From: a virus
Length of the DNA stretch: 64,000 nt
Reading direction: 5' to 3' (one strand)
IMG/VR virus record: IMGVR_UViG_3300023174_000063
The position numbers and the translations under genes were made by a program. A model generated the notes under the pieces. That model had not been told where the DNA came from. It made no database searches and was given only the letters and a program-made list of their open reading frames with translations. How positions within the stretch are numbered: the stretch's first letter is position 1; each line of letters opens with the position of its first letter. Positions 1-64,000 of the stretch are shown here, one piece after another.

Positions 1-510
1 AGCAAGCTATTTGGAACGAAAATTGGCCCAAGAAGTCGCAGCTTCTTTAGCAAAATATTCTTCGGCTCTGGTGAAGGAACATGCAAATTCCCTAAGCTCT
101 CTTACTGGAAGAATATTGTGCCGGCGTCTAATCAAGGATTTGGTACAAATGATACATTCCCTGCAACTAGAGGCGCTGTCATTAGAGGGTTTAAGTACGG
201 TTTGTCAAACATCGAGCCAACGAAGACAAGCGCAATTTTCAGGAGAGATAGATTCGGACACTTTAGAGATATTTTGGAACAAAGACTCTTTGTTGTCTCT
301 AATAAAAATAGAGACGCTTCACTAGATGAAATTCCTGTTACAGTTCAGTTTAGAAAGAGAGACGGTCAAATCCAGCTTGATCCTACTGAAGCCAACGGGT
401 CGAACTTGAGCCTGTACTGCACGTCTTCGGTTCCATATGATGATGGCAATTACCGTGACAGAGCAACGCCAGGCCCTGACGATAGAGATGATATTCTAGT
501 TGTACTCTAA
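1..510 (+). CDS. 3' end of a large virion/baseplate-region protein (5'-truncated by the window)
   Basis: Frame 1 is open from base 1 (SKLFGTKIGPRSR...) to TAA at 510, so the 118 start in the ORF track is not the real start. Lies at the head of a co-directional structural cluster. Confidence 0.6.
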   Translation, partial: SKLFGTKIGPRSRSFFSKIFFGSGEGTCKFPKLSYWKNIVPASNQGFGTNDTFPATRGAVIRGFKYGLSNIEPTKTSAIFRRDRFGHFRDILEQRLFVVSNKNRDASLDEIPVTVQFRKRDGQIQLDPTEANGSNLSLYCTSSVPYDDGNYRDRATPGPDDRDDILVVL

Positions 511-555
511 GAATATTATGACACAGTGCAATATTTAGACAACTGAGAGGTCTAT

Positions 556-3500
556 GTGTCACAAAATAACAAGAAATTAACGCTAACTGAGCTTAAAAAG
601 AGCGAGCAAATTGTTGTGCGCTCAGGTAGCAATAATTTTATTGACAAATTAATCTTCCCTAATCCAGTGACAATTGGGCTCGGAGGAGATCTTAAAAGCC
701 TTTTGACGACCGAGGGCGGCATTAAAATTAACCCAGCCGTCCCTATTGATGTGACTAATACCCTTTATAGCAGCAATGGCGAACTTTTTTTCAATGGTTC
801 TCCTTTGGTTAACGGTGGTAAAAATAGTAATTTTCTTTTTGACTCAAATAGTAAAACTCTTCGACTTACAGGAAGCTTGGACGCAGGTAGCACAGGAAAT
901 ATTATTAGCAAAGCTTTGACAGGCTCACTTACAACACTGCTAGATGGATCACAATTTATAAAATCAGGCGCTGGCATTAGCGTTTCTACTGGCACAAATG
1001 GGCAGATAACAATTAGCGCGCTAGTTCAAGATACAGGCATTAGGGCATCAATTGTTGCAACTACAGTCGGCAATGTTGCAAATTCCCTGCATGAAAAAGA
1101 AATTAATTTTACTGATGCAGACGGTAGAAATGTCACATTTACCTATGATAAAAATGTTGATGTCGGAAGTCCTGCAAGGAATTCTGCAATTTCTTACACG
1201 ATTGGATGTAAAAGTGTCGCTAACGATACAACGCATGCAGCGGGTCTCGAAAACGCACTAAATCTAGCTTCAGACAATAATGATCTTGGATTAAATGTCG
1301 CAAGATCAGACAATGTTCTTACCATTACGCAACAAAAAGGCGGTGAGACAGGAAATACAGAGGTGAATGGCACAGCCATTGAAACAAGCTTAGTGTTACT
1401 TAGCAACGCAAATTTCTTTTCCGGAGGATCTGCACTGCTTTCGTCAGTTAACGCTAACTATTTGACAACGTCGCCCTCCGGAGACTTAAACAATGAGAGG
1501 GTTTTAGCGACAGGCGTAGGACTAACATCGGTTGATGCTGGGCCAAATTCTTCTTTTACGCTCTCAATTGATACCAATGTTGTGCCTAGAAAGGGCGTCG
1601 ACAATGTTTTCGCCGGAACGCAAACATTTTCAGGCGAAATTAAAGCAAAACATCACAAACTGCCCAATGGCAGCGACGCATTTGTTGCAGGCAAAAATAT
1701 AGTAATAACCAAAAACGAAAATGGTTCACTTACTTTTTCATCTGTCGATAGCGACACAAAGTATACAGCGGGCGAAGGACTTAAGCTTTTAGGAAATCAG
1801 TTTGCAGTCAAGACAGGCAACGGGTTGTCAATTGTCGGCGGCCAACTCGCAATTAATTTGTCTTCGATGATTGGAAGCTTTTTGTCAATTGACGCATCTG
1901 GAAAGCTTAAAGTTAATGTCACATCAGGCAGAGGGCTCTCCGGAGATGAAAATTCTCTTTTTGTTAACACGTCAGACTTTGCCGGTGAGGGTCTTGTCTC
2001 TAGCGATGGTGATCTTCAAGTAGATCAAAGTAAGATAGCATTCTTAGCAGGGTCAACGTTTACAGGCGATGTAAAATTCAATGCAGGACTCAGCGGCTCT
2101 CTAACAAATCTGGCAAGCGGAGAAAGCTATCTAATCGCAGGTGACAATGTCACCATCGTAACCCAGTCAAGTGGTCAAATCGCTATATCATCTAGTTATG
2201 TTGACACAACATATTTACCCGGACCAGGCCTTGAACTGTCTGGGACATTGTTTAGCGTAGCCCTTAAGGAATATGGTGGTCTCACTTTCGATGACACAGA
2301 AGTCATCCTGGACAAACAGGCAGTTATTGGAAACGGCCTCAAGGAAGGCACAGAAAAAATTATTGATGTTGATGAGTCAGTTGTTGCATTTTTGGATGGA
2401 GCAACATTTACTGGAAATGTCGATTTTGCAGGAGGTCTGAGAGGTTCGTTGACAAAGCTAGTTGATGGTACGGACTTTATTGTCGCTGGTGATAATGTTC
2501 AGGTTGTAGAACTAGAAAGCGGCGCAATTGAAATTTCAGCATCATCGACAGGTATCACTAGCCCAGCGGGTAACTCAGATGAAATTCAAATTAATTTTGA
2601 AGGCAACTTTGCCGCATTTGAAGATTTTCGCTACGACAGTGCTGAAAAAGCGTTATGTGTAACAAACATTAATTGTACAAGCCTAACAGGCTCCTTGACG
2701 CGTCTACAAGACGGTACAGCTTTTATTAGCGCAGGCACAAACATTACGATTACGACAGGCACCAGCGGTCAAATAGTCATTTCAGGCGCTCCAACTACTC
2801 TAGTCGCTGCAAGGAGTAGGTTTGTTCAAATAGTTGACACTCTCCAGCCAGCAAATACTCCATTCGAGATTGATGGCGCCGACTTTAGCTTACCTACATT
2901 TTCCAAAAATCTTATTGACATAAATCTTAATGGTTCACTTCTCTACTCCGGAACTGCAGAACAGTGCAGCTCTGGAACGGCTGATTATAGCATCTATGAT
3001 TCAAATAAATTAATTTTTTCATTTGAACTCGTCCCAGATGACGTAATTCAAGCAACAATGCTCACATCTGGATCTGATACGTTGACACTTTTGCCGGGAG
3101 GCATCACAGGGCCACAGAACTCTATACAGTTTAATGATTCCGGAAATTTTGGAGGAGACTCTGATTTTGTTTACAATTCTTCGAGCAAGACACTCACAGT
3201 CCCAAATCTGTCAGGGTCGTTGACAAACTTGTCAACTGGTGAATCTTTTATTACGACAAGTGGGTCAATTATTAGCATTGTCACTGAGTCTAATGGGAGC
3301 TTGACTCTATCTGATTCATTTGCCACAGTTCCAGTAATTGTTTATGAAAGTGAATCTGCTGTTGGATCTGCAAAATTTTTAAATGTTGAGTCTCCTCTAG
3401 TTCTTACTTCAACAGAAAATTCAATAGACCTTGCTGTTCAACGAGAAAAAGTTGTCTTCGAAATTGTTTCTAGCCACCCTTCTAATGAGTCAATCTCAAT

Positions 3501-3678
3501 ACCTGGCGCAAATTTTTCATATGCAAATTTTGAAAACAAGAGAATTGATATCTTTGTTAATGGTCAGTTGCTTGTTTCAGGTTCAAGCAAAGATTATGTA
3601 TTGGATGGCTCTGATGATGGCATCATTGTGTCCTTTGATTTATATGCAAATGACACGATTGTAGCTATTATTCAATAA
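556..3678 (+). CDS. Repeat-rich tail fibre / adhesin-like virion protein
   Basis: 1040 aa, G/S/T-rich. About 6 copies of LxGSLTxLxDGxxFIxAGxNIxIxxxxxGQIxIS, AGxGL fibre-type repeats, and a duplicated C-terminal IDI(F/N)(V/L)NGxLLxSG..DY domain. GAGG upstream. Confidence 0.7.
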   Translation: MSQNNKKLTLTELKKSEQIVVRSGSNNFIDKLIFPNPVTIGLGGDLKSLLTTEGGIKINPAVPIDVTNTLYSSNGELFFNGSPLVNGGKNSNFLFDSNSKTLRLTGSLDAGSTGNIISKALTGSLTTLLDGSQFIKSGAGISVSTGTNGQITISALVQDTGIRASIVATTVGNVANSLHEKEINFTDADGRNVTFTYDKNVDVGSPARNSAISYTIGCKSVANDTTHAAGLENALNLASDNNDLGLNVARSDNVLTITQQKGGETGNTEVNGTAIETSLVLLSNANFFSGGSALLSSVNANYLTTSPSGDLNNERVLATGVGLTSVDAGPNSSFTLSIDTNVVPRKGVDNVFAGTQTFSGEIKAKHHKLPNGSDAFVAGKNIVITKNENGSLTFSSVDSDTKYTAGEGLKLLGNQFAVKTGNGLSIVGGQLAINLSSMIGSFLSIDASGKLKVNVTSGRGLSGDENSLFVNTSDFAGEGLVSSDGDLQVDQSKIAFLAGSTFTGDVKFNAGLSGSLTNLASGESYLIAGDNVTIVTQSSGQIAISSSYVDTTYLPGPGLELSGTLFSVALKEYGGLTFDDTEVILDKQAVIGNGLKEGTEKIIDVDESVVAFLDGATFTGNVDFAGGLRGSLTKLVDGTDFIVAGDNVQVVELESGAIEISASSTGITSPAGNSDEIQINFEGNFAAFEDFRYDSAEKALCVTNINCTSLTGSLTRLQDGTAFISAGTNITITTGTSGQIVISGAPTTLVAARSRFVQIVDTLQPANTPFEIDGADFSLPTFSKNLIDINLNGSLLYSGTAEQCSSGTADYSIYDSNKLIFSFELVPDDVIQATMLTSGSDTLTLLPGGITGPQNSIQFNDSGNFGGDSDFVYNSSSKTLTVPNLSGSLTNLSTGESFITTSGSIISIVTESNGSLTLSDSFATVPVIVYESESAVGSAKFLNVESPLVLTSTENSIDLAVQREKVVFEIVSSHPSNESISIPGANFSYANFENKRIDIFVNGQLLVSGSSKDYVLDGSDDGIIVSFDLYANDTIVAIIQ

Positions 3679-3751
3679 AAGCATGCTACTAAAAAGACCT
3701 AATAGCATAATTAAATCTTGACACCTGCTTTAGATTTCACGAGGTTTTATT

Positions 3752-3985
3752 ATGTCAAAAGACTTGAGTTCTGGTTCTGTCTATGAAACATCTGACATTG
3801 CCATTGCTGCTTACTTGATGCTTAGATCGCTCACAATGATTAGCGCTTTAAAGCCGGCAAGAGGACCTTATCAATTCGTATTTAGCGACCCAGACAATAT
3901 TGCTAGAAAACTAGCATTTGAATTTGCGTCAAGTGATTTTTGTAAATTTGACGCGCATTTGAAATATTTACGTCGGCTGCAGTGA
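3752..3985 (+). CDS. Small protein resembling DUF5659
   Basis: YETSDIAIAAYL...YQFVF pattern recalled from this small phage family; GAGG RBS. Confidence 0.5.
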   Translation: MSKDLSSGSVYETSDIAIAAYLMLRSLTMISALKPARGPYQFVFSDPDNIARKLAFEFASSDFCKFDAHLKYLRRLQ

Positions 3986-4017
3986 GTCTGTACAGTTAGC
4001 TAGATTGAGGTGTCTCG

Positions 4018-4968
4018 GTGGCTGGAATATTAGATAGCAAACAGAGAATCATGGACGTCTTGGTGACAGCAGAGGGCCGAGCGCAAGCTGCAGCCGGAGA
4101 ATTTTCTATAAAATTTGCATCTTTTACCGACCGACACGCTTTCTACGAAACAGATGCACCGTCTAGCGATAAATTGATTGCAAATGACGCTTCGAGTCGA
4201 ATTTATTTTGAATGCGCTAGTCGACACCAAGATCAAATTATTATTGAAACAATTGACGGTGGTGCAATCAAGCCATTTAGATCAACCGATTTTGATTTAT
4301 CGACACCACAAGCTGCGCGTTTTTTTGATAATGTTACATCTACATTTGTTTCGAGCAGCAATTTCATTACTAGTTCTGATGCCATCATTAACACTATCAT
4401 GGACAGTTTTAACGAACAGCAAATAATCGGCACAAACGACCCATTTTCAGATTCGACAGACTTTATAATTGATCCAGAAAAGATTGCATTTGAAATTAAC
4501 GAGAGACAACCTTTTAACACCACAAGACCAGATGCAATTTTAGAGCTACCATTGGAAAATATTGAAAGCATCTTCCAAGATAAGCGCTTCTCTCACTTGC
4601 CGAACTTCGTTTATCTCCCGCCAAGAAATAAGCCTAGATTGGGACAGCAAAGAGGTGGGCTTATGGGAAATTATGTCAATTGGAATCAAAGGGCGCCCAC
4701 TACGCTACAAGAACTGATGCAAGATTTACAGGGCAAAGAGTACAGAGACGTAGAATTTATCGATACATCGAGAGACAACAATCTCGTAATTCAGCCTTTC
4801 GAATTTACTGAAAGTGAAGTCAAAAAATTGTGCGTTGTTGATTTTGGAGAATTTCCAGGCGACAACTCAGATTCACTAGGAAAAAGAGTTTTTTTTGTCG
4901 GGAAGCTATATAAAGACAGTAATGGCTTTTCAACTTTTGTCAATATTTTTACTGTTGTGATGGAATAA
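4018..4968 (+). CDS. Putative baseplate/virion structural protein
   Basis: N-terminus (ILDSKQRIMDVLVTAEGRAQAA..FSIKFASFTD) is paralogous to that of 13835..14539. GAGGTG RBS before the GTG start. Confidence 0.55.
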   Translation: MAGILDSKQRIMDVLVTAEGRAQAAAGEFSIKFASFTDRHAFYETDAPSSDKLIANDASSRIYFECASRHQDQIIIETIDGGAIKPFRSTDFDLSTPQAARFFDNVTSTFVSSSNFITSSDAIINTIMDSFNEQQIIGTNDPFSDSTDFIIDPEKIAFEINERQPFNTTRPDAILELPLENIESIFQDKRFSHLPNFVYLPPRNKPRLGQQRGGLMGNYVNWNQRAPTTLQELMQDLQGKEYRDVEFIDTSRDNNLVIQPFEFTESEVKKLCVVDFGEFPGDNSDSLGKRVFFVGKLYKDSNGFSTFVNIFTVVME

Positions 4969-4969
4969 A

Positions 4970-7951
4970 ATGGCATTTAGAAGACAAGAAGAAAAAACTT
5001 ATAAGCTTGAGGATTTGTTTCTCATCGACGACGAGCGTGGATTTGCTGTAATTGACAACATTGTAATAAATCAAAATTCTGTACTAGATGAAGATCCTGC
5101 CAGAAAAAACAAATCACCACTCGAATCTAATGGTGATTTTCATTATGAACTTAAGTTTTTTGTTCACGTTGAAAAATGCGCCGAGCTGGCGATTGATACA
5201 GCTGTTGTTAATGTCTACACTGCTCCGCCGCCTGTCTTTATAAATCGATTTGCTGTGATACCAAAAAATCCTGAGGCCCAAGTTAGAGATGTTATTGCCA
5301 AGAAGCAAAAAAATACGACTGCAATATCACCCGTCAATCAATTCGCTCAGGGCGCATTAAATAATCTTATTGAGACATCTACGATAAGACTTGGAATTAT
5401 TCCAAAAGAAACGAATCAAAATAGAGTTAGTCCTACAGGCCTCGTTAAAGAACCGCCACTTAGCTCTTCTAGAGCTAATCCTCCTGCAGGTGGAAGGACA
5501 CCATTGGTACAGACGTATCGAATGCATGTTGCTAATCCAAGCTCTTCTAGAGAGTTAGCAAACTCAAGCCTTGATGTCGTGAGTGTCCAGGGAAAATCAA
5601 CATCAGGTTTTTCAAATTCAACAGTTAAAAAGATTCTCCAAATTGATGAAGGTACAAATCAAGAAATAGGAGCGAGGTCTGAAAGGGCTGGTGCGGCTGC
5701 TGTAGGAATGAGTTTGATGAAAAATGCAATACACCCTGCAGAAGTTATCGAAGCCTTCTATCCAGGTGAAGCGAGAGAAGATGTTTCGAGCTATGGTCCT
5801 TCATCAACTGGTACAAGAGACAGTTTGACAAATATTAGAGAGCCTATCAAGCAATTTGTGCCGACTGTCTTAAACTTAGGGATTGAAAATAGAAGAGGAA
5901 CTTTTAGAGACCCTATTGCTTACAGCAGAAACACACAAGAAGACAGCACTGACTTTTTAAATCTCAAAGGGCAAGCAGGAAAAGACGTTGCAGACTTATG
6001 TAAAATAACTGTCAATAAAAGAAATAATATTCAAGACAAAAACGTCCTATTGACAGAATTTAGTTCTAAATATTTGACAGTTTTTAAAACAATTACAGTC
6101 GATATTCAAAAGGCTGCTACTAGACCTAAGCTCTATTTTGAGATCTTACTGCTACAAAAAGACAAAAGAGAGACAGATTTTCGTAAGGTTTTCTTTGTTG
6201 ATCATGCACGACAGGTTGAAGAATTTACAGTGCCTGACATAAGGCCTCGACTCGTCTGCGTCAATCAAAGCTTTGGAAAAAATGCTATTTCTGTAAAGCA
6301 ACTCGATCCATTCGCGACATCAATAATAGTCGAAAAGAGAACTGTGCACCCATACGATGCTTTTCCAGCACCATTTACGGTTGTTAAAACAGTCAATCTT
6401 ACATCGAAAGATGCAGCAGAAATTATTCAAATTCCAGAGCAGAACATGCACCCTAATGTTTGCATTTATCGTGCTGTCGCTGTAGGCCCGCTGGGCCAAA
6501 GAGGAAATAATTTTGCAGTAAAAACAGTCAAGGGCTTGTCTCCTCCTACAGGTGTACGACTCGATCCTGTTAAAATACCAAACGCTTTTTTTGCAAAAAG
6601 TCTGCCTGATGGTATTGTTTTAACACTCTCAAACTACCCAGCAGATGCTAATTCTTTTTTTGTCAACAAGATAGCACTCAATTCACCTGATTCAATCAAT
6701 AACACACCAGAACCTGTTGCAATTGATAGCAATGGCACATCTCTTAAATCTCTTAGAAGCAAGAGCAGTCCAATTACAATATTTGACAAGAATGTTCAAG
6801 ATGGCAGAATGTACTTCTACGAATGCAACATCAAAATGCCATATGGAAATATTATTTCTTGTCCCAAGATTAATCTTAAGTACGTCAAGCCACTTCGTAA
6901 GATTCCTTTTGAATTTAACATTAAAAATATTGTTATTGAATCGAGCAGTGCAATTGTAAGCGATGTTGCAAATATTAACAACTCCGAAGACACACGAAGC
7001 ATTTCATTTGAAATCGAAACAATTCCTACAGAAAATGGCATTGAAGAAATAATCCAGCTTTTAATCGAGAATGGTGTCGACGACGTTTTTACAGACGCGC
7101 TTAGAAGAGATAGATCTAGAATCTCAGGAATCGTTTTTTATGAAATTACTAGAATTAATTTAAAGCGTGGGCTTAGAGAAAGTTTTGGAATATTAAGAGG
7201 CAGTAAGTTCTTAGATACACCAGATGTTAGACGACGCCTAGGGATTAGCAAGATTGAGAGAGACGATAGATTTCAATATTTAATTAGCATGCACCTTTTG
7301 AGCCCAGAGTCGCTATTTAGAGGCGCTACAACTCAGACTGGTGATCGGTCTTCGACAGACTTGCGCAAGAATGAAGCTTCTGCGAAATTTCTTTCTCAAA
7401 AATTTGCTAGACTTTACACTAAGTCCAATAGCCTTCCAAGTGAACAAGATCTTCTTGATACAACACCTGCGAAGCTTAGAAAACAGATTAGACAAGGAGA
7501 GACGGGGTACACACAGACAATTGATGTACAAATGCCGCCCTCGCCTCTCTCTGTAGGCAATGTAAATGTGACAAAAACTGCGCTGGGTCACAATGAAATC
7601 TCATGGAGCTTATTGCAGGGAGATAAGAGCTTAATTGATCATTATGTAATTTATGCGTCTACGCAAGAAATTATGCAGCCTATTGGGACAGTCGCACCGA
7701 GTGACTCTCAAACCGAGAGATTTTTTGATCGAAGACTTTGTAGCACTGTCGGCACAGTCACTTATCATGTCGAGATTGTGACGCTTGATTTTACAAGAAT
7801 ATTAAATAGCGAAATCACTAACATCACGAAAACACAGACGCTACCTAAAGAATTAGTCGATAAGCTTGTGTCTGACAAGGGTCGAGTGCTAGCACAATCA
7901 CAAGACTCTCTTGAAAATTTTCAATCGATCATTCGATCAAAATTAATGTAA
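4970..7951 (+). CDS. Large hypothetical virion protein (beta-rich, possible Fn3/Ig-like domains)
   Basis: 993-aa ORF coupled to its neighbours; ISW...HYVIY...TYHVEIV resembles an Fn3-like C-terminal domain. Confidence 0.5.
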   Translation: MAFRRQEEKTYKLEDLFLIDDERGFAVIDNIVINQNSVLDEDPARKNKSPLESNGDFHYELKFFVHVEKCAELAIDTAVVNVYTAPPPVFINRFAVIPKNPEAQVRDVIAKKQKNTTAISPVNQFAQGALNNLIETSTIRLGIIPKETNQNRVSPTGLVKEPPLSSSRANPPAGGRTPLVQTYRMHVANPSSSRELANSSLDVVSVQGKSTSGFSNSTVKKILQIDEGTNQEIGARSERAGAAAVGMSLMKNAIHPAEVIEAFYPGEAREDVSSYGPSSTGTRDSLTNIREPIKQFVPTVLNLGIENRRGTFRDPIAYSRNTQEDSTDFLNLKGQAGKDVADLCKITVNKRNNIQDKNVLLTEFSSKYLTVFKTITVDIQKAATRPKLYFEILLLQKDKRETDFRKVFFVDHARQVEEFTVPDIRPRLVCVNQSFGKNAISVKQLDPFATSIIVEKRTVHPYDAFPAPFTVVKTVNLTSKDAAEIIQIPEQNMHPNVCIYRAVAVGPLGQRGNNFAVKTVKGLSPPTGVRLDPVKIPNAFFAKSLPDGIVLTLSNYPADANSFFVNKIALNSPDSINNTPEPVAIDSNGTSLKSLRSKSSPITIFDKNVQDGRMYFYECNIKMPYGNIISCPKINLKYVKPLRKIPFEFNIKNIVIESSSAIVSDVANINNSEDTRSISFEIETIPTENGIEEIIQLLIENGVDDVFTDALRRDRSRISGIVFYEITRINLKRGLRESFGILRGSKFLDTPDVRRRLGISKIERDDRFQYLISMHLLSPESLFRGATTQTGDRSSTDLRKNEASAKFLSQKFARLYTKSNSLPSEQDLLDTTPAKLRKQIRQGETGYTQTIDVQMPPSPLSVGNVNVTKTALGHNEISWSLLQGDKSLIDHYVIYASTQEIMQPIGTVAPSDSQTERFFDRRLCSTVGTVTYHVEIVTLDFTRILNSEITNITKTQTLPKELVDKLVSDKGRVLAQSQDSLENFQSIIRSKLM

Positions 7952-7966
7952 TTTGGAGCACGAAAG

Positions 7967-10900
7967 ATGCCGTCGAATAATTCTGCAAACAATAACCCTT
8001 CTTCACAATCGAGCATCCGACGCGCGTGGGGGCTTAATCTCCGCAATTTTAGAGAAGTAGATTTGCTTAACAGACGCGATAGAGACGTGTGGTATGAAGC
8101 ATTTGATATCAATCGTGACGGCCGCATAGACAGATCAGACGATCTAAACGCTGACGGTATTATAAACAACGATGACTATCAAAGACAGCAGATTCGCTCA
8201 ACGGCAAGAATAGAACGAGAAGCGGCCGAAGCCAAAGCAGAACTTGAAGCTTTAATAGAGGCTGAAGAACAACGAAGAAGAGAAGAAGAACAACGAAGAA
8301 GAGAAGAAGTTGGAGCGAATAGCATTCGAAGAACGACTGCCATGCTAGAAGATACAAACACTAGTGTCGAAGAAAGCATTTTAAATGTTACAGAAGCAAT
8401 TGGTGCAGCTACGACAATTCAGTCTGATGCAGCTAGCCAATTTAAATTTGCAGACAATGAGGCAGTCACGTCGGACGAGGGCCGTCTCGTGATCGATTCT
8501 GGATTTGACATAGTTAGAGCACTAAATGAATCTTCAATGTCATTTTTGCGTCCCGAAATTATCGCTAAGATTTCATTGCTGCCTTTTGTGTCAAATGTCA
8601 ATAGCAATCTTTTAGACTTACATGATTTAAAAATATTTGAAAGGTATATCGCTCTAGAGTCTTTAGACAAGGATTGGCAGCAGGTTTCATCTCTTATGCA
8701 ACCTGACATTAAACAATCAATTTTAGTATCAAAATCTGCTGCTAACGCAAATATGATCAGCGATATCGAGTTTTATTCCAATTTAAACGATATGATGAAT
8801 ACAATTGTTAAATTACTCGACATTAAAAATCAGTCTAGACAAACAACAGAGCATGCGAAACTATTTTTACAAAATTTTGTTGAAAATCGAGAGCAGAGTC
8901 TTTTTCCAAACCCAGACAGCCTTGAAGAGTTCTTAGAGTTCTCATGTGGGCTAATTAGTTCGAATTATTTTTCCAACACTAAGCTCGTGCATTCATTAAT
9001 TAGAGAATTTGCAAATTCAATTATTCGACATCATCCAAAACTTTTAAGCAATTCGACTCGCATGGACAGATACTCTGTTAAATTTAACAGCTACATGCCC
9101 GAGGGTGCCTACACACATGACCTCAGTATTAAAGCACTAGGTACTAGAGATATTACAAGCACAGTCTATGCAGACGGAAGTATTTCTGCAAATATTTTAA
9201 ATAGGCGATGCCTTGATGCAACTTATACTAACGCTCTACCTGGCATTACGCAATTAGACAGATCAAGAGACCGTCTAAAAATACTCGCATGCTTGCTGCA
9301 TAACGAGCTATCAGTGTCCGCAGGAATTGGAAAATTAATTGGAACTGTCATTGGCAATAAATTTAATATTGCTGGAAATGACCCTATTGAGACAGTGCTT
9401 GGAGGCTTTTTTAAAAATGAAGGCAATGTTCTATTAGGCACTGGATCTCCAATGAGTTACGCAGACTTTCTTGTTCTAAATGAGAGCAGTGAGAGTCTCG
9501 GTTCTGAAAGCGTAAAAATTCTACCCTTTGAAGTTTCAGCAATAGTGTCAAATGGTAAGAATTACTTGCCAGGATCAAAATACTTCGTTCATCTTCCTGT
9601 CCAAAAAGGTTTGCCAGCAACACCCTTAGCACAGTTTGCCAAAAAGTTTGAAGATCTTAATGTTGATGCGCAAGATGCACTTAGAAAACTTTTAAGTTTT
9701 GACAGTGAGTGTAAATTTACGCCCGCTGATATTGTCATTCGTTGTCTTAAAGATGTTAGAAAATCTTTAGATGTCTTGCTGGATGATTCTTCTTCGCTTA
9801 ACAAATCCCTTACGGCTGCTTTCCTGTCAAAATTAAGGTGGAATAGTCGTCGATCAAATACATCAATTGTAAATACCCAGGGCACACCGGGTGTTAGCGC
9901 GCTCGATTTGCTTTTTATTTCTTGCGCCAATAAACGTGACGTATCAGATAAGAATGCATCGCATGTTCCTAATTTTTCTTTTCCTGTTTTTGCCGCAGGC
10001 TCTAGAATTGATGATTTTGTCATTGAGTCAAAAATTAGTTCTCAAGAAGGCTTGACGGGAAACTATATTGAACGACTCAATTCGATTCTCTTTGAATTAG
10101 GGCAGGGTGATGTTGCCTCAATTTTTCCTTCTCCGCAAGACGATTTTGAAAAAGCAAATTTTTTTGGTTATGAAAAAACAATTCTTGATGATATTATTGC
10201 TAACCTTCGATCGATCCAGCAAGAAGCATTTAATGCTGGAAACTATCTAGATAATGATAAATTTACTAGATACAATCGCTGGGACGATAATACTCTCTTG
10301 GCGTGCATGTTTGAAATTACACGCTGCTTAATGAAGGAATTAATTAGAATTGATGATTTGAGTGTTCGTTTTGACGGAAGAGATGGTAGTAAATACCGCG
10401 TCCAGATTACTGATGTTAACAAGGTGGACTTGATCAAGCTTAGAGACTTTTTAGACATTGTTATTACGACATTTGAGTCGGGAATTGATCTTAATAGCAT
10501 TTTTGCAAATCAATTAAGCTCTCCTGTCGCTGGTGTTTTTTCTTCGACACGATTTAAAGAGGGCGGACTTTCTGCGGGAGATTTAATTGATATTATTAAT
10601 TCTCTCATAGATCACAGAAAGTTTTTTAAGATGTGTCTAGGCTATCTAGACGGCTTTGCGCAAAATATTATTGAAGCAAACGTCAAAATGACAGAGTTTT
10701 TTCAGAGAAAAAATTCAAATGAGAGCACTTTCGCGGAAAGATTTCAAAGACTATACCAAGATGAAAATGGTAGAATGTCAATTGAAATGATAACAAAAGA
10801 GCAGAATTCACTTAGAACTGCTTACTCTCTCGCTAGTCAACCTATGCAAAGGCCTTCTAAAATTAAAAAAAGTACCATTAACACAAAAATGGAAGATGAT

Positions 10901-11887
10901 ATTCAAGAATTTTTCATTAAAAATATTTCAAATTTAGTTGAAAATGATGACTTGGCGATCATCTTTGGACTTCCCGCTGGTTTGCTTAATGGTCTTAGGC
11001 AGAAAAAGTTTGTAGAGGAAGCGACACGAGACAATGCCGTTCCTCGACTCACTGCAGATTCGCAGCAAGACACCAAGATTTTTAGCTTAGATATTTGTAA
11101 AATTAATGAACTCTACCCCGAGCGAGGTATTGCTGAGACTTCTGTCAAATTTGACTCAGAACTCTTCATACTCCCGGGTGATCTTTCTTTCAATACGAAT
11201 GCTTTGACAGGAGATATCATTGAGTCTCTCATGAGTGTTATTGAAGGGACAACTTTTACTAGAATTGTTAATGGAAAAATAGAAGAAAGACTAAAAGGCT
11301 ATGAAATGGTTGCTGCAGCTGCCAACGAAGACGATCTTTTGTTGACACTTCAAAATCATGTTATTGATAGAATTTATAAGAATTTTATTAACTCTACATT
11401 GGGCATATGCATTGAAGATCATTTGTGGTTCGCAAATAATGCGCTTAGTGAAATCTTGATTGACGATGTGACATTTGATAATCTGCAAAAATTGCTGCTT
11501 GACAGCTCAATTTCTTCAACATTAAAATTAAGTGTCGATTCTTTGGTGGCAATGTTTGAAAATGCTGGAGTTAATTCTCCTGCTGGAATTAGACGTCTAA
11601 AGTCACCCCAGCTTCTAAATGAAATCATTAAAAGAAATCAACTCAGTAAAAAAGATGTTGAGACACTAGTTAAAATTCTGAGCAACACAGACCTTAGTTC
11701 GCAAGTAGAGGTACAAAAAATTATTTCTCCTAGACTTTTTGATCGTATATTCGCAGTTTTATTTACAAAAAATCCTATTTTGCAAAATAGAGTTAACTTT
11801 TTAAGATCTTTTCCAGAAGATGAAAGCTATGCGACAGAAATATATTCAATGTCTGGATATGCGTACCGCATTACTAATATTTCCTAG
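7967..11887 (+). CDS. Large hypothetical virion protein with N-terminal Dx[DN]xDG Ca-binding loops
   Basis: 1306-aa ORF with GGAG RBS; DINRDGRID and DLNADGIIN motifs followed by a charged helix. Confidence 0.5.
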   Translation: MPSNNSANNNPSSQSSIRRAWGLNLRNFREVDLLNRRDRDVWYEAFDINRDGRIDRSDDLNADGIINNDDYQRQQIRSTARIEREAAEAKAELEALIEAEEQRRREEEQRRREEVGANSIRRTTAMLEDTNTSVEESILNVTEAIGAATTIQSDAASQFKFADNEAVTSDEGRLVIDSGFDIVRALNESSMSFLRPEIIAKISLLPFVSNVNSNLLDLHDLKIFERYIALESLDKDWQQVSSLMQPDIKQSILVSKSAANANMISDIEFYSNLNDMMNTIVKLLDIKNQSRQTTEHAKLFLQNFVENREQSLFPNPDSLEEFLEFSCGLISSNYFSNTKLVHSLIREFANSIIRHHPKLLSNSTRMDRYSVKFNSYMPEGAYTHDLSIKALGTRDITSTVYADGSISANILNRRCLDATYTNALPGITQLDRSRDRLKILACLLHNELSVSAGIGKLIGTVIGNKFNIAGNDPIETVLGGFFKNEGNVLLGTGSPMSYADFLVLNESSESLGSESVKILPFEVSAIVSNGKNYLPGSKYFVHLPVQKGLPATPLAQFAKKFEDLNVDAQDALRKLLSFDSECKFTPADIVIRCLKDVRKSLDVLLDDSSSLNKSLTAAFLSKLRWNSRRSNTSIVNTQGTPGVSALDLLFISCANKRDVSDKNASHVPNFSFPVFAAGSRIDDFVIESKISSQEGLTGNYIERLNSILFELGQGDVASIFPSPQDDFEKANFFGYEKTILDDIIANLRSIQQEAFNAGNYLDNDKFTRYNRWDDNTLLACMFEITRCLMKELIRIDDLSVRFDGRDGSKYRVQITDVNKVDLIKLRDFLDIVITTFESGIDLNSIFANQLSSPVAGVFSSTRFKEGGLSAGDLIDIINSLIDHRKFFKMCLGYLDGFAQNIIEANVKMTEFFQRKNSNESTFAERFQRLYQDENGRMSIEMITKEQNSLRTAYSLASQPMQRPSKIKKSTINTKMEDDIQEFFIKNISNLVENDDLAIIFGLPAGLLNGLRQKKFVEEATRDNAVPRLTADSQQDTKIFSLDICKINELYPERGIAETSVKFDSELFILPGDLSFNTNALTGDIIESLMSVIEGTTFTRIVNGKIEERLKGYEMVAAAANEDDLLLTLQNHVIDRIYKNFINSTLGICIEDHLWFANNALSEILIDDVTFDNLQKLLLDSSISSTLKLSVDSLVAMFENAGVNSPAGIRRLKSPQLLNEIIKRNQLSKKDVETLVKILSNTDLSSQVEVQKIISPRLFDRIFAVLFTKNPILQNRVNFLRSFPEDESYATEIYSMSGYAYRITNIS
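8264..8305 (+). repeat. Perfect 21-bp tandem duplication (EEQRRRE x2)
   Basis: gaagaacaacgaagaagagaa at 8264-8284 and 8285-8305. Confidence 0.9.
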
Positions 11888-11902
11888 GCAGCTAGAGGGT
11901 AC

Positions 11903-13780
11903 ATGACTACTACATACATGTCTCGAGAGTTAATTTCGCTGGCAGTGCCAGATGTCACTAGTTTTACGGCAGAGTTTGTCTATAATTTTTTTGTTGTTGA
12001 CGAAGCAATATCTGAGAAAGAATCATTGCAAATTGATGCAATCAAGAAGTCTTTTCCAGAGTCTAGCCGTAGAAAGGATGCATCATTGACTAGGATTCTA
12101 TCTAGTCTGCCTAGATATGTTGATATTTCATTGAGAAAAGTAACTGGAGCCGACAGCACGTGGGCGTCGAGCTTCTTGGAAGAGCAACTAAAAATTTCAA
12201 ATTTTGACAATCTCTCCTTGGGTCAAACTGAAGATAATATTATGACAAGGGGCTGGTCAAAATTTACTTTTGAAGACGCAACAATATCAAATCGTCTGCA
12301 AACAATCGTAATGAGAGAAATTCAAAAATTATTTCCAGATACTAATATTAATACTGCGCAGATGTCACAAACAGACTTGGCAAAAGCAATTAATGATGCA
12401 ACATCTGGAAGAGTTGATGGCAACATTGCGCACAAATTAGTAAGTGATCTTTCTAGCGATGGTGTAACATTTTATGATCGACAAAATAGAGAAATAAAAA
12501 ATGAAATTTATGCCAATGCCGCCTCAGTTAAATTTGATGTCAACATCAACAGCCGGCTTATCGGTGACGCCTATAAATTAATGTCAAACAACATCTTTGC
12601 ACCGAGCGTTCTAAGTGGCGCGACTGAAACAGATGTGATTGTTTTTCAAGAGAAATTTAGAATGAATAGTAATTCTGCGATATCTCCTGACGATTATGTT
12701 CCTGACATTGTGTTTGTCAATCGAGAATTGATTAAAAAAACTCCTGCACAAAAAAATCAAGATATTTCTCCGAGGTACGGCACGTGCGGCTATGTTATTG
12801 ACAAATATGAAATCGATGCTCAGGGTAGAAGAGTTTTCGTAGAAAAGCTCTTTTTAAGCGGACATACAAATACAAATTTTATTGATGCAAAAGTTGCCTA
12901 TGGGAAAACTTACTCTTACGAAGCAAGAACTCTCAATTTAATTGAAATGGTTGTCGACGCAGATGTTTTTGAGACTAAACTTCGACGCGACAGAGTCAAC
13001 GAAGACTCGACATATCTAGTAAAGTTTTTTGTGTGTTCACGCCCTTCAAAGCAAATAATTGTCAAATGTGTCGACAATGTCGCGCCACCGCCTCCTGATT
13101 TAATTAATTATTTTTTTGACTATGAAAAAAATAACTTGCTCATTACATGGAAATTTCCTCATACGCCGCAGCGAGACATCAAAAAATTTCAAATTTTTAA
13201 ACGCTCAAGCATTGATGAACCTTTTACACTGATTGCGCAATATGATTTTAATGATGCAGTTGTTAAAATGCCTATGATAGAAGTCATCGATCCCAATTTA
13301 AATTTTATTGTCGAAAATGCAAAAAAATCACATGTTGATTATGACTTTGATAAAAGTGGCAGTGCAATCTACGCCATCGTTTCGGTTGATGCACATAATT
13401 TAACGTCTAATTACAGCTATCAAACACACGTCTCCTTTGATAGATCGAAAAACGTCATCGAAACAAAAAGTGTTTCGCCCTCGGGTGCACCAAAGCAATA
13501 CCCGAATTTCTTAATTAGCGCAACGCTGGCACAGAATACCGAAACAATTAGGTATACAGAAGATGTCATGAAAGACAGCGGGCATTCTAGAATGAGGATA
13601 TATTTTGATCCGGAGGCACTGTCTATTGAAGGACATGAATTTCTCGCAAGATCTCCTGACAGCTTTAATAGACAGATAAATAGAGCTGGTGTCTATAAAT
13701 TTCAAGTTTTAAATATTGACAGACAAAAAATGAAAATTATTGAGGTCAATATTAATGATAAGCGTGTTGAAACAAATTGA
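11903..13780 (+). CDS. Hypothetical virion protein with Fn3-like segments
   Basis: FIDAKVAYGKTYSYEART, APPPPD..LLITW..IKKFQIFKR and YAIVSVDAH are Fn3-like patterns. Confidence 0.5.
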   Translation: MTTTYMSRELISLAVPDVTSFTAEFVYNFFVVDEAISEKESLQIDAIKKSFPESSRRKDASLTRILSSLPRYVDISLRKVTGADSTWASSFLEEQLKISNFDNLSLGQTEDNIMTRGWSKFTFEDATISNRLQTIVMREIQKLFPDTNINTAQMSQTDLAKAINDATSGRVDGNIAHKLVSDLSSDGVTFYDRQNREIKNEIYANAASVKFDVNINSRLIGDAYKLMSNNIFAPSVLSGATETDVIVFQEKFRMNSNSAISPDDYVPDIVFVNRELIKKTPAQKNQDISPRYGTCGYVIDKYEIDAQGRRVFVEKLFLSGHTNTNFIDAKVAYGKTYSYEARTLNLIEMVVDADVFETKLRRDRVNEDSTYLVKFFVCSRPSKQIIVKCVDNVAPPPPDLINYFFDYEKNNLLITWKFPHTPQRDIKKFQIFKRSSIDEPFTLIAQYDFNDAVVKMPMIEVIDPNLNFIVENAKKSHVDYDFDKSGSAIYAIVSVDAHNLTSNYSYQTHVSFDRSKNVIETKSVSPSGAPKQYPNFLISATLAQNTETIRYTEDVMKDSGHSRMRIYFDPEALSIEGHEFLARSPDSFNRQINRAGVYKFQVLNIDRQKMKIIEVNINDKRVETN

Positions 13781-13810
13781 TTGTATTTTACCAGCATGCT
13801 CTAGATACAT

Positions 13811-13817
13811 ATACTTA
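13811..13817 (+). promoter_or_regulatory. Putative late-promoter motif ATACTTA
   Basis: Recurrent intergenic motif, here 17 nt upstream of the 13835 start. Confidence 0.55.
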
Positions 13818-13834
13818 CATGTGCGAGGTGAAAA

Positions 13835-14539
13835 ATGGGCTTTTTAGATCATTCGACAAACAACATTATTGTTGATGCAGTATTAACAGATAGAGGGCGA
13901 GAGCTTCTAGCCGCTCAAAACAGCAGCAGTGTTAGGTTTAATATCACGAAATTCTCACTTTCAGATGATGAAGTTGATTATACTATCATTAAAAAGTATG
14001 GTAGAACTGTTGGCAAAGAAAAAATAATAAAAAATACACCTATTTTTGAAGCACAGACAAAAGCCTATCTTGCACAAAAATATCGTCTAATTTCTCTTAG
14101 TGACGCGGTTCTAACAACACTTCCTACAATCACGGTCTCACCTGCTGCATTGACATTTAACAGACAGATTGTAGCACAACAAAGACAGACTGTTAGAGTT
14201 GACACCTTGATGTCAAACGCTGTTATACCTGCAGAACTTGCAGATGAAAATTATTTTGTTACAATACCGAGCAAACTTTTGTCAATTACGCCGAGCAAGA
14301 AAGAAATTGATATCGATGAATCAACTTCCTTGCTTAATGCTACGTACTTGGTAGAAGGTAATATCAAATCTGGCAATGCTACGGAGGCACAGTTTACACT
14401 GCAGGTAAATTCAACAATTGACGATACACTACTTTCTGTTTATGGTGATGGAAGCGGAAATATCAGTGCACTTATTTCAATTGTCGGTGCAAATTCAGGA
14501 TCACGTCAAGATTTGACTTTTACTATCACCAGTCTATAA
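13835..14539 (+). CDS. Baseplate-region structural protein
   Basis: MGFLD...DAVLTDRGRELLA...FNITKFSLSDDEVDY; resembles the N-terminal part of tail-collar/fibre attachment domains. Confidence 0.55.
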   Translation: MGFLDHSTNNIIVDAVLTDRGRELLAAQNSSSVRFNITKFSLSDDEVDYTIIKKYGRTVGKEKIIKNTPIFEAQTKAYLAQKYRLISLSDAVLTTLPTITVSPAALTFNRQIVAQQRQTVRVDTLMSNAVIPAELADENYFVTIPSKLLSITPSKKEIDIDESTSLLNATYLVEGNIKSGNATEAQFTLQVNSTIDDTLLSVYGDGSGNISALISIVGANSGSRQDLTFTITSL

Positions 14540-14565
14540 AATATAAGATTTAACAGGAGATAATA

Positions 14566-15831
14566 ATGACCCCGGGAAGTTTTAAAATACTTGGTTCATC
14601 TGATAAAAAGTCAACAAGGTCTGCACTTAATCAGCTAGTCGATGTCGTTCAAGAGGATATTTCAGGTTCATTTACGCGCAGGACGTACCAAGTGTTTGTT
14701 ACAGGCGGCGTTGGTCCCGGTGTCACTTCTTCGTTATTCCAGACTGTATACGACCAAGATTACACGCTGCAAACTGCAAATCCTGTTTTTGATATGACAG
14801 TAGGTCTATACTCTGGAAGTGATGTGGTCATGACTGTCAACGGCGGAGATCCTCCAGCAATTGACACTGCTGGAAAAATGCTTTTTCCATCTACGTCACT
14901 TATGATGCGTGAAAAAATTGATATCTATAAGCAGTTTGCAAAAAACTGCCTGGGCGATTCTAACGCGACATTTACATCTCCTTTTGGCGGAGCTGAGGCT
15001 GCCGATCGCATCGATGAGGCACTTTTTATTTCTTTCAAGCGACTTTTTGCCAGAGATCATATCAAGAAAGAAACAGTTGCGCTTAGATTTGCAAGAGAAG
15101 CAGTCGATACAATGAATGACGATCCGGATCCGGGCGTTCACACGTCAAACCTAGATGTGACAAGTGAAGATACTCCCAAGATCTATACAGATATTGGCGC
15201 ATCAACTTCAACAAGAAGAACTTTTGGCGGAGATGTTGCAAACATAGTAGATGCATCAGATACTACGTCAAAAGTGGGTTTGATCTTTTACGAGCAGGGA
15301 ACAATAGTACTAGATCTCAAGAAGATCATTAACGGCAATCAGCATTGCTCGGGTGTCATTGATGCAATGAACGCTGGCTCTCCTGATTCTGGTGCAGGTC
15401 TTCCAGTTGGGACAATGGTGATGGGAAGAGACGATGTTGATCTCGCAAATCCTGATGCTACATTTATACCAGACCTACTTGTTTCAGCATCTATTGATGA
15501 CATTGTTGACCATATTGCCTCGTGCAGGTTCAGTTCAGGTTCACTGACAGCGATGACATTTCAGAATTCTACGTTAATTCAGTCATCAATTTATTTCTGT
15601 CGGGCATCGGCAGATGAGTTTAACTATTCGACTAATCCTACGTACGTAACAGACGGCAGGATTAATGTTATTGATACAGGTGAAGAAGCTACTCAAAGAT
15701 CTTTTACATTCCCAACTACAATTGGTCTGCACAATGATGACGGTGAATTGCTAGCTGTCGCAAAGCTTTCACGTCCAATTGAAAAGAATGATGAGAGAGA
15801 CGTTACGTTTAGAGTAAGACTAGACTTCTAA
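14566..15831 (+). CDS. Baseplate-region structural protein
   Basis: C-terminal FNYSTNPTY...TTIGLHNDDGELLAVAKLSRPIEK...RVRLDF; AGGAG RBS. Confidence 0.6.
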   Translation: MTPGSFKILGSSDKKSTRSALNQLVDVVQEDISGSFTRRTYQVFVTGGVGPGVTSSLFQTVYDQDYTLQTANPVFDMTVGLYSGSDVVMTVNGGDPPAIDTAGKMLFPSTSLMMREKIDIYKQFAKNCLGDSNATFTSPFGGAEAADRIDEALFISFKRLFARDHIKKETVALRFAREAVDTMNDDPDPGVHTSNLDVTSEDTPKIYTDIGASTSTRRTFGGDVANIVDASDTTSKVGLIFYEQGTIVLDLKKIINGNQHCSGVIDAMNAGSPDSGAGLPVGTMVMGRDDVDLANPDATFIPDLLVSASIDDIVDHIASCRFSSGSLTAMTFQNSTLIQSSIYFCRASADEFNYSTNPTYVTDGRINVIDTGEEATQRSFTFPTTIGLHNDDGELLAVAKLSRPIEKNDERDVTFRVRLDF

Positions 15832-15845
15832 AAAACGGAGAGTCT

Positions 15846-18590
15846 ATGTCGATTAATCCGCTATCTCAAGAAAATTTTGAAAACTATACTATTAAAACTC
15901 ACACACATAGAGTTTTTAGTTCGTCTTCAACTGGACAGACAGGAGATTTGCGTGTTTTTTCTCGTGCTAGTGACATAGAGAAAGATACTGTCCCGGCAGG
16001 AGACAACATGCAATCTCCTGCTGTCAACGAAGAGACAATTGAGAAAAAATTGCACGATATAGTCGCAAACATTGCCGATTCAACTGATATTTTTTCTCAA
16101 ATTGAAAGCTATATGATCGCTGTTAATGGAACAGAAGTTTCAAAAACAAGGCAAAAAAGTGTCGGAATCTTAAGGTTTGAACCCAGTGTCAGGTTTACAA
16201 AAGATACAGGCCGTAAAAATACGGTAAGACAATGTCTATTTCCTTTTTATTCCGGAAAATACAGAAGCTGCGAATGGTCATATCCAAATTATCATACAAT
16301 TAACTTCTTTACAAGCTCTGACGTGCCAACGTCATCAGTTTTAATTTACCCGGCTGCATCAGGAACTGCGAGACCTGTTGCAATTACAGAAGGCAATCCC
16401 GAAGGATTTCCTTACTCACCTCATGATTCTTTTTCTTTTGAATTCTGGATTAATCCTAGATATACAGCAGATAATGCTGAGAGTGCATACACTGCTGGGA
16501 CTATTCTGCATCTGTCGTCTAGCTATGCAATTTCTTTAGTAACAGGCTCAAGTAGAGACGAAGATGAAATCCCTACGGGATTTAGAATAATGCTCCAACT
16601 AAGTGAGAGTGCTAATATTCCTCCTTCAAGCGTAGATCTAAACTCTCCACCTGAACTAGTTTTTGTTTCGTCTGACAATAGTCTGACTTATAACAATTGG
16701 CATCACGTTGCTATTAGATGGGGAGGTCTCCAGGTCAATGCCGGCACAGGCTCATTTGTTATTGATGGAAAAATAAACGAAGAGTTCTGTTTGCCTTATG
16801 CGTCTGTGATGCCGATGTCTTTTGACCCACCAATATCGGATCCGGATGGCTTGTTTGTTGGCAATTTTTTTGAGCAAATTACACCAGCGGCAGTAGTTTC
16901 AAGATTTTTTAATGTAAATGCTGCTTATAACGATGGAATTATTAGCTTTTTTCCTATTTTTGCTGAAACAAGGTCGATAGAAGTTTCTGATAGCAGTATT
17001 GTTAAGTTGACTGTGGTCAACGAAGCAGGCCCGGGAATTAATCTTGTAGTTGATTTGGATTTTAAGCATGTACCAGGAAATCCTGCAGCAGGAATTCCTA
17101 CTGCAGGAACTGTTTTTAGTTTTACTGATTACGCTTCGAACACAGTAACAATTACATTTGTTGAAGGCGTGGCAGAAGACAACCAAATCAGTATTGATTC
17201 ACTAGCGAGCACTGAAGATGCTATTGAGGCCCTCAAAAATGCAATTAATACTTTGATTGATGAGTTTTTTTCTGCATCAAGTTCTGGAAAAATTTTGACA
17301 GTGACAGGTTTGTCATATGCTTTTAGTGACGACGACGCAGCGTTCTCAGACCCGCCGACAGACTCATATTATCTTAGGCATCCTTTAAATGCAGAAATAC
17401 ATGAGATAAAAATTTACAACACGTACAGAAGTGTTGATAGCATTATTAGCGGATCAAAAACTAGTGTAACCGAAATAACTGATGACTTGCTTTTTTATCT
17501 GCCGCCCTTTTTTACCAAAACAACTGCAAAGCGCAATGTGTTGCAAACGCCATTTCAGTCTGCAAGAACGTCGACAAACGATCCTTTCAATGTTGCGCTT
17601 TCTTTTGGAATTGGCGGGCGAGAAATAAATCTTCCAAATTTTCTTAAAGAATTTGTGCAGGAAACACACCCGCGTCTACTTTATCTGACCGCTTCAGAAA
17701 TAGCATACGGTGTCAATGAAGGCAAGACTGCAAATGATTTGCTCTACGAGTCTCCAAACTTAAGAAAAGCAAATTTGACTATTTTACCAAACGACAATGG
17801 CCTTTTTTACCCCAACTATACGCTTCTTTCATTAGATCCAGAAAATTCTGATCGTTTTGTCAATCGATTTGGCGAAATTGAATATTCAAAAATAAGACTA
17901 GATGACATGGTTAGTTTAGAAAGTATTGCCAAAGGCACACCTTCCGATGACGATGCCGGCGGCTTTCTTCTAGGTGAAATTGCTACTCCAGAAGACCCAG
18001 GTTTGGCTCCCGGAAATATTTTGACTATTCTCAATAGAACCAGGGACACGTCTTCTAATGAAGTTGTATTTTTTGATGCGTCAAATCTCTATTATGGAAA
18101 TCAAATTAAAGTTAACTCTTTAACAATTTGTGATCCCTCTCTGACAGGCTCTGGTGGAAAAGTTTCAATTTGCTTAAAAGACAACGGCATTGGTGGCCTT
18201 TATAGGGCAGACTGCCTAACGAAGCAAGCAAACTGGAATGAAGTTGGAGCAATTCTCTATGAAGAAGGATTGCTCACCATTAAGTCACCTAATCTTCCCA
18301 TGTTCGGAAAAGACAGATGGGATATAGAATTCGATGGCGAACACAATGTCTATGTAATGGAAGTGAATATTCCCTGCGCAAAAGGACAGTTTAATTCATC
18401 ATCAAATCCTAACTGGCAAGCTTTGTACGCTAGCGACGATGCAAATCTCGTAGAAGATAAATTCTGCTACATAACAGGACTGAATCTACATGATGAAAAC
18501 TTTAATGTCATCGCGCGCATGAATCTGGCGCAGCCAGTTGTTAAAAAAGAGTCTGATAAATATTTGTTCAGAGTCAAGATAGACTTTTAA
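15846..18590 (+). CDS. Structural protein with LamG/concanavalin-A-like domain
   Basis: FSFEFWINP, NNWHHVAIRW and EIHEIKIYN are LamG-like motifs. The C-terminus is paralogous to 14566..15831 (YITGLNLHDENFNVIARMNLAQPV..RVKIDF). Confidence 0.6.
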   Translation: MSINPLSQENFENYTIKTHTHRVFSSSSTGQTGDLRVFSRASDIEKDTVPAGDNMQSPAVNEETIEKKLHDIVANIADSTDIFSQIESYMIAVNGTEVSKTRQKSVGILRFEPSVRFTKDTGRKNTVRQCLFPFYSGKYRSCEWSYPNYHTINFFTSSDVPTSSVLIYPAASGTARPVAITEGNPEGFPYSPHDSFSFEFWINPRYTADNAESAYTAGTILHLSSSYAISLVTGSSRDEDEIPTGFRIMLQLSESANIPPSSVDLNSPPELVFVSSDNSLTYNNWHHVAIRWGGLQVNAGTGSFVIDGKINEEFCLPYASVMPMSFDPPISDPDGLFVGNFFEQITPAAVVSRFFNVNAAYNDGIISFFPIFAETRSIEVSDSSIVKLTVVNEAGPGINLVVDLDFKHVPGNPAAGIPTAGTVFSFTDYASNTVTITFVEGVAEDNQISIDSLASTEDAIEALKNAINTLIDEFFSASSSGKILTVTGLSYAFSDDDAAFSDPPTDSYYLRHPLNAEIHEIKIYNTYRSVDSIISGSKTSVTEITDDLLFYLPPFFTKTTAKRNVLQTPFQSARTSTNDPFNVALSFGIGGREINLPNFLKEFVQETHPRLLYLTASEIAYGVNEGKTANDLLYESPNLRKANLTILPNDNGLFYPNYTLLSLDPENSDRFVNRFGEIEYSKIRLDDMVSLESIAKGTPSDDDAGGFLLGEIATPEDPGLAPGNILTILNRTRDTSSNEVVFFDASNLYYGNQIKVNSLTICDPSLTGSGGKVSICLKDNGIGGLYRADCLTKQANWNEVGAILYEEGLLTIKSPNLPMFGKDRWDIEFDGEHNVYVMEVNIPCAKGQFNSSSNPNWQALYASDDANLVEDKFCYITGLNLHDENFNVIARMNLAQPVVKKESDKYLFRVKIDF

Positions 18591-18591
18591 T

Positions 18592-19158
18592 GTGCTAGCA
18601 CTCGGTTTAGACATTTCAACTAGTTGCACAGGATGGTGCATTATCGAATTCGATCAATCATCTGTCACGTCAATGTCAATGGGCGCTTTGCGCCTAGACA
18701 ACATCGAAAAAACTTATCAAAAAGCAAATGTTGTTAGAGACTTCTTCCTCTCAGTTAAGACAAGAAATTTTGATAAAATTTTTATAGAAGAGAATCTGCA
18801 ATCATTTTCTTCAGGGCTCAGCTCTGCGCAGACGCTTGTTACGTTAGCAAGATTTAATGGAATTATATCCTATATATCAGAAAACGTGCTCGGAGTTTCA
18901 CCTACATTTATAAATGTCAATACAGCAAGGAATTCCTTGGGACTCAAAACTATCAAAGAAAAAGTTTCAGGAATTCCTTTAAAAGAACAGGTTCATAATT
19001 GGGTTAAAAACGATCATATTCGTCGAAACTTAACAGTCGAGTGGCCCACAAAATGTCTCAAGTCAGGCTCAAGAAAAGGACAAGTGGTACTTGATAGCAG
19101 CGCATTTGATATGTCTGATGCATACGTCATCGCTTTAGCAGGATTGATAGCACTATAA
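18592..19158 (+). CDS. RuvC-like Holliday junction resolvase
   Basis: LGLDISTSCTGWC, IFIEE and DMSDAYVIA form the RNase H-fold acidic motifs. Confidence 0.8.
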   Translation: MLALGLDISTSCTGWCIIEFDQSSVTSMSMGALRLDNIEKTYQKANVVRDFFLSVKTRNFDKIFIEENLQSFSSGLSSAQTLVTLARFNGIISYISENVLGVSPTFINVNTARNSLGLKTIKEKVSGIPLKEQVHNWVKNDHIRRNLTVEWPTKCLKSGSRKGQVVLDSSAFDMSDAYVIALAGLIAL

Positions 19159-19179
19159 AACAACAAGTTTGATATGCCA

Positions 19180-19208
19180 TTGTACACATTTTCTTAGCCT
19201 CATACAAT
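19180..19208 (+). promoter_or_regulatory. Sigma70-like promoter TTGTAC-N17-TACAAT
   Basis: -35 at 19180-19185, 17-bp spacer, -10 at 19203-19208, directly before the primase start. Confidence 0.6.
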
Positions 19209-19215
19209 ATGAGAG

Positions 19216-20199
19216 ATGAGTGCTACTTCAATCGATAAAATTTCCCTTCTGACACGATCTTTCGGGAGTATTGAGGTTTGTCGAGATGACACTAATGTTA
19301 CGGCTCTTTGCCCTATTTGTGCCAAACAGGGTTCCTCAAAGAAAAAGCTTTCAATTAGATTAGATGATGGACGCTATCATTGCTGGGTTTGTGGCAGCAA
19401 AGGTAGAACAATCGTACATTTGATCAAGAAGTATCATCCAAACTTTATTGAAGAAGCAAAAAAATACTTTAAAATTAAAGGTGGCAACTTTGATCTCTTT
19501 GGCGAAGAAGAAACTCCTGAAGTCGCTGAGGAAAAAGTTGAAGTGCCTGAAGATTTTCGACTTCTTGGAACACTCTTGGAGTCCAAGAGTCCTGATGTGC
19601 GCGCTGTTTTGCAATATTGCTCCTCTAGAGGCTTAAGCGTAAGAGATCTGTGGTACTACAAACTAGGCATCAGCTCTGAAACTAGGTTTAATAGACGAGT
19701 CATTATTCCTTCATTTGATGATGCGGGTATTATTAATTTTTATTCGGCGAGGTCAATTGATAAAGTTCGCAGAATGAAGTATTTGAACGCATCAATTCAG
19801 AAAACAAAAATAATTTTTAATGAGATCAATATCGATTGGTCAAAAGAACTTGCTCTAGTTGAAGGCCCATTTGACTTAATGAAGTGCGACGAGAACTCAA
19901 CGTGCCTTTTAGGGTCGCAGCTATCTAAAGAATCAAAACTATTTAGACAGATCGTTAGAAACCAGACGCCCATTGTGCTTGCACTTGATCCTGACGCAAT
20001 TCAAAAGACGCATAAGATTGCAGCAGAACTCACTTCATTTGGAGTTAGTGTAAAACTAGCTTCCATACCTGAAGACAAAGACGTTGGTGACATGACTCAC
20101 GAAGAATTTTCTTCAATTAGAAAAAATTCAAAAATTTGGAACACTGACTCTCGACTTTTTACAATGATTGCGTCTATCAAGAGTGGATCACTAATTTAA
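19216..20199 (+). CDS. DNA primase (Zn-binding + TOPRIM)
   Basis: CPIC...YHCWVCG zinc ribbon, RVIIPSFD, YLN, LVEGPFD and LALDPDA...KDVGDM TOPRIM motifs. Confidence 0.9.
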   Translation: MSATSIDKISLLTRSFGSIEVCRDDTNVTALCPICAKQGSSKKKLSIRLDDGRYHCWVCGSKGRTIVHLIKKYHPNFIEEAKKYFKIKGGNFDLFGEEETPEVAEEKVEVPEDFRLLGTLLESKSPDVRAVLQYCSSRGLSVRDLWYYKLGISSETRFNRRVIIPSFDDAGIINFYSARSIDKVRRMKYLNASIQKTKIIFNEINIDWSKELALVEGPFDLMKCDENSTCLLGSQLSKESKLFRQIVRNQTPIVLALDPDAIQKTHKIAAELTSFGVSVKLASIPEDKDVGDMTHEEFSSIRKNSKIWNTDSRLFTMIASIKSGSLI

Positions 20200-20210
20200 G
20201 AGGAGACAAA

Positions 20211-23200
20211 ATGAGTTTTCGATGTCTACATATGAGCGATATTCACTGGCGTGGCCTTACACGACACGAAGAGTATAAAGAGGCTTTTGTACGCCTAATT
20301 GACAAGGCTAAAAATCTCTCTCCAGATGTAATTTTCATCGGCGGTGATATTGTTCACTCCAAGACACAGGGTATTTCTCCTGAGCTCATTGACTGCCTGA
20401 ACTGGTGGTTCACCAGCATGGCAGAAGTTTGCCCAGTCCACGTTGTGCTTGGGAATCATGACGGTTTGCTTATGAACAAAGATCGTCAAGATGCAATTAC
20501 GCCTATCATTAGAGCACTAGCAAATCCAAATATTTTTCTTTACAAAGATTCCGGAACGTACCCGACAGGCATTAAAGGCTACAACTGGTGTGTTTTCTCA
20601 TGCTTCGATGTCGAAGGCTGGTCAAATGTCAAGCCTGTTGCCGGAGAAGTCAATATTGCAACTTTCCACGGATCCGTTCGAGGCTCGCTGTCTGATCTAG
20701 ACTGGGCGGTTGAAGATGAAGTTGATGTCGACTTCTTTGGTGCATTTGACTTTGCAATGCTCGGTGACATCCATAAATTTCAGTTTCTTAATGGAAAAAA
20801 GACAATTGCCTATCCTGGTTCTCTAATTCAACAAAATTACGGTGAATCTGTTACAAAGGGCTTTCTTTTTTGGGATATTAAGGGGCCAAATGACTTTGAT
20901 GTCACATTTCATGAACTCGCAAATGAATATCCTTTCATAACAATTGATTGGTCTGGCGACACAGATGCGACAATCGCAGAATCTAAAAAATATCCAGATC
21001 GTGCGCGCTTTAGAGTTAGGACACTAGTCCCTATTACACAAGCAGAAATAAAACTTCTGTACAGTTCGCTTAAGGACCTTAAACATGCGACAGAGATTGT
21101 GTTTAAGAGTGAGATGCAAGTTGACGCATCAGTTTTTCAAACAGACAGAGGAATACTTCGAGCACAAGATCTACGTGATGTAAATACACAGATTTCTTTG
21201 ATGCGTGACTTCTATAAAGACGTCAAGATTAATGATGAAGAGAGGAATAGAATCGATGCGCTAGTCCAGCGTTACACTCAGTCTGCTTCAAAGTCTGATA
21301 CAACAAGAAACATTAAGTGGTCAATTAAGAAGCTTGAATTTGATAATATGTTTGCATATGGCAAAGGCAATGTTATCAATTTTGATGACTTGAATGGTGT
21401 CACCGGTATTTTTGGCAGAAATAGAGCAGGAAAGTCATCAATTCCCGGGACGCTCATGTATACGCTCTTCAATACGACCGATCGTGGCCCGATGAGCAAT
21501 CTACATGTCATCAATTCTCGCAAAGGACATTGCCAAACAAAGCTTACACTTAGCGCAGATGGAAAAAATTACGTCGTCGAACGCCAATCAGTCAAGAAGA
21601 CCAATAAGGCAGGTGATGAAAGCGCTTTGACGCATGTCAATCTCTATGAAGTCGATAATATGGGTAACTGTATTAAAGATCTAAACGGTGAGCAGCGTCG
21701 CGAAACAGATACACTTCTGCGATCTATCGTTGGAACGTCTGAGGACTTTTTGCTTACTTCCTTGGCCGCGCAAGGAAGCATGAATAACTTTATTTCCAAC
21801 AAGGCAACACAGCGCAAGTCTATCTTGACAAAGTTTCTTGATCTCGAGATATTTGATGAGATGCATTCACGTGCCAAGGAGGACTCAAGCGTCATCAAGG
21901 CAAAACTTTCTGACATCCCTGATCGTAATTGGGATGCACTGATTGATGCGTGTCGGCAGCGTCGTGATGACTTTGAAGTCCAAAGATCTTCGCTCGAGGC
22001 AAAAATTGCAACTCTTCGAAGTCACCTAGATGAAATTAAAATACAGCATGCCACCAGCGACAGCAAGAATGTTGTCACGCAAGCAGATATTGAAGGACAA
22101 GAGAAGTTAATCGAGGGACTTGTGCTTTCGATTGCAGGACAAGAAAAATTAATTGCCGATTCTCTAGAGCAGATTAACAAGCTCAATGATAAAATTAATA
22201 CCATCGCAAAAATGAAGAGTGAATTTCCTATCAAGGATTTGCGTGATCGTTTATCTGCGCAGCAAGATCTAGAAAGAACGATTGTTTCACTTAGTCACTC
22301 TCACGAAAGTGAAAAGCAGAAGCTAAAGACGATTGAGAAGTCTATTAAGCTTCTTGATGAAGTGCCGTGCGGAGATAGCTTCCCAACATGTAAATTCATC
22401 AAGGACTCGCATAAAAACAAGAAGTCATTGCCCGATCAGATACGTCACGTTGATGAGACGCTTGACAAGCTCAAGGCTGCAAAGAAATCTTTGACAGTGC
22501 TGCAGTCAGAAGATTTGGTTTCTCGTCTAGAGAAATATGATGAGATCCTCAAAAAAGAGACAGATATGCACATAAAGTCCGGACGACTCAACTTGGACTT
22601 ACAGACATTTACCCAGCAGCTTTCTTCTATGAATCACACTCTTGAGGAATCTAGAAGAAAACTCACGACAATGAGGCTCAACGTTGCAACTGAAGAGACA
22701 GCTGTAAAGATTTCGAGTGTTCGACGTGAAATTCAGCGTCTTACAGATGAAATGAATTCTTTTGATGCACAGCGACTCAAAGTGTCTGAGCAGATCGGTC
22801 AAAACGAGTCAGATATTTTAAGATACGAAGCCGAGAGAGTCAAGTACAGTGATCTTATTGTGCAATGGCGGGCTTATGAGCTCTTCATTGAAGCTGTATC
22901 ACATCGCGGCATTCCCTTGAAGATTATGTCAACCCAGCTGCCTGTTATCAACTTGGAAATTTCAAAAATTTTGCAAGGAGTTGTTGGTTTTACAGTTGAG
23001 CTTGAGTCAACTCCCGGCACTAACGACATGGAAATTTACATTAATTACGGCGATTCTAGGCGAGTAATTGAGTGCGGATCAGGAATGGAAAAGATGATGG
23101 CTTCACTGGCTATTCGTGTTGCTCTAATTAATATATCGTCTCTTCCCCGCGCCGACCTCTTGATTATCGATGAAGGTTTTGGCGCTCTTGATGAAACAAA

Positions 23201-23360
23201 TGTTGAATCCTGTAATCGATTGCTAGCATCTTTCAAGAAGTGGTTTAGAAATATTTTGGTAATCTCTCACGTTGATGCTGTAAAAGATGCTGTTGACAAT
23301 GTTTTAGATATTACGCATCACAATATGGACTCTAGAATTATTTATGAAAAAAATATCTAA
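20211..23360 (+). CDS. Fused Mre11/SbcD nuclease - Rad50/SbcC ATPase (T4 gp47+gp46-like)
   Basis: SDIH, GGDIVH, GNHD and LGDIH metallophosphoesterase motifs; Walker A GRNRAGKSS; long coiled coil; GSGMEK signature; Walker B IIDEGFGALD; ISH. Confidence 0.9.
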   Translation: MSFRCLHMSDIHWRGLTRHEEYKEAFVRLIDKAKNLSPDVIFIGGDIVHSKTQGISPELIDCLNWWFTSMAEVCPVHVVLGNHDGLLMNKDRQDAITPIIRALANPNIFLYKDSGTYPTGIKGYNWCVFSCFDVEGWSNVKPVAGEVNIATFHGSVRGSLSDLDWAVEDEVDVDFFGAFDFAMLGDIHKFQFLNGKKTIAYPGSLIQQNYGESVTKGFLFWDIKGPNDFDVTFHELANEYPFITIDWSGDTDATIAESKKYPDRARFRVRTLVPITQAEIKLLYSSLKDLKHATEIVFKSEMQVDASVFQTDRGILRAQDLRDVNTQISLMRDFYKDVKINDEERNRIDALVQRYTQSASKSDTTRNIKWSIKKLEFDNMFAYGKGNVINFDDLNGVTGIFGRNRAGKSSIPGTLMYTLFNTTDRGPMSNLHVINSRKGHCQTKLTLSADGKNYVVERQSVKKTNKAGDESALTHVNLYEVDNMGNCIKDLNGEQRRETDTLLRSIVGTSEDFLLTSLAAQGSMNNFISNKATQRKSILTKFLDLEIFDEMHSRAKEDSSVIKAKLSDIPDRNWDALIDACRQRRDDFEVQRSSLEAKIATLRSHLDEIKIQHATSDSKNVVTQADIEGQEKLIEGLVLSIAGQEKLIADSLEQINKLNDKINTIAKMKSEFPIKDLRDRLSAQQDLERTIVSLSHSHESEKQKLKTIEKSIKLLDEVPCGDSFPTCKFIKDSHKNKKSLPDQIRHVDETLDKLKAAKKSLTVLQSEDLVSRLEKYDEILKKETDMHIKSGRLNLDLQTFTQQLSSMNHTLEESRRKLTTMRLNVATEETAVKISSVRREIQRLTDEMNSFDAQRLKVSEQIGQNESDILRYEAERVKYSDLIVQWRAYELFIEAVSHRGIPLKIMSTQLPVINLEISKILQGVVGFTVELESTPGTNDMEIYINYGDSRRVIECGSGMEKMMASLAIRVALINISSLPRADLLIIDEGFGALDETNVESCNRLLASFKKWFRNILVISHVDAVKDAVDNVLDITHHNMDSRIIYEKNI

Positions 23361-23625
23361 TCGCATCGATAGTTTAACGCCTCAAGATGATGATGTAGTT
23401 CCACTAGACTGCCCAGTCTGTCTCCTTCTCATGAGAGATGCATCTGATGCAAATGCTTTTAGGGCGTTTTCTTGCTGTGCAGAGTGTAAATTAATTTGGG
23501 CAGAGCCAAATGAAAAAATTTGGCTAGAAGGGTGGCGACCAAGTGTTGAGCAGCTCAATAATTATAGACACAAACTAAATCAACATCCTACATATTTATT
23601 GAGCAGTAATTTCAGGAGTCAATAA
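23344..23625 (+). CDS. Small Cys-rich hypothetical protein
   Basis: CPVC...CCAEC; overlaps both neighbours. Confidence 0.55.
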   Translation: MKKISNRIDSLTPQDDDVVPLDCPVCLLLMRDASDANAFRAFSCCAECKLIWAEPNEKIWLEGWRPSVEQLNNYRHKLNQHPTYLLSSNFRSQ

Positions 23626-24032
23626 TGCAAAGCGATTTAGAGGTTTTAAGCACAATACTTAATACTACGTTTGGTAAGTCATCGTCTAATAGCGGAACAA
23701 GGTCGATAACAGCATCTTTTAAGGGTGGTGAGGATGGATCACCTGAGCTAAGTCTTCGCTTCCAGACAATTTTTCACTTTGCTGCAGCTGACAAATATCG
23801 ACAGCAGCATACTTTGCGTGAACAAACAAATCGCGCGATTGATGAGGCTGCGCAGCTTGTCAATGAAAGAGTCAAAACGCTTAAGTCGCTCTTTAAAGAG
23901 ATTACCGGCAAAAATCTTAAGATCAAAGAGATTGATTATAGCGACAACGTTGAATTTTTGCCAAGCACAATGCAAGCTCAAAGAAAAACTGCATATTATC
24001 GAAGAACGTACAGGTTTAGCATTTTGAGCTAA
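23625..24032 (+). CDS. Hypothetical protein immediately upstream of the terminase
   Basis: AGGAG RBS; ATATTTA motif at 23592; coupled to the terminase start. Confidence 0.6.
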   Translation: MQSDLEVLSTILNTTFGKSSSNSGTRSITASFKGGEDGSPELSLRFQTIFHFAAADKYRQQHTLREQTNRAIDEAAQLVNERVKTLKSLFKEITGKNLKIKEIDYSDNVEFLPSTMQAQRKTAYYRRTYRFSILS

Positions 24033-24033
24033 T

Positions 24034-25623
24034 ATGACAATTATTTCAAAGCAGCACCAGGTTTCTGAAATTATTCGCTGCGGCAAAGATCCAGCGTATT
24101 TCATGAACAGGTACCTGAAAATTCAGCACCCAACGCGCGGTCTGATTCCGTTTAAAACGTATAAATTTCAGGATGATTGCGTTCAATCATTTAATGATCA
24201 TCGCTTTAATATCATACTCAAGTCTAGACAGCTAGGTCTTTCTACGCTTGTAGCAGCATATGCAATCTGGATGGCTGTTTTCTTTAAAGAAAAAAATATC
24301 CTAGTAATTGCCACAAAACTTTCTGTTGCACAAAACTTTATTAAAAAAATTAAAGTTGGTGTTCGCAATATGCCTAAATGGCTCTTGCTACCAGAAATTA
24401 TTGGAGATAATAAGCAGGCACTAGAATTTAGTAATGGCTCAAGCATCAAGGCCGTGCCTACATCAGATGACGCTGGTCGCTCAGAAGCTCTTTCTCTCCT
24501 GATTATTGATGAGGCGGCGTTCATTAGGAACTTTGATGAAATTTTTACCGGTCTCTATCCGACACTTTCAACCGGCGGTCGCGCGATTATTTTGTCGACG
24601 CCTAACGGTGTCGGTGGGCAGTACCATGAGCTTTGGGTTAATGCTATTTCAAAAAAGAATGAGTTTAATCCAGTCAAGTTGCCATGGGATGTACATCCAG
24701 ACAGGGATGATGCATGGTTTGAAAATGAATGTAAAAATCTAACTAAGAAACAAATTGCGCAAGAGCTTCTTTGTGACTTTGCAGCATCAGGTGATACTGT
24801 TCTTAACATCAATGATATTGAGTGGCTTGGAGCAAATATTAAGCGGCCGCTCGAACGGTGGGGCCCTGAAATGGATGCTTGGGTATGGAAATACTCTCTT
24901 GCGTCGCATCAGTACATTATTTCTGCAGATGTTTCACGTGGTGATGCAAATGACTGCAGTACATTTCATGTAATTGACACTGGCGAGTCTGAAGTCGTCT
25001 GTGAGTTTAAGGGGCGAGCGCCCCCTGATCAATTTGCTTCTATTCTTGCTGAGGCGGGCAAAAGATACAATAACGCACTGATTTGTCCAGAAAACAACAC
25101 ATTTGGTTATGCGGTCATCATGAAGCTCAAAGAGCTTGGCTATAAGAATCTCTACTATAGAAATGAAAAAGACAAGTATAATGCGCTCTACGGTGGCGAA
25201 GTAGACATTTCTAAAATAGGATTTTCGACTCAAGCACAATCTAGAAATCAAATTTTGACAAAGCTCGAGCAAGTCATTAGAAATAGAGAAATTAAGACAT
25301 ATTCATCTAGGCTCTATGAAGAAGCTAAAACATTTGTCTGGCATGGTAATAAAGCGCAGGCGCACAAAGGCTTTAATGATGACTTAATCATGTCTTTAGC
25401 AATTGGCGTCTGGATTTATGAAACGTCTCCAGTAAATAGCAAGTCATCATATGACATTAACAAGGCAATGTTACAGGGCTTTGCCGTCAATAGCACACAA
25501 GATATCCCGAAGAACCCATTGTCAGGTTACAGGAACAATCCATTTGCACCTGTCTTTGTAGAAAATATTCCCAACAAAGGTGATAAAAAATCAGAACTTA
25601 ATGATTTTAAGTGGCTCCTTTGA
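24034..25623 (+). CDS. terL: Terminase large subunit (T4 gp17-like)
   Basis: KSRQLGLST, Walker B LLIIDEAAFI, LSTPNG coupling motif, nuclease ISADVSRG and DDLIMSLAI. Confidence 0.95.
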   Translation: MTIISKQHQVSEIIRCGKDPAYFMNRYLKIQHPTRGLIPFKTYKFQDDCVQSFNDHRFNIILKSRQLGLSTLVAAYAIWMAVFFKEKNILVIATKLSVAQNFIKKIKVGVRNMPKWLLLPEIIGDNKQALEFSNGSSIKAVPTSDDAGRSEALSLLIIDEAAFIRNFDEIFTGLYPTLSTGGRAIILSTPNGVGGQYHELWVNAISKKNEFNPVKLPWDVHPDRDDAWFENECKNLTKKQIAQELLCDFAASGDTVLNINDIEWLGANIKRPLERWGPEMDAWVWKYSLASHQYIISADVSRGDANDCSTFHVIDTGESEVVCEFKGRAPPDQFASILAEAGKRYNNALICPENNTFGYAVIMKLKELGYKNLYYRNEKDKYNALYGGEVDISKIGFSTQAQSRNQILTKLEQVIRNREIKTYSSRLYEEAKTFVWHGNKAQAHKGFNDDLIMSLAIGVWIYETSPVNSKSSYDINKAMLQGFAVNSTQDIPKNPLSGYRNNPFAPVFVENIPNKGDKKSELNDFKWLL

Positions 25624-25691
25624 TGACTATTTAAAAATTACTGTATGCGATATATTATTAAAGCAATATGAGCTAAAGGTGGTGGCATGTC

Positions 25692-27749
25692 ATGAAAAAA
25701 GAGAGAAGTTTATTTTCACGTCTTACGAAGCTCTTTCGTTCAGGACCTGTCGTCAAGAGGAAGATTAGAAATCCTGAAAGCAAATCTTCATCATTTGCCT
25801 CGACGCTAGAGATCTTTAAGCGATCTCACAGCGACGTCTATAGCAGCACGCTTTCGGCATACGGCTCCTACGATAGAATGTCTCGATACAGCGACTTTGC
25901 CGAAATGGAGGCGACGCCTGAGATTTCTTCTGCGCTAGACATATATGCAGAAGAATGTGCCGCAGCAGACGACAAAGGTCGTGTTTTACACATCTATTCA
26001 GACAACAGAAAAATTAAAGAAATCCTTGAGACGTTGTTTCATGACACGCTAAACATTGAATTCAATCTTTCGATGTGGGTCAGAAACCTCTGCAAGTACG
26101 GTGATTTCTTCCTTTTCAATGATGTACACCCTGAGTATGGCGTGACTAATGCCTACCCAATTCCTATTTCAGAGATGGAAAGAGAAGAGGGTTTTGACAA
26201 GGATGACCCGTCTGCCGTTAGATTTCGTTGGATTTCTCAAGGAAATCAAGTCTTAGAAAACTGGCAAGTCACTCATATGCGCCTTTTAGGCAATGATGCA
26301 TTTTTGCCATACGGTTCATCTGTTCTAGAGGGAGCAAGAAGAATTTGGCGTCAATTGATTCTTATTGAAGACGCCATGCTTGTCTATCGTGTCGTTAGGT
26401 CGCCAGACAGAAGAGTCTTCTATATTGATGTCGGTAATGTCCCCCCAGAAGAGGTTGGAAATTATTTGGAGCAGGCTAAGACGGCACTTAAGCGTAATCA
26501 GATTATTGATAGAAATTCTGGAAGAGTTGACTTGCGCTACAATCCCATGAGCGTCGACGAAGATTACTACTTGCCTGTCAGAGGAAGTGAATCTGGAACA
26601 AAAATTGATACTCTTGCAGGCGGCACAAATGCTGCTGCAATTGAAGATGTTCAATATATCCAGAAAAAGCTTTTTTCTGCGCTCAAAATTCCAAAAGCAT
26701 ATCTTGGATATGATGAAGATATTGGCGCCAAAGCTACATTAGCTCAAGAAGACATTAGATTTTCTAGAACAATTGCGCGTATTCAGAAGACAATTATTGC
26801 TGAATTAAACAAGATTGCAATGATTCATCTTTATATTAATGGTTACGACAGTGAAGATCTTGTTGATTTTGAGTTAAGACTCTCAAATCCCTCGTCTATC
26901 GCACAGCAGCAAAAGCTAGAATTGATTAAAATGAGATTTGAAATAGCAAGCGGTGCACCCGAAGGTCTTGTGAGCAAGACTTACTTGCGCAAAAACATTC
27001 TAGAAATGACTGACGAGCAAATTGAGCAAATTCGCAAGGAGCGCATTAAAGACACAGATGAAGAAAAGGGCGTTGAAGTTGGAAGTCAAGCAGGGCCCGC
27101 AGGCTCTGAGGCTCCAGCTGATGCCGGCGGTGGCGCAACAGACATGTTCGGCGGTGGCGGTGGCGGTGGCGGCGAAGCGGCTCCAGCCGGTGGGGGTGAA
27201 GAAGCCGCCGGCGGAGACCTTTTCTCAGGCGCAGTTAAGCCAGGAGATCTCCTCAAGACCGCTCCTAAAAAACTAAGCATTGCTGCTGAATCACCCGCAG
27301 AACTCTTTGATGATGATGATGAATTAGATGAAGATGTTCTTATTAATGTCGACATTGATGACAAACCAATTAAGCCGACAAATAGAACACAACGTGGAGA
27401 AAAAGGCGGTCATGGGCGAAAGGGCGGCGAAAATAAATTAACAAGTGCAGTTAATGCAAAAGTTAATATTAGCGGCATGCTTAGAAATTCAACAAAGAAC
27501 GACAAAGATGTTTTTGGAATTTCAGGAAGCACATTTGAAGCTTTCGAAAGAGACCCATTTGATCAATTTCTAGAAAAAAGTGAATTTCAGCAGACAAGAA
27601 TGACAAGAGATGCAGAATCTTTGCTTCAGAAGATGAAAAATGGATTACGTTTGCAAAAGAAAGCCATACTTAGAGAAGGTAATGAGTCACATGAGAGACT
27701 TGAGAAGCTTCGTCTAATTGATCTCATAGGTGCCGGAGATGATGAATAA
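25692..27749 (+). CDS. Portal protein (T4 gp20-like) with long low-complexity C-terminal extension
   Basis: EDAMLVYRVVRSPDRRVFYIDVGNVP, EDYYLPVRG, KLFSALKIPKAYL and EDIRFSR. Confidence 0.95.
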   Translation: MKKERSLFSRLTKLFRSGPVVKRKIRNPESKSSSFASTLEIFKRSHSDVYSSTLSAYGSYDRMSRYSDFAEMEATPEISSALDIYAEECAAADDKGRVLHIYSDNRKIKEILETLFHDTLNIEFNLSMWVRNLCKYGDFFLFNDVHPEYGVTNAYPIPISEMEREEGFDKDDPSAVRFRWISQGNQVLENWQVTHMRLLGNDAFLPYGSSVLEGARRIWRQLILIEDAMLVYRVVRSPDRRVFYIDVGNVPPEEVGNYLEQAKTALKRNQIIDRNSGRVDLRYNPMSVDEDYYLPVRGSESGTKIDTLAGGTNAAAIEDVQYIQKKLFSALKIPKAYLGYDEDIGAKATLAQEDIRFSRTIARIQKTIIAELNKIAMIHLYINGYDSEDLVDFELRLSNPSSIAQQQKLELIKMRFEIASGAPEGLVSKTYLRKNILEMTDEQIEQIRKERIKDTDEEKGVEVGSQAGPAGSEAPADAGGGATDMFGGGGGGGGEAAPAGGGEEAAGGDLFSGAVKPGDLLKTAPKKLSIAAESPAELFDDDDELDEDVLINVDIDDKPIKPTNRTQRGEKGGHGRKGGENKLTSAVNAKVNISGMLRNSTKNDKDVFGISGSTFEAFERDPFDQFLEKSEFQQTRMTRDAESLLQKMKNGLRLQKKAILREGNESHERLEKLRLIDLIGAGDDE

Positions 27750-28596
27750 AAAAACAACGCATAACAAGAAGCGCAATGTTGGCATTATTTATGAGCAACT
27801 AATGCGAAAGATTTCAGAGCACATTGTCGATGGTGACAATGAAAGTGCAATTAAAGTTGTTAATATCGTTAAAAAACATTTTAAGCCAGGCACTGAGCTC
27901 TACAAAGAATTTCGTCTATTTAATGCTCTCGTAAAAACACAGGTTTCTTCTAGCGAAATTGCTGCTAAGATTCTTGTCGAAGCAAGAGAAGCTGCAAAAG
28001 ATCACAACAGTGTCAAATTAATGCAAGAAAAATCAAGACTTATCAAGGAAATTAATCACACAATTTCTAGTCGAGATTTCTACACAACAAGAGTTCCAGA
28101 GTACAGAACTTATGCAACAATTCAGACACTGATGAATGATTGGCGCGACACAAGGACTAGCGATATTTCTAGAATCGCGATTTTTGAAGACAAGATTCAC
28201 AGCTGGCTTCTTGAACCCAAGTCTAATTTAAATGTTAGCGAGCTTAAGACTGAAAATGTTGACAACCTCGTCGTAAGCGTAATGAGAGAAAAATTAAATA
28301 AAAAGTATGAGACTATTTTGACACCTAAGCAGATGGTTCTTGTTAAAGAGCATGCGCTGAGAGAGTCAAATGGTGATAATTTTACCAAATATCTTGGCAG
28401 CGTCATTAATGAGTCACTCAAGGGTCTCGCTGATTACAAGAGATCGTGCAAGAGCTCTTTTGTCGAGGCAAAAATTCCAGGAGTTACATCTCTAATTGAG
28501 TCATTAAATCCCGGCGATCACAGCGATGGAAATATTGCCAAGTTTATGACTGTTCTCAAGCTTTGTGACGAAATCACAGGGGGCAAAGATGAATAA
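27742..28596 (+). CDS. Hypothetical head-assembly protein
   Basis: HNKKRNVGIIYEQL; sits between portal and protease. ATGs at 27739/27742 overlap the portal stop; exact start uncertain. Confidence 0.6.
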   Translation: MNKKTTHNKKRNVGIIYEQLMRKISEHIVDGDNESAIKVVNIVKKHFKPGTELYKEFRLFNALVKTQVSSSEIAAKILVEAREAAKDHNSVKLMQEKSRLIKEINHTISSRDFYTTRVPEYRTYATIQTLMNDWRDTRTSDISRIAIFEDKIHSWLLEPKSNLNVSELKTENVDNLVVSVMREKLNKKYETILTPKQMVLVKEHALRESNGDNFTKYLGSVINESLKGLADYKRSCKSSFVEAKIPGVTSLIESLNPGDHSDGNIAKFMTVLKLCDEITGGKDE

Positions 28597-29194
28597 GCAG
28601 CTTTTAACAGAATGGCAAAACTTTGAGTATACAAAGGAGATGATTGCTGAGTCAAGGGAAAAGAACGCAGGCAAGATTATCCTTAAGGGAATATTGCAAA
28701 AGTCTGATACTTTGAATCAAAATGGCCGCATTTATCCTGAGCATATTCTTTCTAGAGAAGTTAGAAATTACCAGAAGTTTATTAATGAGAATCGCGCACT
28801 TGGTGAGTGTGATCACCCAGAAAGTTCTGTTGTCGAGCTTAAGAATGTCTCTCATATTGTAAGATCTGCTTACATGCAGGGCGGTATCTGTTACGGAACA
28901 GTTGAGCTATTAGATACACCGTCAGGCAAGATTCTTCAGAGCCTTGTTGAAAATGGAATTACACTGGGTATTTCATCTAGAGGTGTTGGGTCAACAAAGT
29001 CTTCTGGTGATCACCAAGTTGTGCAAGATGACTTTCAATTAATCTGCTGGGACTTTGTTAGTGAGCCTTCGACACCTGGCGCTTTCATGATGAAGGAAGG
29101 CCGTAGAATTTCCGAAAATGACTTAAAGCGTCACTTTACTAAGTCAGATAGAGTTGATAGAATTTTCAATGAAATTCTAACCTGGAAGGAATAA
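28589..29194 (+). CDS. Prohead protease (T4 gp21-like)
   Basis: NQNGRIYP, ALGECDHP, VSH, LGISSRGVGS and DFVSEPSTPGA. Confidence 0.95.
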   Translation: MNKQLLTEWQNFEYTKEMIAESREKNAGKIILKGILQKSDTLNQNGRIYPEHILSREVRNYQKFINENRALGECDHPESSVVELKNVSHIVRSAYMQGGICYGTVELLDTPSGKILQSLVENGITLGISSRGVGSTKSSGDHQVVQDDFQLICWDFVSEPSTPGAFMMKEGRRISENDLKRHFTKSDRVDRIFNEILTWKE

Positions 29195-29195
29195 A

Positions 29196-29564
29196 ATGGC
29201 TATTCAACACGTCTATTCAAACCACAATAATGCAGCCGAATACCAGGTGTCATCGATACCTTTCGTTAAAGCTTATTCAATAGGAGCAGGAAGCACACAA
29301 CACATAGAGCTTCCTTTTGTATCTAGATTTATTGTTGTCAGCACAGATGTAGAACTTAGATTAGGATTTAGTTCAGCAGGTGTTGCCGGCACTAATTATT
29401 TTATTGTTAAGGCAGGTACTTCACCTCGCCTAGAGATTAAATGTCGCGAATTTTGGTTAAAAAACAACACAGCAGGTGCAGCTACCTCTTCTGTTCTTGT
29501 AGGTGTTACAAATGTTCCACATAGCCAGTTTCCTATTTTGGATGGTATTGTAGGTATAGGATAA
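29196..29564 (+). CDS. Small beta-rich virion protein (possible head decoration)
   Basis: Beta-strand-rich 122-aa ORF directly after the protease. Confidence 0.45.
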   Translation: MAIQHVYSNHNNAAEYQVSSIPFVKAYSIGAGSTQHIELPFVSRFIVVSTDVELRLGFSSAGVAGTNYFIVKAGTSPRLEIKCREFWLKNNTAGAATSSVLVGVTNVPHSQFPILDGIVGIG

Positions 29565-29572
29565 TATCTGCT

Positions 29573-30025
29573 ATGACAAAAAGCGAACTAAAAAATATTG
29601 TCAAAGAGTGCCTTGTTGAAATTCTCAGTGAGGGAATTGGTTCTTCGAGCAGAATTGTTGAGGCAAAAAAAGAGATGCCTGTCACTGCAGCCAAAACTCA
29701 GGATAGAAGTATTCAAGAAATGCTAAAGATGAGGCAGACAATTGCCAATAAGACTCAGTTTGGTCAAAAACCAGCTAAGCAATCATCGGCGCCAACTGTC
29801 AATAATCTGGTTAAAAGCGTCACAAATGATGCAGTAATGGCTGCATTGTTTGCAGATACAGCTGAAACAACACTTCAAGAACAAATTGAAAATGATAGGC
29901 GAGTTCTCAAGGGCCATTCATTAGACAATGAAAATCATGATGATTCTCCCGTAGGTGGTTCAGGTTTTAGCGAAGAAATGGCAAAGCACTGGTCTGCACT
30001 TGCTTTTAATCAATCAAAAAAGTAA
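29573..30025 (+). CDS. Hypothetical head-region protein with leader helix
   Basis: MTKSELKNIVKECLVEILSEG N-terminus; C-terminal WSALAF resembles the scaffold end (WAVLAG). Confidence 0.6.
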   Translation: MTKSELKNIVKECLVEILSEGIGSSSRIVEAKKEMPVTAAKTQDRSIQEMLKMRQTIANKTQFGQKPAKQSSAPTVNNLVKSVTNDAVMAALFADTAETTLQEQIENDRRVLKGHSLDNENHDDSPVGGSGFSEEMAKHWSALAFNQSKK

Positions 30026-30095
30026 AAATAGTTTCCATTTATTGAGCGACAGCGATAAGTAATTTTAAGCACTTCGTTTTGGAGACATGTAAATT

Positions 30096-30374
30096 ATGCA
30101 CAAACTTTTGACACCACACGTACTTCGCAAAATTATTCTTGAGGAAAAAGCTCGACTTATGTCGGAAGGTGACCCGTTCATGGACGGCATCGAAGATGTT
30201 GAAAAAGTCAAGGCTGAAGAAGTTGATCCCGAAGATTTGGCCGACACTCTTGCAAAGGAGATCGATCACATCAAGGCTCTCAAGATTAAGGAGTCAAAGC
30301 TCCACAAGGAAGTTCAAGCAATTAGAGAAGCTCAGAATATACTGCGCAAGAGAGTCCTTAAGAGACTTTCATAA
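30096..30374 (+). CDS. Small charged head-region protein
   Basis: LTPHVLRKIILEE leader; C/G-ending codons like the capsid gene. Confidence 0.6.
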   Translation: MHKLLTPHVLRKIILEEKARLMSEGDPFMDGIEDVEKVKAEEVDPEDLADTLAKEIDHIKALKIKESKLHKEVQAIREAQNILRKRVLKRLS

Positions 30375-30394
30375 TACCCTAAAAGGAGACTCAT

Positions 30395-30871
30395 ATGCCT
30401 ACGCATAAACAATATACGACAGAAGCAGTTGTGACAGAGCGAGGTCCGGGTCGTTCTGCATCTAATTCACTTAGGGCTGCATTTGCTAATTCTCCCCTCT
30501 ACAAGGGCGAGTGGTCTGACGCAAAGGTTCATGAATATTGGATCGAAAACGTTCAGGAGAGAGCTATCAATGACGGTGGACATACGTTCGGATTGTTTGT
30601 TCAAAATTACAAAGGCGCTCCCGATGTTGAAGATGTTAGAACCGGCGGCGGTGGACTTCCAGCCGGTCCTTATGTGCCTACAACTGCATCTCCCGGCGTA
30701 GAAGGCTCGATGAATCCTTACGATTTGCCCGAAGTTGATCCGACGCCCAGGACCAATATCTATGGCACAGGTCCAGGTATCTCTCTGTCATCCAAAGATG
30801 CATCAGCTAATATCGCAAAAGGCACACTTGGTTCTTATTTAATGGGAAAGAGTGGCGGAATTCCCGAATAA
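30395..30871 (+). CDS. Gly/Pro-rich hypothetical virion protein
   Basis: Strong AAGGAG RBS; located in the head cluster. Confidence 0.6.
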   Translation: MPTHKQYTTEAVVTERGPGRSASNSLRAAFANSPLYKGEWSDAKVHEYWIENVQERAINDGGHTFGLFVQNYKGAPDVEDVRTGGGGLPAGPYVPTTASPGVEGSMNPYDLPEVDPTPRTNIYGTGPGISLSSKDASANIAKGTLGSYLMGKSGGIPE

Positions 30872-30876
30872 TCTTA

Positions 30877-31524
30877 ATGAAACTTCTTGCATCTAAAACT
30901 AGGCAGAAACTTTTTGAAAAGCTCTCGTCTTATGGAAATACAACGGGCGCTTCTCCTAGTTTTAAAGATGCAAGAAGTGATTTAGGTTACGGTAGAATTG
31001 ACAATAAATGGCATGATCAAAGAGGAAGAAACAATTATTTTCCTTACATAGATCCTGTTAACGAAGATGAAGCCGAAGATGATGAATCCCTAGAAATAGA
31101 AGATCCACATCTTCTGTCTTTAATGTCTAAAAAATTAAATACTGATATTGCTGTTAATGATCCTCTCGGCGGATATAAGGCAGATCCTTTTTATTTTGCC
31201 GGAAGCAATACTAGTCTTTCAATTGCAGACTGTTTCTATAGAACAGATTATGTACTTAACGAGATTGCTGCAATGAATTCATCTCTTGTTCCAATGCCAG
31301 GAATATGGCGCAAAGCTGTAAAATCTGGTGGGCAAGGAGCAGCTGTCTATTTGACTGTTGCGCACCCAGTTAGAACAGGAATGCTCAGAGGATGGTCTAG
31401 CGCGCCTTTCGAAAATGATAATATTTTTGACAATGTCGAAGATTTCGATGACGTCGATGAAGGCGATGAAGACGAAGATTTTATTTCTATTTGGGATGTC
31501 ATTAAAAAAAATGCAGTTTTTTAA
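30877..31524 (+). CDS. Hypothetical protein with acidic C-terminus
   Basis: 215-aa ORF in the operon. Confidence 0.55.
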   Translation: MKLLASKTRQKLFEKLSSYGNTTGASPSFKDARSDLGYGRIDNKWHDQRGRNNYFPYIDPVNEDEAEDDESLEIEDPHLLSLMSKKLNTDIAVNDPLGGYKADPFYFAGSNTSLSIADCFYRTDYVLNEIAAMNSSLVPMPGIWRKAVKSGGQGAAVYLTVAHPVRTGMLRGWSSAPFENDNIFDNVEDFDDVDEGDEDEDFISIWDVIKKNAVF

Positions 31525-31610
31525 TTTTTTTTAATTGTCTCAAATAAATTGTTTTTCTTGTGATAATTAAGCTTATAGAATTTGTCATAAGACATTGATG
31601 AGTGGGGATT

Positions 31611-33284
31611 ATGAGCCAAAACCTTTATATTGAATCAATTGCAGATGCTCGACAGCTTCGTGAGATTGCCGAGGCTAATGCACGTAATAAGATCATTGAT
31701 GCAATTACGCCGCAGATACGCAAGCTTATTGAAAAGAAGCTTCTTAGCGATGAGGATGAGATTGAAAGCTCAGAAGAGTCTGAGCTTATCGATATAGACT
31801 CAGACGCCGGCGAAGAGGCTGGTGAATTAGCCGAGCCAAGTGATGACATGCCTAATCCACGTACGACCAATATTGAAGACTTTGAGGACGAGGATGAGAT
31901 GGGCGAGCTCGAGCATGACGAGGACGACGTTTCAGTCACACCCACGTCATCTGGTGCACAAATCAACGTCAAAGATGATGGCAATATTAGTTTGACACTT
32001 GACGATGTTGAAATTATCGTAAATCAAAAGTCAAAAACTTTTGAAGGACTAGAAGATCGTGCGACTTCCCGCAGTAGTTTAAAGTCTGCCACACAGCGCG
32101 CGAAGATCTTCGAGATGAAGTACAAACTATTCAATATTATGCTTGAAAAAGAGATCAAGAACGGTCTCGGAATCAATGAAAAGAAGAAATTTGTACAAAT
32201 ATTAGAAACTTTGCAGAAGCAGGCAGCAAAAATCAAGAGCGATGCTATACTTACAGAAGGTAGCTCAAAAATTATTAACAAAATGAATAATCTGATTAAG
32301 GAGATGAAAATGTCAAGGAAGCGCGTGAACAATAATGTCTTTGATTTTCTTTTTGAGATGGCAGAAGAAGACGGCATGCCAGTAGAAGGCATGCACGAAG
32401 AAGACGAGATGCCCGTCGAAGAAGCCCTCGAGGAAGCCGATGAAAAGGATGAGGGCGAGGGTGAGCCTGATGTCGACAGCGCTATCAAGGCGCTCGAGGA
32501 TGCGCTTGCTGCTCTCAAGGGAGAGGGCGGCGATGAAGGCGAGGATGACATGGGCGACCTAGGTGACCTCGGCGGCGAAGGCGAGGATGATGCCGAAGGC
32601 GCCGACGAAGGCGAGGACGAAGAGAAGAATGAGAGTCAGGTGTATGAGATCGATGAGTCCGTTCTTCGCCGTGAGCTTCGCCGCATGAAGCGTCTTTCAG
32701 AGGTCACAAGTGGCGTTTCCGATCCCAAGTTTACAGCCCGCGCCTTTGGCGATGGCGACGTCGAGGATGAGATGTTCATCGACGTTGATGAGGAGACACT
32801 CCTCAATGTTTTGGCCGATGAGCTCGGCCGTGTTAAGTTCAAGGGCGGCCGTATGCACGAGTCTGCCCACAGAAGAGCAGTTTCGCCCCGACGCAACAAT
32901 GAGACTGCAGCTCTACGCTCCAAACTGAGAGAGTATGAGACAATGACAGAGTCGATGAAGTCACAGCTTGTTGAGATGAATCTCTTCAATGCGAAGCTTC
33001 TCTACGCCAACAAGTTAATGCAGAACAAGAATCTGACACAGAAGCAGCAGCGAGCAATTGTCGAGGCGCTAGATAATGCCAAGACGCTCCGCGAGGCAAA
33101 GCTTCTTTACAAGAGCCTGACTGAGTCCCTCAACAAGGGTGGCGCACGTTCGCTACAAGAGGGAAGCACACGGACGCTCGGATCGGCTTCCAGATCAACC
33201 CAGTCGGCGCAGGTTCGCCCGACATCCAATGGAGTTGAGGTAGATCGATGGGCAGTTCTTGCAGGCATCGCAAGCAAGAAATAA
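31611..33284 (+). CDS. Prohead scaffolding/core protein
   Basis: Highly acidic, low-complexity protein directly upstream of the capsid gene; C-terminal EMNLFNAKLLYANKL...EAKLLYKSL...RWAVLAGI. Confidence 0.75.
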   Translation: MSQNLYIESIADARQLREIAEANARNKIIDAITPQIRKLIEKKLLSDEDEIESSEESELIDIDSDAGEEAGELAEPSDDMPNPRTTNIEDFEDEDEMGELEHDEDDVSVTPTSSGAQINVKDDGNISLTLDDVEIIVNQKSKTFEGLEDRATSRSSLKSATQRAKIFEMKYKLFNIMLEKEIKNGLGINEKKKFVQILETLQKQAAKIKSDAILTEGSSKIINKMNNLIKEMKMSRKRVNNNVFDFLFEMAEEDGMPVEGMHEEDEMPVEEALEEADEKDEGEGEPDVDSAIKALEDALAALKGEGGDEGEDDMGDLGDLGGEGEDDAEGADEGEDEEKNESQVYEIDESVLRRELRRMKRLSEVTSGVSDPKFTARAFGDGDVEDEMFIDVDEETLLNVLADELGRVKFKGGRMHESAHRRAVSPRRNNETAALRSKLREYETMTESMKSQLVEMNLFNAKLLYANKLMQNKNLTQKQQRAIVEALDNAKTLREAKLLYKSLTESLNKGGARSLQEGSTRTLGSASRSTQSAQVRPTSNGVEVDRWAVLAGIASKK

Positions 33285-33325
33285 AAATCGCTAAACCAAA
33301 ACTACAAGGATTAAGGAGATATATT

Positions 33326-35230
33326 ATGAGTTCATTTTCTTTAGAGCAGCTGTCAGAGGGCATCCGCGAGAGGCACCTCGGCACACAGAACAAGCGACTC
33401 ACAGAGAAGTGGTCGCGCACAGGCCTTCTTCGTGGTCTCGACGGTGTCAACCGTGAGAACATGGCTCGCCTTCTCGAGAACCAGGCAGCACAGGTTCTTC
33501 GTGAGGCTTCAACCCTTTCAACTGGTGGGGGCGCACTCAGCGCTAGCGGAGATATCCGTGGCTTTACCAACGTTGCATTCCCAATCGTTCGCCGCGTCTT
33601 TGGTGGCCTCGTTGCCAACGAGCTCGTGTCGATCCAGCCAATGAGCCTTCCTTCGGGTCTGCTCTTCTACCTCGATTACACCTACGGAACAAACGTTGGT
33701 GGAACAGACCAGGGTAGTACATTTGTGTCAGGATCGTCGATCTACAATAACCCAGTCGGCAAAGGCGTCCAGAGCGGGTCGCTAGCAACAGGAGGTCAAT
33801 ATGACCTCGTTGGAACAACATATTCCAGAGTTCATAAAGCAACACCCGTCGATAACGTAGCTCCGACCAACAAACTATTTGCTTTCTCAGGCACCTCTAC
33901 GATTGTAAAGCCAGACGCAGATACAGCAATTGCTTCGACAGCACACGCTACAGGCACAGATGGTTTGCTGTTGCAGTTTGATCCCCAGATTACAAATCTC
34001 ATCGAGGCAGGTGGTCAATTTGTTTTCTTGGCAGTTCCATTCAATGCAGACAACTTCCCAAATGTAGATTCGACAGCTGTCAAAGGCATTTCTCTTGTTA
34101 AAGATAACGGAGCGGCCGGTTTTGATGCAGTCACAAACCTGGAGACAATTCCTGCAACGATTCAGGCAGGATCAACATTAAATGTTCGTCGTCTAAATCA
34201 GCTTGTAATATTCGATGGTACCTCTGTGACACCTGCACCTCTTGCGACAACAGCAACAGGCAACGCACACGTTCTAATGGTTTTGAAAGGTACCGGCATA
34301 CACAGCGGCGATCAGGGTAAATTTACAGTAACATACCCAGTATCAGATAAATTTGAGGCTGATGCTTCCGGTGGTGACACTCTCGTTATTCCCTCATTTG
34401 AATCATCTGCAGCGGCTCGCCAGCTTGACGCAGAGTCGCCAACAATCCCAGAGATCGACATTAAGATCGAGTCGCTGGCAGTTACGGCTCAGTCACGCAA
34501 GCTCAAGGCACGTTGGTCGCCTGAGCTCGCACAGGACCTGAATGCCTACCACAGCCTTGACGCTGAGGTTGAGCTCACACAGATCCTGTCAGAGCAGATT
34601 GCTCTAGAACTTGACAGAGAGGTTCTCAATGATCTTCTCACGCAGGCAAACGGCGCAAACTACTACTGGTCGCGCGCTCCCGGTCGCTTTGTCAACAAGG
34701 AGACCGGCCGCGAGGTCGAGCGTAACGGTTCACTCAACCCAGGACCCGCCTTCACAGGCACAGTCCGTGAGTGGTACGAGACTCTCGTCGAGACAATTAT
34801 CGACGTTGCCAACACAATTCACCGCAAGACACTGCGTGGTTCGGCGAACTTCATCGTCGTTGGACCCGACGTTGCCACAATCCTCGAGAGCTCGGTTTTC
34901 TACAAGCCCAGCTACACAATCGACGGTGAGGGCCAGGTCTCGTCACCCATGACTCTCGGCACCGAGAAGATTGGTACAGTGTCGAACCGTTTCACAGTCT
35001 ACAAGGACCCCTACTTCCCCCGCAACAAGATCCTTGTTGGTTACAAGGGCGGTAGCTACCTCGAGACAGGCTACGTCTACGCTCCTTACGTTCCTCTCAT
35101 CGTCACACCCACAATCTTCGCGCCAGACGATTTCACACCCCGTAAGGGCGTGATGACACGTTACGGCAAGAAGATGGTCCGCAGCGACTTCTACGGCACT
35201 GTGACACTGATGGACATGAACATTATCTAA
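33326..35230 (+). CDS. Major capsid protein (T4 gp23-like)
   Basis: FPIVRRVF, VSIQPMSLPSGLLFYLD, SRKLKARWSPELAQDLNAYHSLDAEVEL, GYVYAPYVPL and PRKGVMTRY. TAAGGAG RBS places the start at 33326. Confidence 0.97.
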   Translation: MSSFSLEQLSEGIRERHLGTQNKRLTEKWSRTGLLRGLDGVNRENMARLLENQAAQVLREASTLSTGGGALSASGDIRGFTNVAFPIVRRVFGGLVANELVSIQPMSLPSGLLFYLDYTYGTNVGGTDQGSTFVSGSSIYNNPVGKGVQSGSLATGGQYDLVGTTYSRVHKATPVDNVAPTNKLFAFSGTSTIVKPDADTAIASTAHATGTDGLLLQFDPQITNLIEAGGQFVFLAVPFNADNFPNVDSTAVKGISLVKDNGAAGFDAVTNLETIPATIQAGSTLNVRRLNQLVIFDGTSVTPAPLATTATGNAHVLMVLKGTGIHSGDQGKFTVTYPVSDKFEADASGGDTLVIPSFESSAAARQLDAESPTIPEIDIKIESLAVTAQSRKLKARWSPELAQDLNAYHSLDAEVELTQILSEQIALELDREVLNDLLTQANGANYYWSRAPGRFVNKETGREVERNGSLNPGPAFTGTVREWYETLVETIIDVANTIHRKTLRGSANFIVVGPDVATILESSVFYKPSYTIDGEGQVSSPMTLGTEKIGTVSNRFTVYKDPYFPRNKILVGYKGGSYLETGYVYAPYVPLIVTPTIFAPDDFTPRKGVMTRYGKKMVRSDFYGTVTLMDMNII

Positions 35231-35256
35231 TATTAGATAGTTTCTTGTTCTTAAGG

Positions 35257-35285
35257 GGCAGACACTTTGTGTCTGCCTTTTTTTT
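35257..35285 (+). terminator. Rho-independent terminator after the capsid gene
   Basis: GGCAGACAC-ttt-GTGTCTGCC followed by T8. Confidence 0.9.
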
Positions 35286-35302
35286 AATTCTAGAAAGAAC
35301 AA

Positions 35303-35629
35303 ATGACTCGAAGAAATAGAAATCAACCAAAATTATCTAAAGATCGCTGTGAGATCTGTAACTACGATAGATCTGCAGCAATCAATTTTCATCACATTAT
35401 TCCTAGATGTGATCCTCGATGTACTAATGACAATTATAATCTAGCTGTCGTTTGTCACTCCTGCCATGACTTAATTCACGCCGGTGAAATTACCATTATC
35501 GGTGTTTATTACACGACTGCAGGTAGAAAGCTAATGTGGTTTAAGGATGGTGAAGAGCCTCCATTAGAAAAAGAATTTTGGAGAGTCAAAAATAATCCTC
35601 TAGTTTTAAGAAAAAAATTATCAATTTAG
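35303..35629 (+). CDS. HNH endonuclease
   Basis: CEIC...HHIIP...NLAVVCHSCHDLIH. Confidence 0.85.
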   Translation: MTRRNRNQPKLSKDRCEICNYDRSAAINFHHIIPRCDPRCTNDNYNLAVVCHSCHDLIHAGEITIIGVYYTTAGRKLMWFKDGEEPPLEKEFWRVKNNPLVLRKKLSI

Positions 35630-35672
35630 ACTTCTACGTTATACTTAAAAACAACGACAATGATTTAGTTTA

Positions 35673-35702
35673 GGGGGCCCTGCTTTGGGCCCCCATTTTT
35701 TT
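35673..35702 (+). terminator. Rho-independent terminator
   Basis: GGGGGCCC-tgcttt-GGGCCCCC followed by A and T7. Confidence 0.9.
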
Positions 35703-35775
35703 TAAACTTACAATTCGTGTGTGATATTTAATGATTGAATAGTGACGATATTGCTCATTAAGATAAAGGATTTAA

Positions 35776-36684
35776 ATGTCATTTCTTAGCGAATCAAAGG
35801 TTAGAAAAATCATTAGAGGCATTATTCTTAATGAGATTGCCAGATCAGATGGAAGTCTTGATGGTTTTTTAAATGTGCTTAATTCATACAGCAATCATAC
35901 GTGGATATTCTTTGATACGGAGACGACAGGCTTAAGACCGTGGACTCGACAGCCTGGCAAAGAAGGTGGGCCACAACTAACACAGATCGCAGCTATAGCT
36001 GTCAAGCCTGACTGGGGTGCAGACAGCGATGGCAGCAATATACTTGGAACTTTTAATAAAAAAATCAGCTTTACTGATTATACTAGGCGGCTAATGACAA
36101 ATCCCAGTTCTAGAGAGCGTCAAAAGTGGGACGCCAAAGATCAAAAGCTAGGAAAGCGCGCGCTTGGAGATCCTAGAAAACTCTTGAGTATGACATCATA
36201 CGGCGTGAGTCGAGGTAAATTTGATCCAGAGCAGGATGTCATTAATGAATTTTTTAATTTTATTTCAGAATATCCAAACCCACTGCTGGTTGCTCAAAAT
36301 GCAAGTTTTGATATGAGATTTATTAATGTTAGAAGTGGTGGAAAAATGCCTAAACTTCCTGTGCTAGATACACTGACGCTAATCCAGCAGTATCTTTTTC
36401 CAGTTTTGACAGCTGCTGCCTCTTCAAGCAACCCTGATCCTGAAGCTTTACGCCTAATTGAGCTTCTTAAGAATCGCGGAAGACTTTCAGCATCCTTGGG
36501 TAATCTTTCAAAAGCATTTGATATTGAAGCATCAGGCTGGCATGATGCCCTAGAAGATGTTAAAATGTTGATGTCTGTCTACGTTAGAACGATAGAAATA
36601 TTAGAAAATCAAGTGTCAAGCGGCCTAAATGCGCAGGCTCAAATTGGAAAAGCATTGGCAGCTGCGCACAAACGTAAAAATTAA
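35776..36684 (+). CDS. DEDDh (DnaQ-like) 3'-5' exonuclease
   Basis: ExoI FFDTETTG, ExoII AQNASFD, ExoIII HDALED. Confidence 0.88.
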   Translation: MSFLSESKVRKIIRGIILNEIARSDGSLDGFLNVLNSYSNHTWIFFDTETTGLRPWTRQPGKEGGPQLTQIAAIAVKPDWGADSDGSNILGTFNKKISFTDYTRRLMTNPSSRERQKWDAKDQKLGKRALGDPRKLLSMTSYGVSRGKFDPEQDVINEFFNFISEYPNPLLVAQNASFDMRFINVRSGGKMPKLPVLDTLTLIQQYLFPVLTAAASSSNPDPEALRLIELLKNRGRLSASLGNLSKAFDIEASGWHDALEDVKMLMSVYVRTIEILENQVSSGLNAQAQIGKALAAAHKRKN

Positions 36685-36753
36685 CACTCTAAGTATCTAG
36701 ATAATCATACTTAGTTTTACTTAGCATTTTAAGAACAAAAACAGGAGGAAGAT

Positions 36754-37308
36754 ATGAATAATTTGGCACGTAGGCGAGGCAGTAAGAGATTGACAGAGGC
36801 AGCTGTTCAAAAAAAAATTAGAAGAATAATAAGAGAAGAATATCTTAGGTCTACTCCTGAGACTCGCCCAGGCCAATTGATGTCAGAGCACCGCGCTGAG
36901 CTTATTGCTGAACAGCTAGTTGAAGCCGGTTTATGGGCTGCAATTAAAGCTGGAGCATCTTCACTTAAGGGTGCTACAAAATCTTTGGGTGGTGCTGCAC
37001 TCGAGCCCCTAAAGGGTGTAGGACAAGTCGCAGGACAGGTTGCAAAATTGGGTCTAAAAGCCGCTGAAGACATCGGTCAAGCAATTCAAAAAATAGAAGA
37101 TGATGCTGTCAAAGCAGCTGCTCAAGAAGCACAAGCTTCGCTGAAGAAGAGCATTGCAAATTCGGCAAAAAATGCTATTACCAAAGCAGTTCCTGCTCTA
37201 GTAAAGGCTGGCATGGAAACACAAGAAGCCAAAGCATTCGTAGCAGAACTAGTTGCCGCAGAAATGGCTGCACTTACTGCAGGTGCAGACACAACAGCAG
37301 CTAGCTAA
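36754..37308 (+). CDS. Ala-rich helical protein, possible internal head protein
   Basis: AGGAGG RBS, ATACTTA at 36707, LTE...IRRIIREE leader. Confidence 0.6.
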   Translation: MNNLARRRGSKRLTEAAVQKKIRRIIREEYLRSTPETRPGQLMSEHRAELIAEQLVEAGLWAAIKAGASSLKGATKSLGGAALEPLKGVGQVAGQVAKLGLKAAEDIGQAIQKIEDDAVKAAAQEAQASLKKSIANSAKNAITKAVPALVKAGMETQEAKAFVAELVAAEMAALTAGADTTAAS

Positions 37309-37495
37309 TTAACTGCCTAGCTCATCTAGTAGACATTAATGTCTGCGTTTATTAAAATGACAGCTTCTCTGCCAATATGCTGGTCTAATCAAAAGATTGG
37401 TTTGCGTGTCACAGAAAGACAACGGAGCTGCTCTGTGTTAACAATTTGTCGAGATGCTAGATAATCGTGTTATAGAGATATTACTGGGAGAAAAT

Positions 37496-37867
37496 ATGGC
37501 AAAGCTGTCAAATAAAAATTATTTCGGTCGTGCAAAGAGAGAAGATTCAGAGACAATGCAGGCAGTCGCAGAGGATTTAGAAGCTTCTGCAGATAAACTA
37601 GAAGTCTTAACGCTAGTTGACAATTCGACGACCATATCTGAAAATACTGTTGAAAAGGTTGAGTCTGGGTCAGCAGATGTTCGACTAGACGAGACAGCGC
37701 AGCTCATCAAGAGAGTTGGTGAGCTTGAGACTCGAGTTCTCTTGCTTGAAAATAAGCTCAAAACACTAATTAATGTTATTACTGTCGAAATGTCTACGGG
37801 CTTAAAGAAGGGGCCCGAAGGCCTTGCTCGAGCGATTAAGAATTCTGGCGTACTTGATAATTTTTAA
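37496..37867 (+). CDS. Hypothetical coiled-coil protein
   Basis: GGGAG RBS before ATG 37496. Confidence 0.55.
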   Translation: MAKLSNKNYFGRAKREDSETMQAVAEDLEASADKLEVLTLVDNSTTISENTVEKVESGSADVRLDETAQLIKRVGELETRVLLLENKLKTLINVITVEMSTGLKKGPEGLARAIKNSGVLDNF

Positions 37868-37967
37868 GTTTGTGAATCTTTAAGCACATACTTATTTTCA
37901 AGCCCAGCCTGAGTGAACATCTGATACCGACAGAAGGCTGGAAGCATTCGGTTCAAAGGAGATTCAC

Positions 37968-38366
37968 ATGCCAAAAGTAGTTTATACCCCCAACAAAGGT
38001 CTATACCAGCAGTCAGGAACAAACGTCGGTAGCGCAATGATGGCTTTCGTCCCTGATGTTGCACCGCAAGCTATAACAGTTGCAGGACCAGTTTCACCAT
38101 TATGCTATTATACAAGTATAACAACAGCAGGTGCTAATTATGGAGTTACTCTTGCAGCAGGAAGCGTAGTGGGTCAGCTAAAAAAGATTTTTATGATTGG
38201 CAAAGGTGCCGGCGTTGCAACTTTAACAATTGCAAACATTGCGGGCGGCGACGGCTCCTTTGAATTTAATCAGTTAGGTGACACTTTAGAGCTAATGTGG
38301 AATGGCACAGCTTGGAGAGTTATCGCTTCTTATAATAGCGTGCTTGGCGCGGGTGGTCCTGACTAA
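37968..38366 (+). CDS. Small beta-rich virion protein
   Basis: AAGGAG RBS; G/A/T/V-rich; GDTLELMWNGTAWRVI C-terminus is typical of fibre/decoration domains. Confidence 0.6.
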   Translation: MPKVVYTPNKGLYQQSGTNVGSAMMAFVPDVAPQAITVAGPVSPLCYYTSITTAGANYGVTLAAGSVVGQLKKIFMIGKGAGVATLTIANIAGGDGSFEFNQLGDTLELMWNGTAWRVIASYNSVLGAGGPD

Positions 38367-38405
38367 TTTTAGTTTTGCTATTTGAATAATTTACAAGGAG
38401 CTAAG

Positions 38406-38753
38406 ATGTCATCGCTTAAATCAAAAAAGAATAGAGTAAATCCGCTGGCTAGATTAAATACTAATCCTGAGGTTGTGTTAGAGAGCGCTGAAGATTCTGC
38501 AGTGCTTCATGACCATGACGAGTCTGATCTGCCTAATGAGACGCTCGATGTTGTTGAACATTTAGATCCAGAGCCTGCTGTTTTAGCTCCTCCTGTTGTT
38601 CCTCTTCCCAAAAAAGAGGAATTTTCACCAAAGACCTATAAGGTCGGTGATTCCTATGTAAAGGGAGGCATTAGCGGTGAGGTCATTTTTGTTTCAAAAA
38701 ATATGATCAAAATTGTCGTGAAGGGTGAAGGCGTCAAATTAATTTATATTTAA
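38406..38753 (+). CDS. Hypothetical protein
   Basis: AAGGAG RBS before ATG 38406; short beta-rich C-terminal domain. Confidence 0.55.
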   Translation: MSSLKSKKNRVNPLARLNTNPEVVLESAEDSAVLHDHDESDLPNETLDVVEHLDPEPAVLAPPVVPLPKKEEFSPKTYKVGDSYVKGGISGEVIFVSKNMIKIVVKGEGVKLIYI

Positions 38754-38782
38754 TTTAAGGCACGATCTCTAATTGCGAATTT

Positions 38783-38808
38783 AAACCCGACTCTTTGTCG
38801 GGTTTTTT
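38783..38808 (+). terminator. Rho-independent terminator
   Basis: AAACCCGAC-tcttt-GTCGGGTTT plus further T residues. Confidence 0.85.
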
Positions 38809-38829
38809 ATTTAAACATACTTAGACAAT

Positions 38830-39360
38830 ATGACGATGAATTTTAAAAATGGAAAGTCGTCTGTTGCTAGCAAAGCCGACTCAAAAGCAGTCCAGGATTT
38901 GCTTTCAAATGTCATGAAAAATACAGTGCTTACTGAGCTGCCTTTTCATGTTGAGACATGGATTGTTGATGCGGAATTCTATATCGCAGGCATGACAGGC
39001 AATCCATTCGATGATAGCAGTGCGTCTAGCCTTTTAGATGCATATAGCAGTAAAAGTGTTTGTGAGCTTATGATCGACAAACATAATGATGCATTATTGA
39101 CAGGCAGTAGTGCATTTAGCACAGTGATCGGAAATAAGCAGAAATTTATTTGCTTGACGCGTGTTTTTTATCTGGAAAAAATTGCTTACATTGTGGGCTA
39201 CTCAATTGATTCTAGCGATTTACGTGATATTTATAATCAGTTGCTTAGTATTCGAGAGAAGACATACTCGTTACAGAGCAATGAAAAAATAAGAGTTTCT
39301 GTTGATGCAATTTTGAATTCGAATATCTTTAAGATGTTCATTAAAACTGCAGGAGGTTGA
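38830..39360 (+). CDS. Hypothetical protein, possibly PAS-like fold
   Basis: Follows ATACTTA at 38817; see findings. Confidence 0.5.
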   Translation: MTMNFKNGKSSVASKADSKAVQDLLSNVMKNTVLTELPFHVETWIVDAEFYIAGMTGNPFDDSSASSLLDAYSSKSVCELMIDKHNDALLTGSSAFSTVIGNKQKFICLTRVFYLEKIAYIVGYSIDSSDLRDIYNQLLSIREKTYSLQSNEKIRVSVDAILNSNIFKMFIKTAGG

Positions 39361-39362
39361 GT

Positions 39363-39722
39363 ATGTCGTCTGATGATCACCGTGATAGATCTGGAAATTC
39401 AGTTAATACCGATGGGTGGAACGAGTATTCGAGGTTAGTTTTAAAGGAGCTAGAAACATTGGGACACGGCATAGAGAGTCTCAGGAGTGATTTACAGGGT
39501 GTTCGAGGTGATATATCAAAAATACAGGTTCGTTTAGACACTGTTGACGAACTTAAAACATGGAAGAAAAATGTTGAAGAAGTGACATCTGTTACTCAAC
39601 TTAAGGAACTAGTTAAATCAGTGGAAGACTTAAAGTCTTTTAAGATAAAAGCTGTTACAATTTTCACAGTTGTACAGTTTTTAATGGCAGGTAGTGGTCT
39701 ACTAATAAAATACATGGCTTAA
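39363..39722 (+). CDS. Coiled-coil protein with C-terminal transmembrane helix (holin-like candidate)
   Basis: AGGAGG RBS; heptad pattern followed by AVTIFTVVQFLMAGSGLLI. Confidence 0.5.
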   Translation: MSSDDHRDRSGNSVNTDGWNEYSRLVLKELETLGHGIESLRSDLQGVRGDISKIQVRLDTVDELKTWKKNVEEVTSVTQLKELVKSVEDLKSFKIKAVTIFTVVQFLMAGSGLLIKYMA

Positions 39723-39768
39723 TCATGAATTTGAAGACGTGGCTCCTATTTAGGGGAAGGAGTTGCAG

Positions 39769-40944
39769 ATGGCAAATTTTAATGAAACATTAAATCCTAC
39801 GCCTTTTGGATTTTTTGATGGCGACAGTGATTTTCAAGTCGAAGCAGACGCAATGGTTACTTTCGTCAAGAGACGACTCGGAGATGACATTTTAAGTGTT
39901 GAATTGACAAAGAAACAAATTTGGGCATGCTTTGAAGAAGCATTTTGCATGTACGGTGCGATTATTAATCAATACCAGGCAAAATCTCAAATGGCCAGCC
40001 TCATGGGATTCGCAACAGGAACTCTTTCAGGCGCAGAGCAGAAGCTGCCAAGAGAGAATTTTGAGTTTGCACTGCGTAGAGCAGAACCCTATTCTATTGA
40101 GGCAGGATTAGGCGGCGCATACAGGACATTGAGCGGATCAATTCAGCTAGTTCCTGGACAGCAAGACTATGATATTTACGAAGAGCTCAAAGACATGAAC
40201 GGCGATCTAATCGTGTCTAGCTCTTTCAACTCACCTACAAAAAAACTAAAAATCCAAGAAGTATTTCATTTCAATCCTTCTGCAGCATACAGATTTTTTG
40301 ACACAACTTCAGCAGTCAACTACCTAAATAATGAATTTAATTTTGAATCTTTTACTCCTGAGACTGTCTTTTATGTGTTGCCTGTATTCGAAGATGTCTT
40401 AAGAGGCGGAATGCTTAGCATGTCTCAACGTGTTAGAAGATCTAATTTTTCTTACAAAGTAACAGGAACAAAGATTAGAATATTTCCAACTCCCATTGAA
40501 GCAACAGCGCTGCCACGAAGATTATGGATTCGTGTCGCTTTCGCTCCTGATCCTTTAAATCCTCCTTTCAAGGATGATTCTATCTACGGAGTTAGCAACC
40601 TCTCAAATGTTCCCTTTGGTAATCTTCTCTATAATAGAATTAATTCTATTGGACGGCAGTGGACTAGACAGTATACTATTGCACTCTGCAAAGAAATCTT
40701 AGGTCTGGTCAGATCAAAATTTTCGACAGTCCCAATTCCAGGGGCTGAAGTTCAATTAAACGGTGCAGATCTTGTTAGTCAGGGTAGAGAAGAGCAAAAA
40801 GATCTTAAGACAGAACTCAAAGAAATGCTTGAATCCTTGACTTACTCTAAGATACTTGAGACAGAAGTTGCTGCAGCTGACAATCTAAACAAGTTGTTAA
40901 AATTTGTCCCTATGCCTAATGGCAAGGCAATTATCGTAGGCTAA
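39769..40944 (+). CDS. Neck/head-tail adaptor protein (gp13-like)
   Basis: VKRRLG..LSVELTKKQI, WTRQYTIALCKEILGLVRSKF..IPG..VQLNG. Confidence 0.8.
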   Translation: MANFNETLNPTPFGFFDGDSDFQVEADAMVTFVKRRLGDDILSVELTKKQIWACFEEAFCMYGAIINQYQAKSQMASLMGFATGTLSGAEQKLPRENFEFALRRAEPYSIEAGLGGAYRTLSGSIQLVPGQQDYDIYEELKDMNGDLIVSSSFNSPTKKLKIQEVFHFNPSAAYRFFDTTSAVNYLNNEFNFESFTPETVFYVLPVFEDVLRGGMLSMSQRVRRSNFSYKVTGTKIRIFPTPIEATALPRRLWIRVAFAPDPLNPPFKDDSIYGVSNLSNVPFGNLLYNRINSIGRQWTRQYTIALCKEILGLVRSKFSTVPIPGAEVQLNGADLVSQGREEQKDLKTELKEMLESLTYSKILETEVAAADNLNKLLKFVPMPNGKAIIVG

Positions 40945-40945
40945 A

Positions 40946-41593
40946 ATGGCTAGACTTTTTATAACTCCAAGAGAAATAGATTTTATTTCTGATATTACAA
41001 AAGAGCTCATCAAGGATGTTGCAGGTCAGAAAATTTTCTATTTTAGAATTAGAGAAGACTTGAGCAGCGTGCACGATGTGTATGAAGAATCAAGCGACAA
41101 AGTTTTTGATCCTCCTGTAGAGTTAGAGTCGCTAGTAGAATGGAATCCCAATGAGGTTCGAACCAATCGCTTTGGAAGTGAAGAATATCTTTCAGTTACA
41201 GCGCACATTCATGTTAGAGATGTAATTGATAGAAATATTACAGTAAGAGAAGGCGACTATTTTAGCTATGACTCTGTTTATTATGAAATAACTTCAATCA
41301 TCGTCGAGAAACTCATTTTTGGACAAGTAGAGCATATTTCTGGCTATAAGATCACAGGAAAGCAAGTGAGAGCAGGACAAATTAATATTCGTCCAATCTC
41401 TCCGCTCACAGAAAACACAGACGAGACAGATGCAATTCAAGAGGTTTTTATCCAGCAACGTGGTAATGAGACAAATGAGCTTGGAGTCACCGGTGACAAG
41501 CGCGCGCTCGTTGATCAGGGTAAACTCGATTCTGCGACACCACAAAAAGTTGAAAAAGACGGTATTACATCTTCTTTCTACGGAGATGAATAA
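40946..41593 (+). CDS. Head-closure/neck protein (gp14-like)
   Basis: DVYEES..KVFDPPV, VREGDYF...YYEI; follows the gp13-like gene. Confidence 0.65.
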   Translation: MARLFITPREIDFISDITKELIKDVAGQKIFYFRIREDLSSVHDVYEESSDKVFDPPVELESLVEWNPNEVRTNRFGSEEYLSVTAHIHVRDVIDRNITVREGDYFSYDSVYYEITSIIVEKLIFGQVEHISGYKITGKQVRAGQINIRPISPLTENTDETDAIQEVFIQQRGNETNELGVTGDKRALVDQGKLDSATPQKVEKDGITSSFYGDE

Positions 41594-41595
41594 AA

Positions 41596-42918
41596 ATGTC
41601 AACCAGGTACACACAATTTCCAGGTTCGATTAAGAGAGAAGCAACTGGATATGAAGGCACCAACGTGTCTGATGATTTTGTTTTGCCTTCATGTACGCTA
41701 GAAGACGCTGATCGCTCTGTTTTTAATTTATTTAATGAGCAGCTGCCTTTGCAATTTTATCAAAATGATGAGCTTAAAAGGATCCCGGTAATTTTTGCTA
41801 CGGGTGAAAGATTTGCAGTTCTTAATAGAAAAGAGCCCCTTAGAGACAGAAATAAAACTCTAATACTCCCTCTCATCTCAATTATGAGAACTAGCATTAA
41901 TCAGAACCCTGATAATCAACATGGCCCAGGCCAGATGCATCCTTCCAAATTAAAAATTAAAATTTCGCCTGAAAGTGACACATATCAGCGACTTGTTAAC
42001 AAGTTGGGCCTTTCAAATCAAGATAATTTGGCAAGTGAATCTCATTTATCTGACGGGGGGGTGTTGCCCGGGACCGTCGCCACCAGGAGAGAAAGAAGCA
42101 CACAGGCGCAGTCAACAATTGAAGGAAAGCTTCTTACGCCAAGCCTAGAAGACAATATCTACGAAATTATTACGATGCCTCCTGTCAAGTTTTATCAAGC
42201 GACTTATAACGTAACTATTTGGGCGCAATTTACCAAGCAGATGAACGAGATTTTGTCTGCAATCATGAGCTCTTATCAAAATAATTACGGCAGAACGTTT
42301 AGGCTCGAGACCAGCAAAGGATATTGGTTTGTAGGTTATGTCGCTAGCGATTTTTCAGCAGGTGAAAACTATGATGATTTTACTGATTCTGAAAGACTAA
42401 TTAAGCAATCATTTGACATTAAGGTTAATGCGTATCTTGTGATGCCTGAGTTTCCTGGAAGTCCTAATGGGCTTCGTAGAAGTATTTCTGCTCCCACAAT
42501 TGAGTTTACAGTTACTAGCATTAATGCAGAGATATCTCAAAATATGAATGCTAACGTGCCTAGTCATTCTAAAGAAGCTTTCATTTTAGACGATATTTCT
42601 AATGTGGGAGATGGACTTCCCGGTCAGGCAATTGCTGTCAATGAAGTTAATTCTGGGTTGGCAAGAATTGGTGAAAATGTTGATCAAAGCAGCGTTATCG
42701 ATGACAGTAATCTCCAGGGGCCCAGTGTTGTTGGTGAATTTGCAGCGGGCAAAGATGACTTAATTCTCTATAGATACGATGTTAATCCTTTTACAGGAAA
42801 AAGAAAGAAGATTCCTGTTAGAGCAAGAAAGATGAGACCTGTTGCCGGCGGATCAGAGAGTCGTCAGGGAGAGACAATTTATCGTGAAGAATGGATAGTT
42901 GATATTGGAGATATTTAA
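41596..42918 (+). CDS. Tail completion/terminator protein (gp15-like)
   Basis: IPVIFATGERF, LILPLISIMR, YNVTIWAQFTKQMNEIL; precedes the sheath genes. Confidence 0.7.
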   Translation: MSTRYTQFPGSIKREATGYEGTNVSDDFVLPSCTLEDADRSVFNLFNEQLPLQFYQNDELKRIPVIFATGERFAVLNRKEPLRDRNKTLILPLISIMRTSINQNPDNQHGPGQMHPSKLKIKISPESDTYQRLVNKLGLSNQDNLASESHLSDGGVLPGTVATRRERSTQAQSTIEGKLLTPSLEDNIYEIITMPPVKFYQATYNVTIWAQFTKQMNEILSAIMSSYQNNYGRTFRLETSKGYWFVGYVASDFSAGENYDDFTDSERLIKQSFDIKVNAYLVMPEFPGSPNGLRRSISAPTIEFTVTSINAEISQNMNANVPSHSKEAFILDDISNVGDGLPGQAIAVNEVNSGLARIGENVDQSSVIDDSNLQGPSVVGEFAAGKDDLILYRYDVNPFTGKRKKIPVRARKMRPVAGGSESRQGETIYREEWIVDIGDI

Positions 42919-43022
42919 CTTCAAAGTTTTTTACATTTGCAATAAATGAAAATTTTCAATTTTACACGATACTTATCTTAGTAAATCTACACATAACATT
43001 TTGAGTCCAAGGAGATATATCA

Positions 43023-46000
43023 ATGGCTGAGCAAACTTTCAGATCACCTGGATTTTTTGAACAGGAAATTGATCTTTCAGCTAGAAGTGCAACTGCATCA
43101 GGTACACCTGGCGGCATTATTGGCACTGCAGAGAAAGGTCCTGCATTTGTACCCGTAACAGTTGGAAATCTAACTGATTTTGAAAATAGATTTGGATTTC
43201 TCAGCATTGACAGATTTGGTCCATATGCGGTTAGAGAATTTCTCAAGAGCAAAAATGCGCTAACATACGTAAGAGTCTTGGGTGCAGGAACAAATGAAAC
43301 TGCAGCGGAACGCTTCCAGACACAAGTAGCAGGTGTTTCAAAAAATGCCGGCTTTAAAGTTGTAGGCCTTGACAGTGAGGTTCCTGCAGGACACGTTCAA
43401 TTCATCATTGCAAAGCACAATGTCAATACATACGAGTCAGCCGGCTTCCCGATCTTTACAGATAATTTGTCTTACGACCTTACTGACAACACTGTTAATC
43501 TTGTGAGAGGTGTTCTCTTTACAACGACAGGATCTCAGTTTGATATAATGCATCACAATGAGACAGTTGCAGAGTTTCTCGGTAGTCCACATGCCTTTGG
43601 AACACTAGACGCAAATTCTAATTTTAGACTCATTCTGTCTTCAGCAGCCGGCACTGCATTTTCGAATGACGAAGGTTCTGCTGGAATTAAGGTTTTTACT
43701 GCTTCGCTTGATCCTAGCAGCATGTCTTATATTGGAAGAGTTCTAAATACAAATCCAGATCGCTTCCAAGAAGAGCAGCATTTGCTCTATCTAGACTTGC
43801 CTATTGAGACTGAGCTGGCAAAGGTCGAAAATATTGTGGCAGGGCTATCGACGTTTGGTCCCGTTGGAATTGTGTTGGGAACAGAAAGCACTACAGACTC
43901 TGGCTATTTTACAGACTCGACTTTTAAAGAGTTATTTGGGCGTTATGATTCAAGATTTACCACACCCAAGACACCCTCGTTTATTTCGCAGCCATATGGA
44001 ACAACTGAGTACGATCTCTTTAGTTTCGAAACTATTAGCGATGGCGCCTGGGGAAATTCTCGATACAAGATTTCTATTGCGAACATTAGAAAATCAAATG
44101 ACCCACTAAATCCGTATGGAACATTTGATGTTCAGCTCAGAAACTTTAACGATTCTGATCTTTCACCCGAAATTTTAGAGTACTACCCTGAATGTGACTT
44201 AAATCCTTCGAGTGAAAATTATATCGCTAGAAAGATTGGAGACAAGAAGGTTTTCTATAACTTCGACGCAACTGATGATTCTGAAAGACGTCTTATTGTA
44301 ACAGGAAAATATGAAAATATTTCTCCTAGAATTCGAATTCTAGTTAGCGACAACGTCGAAATGAGAAAAATCCCTAATGATGCATTGCCCTTTGGCTTTA
44401 GAGGCATTCCTGTCATCAAAACTAACAATCAGCTAACAGATCACGGTGATCTTATTGCTGATAGAAATGGCAGACAATTAGGCACTGAAGGCAATAGAGT
44501 TGTTGGAGCTTATGGGACAGGTGATGGAGAGGATCTTCTTGCGACTATTGAGACAGGTGCAATAGTTCCTCCGCTACCCTTTAGATTTAAATGCACTAGG
44601 GGTGCTGTTAATACAAGCCCATCGTACACAGGACATGTTGGCAAAAATGAAAGAGCAGACTCTAGATTCTACTGGGGTGTCAAGTTTGAAAAGCTGCCAT
44701 CAACAGGTAGCACAGACAATGCCATTCTTAATGCAAATATTAGCTCTGAGATTAATCCTCTAGTTGCTGCATATAGTAAGTTTCAGGGTATTGATAAAAT
44801 TGATACGCTAGTTACAGGATCTGCCAGAGATTATTTCAATGACAATAAGTTTACTCTTGCAAGAGTTGCTCTTCGCAATGGAATGATGTCGGGTCATATC
44901 ACAGATGTAACAGGCACTGCTAGAGATCACATGCTTGAAGCTGCATATATTAGACATGCAAATCCTAGATCAACAGACTACACAATCACAGAGAATATTG
45001 GTGGTATCGATGTAGATAGAATTACTCTTGCGACTCTTGTTCATAGCACATCAACAGTCTTTAATCGCTTCCAAGAGTTTAGCAAGTTTACAACTTTGTT
45101 CTACGGCGGTTTTGACGGTCTTAATATTCTAGACAAAGACATTCGCTTAATGTCAGATAGAGCTTCATCTGCAGACGCAGGTGGAAAAGCAGGAGTTTCG
45201 ATTGAAGGCGGCTTGGGCCTCTCAGGATCAGATGATGGATCACTTTCAGGCATTGGAACCAAGAACAACATTGTTAGCTCATATCGCGCAGCAGTCGACA
45301 TCATTACAGACCCGATGTCATCTAACATCAATATTCTCGCCATTCCTGGAATGAGAGATTCATTTATCACAGATTATGCAGCAGAAAAGGTCAAGGACTT
45401 TGGACTTGCAATTTATCTGATGGATATTCCAAACTATGATGTCGATGGCAACCGTCTATTTGATGACTCCTCATCAAGAGTTGATCCTCGAGAAACTTCA
45501 GAAGTTTTTGAGTCACGCGTTATTGACAACAACTATGTTGCAACGTACTTCCCAGATGTATACATGATTGAGCCGGCTAATTTGAGCAGCGTTAAAGTTC
45601 CTCCCTCTGTTTCTGCAATGGGTGCACTTGCATACAACGATAGAATTTCTTATCCCTGGTTTGCACCAGCCGGATTCAATAGAGGAGCGCTCGACACAGT
45701 TACAAACGTTGACGTTCGACTCAATACTTCAGATAGAGATGTACTTTACGATGCAAGAATTAATCCTATTGCATCATTCCCGGCAGGTGGCTTTGTAATT
45801 TTTGGTCAAAAGACGCTGCAGATGGCAAAGTCAGCCCTTGATCGTGTCAATGTTAGAAGACTTCTTATCGAAGTCAAGAGAATTGTTGCATCTCAAGCTG
45901 GCAGACTCCTATTTGAGCAAAATAATGCTGCCACAAGAAATCGATTTGTCTCGCAGGTTACACCGCTTCTAGCACTCGTTCAGGCTCAGGCCGGAATTGA

Positions 46001-46154
46001 GCAGTTTAGAGTAATTTGTGACACTACGAATAATTCGCAGTCTGATGTTGATGAGAATAGGATGAACGGAAAGATCATAATCGTTCCAACTAGAGCAATT
46101 GAGTACATCTCGATCGATTTCGTAATAACAAATAGCGGCGTTATCTTCGAATAA
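43023..46154 (+). CDS. Tail sheath protein 1
   Basis: FRSPGFFEQEID, KGPAFVP, WFAPAGFNRG, RINPI, FGQKTLQ, LDRVNVRRLL and PTRAIEYISIDF. Confidence 0.95.
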   Translation: MAEQTFRSPGFFEQEIDLSARSATASGTPGGIIGTAEKGPAFVPVTVGNLTDFENRFGFLSIDRFGPYAVREFLKSKNALTYVRVLGAGTNETAAERFQTQVAGVSKNAGFKVVGLDSEVPAGHVQFIIAKHNVNTYESAGFPIFTDNLSYDLTDNTVNLVRGVLFTTTGSQFDIMHHNETVAEFLGSPHAFGTLDANSNFRLILSSAAGTAFSNDEGSAGIKVFTASLDPSSMSYIGRVLNTNPDRFQEEQHLLYLDLPIETELAKVENIVAGLSTFGPVGIVLGTESTTDSGYFTDSTFKELFGRYDSRFTTPKTPSFISQPYGTTEYDLFSFETISDGAWGNSRYKISIANIRKSNDPLNPYGTFDVQLRNFNDSDLSPEILEYYPECDLNPSSENYIARKIGDKKVFYNFDATDDSERRLIVTGKYENISPRIRILVSDNVEMRKIPNDALPFGFRGIPVIKTNNQLTDHGDLIADRNGRQLGTEGNRVVGAYGTGDGEDLLATIETGAIVPPLPFRFKCTRGAVNTSPSYTGHVGKNERADSRFYWGVKFEKLPSTGSTDNAILNANISSEINPLVAAYSKFQGIDKIDTLVTGSARDYFNDNKFTLARVALRNGMMSGHITDVTGTARDHMLEAAYIRHANPRSTDYTITENIGGIDVDRITLATLVHSTSTVFNRFQEFSKFTTLFYGGFDGLNILDKDIRLMSDRASSADAGGKAGVSIEGGLGLSGSDDGSLSGIGTKNNIVSSYRAAVDIITDPMSSNINILAIPGMRDSFITDYAAEKVKDFGLAIYLMDIPNYDVDGNRLFDDSSSRVDPRETSEVFESRVIDNNYVATYFPDVYMIEPANLSSVKVPPSVSAMGALAYNDRISYPWFAPAGFNRGALDTVTNVDVRLNTSDRDVLYDARINPIASFPAGGFVIFGQKTLQMAKSALDRVNVRRLLIEVKRIVASQAGRLLFEQNNAATRNRFVSQVTPLLALVQAQAGIEQFRVICDTTNNSQSDVDENRMNGKIIIVPTRAIEYISIDFVITNSGVIFE

Positions 46155-46208
46155 GACATATGTATTACTTGAATAAACTTAAGATTAATGTGACAGGAGT
46201 GTAAGACG

Positions 46209-49200
46209 ATGGCATCACCATTTAAGAGCCCGGGCGTTTCTACAAGAGAAATTGATGTCTCTGGACCAACTTCTATTTCGCCGCAAGGAATTCCTGCAGG
46301 TGTTATCGGAACTTCACAAAAGGGACGCGCATTTGTTCCAATCACATTTGCGACCTATAGAGACTTTATTGCAGAGTTCGGAAGCTCTGATGGCGAGAAG
46401 TTTGGTCCACTTGCCGTCAATGAGTGGATGAGAAATTCTCGCGCTGGAACATATGTTAGAGTTCTAGGCATTGGTGATGGTAAGCGCCGCACAGACGATG
46501 GTGTCAATGCTGGTCGCATTAATAACGCAGGATTTGTTGTTGGATCAAGCCAAGTTCAATCTAGCGGCTTTGTAGGTGGAAATCCATTTGCAAATTCTGA
46601 TGTCATTACGGCGGTTGTCACTCAGGCCGGAGGAATCGGTGTCGCTCTTCAAGAGAGCCTAACATTCCTAGGTGTTCCTGCTGCAGGGACTAGTCTTTCG
46701 CTTACAGGCAGTGATGGTGAATTTACTGTTGTCACATTTGTTAACGATTCAACTCCAGGCGTTAATGAAATTGATGTCGGTGCGTTGGGAAATGCTGATG
46801 AAGCTGCGGCTGCACTTCAAGCAGTTATAGACAGTATAGACACATTTTCGGCTGTTGTTGATGGGTCTGTCGTTACAGTTACCAGTGATGCTGGACTAAG
46901 TGCAGCATCTATCACTGTTTCTGAGCCGGCACCTGCTCCGGGTAGAACTCACTTCCTTGCGACATTCATGAGAGAGACGTCTGCTGGCAGTGCAAATATA
47001 TTGAATGATGCTCTCGGTGAGGGAACTATCACTAGCGACCAAGGTTTTCCAATTTTAAGAGGAATTATTTTTGCAGCTTCAGGTGTTAATCTTTCTCTCT
47101 CTACAGACGTGGTAGATAATAACACACCAGATCCTTCACTTAGAGCATTTTTTGATTTTGGTGTCGCAAGAGACGCAGGTGCTTCGCACGGTACCGTTAC
47201 AACAGCAGACGGCAAGCAGACATTTGTAATGATTCTTAACGGCCACAAGCCTAGTGATTTACACAACAATGTAATTACTGCTTCATTTGATCCAACGGCT
47301 GCCGATTATTTTGCCAATGTCTTCAATACCGACCCACACAAGATCGAAGAGGCAGGTCATTTACTTTACGCACACTATGACGTCTACCCTTCAATTGCAG
47401 TTCCTGGTGCAGCTTATGGAAGTGGCGAGAATTCTGCAACTTTAACTGTTAATGATGAAGCCGTCAATAACATTGATCTCGTTGCAAATCTTACATTCGA
47501 TAGAGTTCCTTCGGCTGGAACTACTGTCACTCTTACAGATAATGAAGACACAAATACTGTTATCACGTTTGTTGCCGGTGCAGCAGGTCCAAATGAAATC
47601 AGTATTGTTGGATTGGCAGATAATGTTGAAGCTGCAGCAGCACTTCAAGAAGTCATAAATGGTATTGCAACATTTACCGCTGCGGCCGAAGAGGAGAGTC
47701 CTGTCGTTACAGTCACCGGTGCCTCGGCAACTGGTGGTACTCTTCCGGCAATTGAATTAGACGGTGTTAATATTGTTTCACTTGTCATCACCAATGCTGC
47801 AGAACCCGGTGAAGATCTTGAAGTTAACATAACATTTAGTGATATTCCCACGGCAGGCACTTTCTTTGACTTCACTAACGGCGATGGTGAAGAAGTTAGA
47901 ATTACATTTGTTGCAGCTGCACCAGCAGGAAATCAAATCAGTATTGCTGGATTGGCAGATGCTGCAGCAGCTGCTTCTGCTTTAGCAAATAAGATCAATG
48001 ATGTACTGGGCGGTTTTTTTACTGCTTCAACGGATCTGTTAACACCTACTGTTGTTAACGTTATAGGAGACAATACTCCCGCTGGAGCATCTGCACCAAC
48101 AATTAGTTATAGTGAAACCGGTTCTATTTCAATAGAAATAGATACTGTACCGATCGCCGGCGTTAATTTATCAGTTGAAATTGATTTTTCGGCTGTTCCC
48201 TATCCCGGGGATTCATTTACATTTACACCCAGGGACGGAGGAGAACCTGTAACAATAACTTTTGTCGATGATGCAGCCCCAGCAGCTAATGAAATTAATG
48301 TCGGTGATTTAGAAGATGCAAATGATGCTGCAATTGCCTTAGAAAACAAGATCAACTTAATAGCACTCGGCTTGGATGATTTTTTCTCTGCAATTAGCGT
48401 TGGCACTACCGTTACAGTTACAGGCTTTGTAGGCACTGGTGAAATCTCCTTGCCGCTGGCTGTTTTTTCTCCTTTAGTAAATGATGCCGCGCTTCTTTTA
48501 CACGGAGCTTCTAGCTGGAACGTTCCAGACGGCTTAAAGCCAAACTATGAGAATTTTGAAGAAAGATTCCAGACAGCAAAATCACCCTGGTTTATTTCAC
48601 AGAAGTTTGGTGGCAAAAACAAGAAGCTCTTTAGAGTTCATTCGATCGACGACGGTGCTGCAGGAAACAGTGAATTTAAAATTACGATTGAAAACATTGC
48701 AGCTAGCAACAATGTCAATTATAAGTACGGCACTTTTGATCTCTTGGTTAGAAGCATTAATGACACAGATATTGAACCCATCGTTCTTGAGTCATTTAGA
48801 GGTCTAACATTAGATCCATCTTCTGCAAGATATGTAGCTAGAGTCATTGGTGATCGACATGTCTTCTACGATCTAGATCAGCTAACCGGTAGACAAAAGC
48901 TAAGAATTGAAGGTTCTTACCCAAATTCTTCTAGATATATTCGCATAGAGGTTGAGCCGCAAGTTTCAAGGCAAAATGTTAATTCTGAAAGTTTGCCTGT
49001 GGGATTTGAGGGTTTTGCACACACAAATACATCAGGAAGAATTGCCGCTGATGATGATTCACTCTTGACAGGGTATGTGGCAGGTGCATCAGGTCTTGGT
49101 GTTGCTGATTTTGCAAAGGTAAAAGAGCCACCTGTTCCAATGAGAACTTCACTAACCCAGGGAGTTGAGCTAGCAAAGAAACTTAACAGCAAGCTTACGT

Positions 49201-50615
49201 GGGGCGTACAATTTGAAGTTCAAAGCAATCCACTCAATCTAAACTCGAACGCTGTAATCAATAAGTCGATATCGAGCTTTGCAAAGTTTTTCCCAAGCTT
49301 CCAGACAGGGCTTAATTTCTTGTCAGACAATACTTCGGGATTGCCTAATCTAGGCGATGGAATTGTTGTGGATGTTGACACCTTCAATAGAAATAAGTTC
49401 ACACTTGAGAATGTTCAAGTTGTTACAGGCGTCAATAATACTCCCGCTTCTACTCTCTGGAGCGCTGCTGTCTATAGACGTGACGGAGTTTTGGCCTCGT
49501 CACTCACAGCTTCTGACGGTCGCACATTTGAGGTAGAATCGACAAGATTCTTGGACCCAACAAACGATCTTAAAGATCAGACAACTCGTCAATTCGTTAA
49601 ATACACCTGCTTTGTACAGGGTGGATTTGATGGCTTCAATATTTTTGATAGCAATAAGTCCAAGATGACAGACGTTGCCATTAGAAGAGAGTTTGAGGAC
49701 GAAGACAATCAAGGAGGCATCTTTGGATCAACAATTGCTGCTTATAGAAAGGCAATTGATGTTCTGGGTGAGAAGACTGATGTCGATATTCAGCTCCTTG
49801 CAATTCCTGGCATTAGACACCCATCTGTGACAGACTACGCAATCGACGCCGTCGAGAGCCGATTCGATGCAATGTTTATTATGGATGTCGAGGAGAAAGA
49901 TCAAGAAAACGTATTTATTACAGGTTCAGTAAATCAGCTAGCTTCTGTTGCTAACACTGTTAATAATTTCAAGTCGAGAAACCTTGACACATCTTTCGCC
50001 GCGGCTTACTACCCAGACGTAATTGTCATCGATCCTGCAACAAGAACAAATGTTCAAGTTCCTCCATCGGTTGCAGTTCTTGGCGCATTCGCTCTGAATG
50101 ATGCGATTGCTTATCCATGGTTTGCACCTGCAGGTTTCACAAGAGGTGCATTGGCTAGCGTCCTAGAGACACAGGTAAAACTTAGTCGTCCAAACCTAGA
50201 CGCCCTCTACGATGCAGATATCAACCCAATCACTAGCTTCGCAGATTCACAGGGCGTGGTAGTTTTCGGTCAAAAGACACTGCAGACTGCACAAACTGCT
50301 CTCGATAGAGTCAACGTTAGAAGACTTCTTATTGAGATTAGACGACGTGTTAGAAGAATCGCAAATACATTTATTTTTGAGCCAAATAGAGCAGAGACAC
50401 TTGCAAGATTCTCGAGTCTTGTCACGCCAGTTCTTCAGCAAATTCAGGCTCAGAATGGTGTTGATCGTTTCAAAGTTCAAATTGACACAACAACTACAAC
50501 GCAAGCAGACGTCGAGAACAACACATTACGTGGAAAGATTTACGTCCAGCCAACCAAGACTGTTGAGTTCATCTCACTTGACTTCGTTGTAACAAACCAG
50601 GGCGCTCAGATCTAA
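46209..50615 (+). CDS. Tail sheath protein 2 with four inserted repeat domains
   Basis: Same sheath motifs (FKSPGVSTREID, WFAPAGFTRG, LDRVNVRRLL); 1468 aa. Confidence 0.95.
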   Translation: MASPFKSPGVSTREIDVSGPTSISPQGIPAGVIGTSQKGRAFVPITFATYRDFIAEFGSSDGEKFGPLAVNEWMRNSRAGTYVRVLGIGDGKRRTDDGVNAGRINNAGFVVGSSQVQSSGFVGGNPFANSDVITAVVTQAGGIGVALQESLTFLGVPAAGTSLSLTGSDGEFTVVTFVNDSTPGVNEIDVGALGNADEAAAALQAVIDSIDTFSAVVDGSVVTVTSDAGLSAASITVSEPAPAPGRTHFLATFMRETSAGSANILNDALGEGTITSDQGFPILRGIIFAASGVNLSLSTDVVDNNTPDPSLRAFFDFGVARDAGASHGTVTTADGKQTFVMILNGHKPSDLHNNVITASFDPTAADYFANVFNTDPHKIEEAGHLLYAHYDVYPSIAVPGAAYGSGENSATLTVNDEAVNNIDLVANLTFDRVPSAGTTVTLTDNEDTNTVITFVAGAAGPNEISIVGLADNVEAAAALQEVINGIATFTAAAEEESPVVTVTGASATGGTLPAIELDGVNIVSLVITNAAEPGEDLEVNITFSDIPTAGTFFDFTNGDGEEVRITFVAAAPAGNQISIAGLADAAAAASALANKINDVLGGFFTASTDLLTPTVVNVIGDNTPAGASAPTISYSETGSISIEIDTVPIAGVNLSVEIDFSAVPYPGDSFTFTPRDGGEPVTITFVDDAAPAANEINVGDLEDANDAAIALENKINLIALGLDDFFSAISVGTTVTVTGFVGTGEISLPLAVFSPLVNDAALLLHGASSWNVPDGLKPNYENFEERFQTAKSPWFISQKFGGKNKKLFRVHSIDDGAAGNSEFKITIENIAASNNVNYKYGTFDLLVRSINDTDIEPIVLESFRGLTLDPSSARYVARVIGDRHVFYDLDQLTGRQKLRIEGSYPNSSRYIRIEVEPQVSRQNVNSESLPVGFEGFAHTNTSGRIAADDDSLLTGYVAGASGLGVADFAKVKEPPVPMRTSLTQGVELAKKLNSKLTWGVQFEVQSNPLNLNSNAVINKSISSFAKFFPSFQTGLNFLSDNTSGLPNLGDGIVVDVDTFNRNKFTLENVQVVTGVNNTPASTLWSAAVYRRDGVLASSLTASDGRTFEVESTRFLDPTNDLKDQTTRQFVKYTCFVQGGFDGFNIFDSNKSKMTDVAIRREFEDEDNQGGIFGSTIAAYRKAIDVLGEKTDVDIQLLAIPGIRHPSVTDYAIDAVESRFDAMFIMDVEEKDQENVFITGSVNQLASVANTVNNFKSRNLDTSFAAAYYPDVIVIDPATRTNVQVPPSVAVLGAFALNDAIAYPWFAPAGFTRGALASVLETQVKLSRPNLDALYDADINPITSFADSQGVVVFGQKTLQTAQTALDRVNVRRLLIEIRRRVRRIANTFIFEPNRAETLARFSSLVTPVLQQIQAQNGVDRFKVQIDTTTTTQADVENNTLRGKIYVQPTKTVEFISLDFVVTNQGAQI

Positions 50616-50636
50616 TAAGTACTTAAGGTCGTGATG

Positions 50637-51998
50637 TTATCGTTCGGGGGCTATCAAGCCCCCGAATTTGTATTCGTACAAACTGATGTCGCAGCTCCAG
50701 ATTTTGACAAAAGACTCTTCTTGTATTTTGCAAAGAGAATTTGACAGTTTGTGTCTTGGCAGTCTATCATGACCGTCTGTCCACCAGAACCTAGGTTCTA
50801 CTGTTTTCGTCTTTATAAAATCTGCTTTCTCAAACAGCAGGCCCAAACCTAACCTGTCATCTAGTGCGCTATAGATCTTACTGTTATTGAATTTAGCGCA
50901 TGCATTTTGTGTGATATTTCTTAATATATGACTCGAGTCAAAGTCTGATATATTGCAAAATCTTATTAGTTCTATGGCGTCTTTATAGACTGAATGTTTT
51001 GGTTTTCTAAATGCGGCGACTGCAATAATCTTTTCGCCCATAAAAGCGCCAATATTGCATAAAGAGCTTACATTTCCCTCTATGTGATAGAGCTCCAAAA
51101 AGCTAGATTTTGTTTCATTGCTAATGAATTTATAGTTGATCAATGAATCTATAAACTTAACCTCTTTATACAAAGTCATTGCAATATGATATTGACATGC
51201 TTTCTGTCTGTCTCGCCACTCATCTTCAAATATGTGAACGAGATTAATACCTAGCTTTTGTGTTTCTTTTGTCTTGTTTGCGTGATAAAGACGATTTTTA
51301 AAAATCTCCGAGTGGAAATAGAGTGTGTTGTACTCTAGTGCAGTAGAGTAAGAAGGCATATACACATCAATATTGTCAGGTGGAATTATACTGTCACAGG
51401 ATATCATTGTGTCAGGGTCTAGACCTCTAACGAATCTATAGATTTCTATGTGATTTCTAGAGCCTGCAGGATCGCATGAAATGCAGCTATTATTCAATGC
51501 ATATATGATATTCTTTTTTTGTATATTTCCGCAAACTTTACACTTAAGTTCAAAAAGCAATTGATTATTTGCAGTCTGTATATTGTCAATGAGCTCAAAA
51601 CTAGAGGCATGAAGGGCTAATTTCTGCTTAGCTCTCTCTAGATCTATTTTTTGATCTAGATCTTTTCTCTTATTTCTTAGAGAAGAATTAATTTGCGCGC
51701 TTAAACTACTGTTTTTTCTTAAAGACTTATTTGTATGACTATTGTCAATAGAACTCTCTGTTTGTTCATCTGTATTTTTAAATTTATTGTGACCCTTTAT
51801 GAATTTACGGAAACCTTTTTGCCATGAAATAAATTGAGTTTTTTTCTTACAATTTCCACACTTGCACACAGGATGTGCTTTATTTTCAAAAATTTCGACA
51901 TAAGCATCTGATAACTGCTGGAAGCCATGGTCGGACATGTGTGCACGAAAACGACTAGTTTTTCTATTACAGATAGGACACAACATGTTTAGCCTCAA
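50637..51998 (-). CDS. Homing-endonuclease-like protein (Zn fingers + PD-(D/E)XK/Vsr-like domain, Hef-like)
   Basis: CPIC..H..H, CKCGNC..FIKGHN, IDVY..ALEYN.LYFH, LVHIFEDEW. The only convincing minus-strand gene; AT-rich. Confidence 0.7.
   Translation of the reverse strand: MRLNMLCPICNRKTSRFRAHMSDHGFQQLSDAYVEIFENKAHPVCKCGNCKKKTQFISWQKGFRKFIKGHNKFKNTDEQTESSIDNSHTNKSLRKNSSLSAQINSSLRNKRKDLDQKIDLERAKQKLALHASSFELIDNIQTANNQLLFELKCKVCGNIQKKNIIYALNNSCISCDPAGSRNHIEIYRFVRGLDPDTMISCDSIIPPDNIDVYMPSYSTALEYNTLYFHSEIFKNRLYHANKTKETQKLGINLVHIFEDEWRDRQKACQYHIAMTLYKEVKFIDSLINYKFISNETKSSFLELYHIEGNVSSLCNIGAFMGEKIIAVAAFRKPKHSVYKDAIELIRFCNISDFDSSHILRNITQNACAKFNNSKIYSALDDRLGLGLLFEKADFIKTKTVEPRFWWTDGHDRLPRHKLSNSLCKIQEESFVKIWSCDISLYEYKFGGLIAPER
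50643..50669. terminator. Hairpin between convergent genes (probable terminator)
   Basis: TTCGGGGGCT-atca-AGCCCCCGAA perfect 10-bp stem, short T tail. Confidence 0.7.
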
Positions 51999-52102
51999 TT
52001 CTATTTTTATCCGTCACATTTTGTTTGTCTTTGATAAATATTAAAAAATATTTTTCATACTTAGATTTATGACATATTTGTCACGTCACATAGGAGATTA
52101 CG

Positions 52103-52591
52103 ATGGCAGAGACACTTTCAGTTTCAGAGATGTTACCTAATAAGTTTGAACCCAAGAGGAAGTTTAGGTGGGTTTTTGCTATTGAAGGTATCGACTCGTT
52201 CCTCATGAAGTCAGCAGCTAGACCACAGTTTACAACACAAGCGACCGAAATTCCGTTTATAAATTCGACTCGCTATCTTGCCGGCAAAACAAAGTTTGGC
52301 ACCATCCAGTGCACACTTTACGATGCAATTGCACCCTCAGGCGCACAGCAAGTCATGGAATGGATTAGAACACACTTTGAGTCAGTTTCAGGAAGATCAG
52401 GCTATGCAGACTTCTACAAGAGAGACTGTCAGCTCAAGTTGCTTGATCCTGTAGGCACAGTTGTAGAACTCTGGGATATCAAGGGCGCATTCATTACAGA
52501 CGCCGCATTTGGTGAGCTAGATTACAACACAGAAGATCCTACAGAAGTTTCAATAACTCTGCAGTTTGATAACTGCGTACTGCAGTACTAA
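52103..52591 (+). CDS. Tail tube protein (gp19-like)
   Basis: FEPKRKFRW, LYDAIAPSGAQQVMEW, LLDPVGTVVELWDIKGAF..FGELDY. Confidence 0.9.
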   Translation: MAETLSVSEMLPNKFEPKRKFRWVFAIEGIDSFLMKSAARPQFTTQATEIPFINSTRYLAGKTKFGTIQCTLYDAIAPSGAQQVMEWIRTHFESVSGRSGYADFYKRDCQLKLLDPVGTVVELWDIKGAFITDAAFGELDYNTEDPTEVSITLQFDNCVLQY

Positions 52592-52667
52592 AATTCTAGA
52601 AATATTTTACGTCTAGGTTTAGCCTCCGCTATTATTGAATGTATCACTAATAATAGCGGAGGTAGAT

Positions 52668-53519
52668 GTGTCTGAATCTAGAGAAAATCGTAACGAAATA
52701 TTTGGTGGCAACCCGGCACAGAATGCAGGAATTCCTACACGCAATGTCATGAGAGATGATTTTGGCGTCGAGATCCCTGTCGAGACAGTGCCGCTACCCT
52801 CATCAGGACTTATTTATCCGCCTGGATCACCGCTAGCTGAGAGTGAAACTGTCGAGATTCGAGCGATGACTGCCCGCGAAGAAGACATCTTGACATCTAG
52901 GGCCCTCATTAAAAAGGGCACTGTCATTACTGAGCTTCTTAAGTCATGCCTTATCGACAAGAATATCGACCCGGACGCACTTCTGTCGGGAGATAGAAAT
53001 GCAATCATGACTGCAGTTAGAATCACAGGTTACGGCGCTGATTATACAGTTGATATCGACTGTCCTTCTTGTGGAGAAAAGTCTAAGCAGAATTTTAGAT
53101 TGACAGATCTGCCTATTAAGCGCTTGGAGATTAATCCAGTTGAGATCGGCAAGAATCTTTTTGAGTTCAAACTACCAGTTTCAGGCAAAAATATTCAGTT
53201 TAGATTCTTGACAGGCAAGGATGAGCAAGAGATTTCCGTTATTTCAGAGAGAAAAAAGAAGCAGGGCCAGCAGTCTGACAATCTGATAACACAGAAGCTC
53301 ATGTACTCCATAGTCTCTATTGACGGTACGACAGACAAGGTCAAGGTCCAGGCGTTTATTAGAAATATGCCTGCCCGAGATTCGCTAGCACTTCGTAAGT
53401 TTATGGATGCAAATGAGCCGGGTATTGACATGAAGTCTTGGATGGAGTGTCCTAGCTGCGATGAAAGCTCGGAGGTGAGATTGCCTCTTGGCGTCAGCTT
53501 TTTTTGGCCTGAGTCCTGA
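52668..53519 (+). CDS. Tail/baseplate-hub assembly chaperone (T4 gp26-like)
   Basis: VPLPSSGLIYP, MTAREEDIL, GDRNAIM..RITGYG, two CPSC motifs, ending FFWPES. GGAGG RBS before GTG 52668. Confidence 0.8.
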   Translation: MSESRENRNEIFGGNPAQNAGIPTRNVMRDDFGVEIPVETVPLPSSGLIYPPGSPLAESETVEIRAMTAREEDILTSRALIKKGTVITELLKSCLIDKNIDPDALLSGDRNAIMTAVRITGYGADYTVDIDCPSCGEKSKQNFRLTDLPIKRLEINPVEIGKNLFEFKLPVSGKNIQFRFLTGKDEQEISVISERKKKQGQQSDNLITQKLMYSIVSIDGTTDKVKVQAFIRNMPARDSLALRKFMDANEPGIDMKSWMECPSCDESSEVRLPLGVSFFWPES

Positions 53520-53769
53520 TAATACTCAGGAGTACAAAGAGGTCTTTTTAGAACACGTTTTTCTTCTAATGTATTATATGGGCTTTAGTTATATTGAAGC
53601 TTTCAATATACCGATTTGGCAAAGAATATGGTTCATTCAAAGAATTAATGACGAATTCAAAAAAAGTCAAAATGCTTCTAAGGCTGCACACCAGAACACA
53701 CCTGATGAACGCTCGATGAAAAATCTTTCTAGATCGCATGTTCCTGCTAAGCTAAGAAGATTTACATAA
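53500..53769 (+). CDS. Chaperone extension (gp51/GT-like), probably reached by frameshift
   Basis: +1 frame is open across the T7 run; GFSYIEAFNIPIWQRIWFI resembles gp51/GT-type C-terminal chaperone motifs; no clear RBS/start. Confidence 0.65.
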   Translation, partial: FFGLSPDNTQEYKEVFLEHVFLLMYYMGFSYIEAFNIPIWQRIWFIQRINDEFKKSQNASKAAHQNTPDERSMKNLSRSHVPAKLRRFT

Positions 53770-53807
53770 TTTTTTTCCGTAATACTTAGCATTGTCAAGG
53801 AGGAATT

Positions 53808-54059
53808 ATGAAAAATCCAGAGAAAGCTTTCCAGGCAATGGCTGCAAATTATATTTTGGGTGAATGTAATACAATTGATATTTCTGGACCTAAAGAAAAA
53901 GTCGAGTGCATTTTAGAAGTTTTAAGATCATCTAGACTTCTTTTTCTGGAATTGGAAAACAAAAATTCAACGCTAAAAGAGATTTTATCACTAACAGCGA
54001 AGAAAAATCTGGCTGCACAAAAATATAAAAATATTACTGGAAAAGTCTGGTATTTTTGA
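53808..54059 (+). CDS. Hypothetical protein
   Basis: ATACTTA at 53782 and AAGGAGG RBS. Confidence 0.6.
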   Translation: MKNPEKAFQAMAANYILGECNTIDISGPKEKVECILEVLRSSRLLFLELENKNSTLKEILSLTAKKNLAAQKYKNITGKVWYF

Positions 54060-54097
54060 CACTTATCTAATTAATTCTAGAAGGATACAGTGCTTAA

Positions 54098-57000
54098 ATG
54101 GCAGATACACCTGATGTAGGCGTTGGAAATCTAGACTTGCAGCGACAGCTCAATAGTCTAATTACAGAGCGCAATAAAATATTAGCACAGCACAATTCTA
54201 CAATTGAGGCTCACAATAATCTTATTGCAGAAATGTCTCTGAAGTTATCCAACATGCAGCTAGCAACAGCTGGTGCTGCTAGATCTAATGCTGAAATGAA
54301 TAGTGCATTAGAGGAGTCTTCTCGACTTGCACGTGCTACCAGTGAAGACATTGATGATCTAAACAAGAAGCTTAAAGAGACAGACAAGAAATCTTTTAAC
54401 GTCACCGGCATTCTCAAAAAAATGGGTGGAGCTTTACTGTCTGTTGGTAAAGTCGCAGGTAGCATCATTGGTGTGTTAATCGATGCAGGAGCTGCAATTT
54501 TTAATATAGCAAAAGCAGTCATTGCATGGCCATTTGCCCTTTTAGGCGCCCTGATTGAACAAGCTAACAGTCTACCTTCAGGACCCAATCCAATTAAAGT
54601 GGCTTTAGAAGATATTAGAAAAGCCTTTGGTGATCTTAACGCTAACGAAGGCAAAGCAGTTGCCGGCTCTCTAGGTGAAATTAGGCGAGAATTAAGCGAT
54701 TTTGCCGGAACTGGCTTGAGAGTTGCTAGAATTTATGGCTACGGATCTGAAGGTATTGCTGCAGCAATGAAAGATTTTCAGGCAATTGCTGAGGCTCTCG
54801 GGCCTAGTCTTAATAGATTGCAGCAAGATGTGAGAGGCAACATACCAGAGCTGCTAGCACTCACAAAAGGATTTACTACTAGCGCAGAAGCAACTGCTGC
54901 TATGCTTAAGCATGCCAAATCGCTAGGTAAAGACGGTACACAAGAAATTATACGCATGACCGGCATGGCCCAAAGAATGGGCAAGCAGTACGGAATTAAT
55001 GCTAAAATTATTGGCAAAGCAGTCGGAGAAATGTCCAAAGACGTCTCTAACTTTGGATCATTGTCGTCCAAGCAATTAATGTCATCAGCTGTTTATGCGT
55101 CAAAATTAGGAATTGAAATCAAAGAGCTCGCAGATGTAATGAATAAATTCCTTAATTTTGAAGATGCTGCCAAGGGTGCTGCAGAAATGGCACAAGCATT
55201 CGGCATGAACGTCGATGTCATGGAGCTCATGAAAGGCGGCCCTGAAGCAATCGACGAAATGAGAAAAGCATTTTTTGCTTCAGGCAGGTCGATCGAGAAC
55301 ATGTCAAATGCCGAACGAAAACTGCTTGAAATGCAAACGGGTCTGACCGGCGCGTCTCTAGAGGCAGCACTTGCTGCAGAAAATCAAGGCCTCTCATATG
55401 ATCAAATAGCGTCTTCAGCAGAGGATGCTGAGAGTGTTCAAGAGCAGCAAATTAAGGTAATGAGAGAGCTCGGCAAGAGTATTGAGAGAGTTTTTGGCAG
55501 CGGCGGAGATACATTTAAAGATTTTACTGAGTCGATTACGAAGGGATTTAATGACGGTCTTAATAGAGCCGGCCCCTTCTTGCAAGTACTTCAATTTATT
55601 AGAACAGACCTTAGAAAGGCTAATTGGTTTGGTCGTGAACTCGGAAAGACTTTCGGTACGCTTTTCCCTGGATTTGTTAAATTTTCTAACGGGCTAGCAG
55701 CTGTCTTTAATCCTGTAAATTTTAAGCAATTATTTCATGATTTTAGTGGCAACTTCAGACAGTTTATGAACGATCTTTCTGATCCCAAGAAGAATGCAGT
55801 CAAAGTTTTTCTAGAAAACATTAAGAAGACATTTAGCAGTTTCTTTAGCAGAAGTGGACCCGGCGGGGAAAAGATTTTTGACGGCTTCAAGACAATGGTA
55901 TCGACGGTCTGGAGAATTTTCAAGGAGCTTGTAACGGTAGGAGCAGAAGAATTAACCGCTTTAATTAAAGATTTTCTTAAGGGTGATTTTATTAAGTCAT
56001 TGACGTCAGGCGTTGATAGTGCATCATCTGAGGTTGGAAAAGCTTTGGGTGGTCTATGGGATGCGATTGTAAAGGCGTGGGATACACTGTGGCCTGTTTT
56101 GCAGCCAAAATTAGAAGAGTTTGGCACTTGGCTTAAAGAGAAATTTTTTGCAATTATTAACTCTTTATTTGGGATCACAAAGGAAGATGTTGAAAGTTCA
56201 GCCGGCTCTCTTATGTCTGCATTTAGCTCGGCTGCACCTTTTCTTGTGGGAGGAATGATTGCACCAATTGCTGCAATGTTGGCGCCAGCACTTGGTGGTG
56301 TCATTAAAGGAGCTTTTACGGCGACAACAGAGCTAATAACTAGATTTGCACTGACTAGTCTGGTTCCTGCGCTCGGTGGACTGCCTGGTGCAGCACCTCC
56401 TATTCCTGGCGCGCCTATGTCTGGTGCGGCATTTGGCAGCTTTTTGGCAAAAGGTTTAGCTATCTTGGTAATCGGCGCTGTCTTAATACCTCTGGCAGCG
56501 TCTTATCTTAAAAAAATAACGCCCAGTCTTATGGAAATTAATCCTGAGGTGCTTCCAAAGCTAGGCATTGCAATGTTAGCCTTAGGCGGCTTATTTCTTG
56601 CCGGCGCCGGCATGTTAGGAATGATAAAGCTAGCTTCTTACTTAGACGTCAAGGCAGGGGCCATGCTAGCAGGCATAGGCATAATAGCTGCAGCAGTTGG
56701 CGCAATGGCACTTACAGCAAAAGCAGTTAACTGGCTGCTAGAAGACATCGATGCTAATAAGCTCAAGACACAAGCTGAAGCACTCGACAAACTAACGTGG
56801 ATGGGCACGAAAATGTCAGCTGCAGCGCTGGTTATTGGAGCAATTGTTGTTCAGACCTACGGCCTCGGCGCACTTGTTATTGGTGCAGGCGTAGCAATGA
56901 TAGCTTCAGTCATTACTGGAACAGTTACAGCATTAATGCCGGCAATTAAAGCGCTCTCAAAAATAAAACTAGAAAACCCAGAACATTTTGAAAAGACAAC

Positions 57001-58627
57001 AACTATAATTACAAAATTGGCAGATACCGGCGCAAATACTGCTATGGCAATTGCAGCAATTATGAAAGCAATTCCTACCGGAAGCTATTTTAGTTTTGCT
57101 GATACAAGGCTAGGCCGTCTAAAAGAAGGAATGAAATTAGTTACATCACTTTCTGATTCGCTCAGTGATCCTATAAAGAAGATGCAGCCAATAATTGCCG
57201 ACGTCAGGACGATGATGACAACAACAGACCCTGCAGCATTTGAAGCGGGCACAAAGTTTTTAGCCGCTCTTTTGCCTCCAATTCTTGATTTTATGATGAT
57301 GGGACCCAAGCTTTTTTCTTCAATACAGAAATCAGTTACCAATAGTGAAGGTGAAATTAATACAATAAAATTTGAAAGATTAGCCATAATAACGGGTCAG
57401 ATAATGAGCTCAGTATCAAAGCCCGAAATGCTGACTAGTTTTAGTGAAGCCGTAAAAGGAATTACCAAGCTTGTCAATGACAAGTCATTCTCTGAAGACG
57501 TTATGAAGCCTGGATTCGATAAAAAAATGACAAAAGTTGTAAAGATTTTCGAAGTCATTAAATCTTTTAGCTCAATAACAGCTGATCTCATAGGAATTGT
57601 CACTGCTTTGCCTTATCTAGGCAATGGAAAGTCTGATTCTGAAAAAATCACATCAACGGTGACTTTGCTCAATAGCATTATTGGCTCAATTCCAGGGATG
57701 CTGAGCCGGCTCGTGACAGAAAGTGCAAATGTTTTCAATAGCCCTGAATTGAACCAGGCACTAAAAGACTACGACCCTAAAAAAGTTGAAGACAAGGTCG
57801 AAATGATCAAGTCGCTGTTTGAAATTCTAGGAGGGTTTACGTCAACAGTTGCAGGAATTTCCGAAGAAGTTATTGAAAAATCTAATGACGCAACCACACG
57901 TACTGGAGGCCTGACACTGGCGCCTGATAAAGTAGTCATGGGTACTAAATTTGGCCAAACAATGGAAGTCATCAGCAAAATAATTTCAGATGGCAAACTA
58001 AGAGATTTTGTAGGACAAATGTCGACCATTTTTGGCAATCTTTTTAAAGAAGTTGGACAAGACGGTTTGGCAAATGTTGGTAAATTTCAAGATTTTATTA
58101 GAGAAAGTATTTCAGCGCTTAAAGAATTTACTAACTTTCCTTCGGGCATAAGTAGTGGAATTAGAGATGCGTATGATGCGATTGTTCAGGGCGCTCCAGC
58201 TACATCTAGCGGTCTCATGCAAGGCACTTGGCTGCAAGCTATCGTACAAGCGCTAAGTTATACAGGCAACGCAGAAACTTTAAAAAATGCCGAGTCAAAT
58301 TCAGATACGTGGATTAAAATTGCCAACAATACCGCTAGCTTTCTAAAAATTCTTTCAGAATCTGCACAATTTGTTGATGCTGTTGCCTCAACATACATAG
58401 GCGCAGTTACTAAGATCCAAGAAATTGGCGATGCTTTTGCAACAACGAAGACTTTCGAACTGGCCATGGATCTTAGAGATCTTTTGCAGTCAAATAAAAA
58501 AGTCGTAGTAGATACAACTGGCGCAGAGTATCATATATCTTTAGTCGTTAATATCGATGCTGAAAAGTTAGCAGAAAATTTGGCAAAGACAAAAATATTC
58601 GGTGAAAAACTTGGAACAGGATCCTAA
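54098..58627 (+). CDS. Tape measure protein
   Basis: 1509 aa, Ala/Gly/Leu-rich and helical; FLNFEDAAKGAAEMAQAFG; central hydrophobic segments; follows tube and chaperone. Confidence 0.85.
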   Translation: MADTPDVGVGNLDLQRQLNSLITERNKILAQHNSTIEAHNNLIAEMSLKLSNMQLATAGAARSNAEMNSALEESSRLARATSEDIDDLNKKLKETDKKSFNVTGILKKMGGALLSVGKVAGSIIGVLIDAGAAIFNIAKAVIAWPFALLGALIEQANSLPSGPNPIKVALEDIRKAFGDLNANEGKAVAGSLGEIRRELSDFAGTGLRVARIYGYGSEGIAAAMKDFQAIAEALGPSLNRLQQDVRGNIPELLALTKGFTTSAEATAAMLKHAKSLGKDGTQEIIRMTGMAQRMGKQYGINAKIIGKAVGEMSKDVSNFGSLSSKQLMSSAVYASKLGIEIKELADVMNKFLNFEDAAKGAAEMAQAFGMNVDVMELMKGGPEAIDEMRKAFFASGRSIENMSNAERKLLEMQTGLTGASLEAALAAENQGLSYDQIASSAEDAESVQEQQIKVMRELGKSIERVFGSGGDTFKDFTESITKGFNDGLNRAGPFLQVLQFIRTDLRKANWFGRELGKTFGTLFPGFVKFSNGLAAVFNPVNFKQLFHDFSGNFRQFMNDLSDPKKNAVKVFLENIKKTFSSFFSRSGPGGEKIFDGFKTMVSTVWRIFKELVTVGAEELTALIKDFLKGDFIKSLTSGVDSASSEVGKALGGLWDAIVKAWDTLWPVLQPKLEEFGTWLKEKFFAIINSLFGITKEDVESSAGSLMSAFSSAAPFLVGGMIAPIAAMLAPALGGVIKGAFTATTELITRFALTSLVPALGGLPGAAPPIPGAPMSGAAFGSFLAKGLAILVIGAVLIPLAASYLKKITPSLMEINPEVLPKLGIAMLALGGLFLAGAGMLGMIKLASYLDVKAGAMLAGIGIIAAAVGAMALTAKAVNWLLEDIDANKLKTQAEALDKLTWMGTKMSAAALVIGAIVVQTYGLGALVIGAGVAMIASVITGTVTALMPAIKALSKIKLENPEHFEKTTTIITKLADTGANTAMAIAAIMKAIPTGSYFSFADTRLGRLKEGMKLVTSLSDSLSDPIKKMQPIIADVRTMMTTTDPAAFEAGTKFLAALLPPILDFMMMGPKLFSSIQKSVTNSEGEINTIKFERLAIITGQIMSSVSKPEMLTSFSEAVKGITKLVNDKSFSEDVMKPGFDKKMTKVVKIFEVIKSFSSITADLIGIVTALPYLGNGKSDSEKITSTVTLLNSIIGSIPGMLSRLVTESANVFNSPELNQALKDYDPKKVEDKVEMIKSLFEILGGFTSTVAGISEEVIEKSNDATTRTGGLTLAPDKVVMGTKFGQTMEVISKIISDGKLRDFVGQMSTIFGNLFKEVGQDGLANVGKFQDFIRESISALKEFTNFPSGISSGIRDAYDAIVQGAPATSSGLMQGTWLQAIVQALSYTGNAETLKNAESNSDTWIKIANNTASFLKILSESAQFVDAVASTYIGAVTKIQEIGDAFATTKTFELAMDLRDLLQSNKKVVVDTTGAEYHISLVVNIDAEKLAENLAKTKIFGEKLGTGS

Positions 58628-58660
58628 GGCATAGTATTTGATTAATTTCGGAGCACACAT

Positions 58661-58864
58661 ATGAATAATTTTGAAGATTTTGACATGCTGTTTGAGGCTC
58701 TGACACAGGACTGGGAGACTGATGTCAAGGATAAATGCAAAGCTGAGTATGAAGAAATTAAAAAAGAAAGTCTTAATTTTATTGAATATTTTAATAAAAT
58801 CTTAAGTGACAAGTCTCTTGCAGAGCAAATTGAGAATGAATTAGACAAGAGGTTAAGATCTTGA
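58661..58864 (+). CDS. Small acidic hypothetical protein
   Basis: GGAG RBS; overlaps the next start. Confidence 0.5.
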   Translation: MNNFEDFDMLFEALTQDWETDVKDKCKAEYEEIKKESLNFIEYFNKILSDKSLAEQIENELDKRLRS

Positions 58865-61800
58865 CAAAAAAAACACATGATACTAAGGCGACGCTCTCTA
58901 ATAATTTAGAGCCGGAGCAGATTTATCAGACAGGCTACTATAGTCAGTCGAATAGAAGAGGATCGTCTGAAGAACCTCCGGCGCCCGTAAGACCTGACAA
59001 TAACGAAGACATTAGCAGAGACGCTTTAGAGACAACTGCTGATTACACGAGTCGCTTAACGACTGGCGAAATCGGCGATCAGCAGCAGCGTCGTCTTAGA
59101 AAAGGAAATGTGTTTGCTGTCGATAGTGATTTAAATTATTTGCACTCTAGACAGGGTTTGACTAGCGGCGAATCCAATGATAATGCGAACACTGAGATTA
59201 TTAGAGACGGTAGAACTCTTGGAACATTTTTAGATGCTTCACGTCAAGCTAATAGTGAACAGGCCAATAGATTTGACACTACAAGCTTATCGAGCTATGG
59301 AAGGCCAGAGTCAACAGATAACCCATTTTTTAAAGAACGTCCTGTTATAGATAAAACTAAATCAAAGGATGGTCACGTTCTACTGACCAATATTAAAGAA
59401 GAAAAGAAAAATTCTAGAACAGGTGCACCAGCAGTCTATACAGATGGCGACAATAGATCGCTCCCAGAAACTCAAAAAAGAATTTCATCTGTGTTAGAAA
59501 ACAATAGATTTAACCCTTCAGATAAAACTCCTTTTATGAGAGATAATTCTAGAATTGTCGACGATCAAGGGCGCAAGAGATTCGGCACAACAAAACAGGG
59601 AGAAATGGGTGTTTATAATAAAAATTCTGATTTTGTCTTAGAGGAGGAACTCAAAAAAGTCGGAACTCAGCTTGTTAACGTTGCATCAGGTCAGGCCGAT
59701 CTAAATGATGGTAAAACTACTCGTGATGGTAATGTTAATATTGCAGAAATTTTTAGTGCACAGAGACTTACGGGCTGGCAGTCAATTGATGCCTCGGACA
59801 TGCGTGCCTTTAGTACACCCGCAGGTGGCGAGATAGTCGCTCCTACGTCGGGCGAAAAAAGCAGTCTTTTACAAGAAGAGGGTTCTGAGGGAAATCCGGA
59901 TGCTAAAAAGTCTTATGGTGTCCTCAACAATTCATACGAGCAATTCTCTAGCCCAGCTCCCGTTTCAATGATTGTGAATACGCTAGTTGGAATGTTGACG
60001 CTTTTTGCAACTGCCGTGCTAATTAGAACCCTAATGTCAGCTTTTGCCAGATCAGAAAATGAGGGAATTATTCCTGGAGCTGAACATCCAAAGAATATGG
60101 TTCCAGGTAGGCACAGCCTCTATAAAAACTTATTGAGTTCAAAAATGCGCAAGCTCTTTAACGTTCCAGACCTGGAACATGATTTTGATTCTTGCGTGGT
60201 TGCCGGCATTCTCTCGTTCTACGGGCTCGAGGGATTTGCACAATTTTTGCCCGATTCACTAATTAAAAAGCCCAGCATTAAGGATATTGCAGAAGCGGCA
60301 AAAAATCCTGGAGCGATTACGGGATTAAATGTCTTGGATAAATTTAGTTCATTAGCAAATTCTGCCGGCTATTATTCAATTATCACTAGAGCGGCGTCTC
60401 GAGATTCTAGACAAATTTTAGACGCATTTAAAGCCTCTTCGGGCAGCTCAATTATCGGTGCTGTTTCTACACCACTTAGAATTTTTGATGCAATTTTAGA
60501 GTCTACAACATATAAGTTTTTAATGACAATTGCCGTAGTCGGCGACAAACTATTTTCAAGCATGCAGGGTCACCCCACTATTGGTGGTAATGTTGGACCA
60601 AGAGCAGATTCACCTCTAGCAAGAGTGTCATCAAATAGAAATTTATCTGGAGAGTTGACATGGAGAAATTCTTCTGTTAATTCAATGTATCTCTTGCCCG
60701 AAGTTTTCACACAGGCAAATCTTAAAGTAAGGAAGAACAGTGAAATTATTGCTGATAAAATTTTTAAGTCAGCCGGCGCAGTCGATCAGGCCTTAGAATT
60801 CGACATAAACGAGACGAAAGGATCCAATACCAAGAATACAGGACGCTTCAGCAAAGACGTTGTAGAGGCAATTGAAAATAGGCTTGATGCCGAATATGTC
60901 CCCTTTTATTTTCATGATATCAGAACTAATGAAATTATCGCTTTTCATGCATTTTTAACAACGTTGGATGATTCGTACTCGGCAGATTATGCGTCAACCC
61001 CTGCATATGGTCGAGGAGATGAAATAAAGACCTACAGCAAGACAACTAGAGCAATATCGTTAAAATTTTATATTGCTGCAACCAATCCAGACGACATGAA
61101 TGAGATGTATTGGAAGCTTAATAAATTGGTTTCGTTGGTATACCCGCAGTGGTCTAGAGGTAGATCTGTTGTCAACGGAGAAGGAATTAATGCCGAAAAA
61201 TTTATTCAACCATTCTCTCAAATTCCTACGGCGTCACCTCTTGTGCGAATTAGGCTGGGAGATGTTTTGACTTCTAACTATTCTAGATTCGGTCTCATGA
61301 GACTCTTTGGTTTGGGTGATAACAAAAATGTTTTTACACTAGATTTAGATGAGTCTAAGAGCTCCATCGTAGAGGATCCACGCAAAGAGCAATATGAAAA
61401 AGACCTCAAAGAAGCAGAAAGAAAGCAATATTTGGCGCTGGCGCTGAGAGAAGTTAATCCAGGTGCTGACGATGCCTCTCAGCGCACCACATTCACCAAT
61501 GCTTATGCTTTATATGGCGCTGAAGATGCACAGGGTGCTGTAAATTCTGTCGACTTTGGAGACAACTCAATTTTTGGATATCAGCCAGGCGATAAAATTT
61601 TAATACATCCTACACACGGAGATGGCGCGAAAGGTTATTGGCCTAGAAATGCTGAAGGAAAGTTGGCAAAACAGATCAGCGGATACAAAACTACTAACAG
61701 CGTTACAACCCAGACTATCGAATTTGCCACAGGAAGATCAGGAACACGAGGGCGAAATATTTATAAAACTGAAACAAAGGCTGTAGCAACTCCTGCAAAT

Positions 61801-62676
61801 AAGCTAATTGCGTATTCCACTTCTGATGTTAGAGTAGAGGTGATTAAAAGAATACCTGACGGTGTTTCTCCTCTTGTGCAAAATGAAAAAAACTTTTCAA
61901 AGCATGTAGATAAAGTAGATGGCAATCCTGCTATCGCTTGGTTTGATGAAGCAACTGCCGATTTTATGTCACAGCATAACGGTGACCCAAATCACTTTGG
62001 CACAATGGCATATCTCGTCAAGGTGCACCCTGGATCAGACGCGGATATTCAATGTGACAAGAGAAAGATTCCAACTGACATGAGATACCATCGAGTCTTG
62101 CATGATCAAATTTGTGGCATGTGGGATACTACGAATCTTGTGGGGTGGCCAGAGCCTATAGAGCCCGACCAAACAATTTGGTCAAATAGAGAGCACAGTT
62201 ATGATAAATTGCAGCAATTTTTTGACCCTAAAAACAACTTTATTGTAAGATCATTTGAAAGCACTGCAGGACGTGGCCTTGCCGGCTTTATTACTACACT
62301 TGGCATTGATTGGAAATTGAACGAAGCGACTTGGGATATTGATTTTGGAATGATTGCACCAAAATATGTCGAAGTAAATATTGGTTTCTCGCCAATTCAC
62401 GACATTCCTCTGGGTTTGGATCACTCTGGCATGATGAGATCTTTACCGTATAAAGTGGGTGGTACATCAAGACTCGTTGGCGGAGATCCACATAATTCTT
62501 CTGCAGAAGAAAGACGTGCGTCTTTCGAGGCTCTAGAGGACATAGTGAGCGATCAGGAAAAAAAGTTTGTCGAGAACGTGGAAAAGGCGAAGAAAGATGT
62601 GGATAAAATTGAAAAAACTGTTAATACTGCCAAAAATTCTGCAGTTGACATAAAGAAATTTGGAGGAATTCTATGA
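58861..62676 (+). CDS. Large baseplate / tail-tube-initiator-like protein
   Basis: FHAFLTTLDDSYSADY....YGRGDEIKTYSKTTRAISLKF, LVYPQW, PLVRIRLGD, GFITTLGIDW and PKYVEVNIGFSPIH are tube-initiator-type motifs; follows the tape measure gene. Confidence 0.65.
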   Translation: MTKKTHDTKATLSNNLEPEQIYQTGYYSQSNRRGSSEEPPAPVRPDNNEDISRDALETTADYTSRLTTGEIGDQQQRRLRKGNVFAVDSDLNYLHSRQGLTSGESNDNANTEIIRDGRTLGTFLDASRQANSEQANRFDTTSLSSYGRPESTDNPFFKERPVIDKTKSKDGHVLLTNIKEEKKNSRTGAPAVYTDGDNRSLPETQKRISSVLENNRFNPSDKTPFMRDNSRIVDDQGRKRFGTTKQGEMGVYNKNSDFVLEEELKKVGTQLVNVASGQADLNDGKTTRDGNVNIAEIFSAQRLTGWQSIDASDMRAFSTPAGGEIVAPTSGEKSSLLQEEGSEGNPDAKKSYGVLNNSYEQFSSPAPVSMIVNTLVGMLTLFATAVLIRTLMSAFARSENEGIIPGAEHPKNMVPGRHSLYKNLLSSKMRKLFNVPDLEHDFDSCVVAGILSFYGLEGFAQFLPDSLIKKPSIKDIAEAAKNPGAITGLNVLDKFSSLANSAGYYSIITRAASRDSRQILDAFKASSGSSIIGAVSTPLRIFDAILESTTYKFLMTIAVVGDKLFSSMQGHPTIGGNVGPRADSPLARVSSNRNLSGELTWRNSSVNSMYLLPEVFTQANLKVRKNSEIIADKIFKSAGAVDQALEFDINETKGSNTKNTGRFSKDVVEAIENRLDAEYVPFYFHDIRTNEIIAFHAFLTTLDDSYSADYASTPAYGRGDEIKTYSKTTRAISLKFYIAATNPDDMNEMYWKLNKLVSLVYPQWSRGRSVVNGEGINAEKFIQPFSQIPTASPLVRIRLGDVLTSNYSRFGLMRLFGLGDNKNVFTLDLDESKSSIVEDPRKEQYEKDLKEAERKQYLALALREVNPGADDASQRTTFTNAYALYGAEDAQGAVNSVDFGDNSIFGYQPGDKILIHPTHGDGAKGYWPRNAEGKLAKQISGYKTTNSVTTQTIEFATGRSGTRGRNIYKTETKAVATPANKLIAYSTSDVRVEVIKRIPDGVSPLVQNEKNFSKHVDKVDGNPAIAWFDEATADFMSQHNGDPNHFGTMAYLVKVHPGSDADIQCDKRKIPTDMRYHRVLHDQICGMWDTTNLVGWPEPIEPDQTIWSNREHSYDKLQQFFDPKNNFIVRSFESTAGRGLAGFITTLGIDWKLNEATWDIDFGMIAPKYVEVNIGFSPIHDIPLGLDHSGMMRSLPYKVGGTSRLVGGDPHNSSAEERRASFEALEDIVSDQEKKFVENVEKAKKDVDKIEKTVNTAKNSAVDIKKFGGIL

Positions 62677-62969
62677 GTGTTTCTAGATATAGAAGATCTT
62701 CTAGGATTAAAGCGGGAACCCAGCTGAGTACATCTAATATTAGTGCGCTAATTTACTCTAATGTCAGAGAGGGAAATATTACGACATTTAATTACGTCCT
62801 CAAAGAAGGAGAAAGACTCGATCAACTAGCTGGAAGATATTTGGGGAATGGTGATCTTTGGTGGGTTATTGCTGCTGCAAGTGGAATCGGGTGGATGTTG
62901 CAGGCAGCTCCAGGAACTAGAATTAAAATACCCGACAATGTCGGACAAATTATGTCGTATGTGAGTTAA
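62673..62969 (+). CDS. LysM-like baseplate wedge protein (gp53/gpX-like)
   Basis: YVLKEGERLDQLAGRYLGNGDLWWVIAAAS..GTRIKIP. Confidence 0.85.
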   Translation: MSVSRYRRSSRIKAGTQLSTSNISALIYSNVREGNITTFNYVLKEGERLDQLAGRYLGNGDLWWVIAAASGIGWMLQAAPGTRIKIPDNVGQIMSYVS

Positions 62970-62971
62970 AA

Positions 62972-64000
62972 ATGTCAAATGTTACAGTTCGACCTGAGTT
63001 AGACGAAATAATTAATAGACTTGGTAGATATTTTGGATCCATCTCTAAGAGTGCATTCTTAAATTACGCCGCTAAAAAAAGAGAAAAAGATGGCAAAATT
63101 GAACCCTTGAGCGGAATTGAGACGGCTATTACAACGCTAGGTGATGTCATTCTTGATATGCAAGAAGGCGGCAAGATGACAAAAGACATTATTCAACAAG
63201 TAAATGAGAAACTAAATAGAACTTCCCCAGAAGATTCTGAAAATAGTCTAGACACTACAATGCCATCTGTTCTTAGAATTACATATGAACCGATTCCTGA
63301 CGCCGCCGCATGCAATATCGTTCATGGGCATACGGCCGGAGCGAAATTAAAAGATCAAGGTTCTTTTGCAGGCTCTACAGACAGTAATATTTTTTCAATT
63401 AGAAAAGTTTTAGGAAAGCTAGACGAATCAAATTTTATTAACATCAATCCAGAAGCACCTGACAAAGATACATCTCCTGGGCTCTCTGTTATTCAAATGA
63501 TACCTCCGGCACTAACACCGGCAAATAGAGACACCGGTGCAATTTCTTTATTAATGAATACGATTCCGACTCTAGAGATGAGTCGAGCCGTCCCATATAT
63601 TGACATTGTAGCTATTTCTAGAACACCGTCGCTTACAGAAGCGTCTAATGGTGCTGGTAGAATTGCCCAAATGTCTCTTGGGCAATTTTTATTAGGAAAT
63701 GATAATGTTACCGGTGTTTCAAAAGTTATAGCAGGAGCGCTAGATCAATCTGTAGTCAAGGACCCGCCGCCACCGCTAGATAATAATGATGGAACTTCTT
63801 CTAGAGCATCAACAGTAAAAGATTTTGGTACTGCAGGAATGGAGCTTTTTACGAGCCCACAGACTCTTGTGAATGCAGATGAAATGCACAATGAATTTGA
63901 CTCAATTGAGAACAGTAATTTTAATACTCTCACCGGCGAAAAAGAGACTGAAACTCTTCATCCGGGCGGGAAAAGGGCAGCACCAGTAATCGACCGCTTC
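62972..64000 (+). CDS. Probable baseplate hub protein, 3'-truncated by the window
   Basis: ATG 62972 (MSNVTVRPELDEII...) reads open to the window end; function inferred from position after the LysM gene only. Confidence 0.5.
   Translation, partial: MSNVTVRPELDEIINRLGRYFGSISKSAFLNYAAKKREKDGKIEPLSGIETAITTLGDVILDMQEGGKMTKDIIQQVNEKLNRTSPEDSENSLDTTMPSVLRITYEPIPDAAACNIVHGHTAGAKLKDQGSFAGSTDSNIFSIRKVLGKLDESNFININPEAPDKDTSPGLSVIQMIPPALTPANRDTGAISLLMNTIPTLEMSRAVPYIDIVAISRTPSLTEASNGAGRIAQMSLGQFLLGNDNVTGVSKVIAGALDQSVVKDPPPPLDNNDGTSSRASTVKDFGTAGMELFTSPQTLVNADEMHNEFDSIENSNFNTLTGEKETETLHPGGKRAAPVIDRF

What the first reader, a model, noticed from the sequence alone, without database searches (positions are those of the whole stretch)
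29573..37308. Shared leader helix plus (L/I/M)-x-E site on unrelated head-region proteins: candidate capsid-loading signal
Seen: otherwise unrelated ORFs carry a similar amphipathic segment. 29573 MTKSELKNIVKECLVEILSE; 30096 LTPHVLRKIILEEKARLMSE; 35776 LSESKVRKIIRGIILNE; 36754 LTEAAVQKKIRRIIREE; the scaffold has ITPQIRKLIEKKLL and IDESVLRRELRRMKRLSE; the protease tail has ISENDLKRHF. Known: T4 gp21 cleaves after (I/L)-x-E, and T4 internal proteins use an N-terminal capsid-targeting sequence. Inference: this helix mimics the scaffold, recruits cargo into the prohead core and is then removed by the 28589 protease. That would be a modular cargo-loading tag different in sequence from the T4 one.
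Basis: partly seen in the sequence, partly recalled or inferred. Interest (0 to 1): 0.8.

Follow-up and report, generated by a model that had tools for sequence, protein, structure and literature searches.

The report
Capsid-loading tag on phage proteins
Four otherwise unrelated proteins beside the head genes of an uncultured T4-like phage begin with the same short helix, which ends in the motif its head protease should cut; relatives put this tag on dozens of proteins, so it is probably a "load into the capsid, then clip off" label like phage T4's, but packaging has not been observed.

Summary
The window is the structural region of an uncultured, distant T4-like phage. It encodes a gp20-type portal, an S77/gp21-type prohead protease and a gp23-type capsid protein.

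- **Observation.** Only the four N-terminal ones (ORFs 29573, 30096, 35776, 36754) form a motif above chance. The scaffold and protease-tail segments do not.
- **Spread of the tag.** The tag is clade-wide, roughly M-K-I-T-x-x-Q-L-R-x-I-I-K-E, and conservation stops right after the hydrophobic-x-Glu. Four large related contigs (255-318 kb) carry 8-24 significant copies each, almost all at start codons, on unrelated proteins with no known domain. T4 has none.
- **Modularity.** Homologues of the 35776 DEDDh exonuclease keep the enzyme but swap the tag by lineage. The tag matches that of neighbouring unrelated genes. One lineage uses a T4-CTS-like tag.
- **Cut site.** The capsid protein's predicted maturation site (L-R-E|A) aligns with T4's known site.
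- **Reading.** Most likely (about 0.6) this is a lineage-specific version of the T4 capsid-targeting sequence, removed by the S77 protease. Packaging and cleavage are inferred, not shown. "Mimics the scaffold" is not supported.
- **Earlier notes.** This scan has already reported similar tag expansions in other uncultured T4-like jumbo phages.

The parts
28589..29194 (+). Prohead maturation protease, T4 gp21 type (the ORF opens at GTG 28565; the likely start is ATG 28589).
   Evidence: Pfam Peptidase_S77 at 1.2e-22. PHROG 207, head maturation protease, at 1.6e-49.
29108..29116 (+). I-S-E just after the protease domain: a candidate C-terminal self-processing site. It is not an instance of the tag.
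   Evidence: T4 gp21 and the immuto protease have I-T-E / L-N-E at the equivalent place. It scores only 3.3 bits with the tag model. Self-processing of such proteases is known (PMC5694885).
29573..30025 (+). Conserved small head-module protein (family 0, 150 aa). The tag-like N-terminal helix occupies 29573-29632 and ends L-S-E|G at residue 20.
   Evidence: 46 orthologues lie between protease and scaffold in relatives. The N-terminal 21 residues are the most conserved part, with E12, E16 and G21 invariant. It is the top hit (28.5 bits) of the independently trained matrix. Likely homologues in immuto and Mel-JY01 were judged by eye.
30096..30374 (+). Conserved small head-module protein (family 1, 92 aa): tag-like helix at 30108-30167, an acidic middle and a basic C-terminal helix.
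   Evidence: 28 orthologues in the same position, aligned in A2. Scores 15.0 bits. No detectable homology to T4 gp67.
31611..33284 (+). Acidic scaffold-like protein in the gp22 position. It has two conserved internal helices (31704-31745 and 32649-32702) that only loosely resemble the tag.
   Evidence: Lies directly upstream of the capsid gene. 62 orthologues of over 350 aa conserve both helices, but these score about 0 bits with the tag HMM.
33326..35230 (+). Major capsid protein, gp23 type. The predicted maturation cut is after L-R-E (E codon 33503-33505).
   Evidence: Pfam Gp23 at 1.4e-78. In alignment A3 this Glu shares a column with the T4 gp23 L-T-E|A site and is at least 90% conserved.
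35776..36684 (+). DEDDh (RNase T / DnaQ-like) 3'-5' exonuclease with a 20-residue tag (35776-35835, ending L-N-E). Candidate packaged enzyme.
   Evidence: Pfam RNase_T at 1.2e-9. Scores 10.6 bits at residue 4. In the AlphaFold2 model, residues 1-20 are a low-confidence helix (pLDDT about 52) and the fold is confident from about residue 28. Homologues swap tags by lineage.
36754..37308 (+). Ala/Lys-rich ORFan (184 aa). The tag core is at 36802-36840, preceded by 16 residues ending L-T-E. Further sites are I-R-E (residue 28) and M-S-E (residue 45).
   Evidence: Scores 14.9 bits. No homologue in 80 related loci or in G002. In the 84%-identical relative L043 this exact slot holds a different tagged ORFan.
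36707..36713 (+). ATACTTA, a candidate late-promoter element 47 nt upstream of ORF 36754. The variant ATATTTA lies at 35724, upstream of the exonuclease.
   Evidence: 11 copies on the + strand against 1 on the - strand. 8 of the 11 are intergenic, including upstream of the sheath gene (43023) and ORF 52103.

Best explanation
The four window proteins carry a lineage-specific version of the phage T4 capsid-targeting sequence.

The tag is an N-terminal amphipathic, basic helix of about 14-20 residues. The clade consensus is M-K-(I/L)-(T/S)-x-x-x-L-(R/K)-x-(I/V)-(I/V)-(K/R)-E, sometimes extended to about 27 residues ending G-L-(I/L)-x-E.

Proposed mechanism (inferred):
1. The helix binds the assembling prohead core. 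It uses the contact made by the N-terminal helices of the two conserved small head-module proteins, ORFs 29573 and 30096.
2. The capsid shell closes around the core.
3. The S77 protease (28589-29194) cuts after the hydrophobic-x-Glu that ends the tag. It is predicted to cut the capsid protein the same way, after L-R-E.
4. The mature cargo stays in the head and is presumably ejected with the DNA. In this window the cargo is a DEDDh exonuclease and an Ala/Lys-rich ORFan.

Shown: the motif, its N-terminal position, its modularity and its end in hydrophobic-x-Glu; the presence of the protease; the conserved capsid site. Inferred: binding to the core, cleavage, packaging and ejection.
For: 1. The machinery is T4-like: portal, S77 protease and gp23-type capsid protein.
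2. The motif is real and N-terminal.
- In 80 related loci, 97 of 101 matrix hits lie in the first 20 residues, with none in shuffles.
- The hits fall into 22 unrelated families.
3. Conservation is high for residues 1-15 and drops to about 0 straight after I-x-E. I/V/L at position 12 occurs in 28/28 and E14 in 21/28.
4. Whole related contigs hold 24, 24, 8 and 13 copies at E<=1e-3. An uncultured 484-kb phage has 23 at E<=0.1. A 595-kb phage and T4 have none, and three cultured relatives have 1 weak hit each.
5. In the 273-kb contig G002, 32 of 36 tagged proteins have the motif exactly at a start codon.
6. Tagged proteins are a distinct class: 0/20 have a Pfam domain, against 9/19 random untagged proteins of similar size.
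7. The exonuclease family shows the tag is modular.
- The enzyme is conserved while the tag changes by lineage. Some homologues are untagged, and one equals a 14-residue tag plus a complete untagged-type protein.
- The exonuclease's tag is shared by unrelated ORFs of its own locus in 3.6% of ORFs, against 0.58% for loci with other tags.
- Loci L114/L115 use a tag like the experimentally validated T4 CTS (PMC8442874).
8. The capsid maturation Glu aligns with T4's known site.
9. S77 is present in 5/5 near-complete contigs with a tagged exonuclease and in 0/2 near-complete (0/5 in all) contigs with an untagged one.
10. Between the window and L043, the slot after the exonuclease exchanges one tagged ORFan for another. 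This resembles the polymorphic T4 internal-protein loci (PMC3012670).
11. AlphaFold2 models the exonuclease tag as a low-confidence helix outside the confident fold.
Against: - There is no direct evidence of packaging or cleavage, and no cultured member or proteome.
- In relatives the tag marks about 10% of ORFs and is scattered across the genome rather than confined to the head module. That would be an unusually large cargo set.
- The tag has no sequence match to the T4 CTS.
- ORFs 29573 and 30096 have no detectable homology to T4 gp68 or gp67.
- A phage ClpP protease co-occurs with the tag as consistently as S77 does. It lies directly upstream of a tagged gene in G002 and G003, so co-occurrence does not single out S77.
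- Third codon positions in the tag are more alike than codon usage predicts (0.61 against 0.42). Some of the conservation is therefore at DNA level or reflects recent duplication.
- In ORFs 30096 and 36754 the motif is not at residue 1.
- The S77 association is confounded by phylogeny.
Confidence: 0.6

Rival explanations
1. The tag is an address or recognition signal for something other than the prohead. Examples are a substrate or adaptor signal for the phage-encoded ClpP protease, or a propeptide that keeps proteins inactive until clipped, without capsid loading.
For: - ClpP is present in all five tag-rich genomes and in 4/5 near-complete genomes with a tagged exonuclease.
- In G002 and G003 the ClpP gene is immediately followed by a tagged gene.
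- Tagged genes are scattered over the genome and make up about 10% of ORFs.
Against: - The tag ends in the S77/gp21 motif, which is also predicted at the capsid maturation site.
- Its closest likeness is to the N-termini of two head-module proteins.
- A T4-CTS-like tag occupies the same position on exonuclease homologues, and T4 has a CTS.
- One near-complete genome in the exonuclease set has S77 but no ClpP (G017). Its exonuclease N-terminus is not clearly tagged, so this point is weak.
Confidence: 0.15
2. The helix is a permanent functional module that has been shuffled onto many proteins. It might serve oligomerisation, nucleic-acid binding or membrane binding through a basic amphipathic helix. 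It would not be cleaved and would not be a targeting signal.
For: - It is basic and amphipathic. Tag pI is 9.7-11.7 on three of the four window proteins.
- In 30096 and 36754 it is not at the extreme N-terminus.
- Internal second copies exist in some G002 proteins.
Against: - Its position at a start codon is nearly exclusive: 97/101 and 32/36.
- Conservation ends abruptly at hydrophobic-x-Glu.
- The same enzyme tolerates entirely different tags or none.
- AlphaFold2 gives low confidence for the tag and no integration into the fold.
Confidence: 0.12
3. The conservation is mainly at nucleotide level. It would be an A-rich 5' coding leader that favours translation initiation, or a shared 45-nt handle that lets gene cassettes recombine, with the peptide being incidental.
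For: - There is a strong excess of A-ending codons (AAA, AGA, ACA, GAA).
- Third-position identity is 0.61 against 0.42 expected.
- Cassette replacement occurs at a tagged slot.
Against: - 39% of third positions still differ where the amino acid is the same.
- The hydrophobic positions and the terminal Glu are the best conserved.
- Different lineages use different tags that keep the amphipathic pattern and the hydrophobic-x-Glu end.
- The window/L043 replacement spans the whole gene rather than starting after the tag.
Confidence: 0.06
4. Chance resemblance between ordinary N-terminal helices.
For: Helices with an S/T cap and Lys/Arg/Glu-rich faces are common. Hydrophobic-x-Glu occurs by chance about once per 60 residues.
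Against: Shuffles give essentially no hits, and an independently trained model recovers all four proteins.
Confidence: 0.01

Closest known systems
Phage T4 capsid-targeting sequence (CTS) of internal proteins IPI, IPII, IPIII and Alt, removed by the gp21 protease (Mullaney and Black 1996; reviewed in PMC3012670, PMC5694885, PMC8442874)
   Same: - A short N-terminal peptide shared by otherwise unrelated, fast-evolving proteins.
- It ends in (L/I)-x-E.
- The genome encodes an S77/gp21 protease and a gp23-type capsid with a conserved maturation site.
- Cargo genes sit in replaceable cassettes.
   Different: - The sequence is unrelated to the T4 ten-residue CTS. The tag HMM finds nothing in T4.
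- The tag is longer (14-27 residues) and strongly basic.
- It is present on two conserved head-module proteins.
- In relatives it tags roughly 20-35 proteins per genome, against a handful in T4.
- Function has not been tested.
T4 prohead core proteins gp67, gp68 and scaffold gp22, which gp21 cuts into fragments
   Same: ORFs 29573 and 30096 are small proteins encoded between protease and scaffold, with several hydrophobic-x-Glu sites. The scaffold is acidic and sits in the gp22 position.
   Different: There is no detectable homology to gp67 or gp68 (hhalign probability below 1%). Gene order differs: in T4, genes 67 and 68 precede gene 21.
Long N-terminal propeptides of head and ejection proteins in giant phages phiKZ, 201phi2-1 and SPN3US (PMC5694885, PMC7411985)
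   Same: Many internal head proteins are processed by a gp21-related protease after x-x-Glu. The propeptides are thought to direct incorporation into the prohead.
   Different: Those propeptides are mostly 80-160 residues long and are not a shared portable sequence. Their cleavage motif is (A/S/G)-x-E. Here the tag is one short, near-identical sequence.
Encapsulin cargo-loading peptides (analogy only; from general knowledge)
   Same: A short portable peptide is enough to load diverse cargo into an HK97-fold shell.
   Different: Those peptides are usually C-terminal, are not removed by a protease, bind the shell directly, and belong to a non-viral compartment.

Membership tests
T4-type CTS / gp21 cargo-loading system | The genome encodes an S77 (gp21-type) prohead protease within a T4-type head module. 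| tested here: met
   Peptidase_S77 at 1.2e-22, Portal_T4 at 5e-80 and Gp23 at 1.4e-78. PHROG 207.
T4-type CTS / gp21 cargo-loading system | A short N-terminal peptide is shared by otherwise unrelated proteins. | tested here: met
   Four window proteins. 22 unrelated families in relatives. 32 start-codon-anchored copies in one 273-kb contig.
T4-type CTS / gp21 cargo-loading system | The peptide ends in the protease motif (L/I)-x-E, and the same motif marks the capsid maturation site. | tested here: met
   I/V/L at position 12 in 28/28 and E14 in 21/28, with conservation ending there. All four window tags contain such sites. The capsid L-R-E aligns with T4 L-T-E|A. Actual cleavage was not observed.
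T4-type CTS / gp21 cargo-loading system | Sequence similarity to the T4 CTS. | tested here: not met
   The tag HMM has 0 hits in T4 at E<=1. A T4-like tag does occur on homologues of the exonuclease and on their neighbours in loci L114/L115, but not in this window.
T4-type CTS / gp21 cargo-loading system | Tagged proteins are found in virions with the tag removed. | not testable with these tools
   No cultured relative exists: the best cultured capsid match is 43% identical. The tag and the exonuclease are found only in uncultured records.
T4-type CTS / gp21 cargo-loading system | The tag is sufficient to load a foreign protein into the head. | not testable with these tools
   This needs an experiment. 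The natural swap of tags on one exonuclease family is indirect support only.
T4 prohead core proteins gp67 / gp68 | Detectable homology to gp67 or gp68. | tested here: not met
   hhalign of A2 against gp67 gives probability 0.45%. A5 against gp68 gives 0.17%.
DEDDh (RNase T / DnaQ-like) exonuclease, for ORF 35776 | Exo motifs and fold. | tested here: met
   Pfam RNase_T at 1.2e-9. Invariant D-x-E, N-A-x-F-D and H-x-x-x-x-D columns in 28 homologues. Confident AlphaFold2 model with mean pLDDT 87.

The most novel reading that the evidence does not exclude
In this clade of uncultured T4-like jumbo phages, a portable 14-27-residue address tag marks up to about a tenth of the proteome for loading into the prohead and delivery into the host. 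The tagged set comprises dozens of fast-evolving proteins of unknown function plus a broadly conserved DEDDh exonuclease. Tags are lineage-specific and exchangeable. If so, the injected protein arsenal of uncultured phages could be read directly from sequence.
Probability: 0.4. Interest if true: 0.75.

Novelty: new variant of a known kind. Interest (0 to 1): 0.55.

Why it matters
If the tag works as proposed, it gives a sequence-only way to list the proteins that uncultured T4-like jumbo phages carry in their heads and probably inject. By analogy with T4 IPI*, such proteins are prime candidates for anti-defence functions.

It would show that the T4 CTS principle is ancient and widely used, and that it has been scaled up from a few proteins to dozens.

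It would identify a conserved packaged exonuclease whose role at the start of infection is unknown.

It would add new short tags for loading foreign proteins into phage capsids, an established use of the T4 CTS.

Open-access literature searches for the tag strings returned nothing relevant. This scan's own earlier notes report similar tags in other uncultured phages.

Tried and rejected
- **Whole genome.** None is held for this window, so genome-wide counts come from related contigs.
- **The look-up of encoding contigs.** Contexts of untagged close exonuclease homologues (P0024, P0053, P0054) could not be fetched. The search for related loci was used instead.
- **T4 late promoter.** TATAAATA is not enriched (2 found, 3.1 expected).
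- **ATACTTA upstream of tagged genes in G002.** A simple count shows no enrichment (1/33 against 18/309). Tagged genes lie in arrays, and several arrays or genes do have it 26-60 nt upstream. The result is inconclusive.
- **Scaffold mimicry.** Scaffold helices are conserved but score about 0 bits with the tag model.
- **Protease tail as a tag.** Rejected at 3.3 bits. It is better read as a self-processing site.
- **Homology to T4 core proteins.** Family 1 against gp67 and family 0 against gp68 were both rejected.
- **Pfam/PHROG annotation of tagged proteins.** Nothing was found.
- **tblastn of a tag against cultured phages.** Only one uncultured 484-kb record matched.
- **Slot after the capsid gene.** It holds tagged ORFs in only 7 of 51 related loci, so it is not a universal cargo slot.
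- **S77 against ClpP co-occurrence.** Both are near-universal in these genomes, so this does not discriminate.

Full report
**What the window is.** The 64-kb window is almost entirely + strand structural genes of a phage.
- Pfam and PHROG identify a T4-type large terminase (24034-25623) and a gp20-type portal (25692-27749).
- They also identify an S77/gp21-type prohead protease (28565/28589-29194) and a gp23-type major capsid protein (33326-35230).
- The best cultured capsid matches are only 43-45% identical: Flavobacterium phage immuto and Microcystis phage Mel-JY01. An uncultured 484-kb phage reaches 48%.
- IMG/VR holds a large clade of uncultured relatives with 61-81% capsid identity, on contigs up to 318 kb.
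- No whole genome is held for the window.

**Checking the observation.** All seven quoted segments are at the stated coordinates.
- A strict pattern derived from the four N-terminal segments hits only those four proteins, all within the first 13 residues. Shuffles give a mean of 0.036. That test is post hoc.
- For an independent test, a weight matrix was trained only on unrelated singleton proteins from other contigs. The window, its close relative L043 and the two conserved families were excluded.
- This matrix finds ORFs 29573, 30096, 36754 and 35776 at their N-termini with 28.5, 15.0, 14.9 and 10.6 bits.
- Shuffled proteomes give 0.023 such proteins on average, and never more than one in 300 trials.
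- The scaffold segment scores 5.1 bits and the protease tail 3.3. Across 62 scaffold orthologues the two helices are well conserved but score about 0 bits with the tag HMM.
- So four of the seven segments form a real motif. The other three are real sequences whose likeness to the tag is not above chance.

**What the motif is.** In the 80 related loci (1,253 proteins with the window's own; 343,284 residues), the matrix gives 101 hits. Of these, 97 lie in the first 20 residues. Shuffles give none.
- After removing the tag, the carriers fall into 22 families.
- Family 0 contains the orthologues of ORF 29573, with 45 members. Family 1 contains the orthologues of ORF 30096, with 35 members.
- About 20 singletons begin exactly M-K-(I/L)-(T/S)-x-x-x-L-(R/K)-x-(I/V)-(I/V)-(K/R)-E.
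- An HMM of 24 tags (A1) was run over five whole related contigs. It found 24, 24, 8, 13 and 1 copies at E<=1e-3 (32, 35, 20, 18 and 2 at E<=1). The copies are often in tandem arrays scattered over the genomes.
- The uncultured 484-kb phage has 23 copies at E<=0.1. A 595-kb uncultured phage has none, three cultured relatives have one weak hit each, and T4 has none.
- The 273-kb contig G002 was fetched completely. There, 36 of 342 ORFs match, and in 32 the match starts at a start codon.
- Information content is 1.2-4.2 bits per position for residues 1-15 and then falls to about zero. Position 12 is I/V/L in 28/28 and position 14 is Glu in 21/28.
- A subset continues to about residue 27 and ends G-L-(I/L)-x-E. 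ORF 36754 resembles this long form.

**Peptide or DNA?** Where the amino acid is the same, third codon positions agree 61% of the time, against 42% expected from codon usage. The excess is driven by A-ending codons. Part of the conservation is therefore at DNA level or reflects recent duplication. The best-conserved positions are nevertheless the hydrophobic ones and the Glu, and 39% of synonymous positions differ.

**Who carries it.**
- None of 20 tagged proteins has a Pfam domain. Among random untagged G002 proteins of similar size, 9 of 19 do: gp32, ThyX, 5'-3' exonuclease, ClpP and others.
- In the window, ORFs 29573 and 30096 belong to a conserved block present in all relatives. The order is portal, 27730, protease, 29196, 29573, 30096, 30395, 30877, scaffold, capsid.
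- In family 0 the N-terminal 21 residues are the most conserved part of the protein, ending in a near-invariant E20 and invariant G21.
- By eye, immuto and Mel-JY01 have a similar small protein with a similar N-terminus.
- ORFs 35776 and 36754 lie after the capsid gene, an HNH gene and a terminator.
- The window and L043 are 84% identical in DNA up to 36620 and again from 37427. Between these points, ORF 36754 is replaced by a different tagged ORFan.
- This slot holds tagged ORFs in only 7 of 51 related loci. Two of those loci have five and seven in a row.

**The exonuclease gives the clearest evidence of modularity.** ORF 35776 is a DEDDh exonuclease with 156 metagenomic homologues.
- Their catalytic domain is conserved, but the first 10-20 residues fall into distinct types.
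- One type is the M-K-I-T tag. Another is M-N-L-L-R-E-Y-I-R-x-x-L-x-E. Another is M-K-L-L-x-E-N-W-R-x-Y-L-x-E, and there are several more.
- Nearly all tag types end in hydrophobic-x-Glu about 25 residues before the first Exo motif.
- Some homologues have no tag. One (P0029) equals a 14-residue tag, two linker residues and a complete untagged-type protein (P0024).
- In 72 IMG/VR loci, the exonuclease's own tag recurs on unrelated ORFs of the same locus in 40 of 1,104 ORFs. The rate is 30 of 5,190 for loci whose exonuclease has another tag type. Several loci show five to seven neighbours with the same tag.
- In loci L114/L115 the exonuclease and its neighbours start with M-x-x-F-K-(Q/E)-(Y/F)-(I/L)-x-E. 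This is close to the experimentally validated T4 CTS, M-K-T-Y-Q-E-F-I-A-E (PMC8442874).
- AlphaFold2, run on the 28-sequence alignment, gives mean pLDDT 87. Residues 1-20 form a low-confidence helix (about 52), and the fold is confident from about residue 28.

**Link to the protease.**
- T4 gp21 cuts after (L/I)-x-E. It removes 10-20-residue CTS peptides from the internal proteins and Alt, and the delta piece from gp23 (PMC5694885, PMC3012670).
- In an alignment of capsid N-termini, the T4 L-T-E|A site shares a column with L-R-E|A of the window and with (I/L/V)-x-E of relatives. That Glu is at least 90% conserved.
- The protease C-terminus has I-S-E where T4 gp21 and immuto have I-T-E / L-N-E. 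This fits the known self-processing of such proteases.
- S77 was found in 5 of 5 near-complete contigs with a tagged exonuclease, and in 13 of 24 contigs overall (the rest are fragments). It was found in none of 5 contigs with a distant, untagged exonuclease, two of which are complete. This is in the predicted direction but is confounded by phylogeny.
- A phage ClpP also occurs in all five tag-rich genomes and in four of five near-complete genomes of the exonuclease set. In G002 and G003 it sits directly upstream of a tagged gene. Co-occurrence alone therefore cannot single out S77.

**Expression.** T4's late promoter consensus is not enriched. ATACTTA is strongly strand-biased, with 11 copies on + and 1 on -. 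It lies upstream of the sheath gene, ORF 52103 and other late genes, and 47 nt upstream of ORF 36754. The exonuclease has ATATTTA at the same distance. In G002 the motif precedes several tagged genes or arrays, but a simple count shows no enrichment.

**Conclusion.** The best reading (about 0.6) is a lineage-specific, greatly expanded variant of the T4 capsid-targeting sequence. It is an N-terminal helix that docks proteins to the prohead core. It probably uses the contact made by the conserved small core proteins of families 0 and 1, whose N-termini it most resembles. The S77 protease then removes it at the hydrophobic-x-Glu that ends the tag.
- Rivals are another address or a ClpP-related signal (0.15), a permanent functional helix (0.12) and a mainly nucleotide-level feature (0.06).
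- It is not a sequence member of the T4 CTS but appears to work like it, hence "new variant of a known kind".
- Open-access literature searches for these tag strings found nothing relevant. Earlier notes of this scan describe comparable tag expansions in other uncultured T4-like jumbo phages. Those are unchecked AI notes and were not used as evidence.

Noticed in passing
window 35303-35629: An HNH endonuclease gene lies between the capsid gene and the exonuclease. Among 80 related loci it is present only in L043, which suggests a mobile insertion, comparable to segD between T4 genes 23 and 24.
   Followed up: partly
window 13811, 27666, 35641, 36707, 37888, 38817, 42969, 52057, 53782 and others: ATACTTA occurs 11 times on the + strand and once on the - strand, mostly 13-135 nt upstream of structural genes. 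It is a candidate late-promoter element. The T4 consensus TATAAATA is not enriched.
   Followed up: partly
window 35673-35703: A strong GC hairpin followed by a T-run lies after the HNH gene, and an ATACTTA sits only about 30 nt upstream of it. This looks like a terminator. Earlier notes suggest a possible short transcript.
   Followed up: no
window 33248-33325: The longest capsid ORF starts 78 nt upstream and overlaps the scaffold gene's end. Alignment with relatives places the true start at ATG 33326.
   Followed up: yes
window 32001-36000: GC content rises to 0.46-0.50 over the scaffold and capsid genes, against about 0.40 elsewhere. This probably reflects the codon usage of very highly expressed genes.
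   Followed up: no
window 43023-46154 and 46209-50615: Two large tandem paralogues (1,043 and 1,468 aa) have near-identical N-termini and a shared C-terminal helix motif. They are apparently two sheath-like genes.
   Followed up: no
G002 (L090:9063-9680) and G003:45923-46417: A phage-encoded ClpP protease gene is immediately followed by a tagged gene or array in two relatives. ClpP is present in all five tag-rich genomes examined.
   Followed up: partly
L114:2210-6693 and L115:89-3517: In short contigs, several neighbouring proteins, including an exonuclease homologue, start with a peptide very like the T4 CTS, ending (I/L)-x-E|A.
   Followed up: partly
G002 172158-172835 and 177983-178279 (L090): Two proteins carry a second, internal copy of the tag in addition to an N-terminal one. 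These may be fused cargo or polyproteins cut at each tag.
   Followed up: no
window 27022-27364 (portal C-terminal third): The portal has a long Gly/Ala/acidic low-complexity C-terminal extension beyond the Portal_T4 domain, which ends at about residue 451 of 685.
   Followed up: no
window 38382-38753 versus L043:14726-15043: A second replaceable slot between conserved genes holds unrelated, untagged small ORFs in the two close relatives.
   Followed up: no
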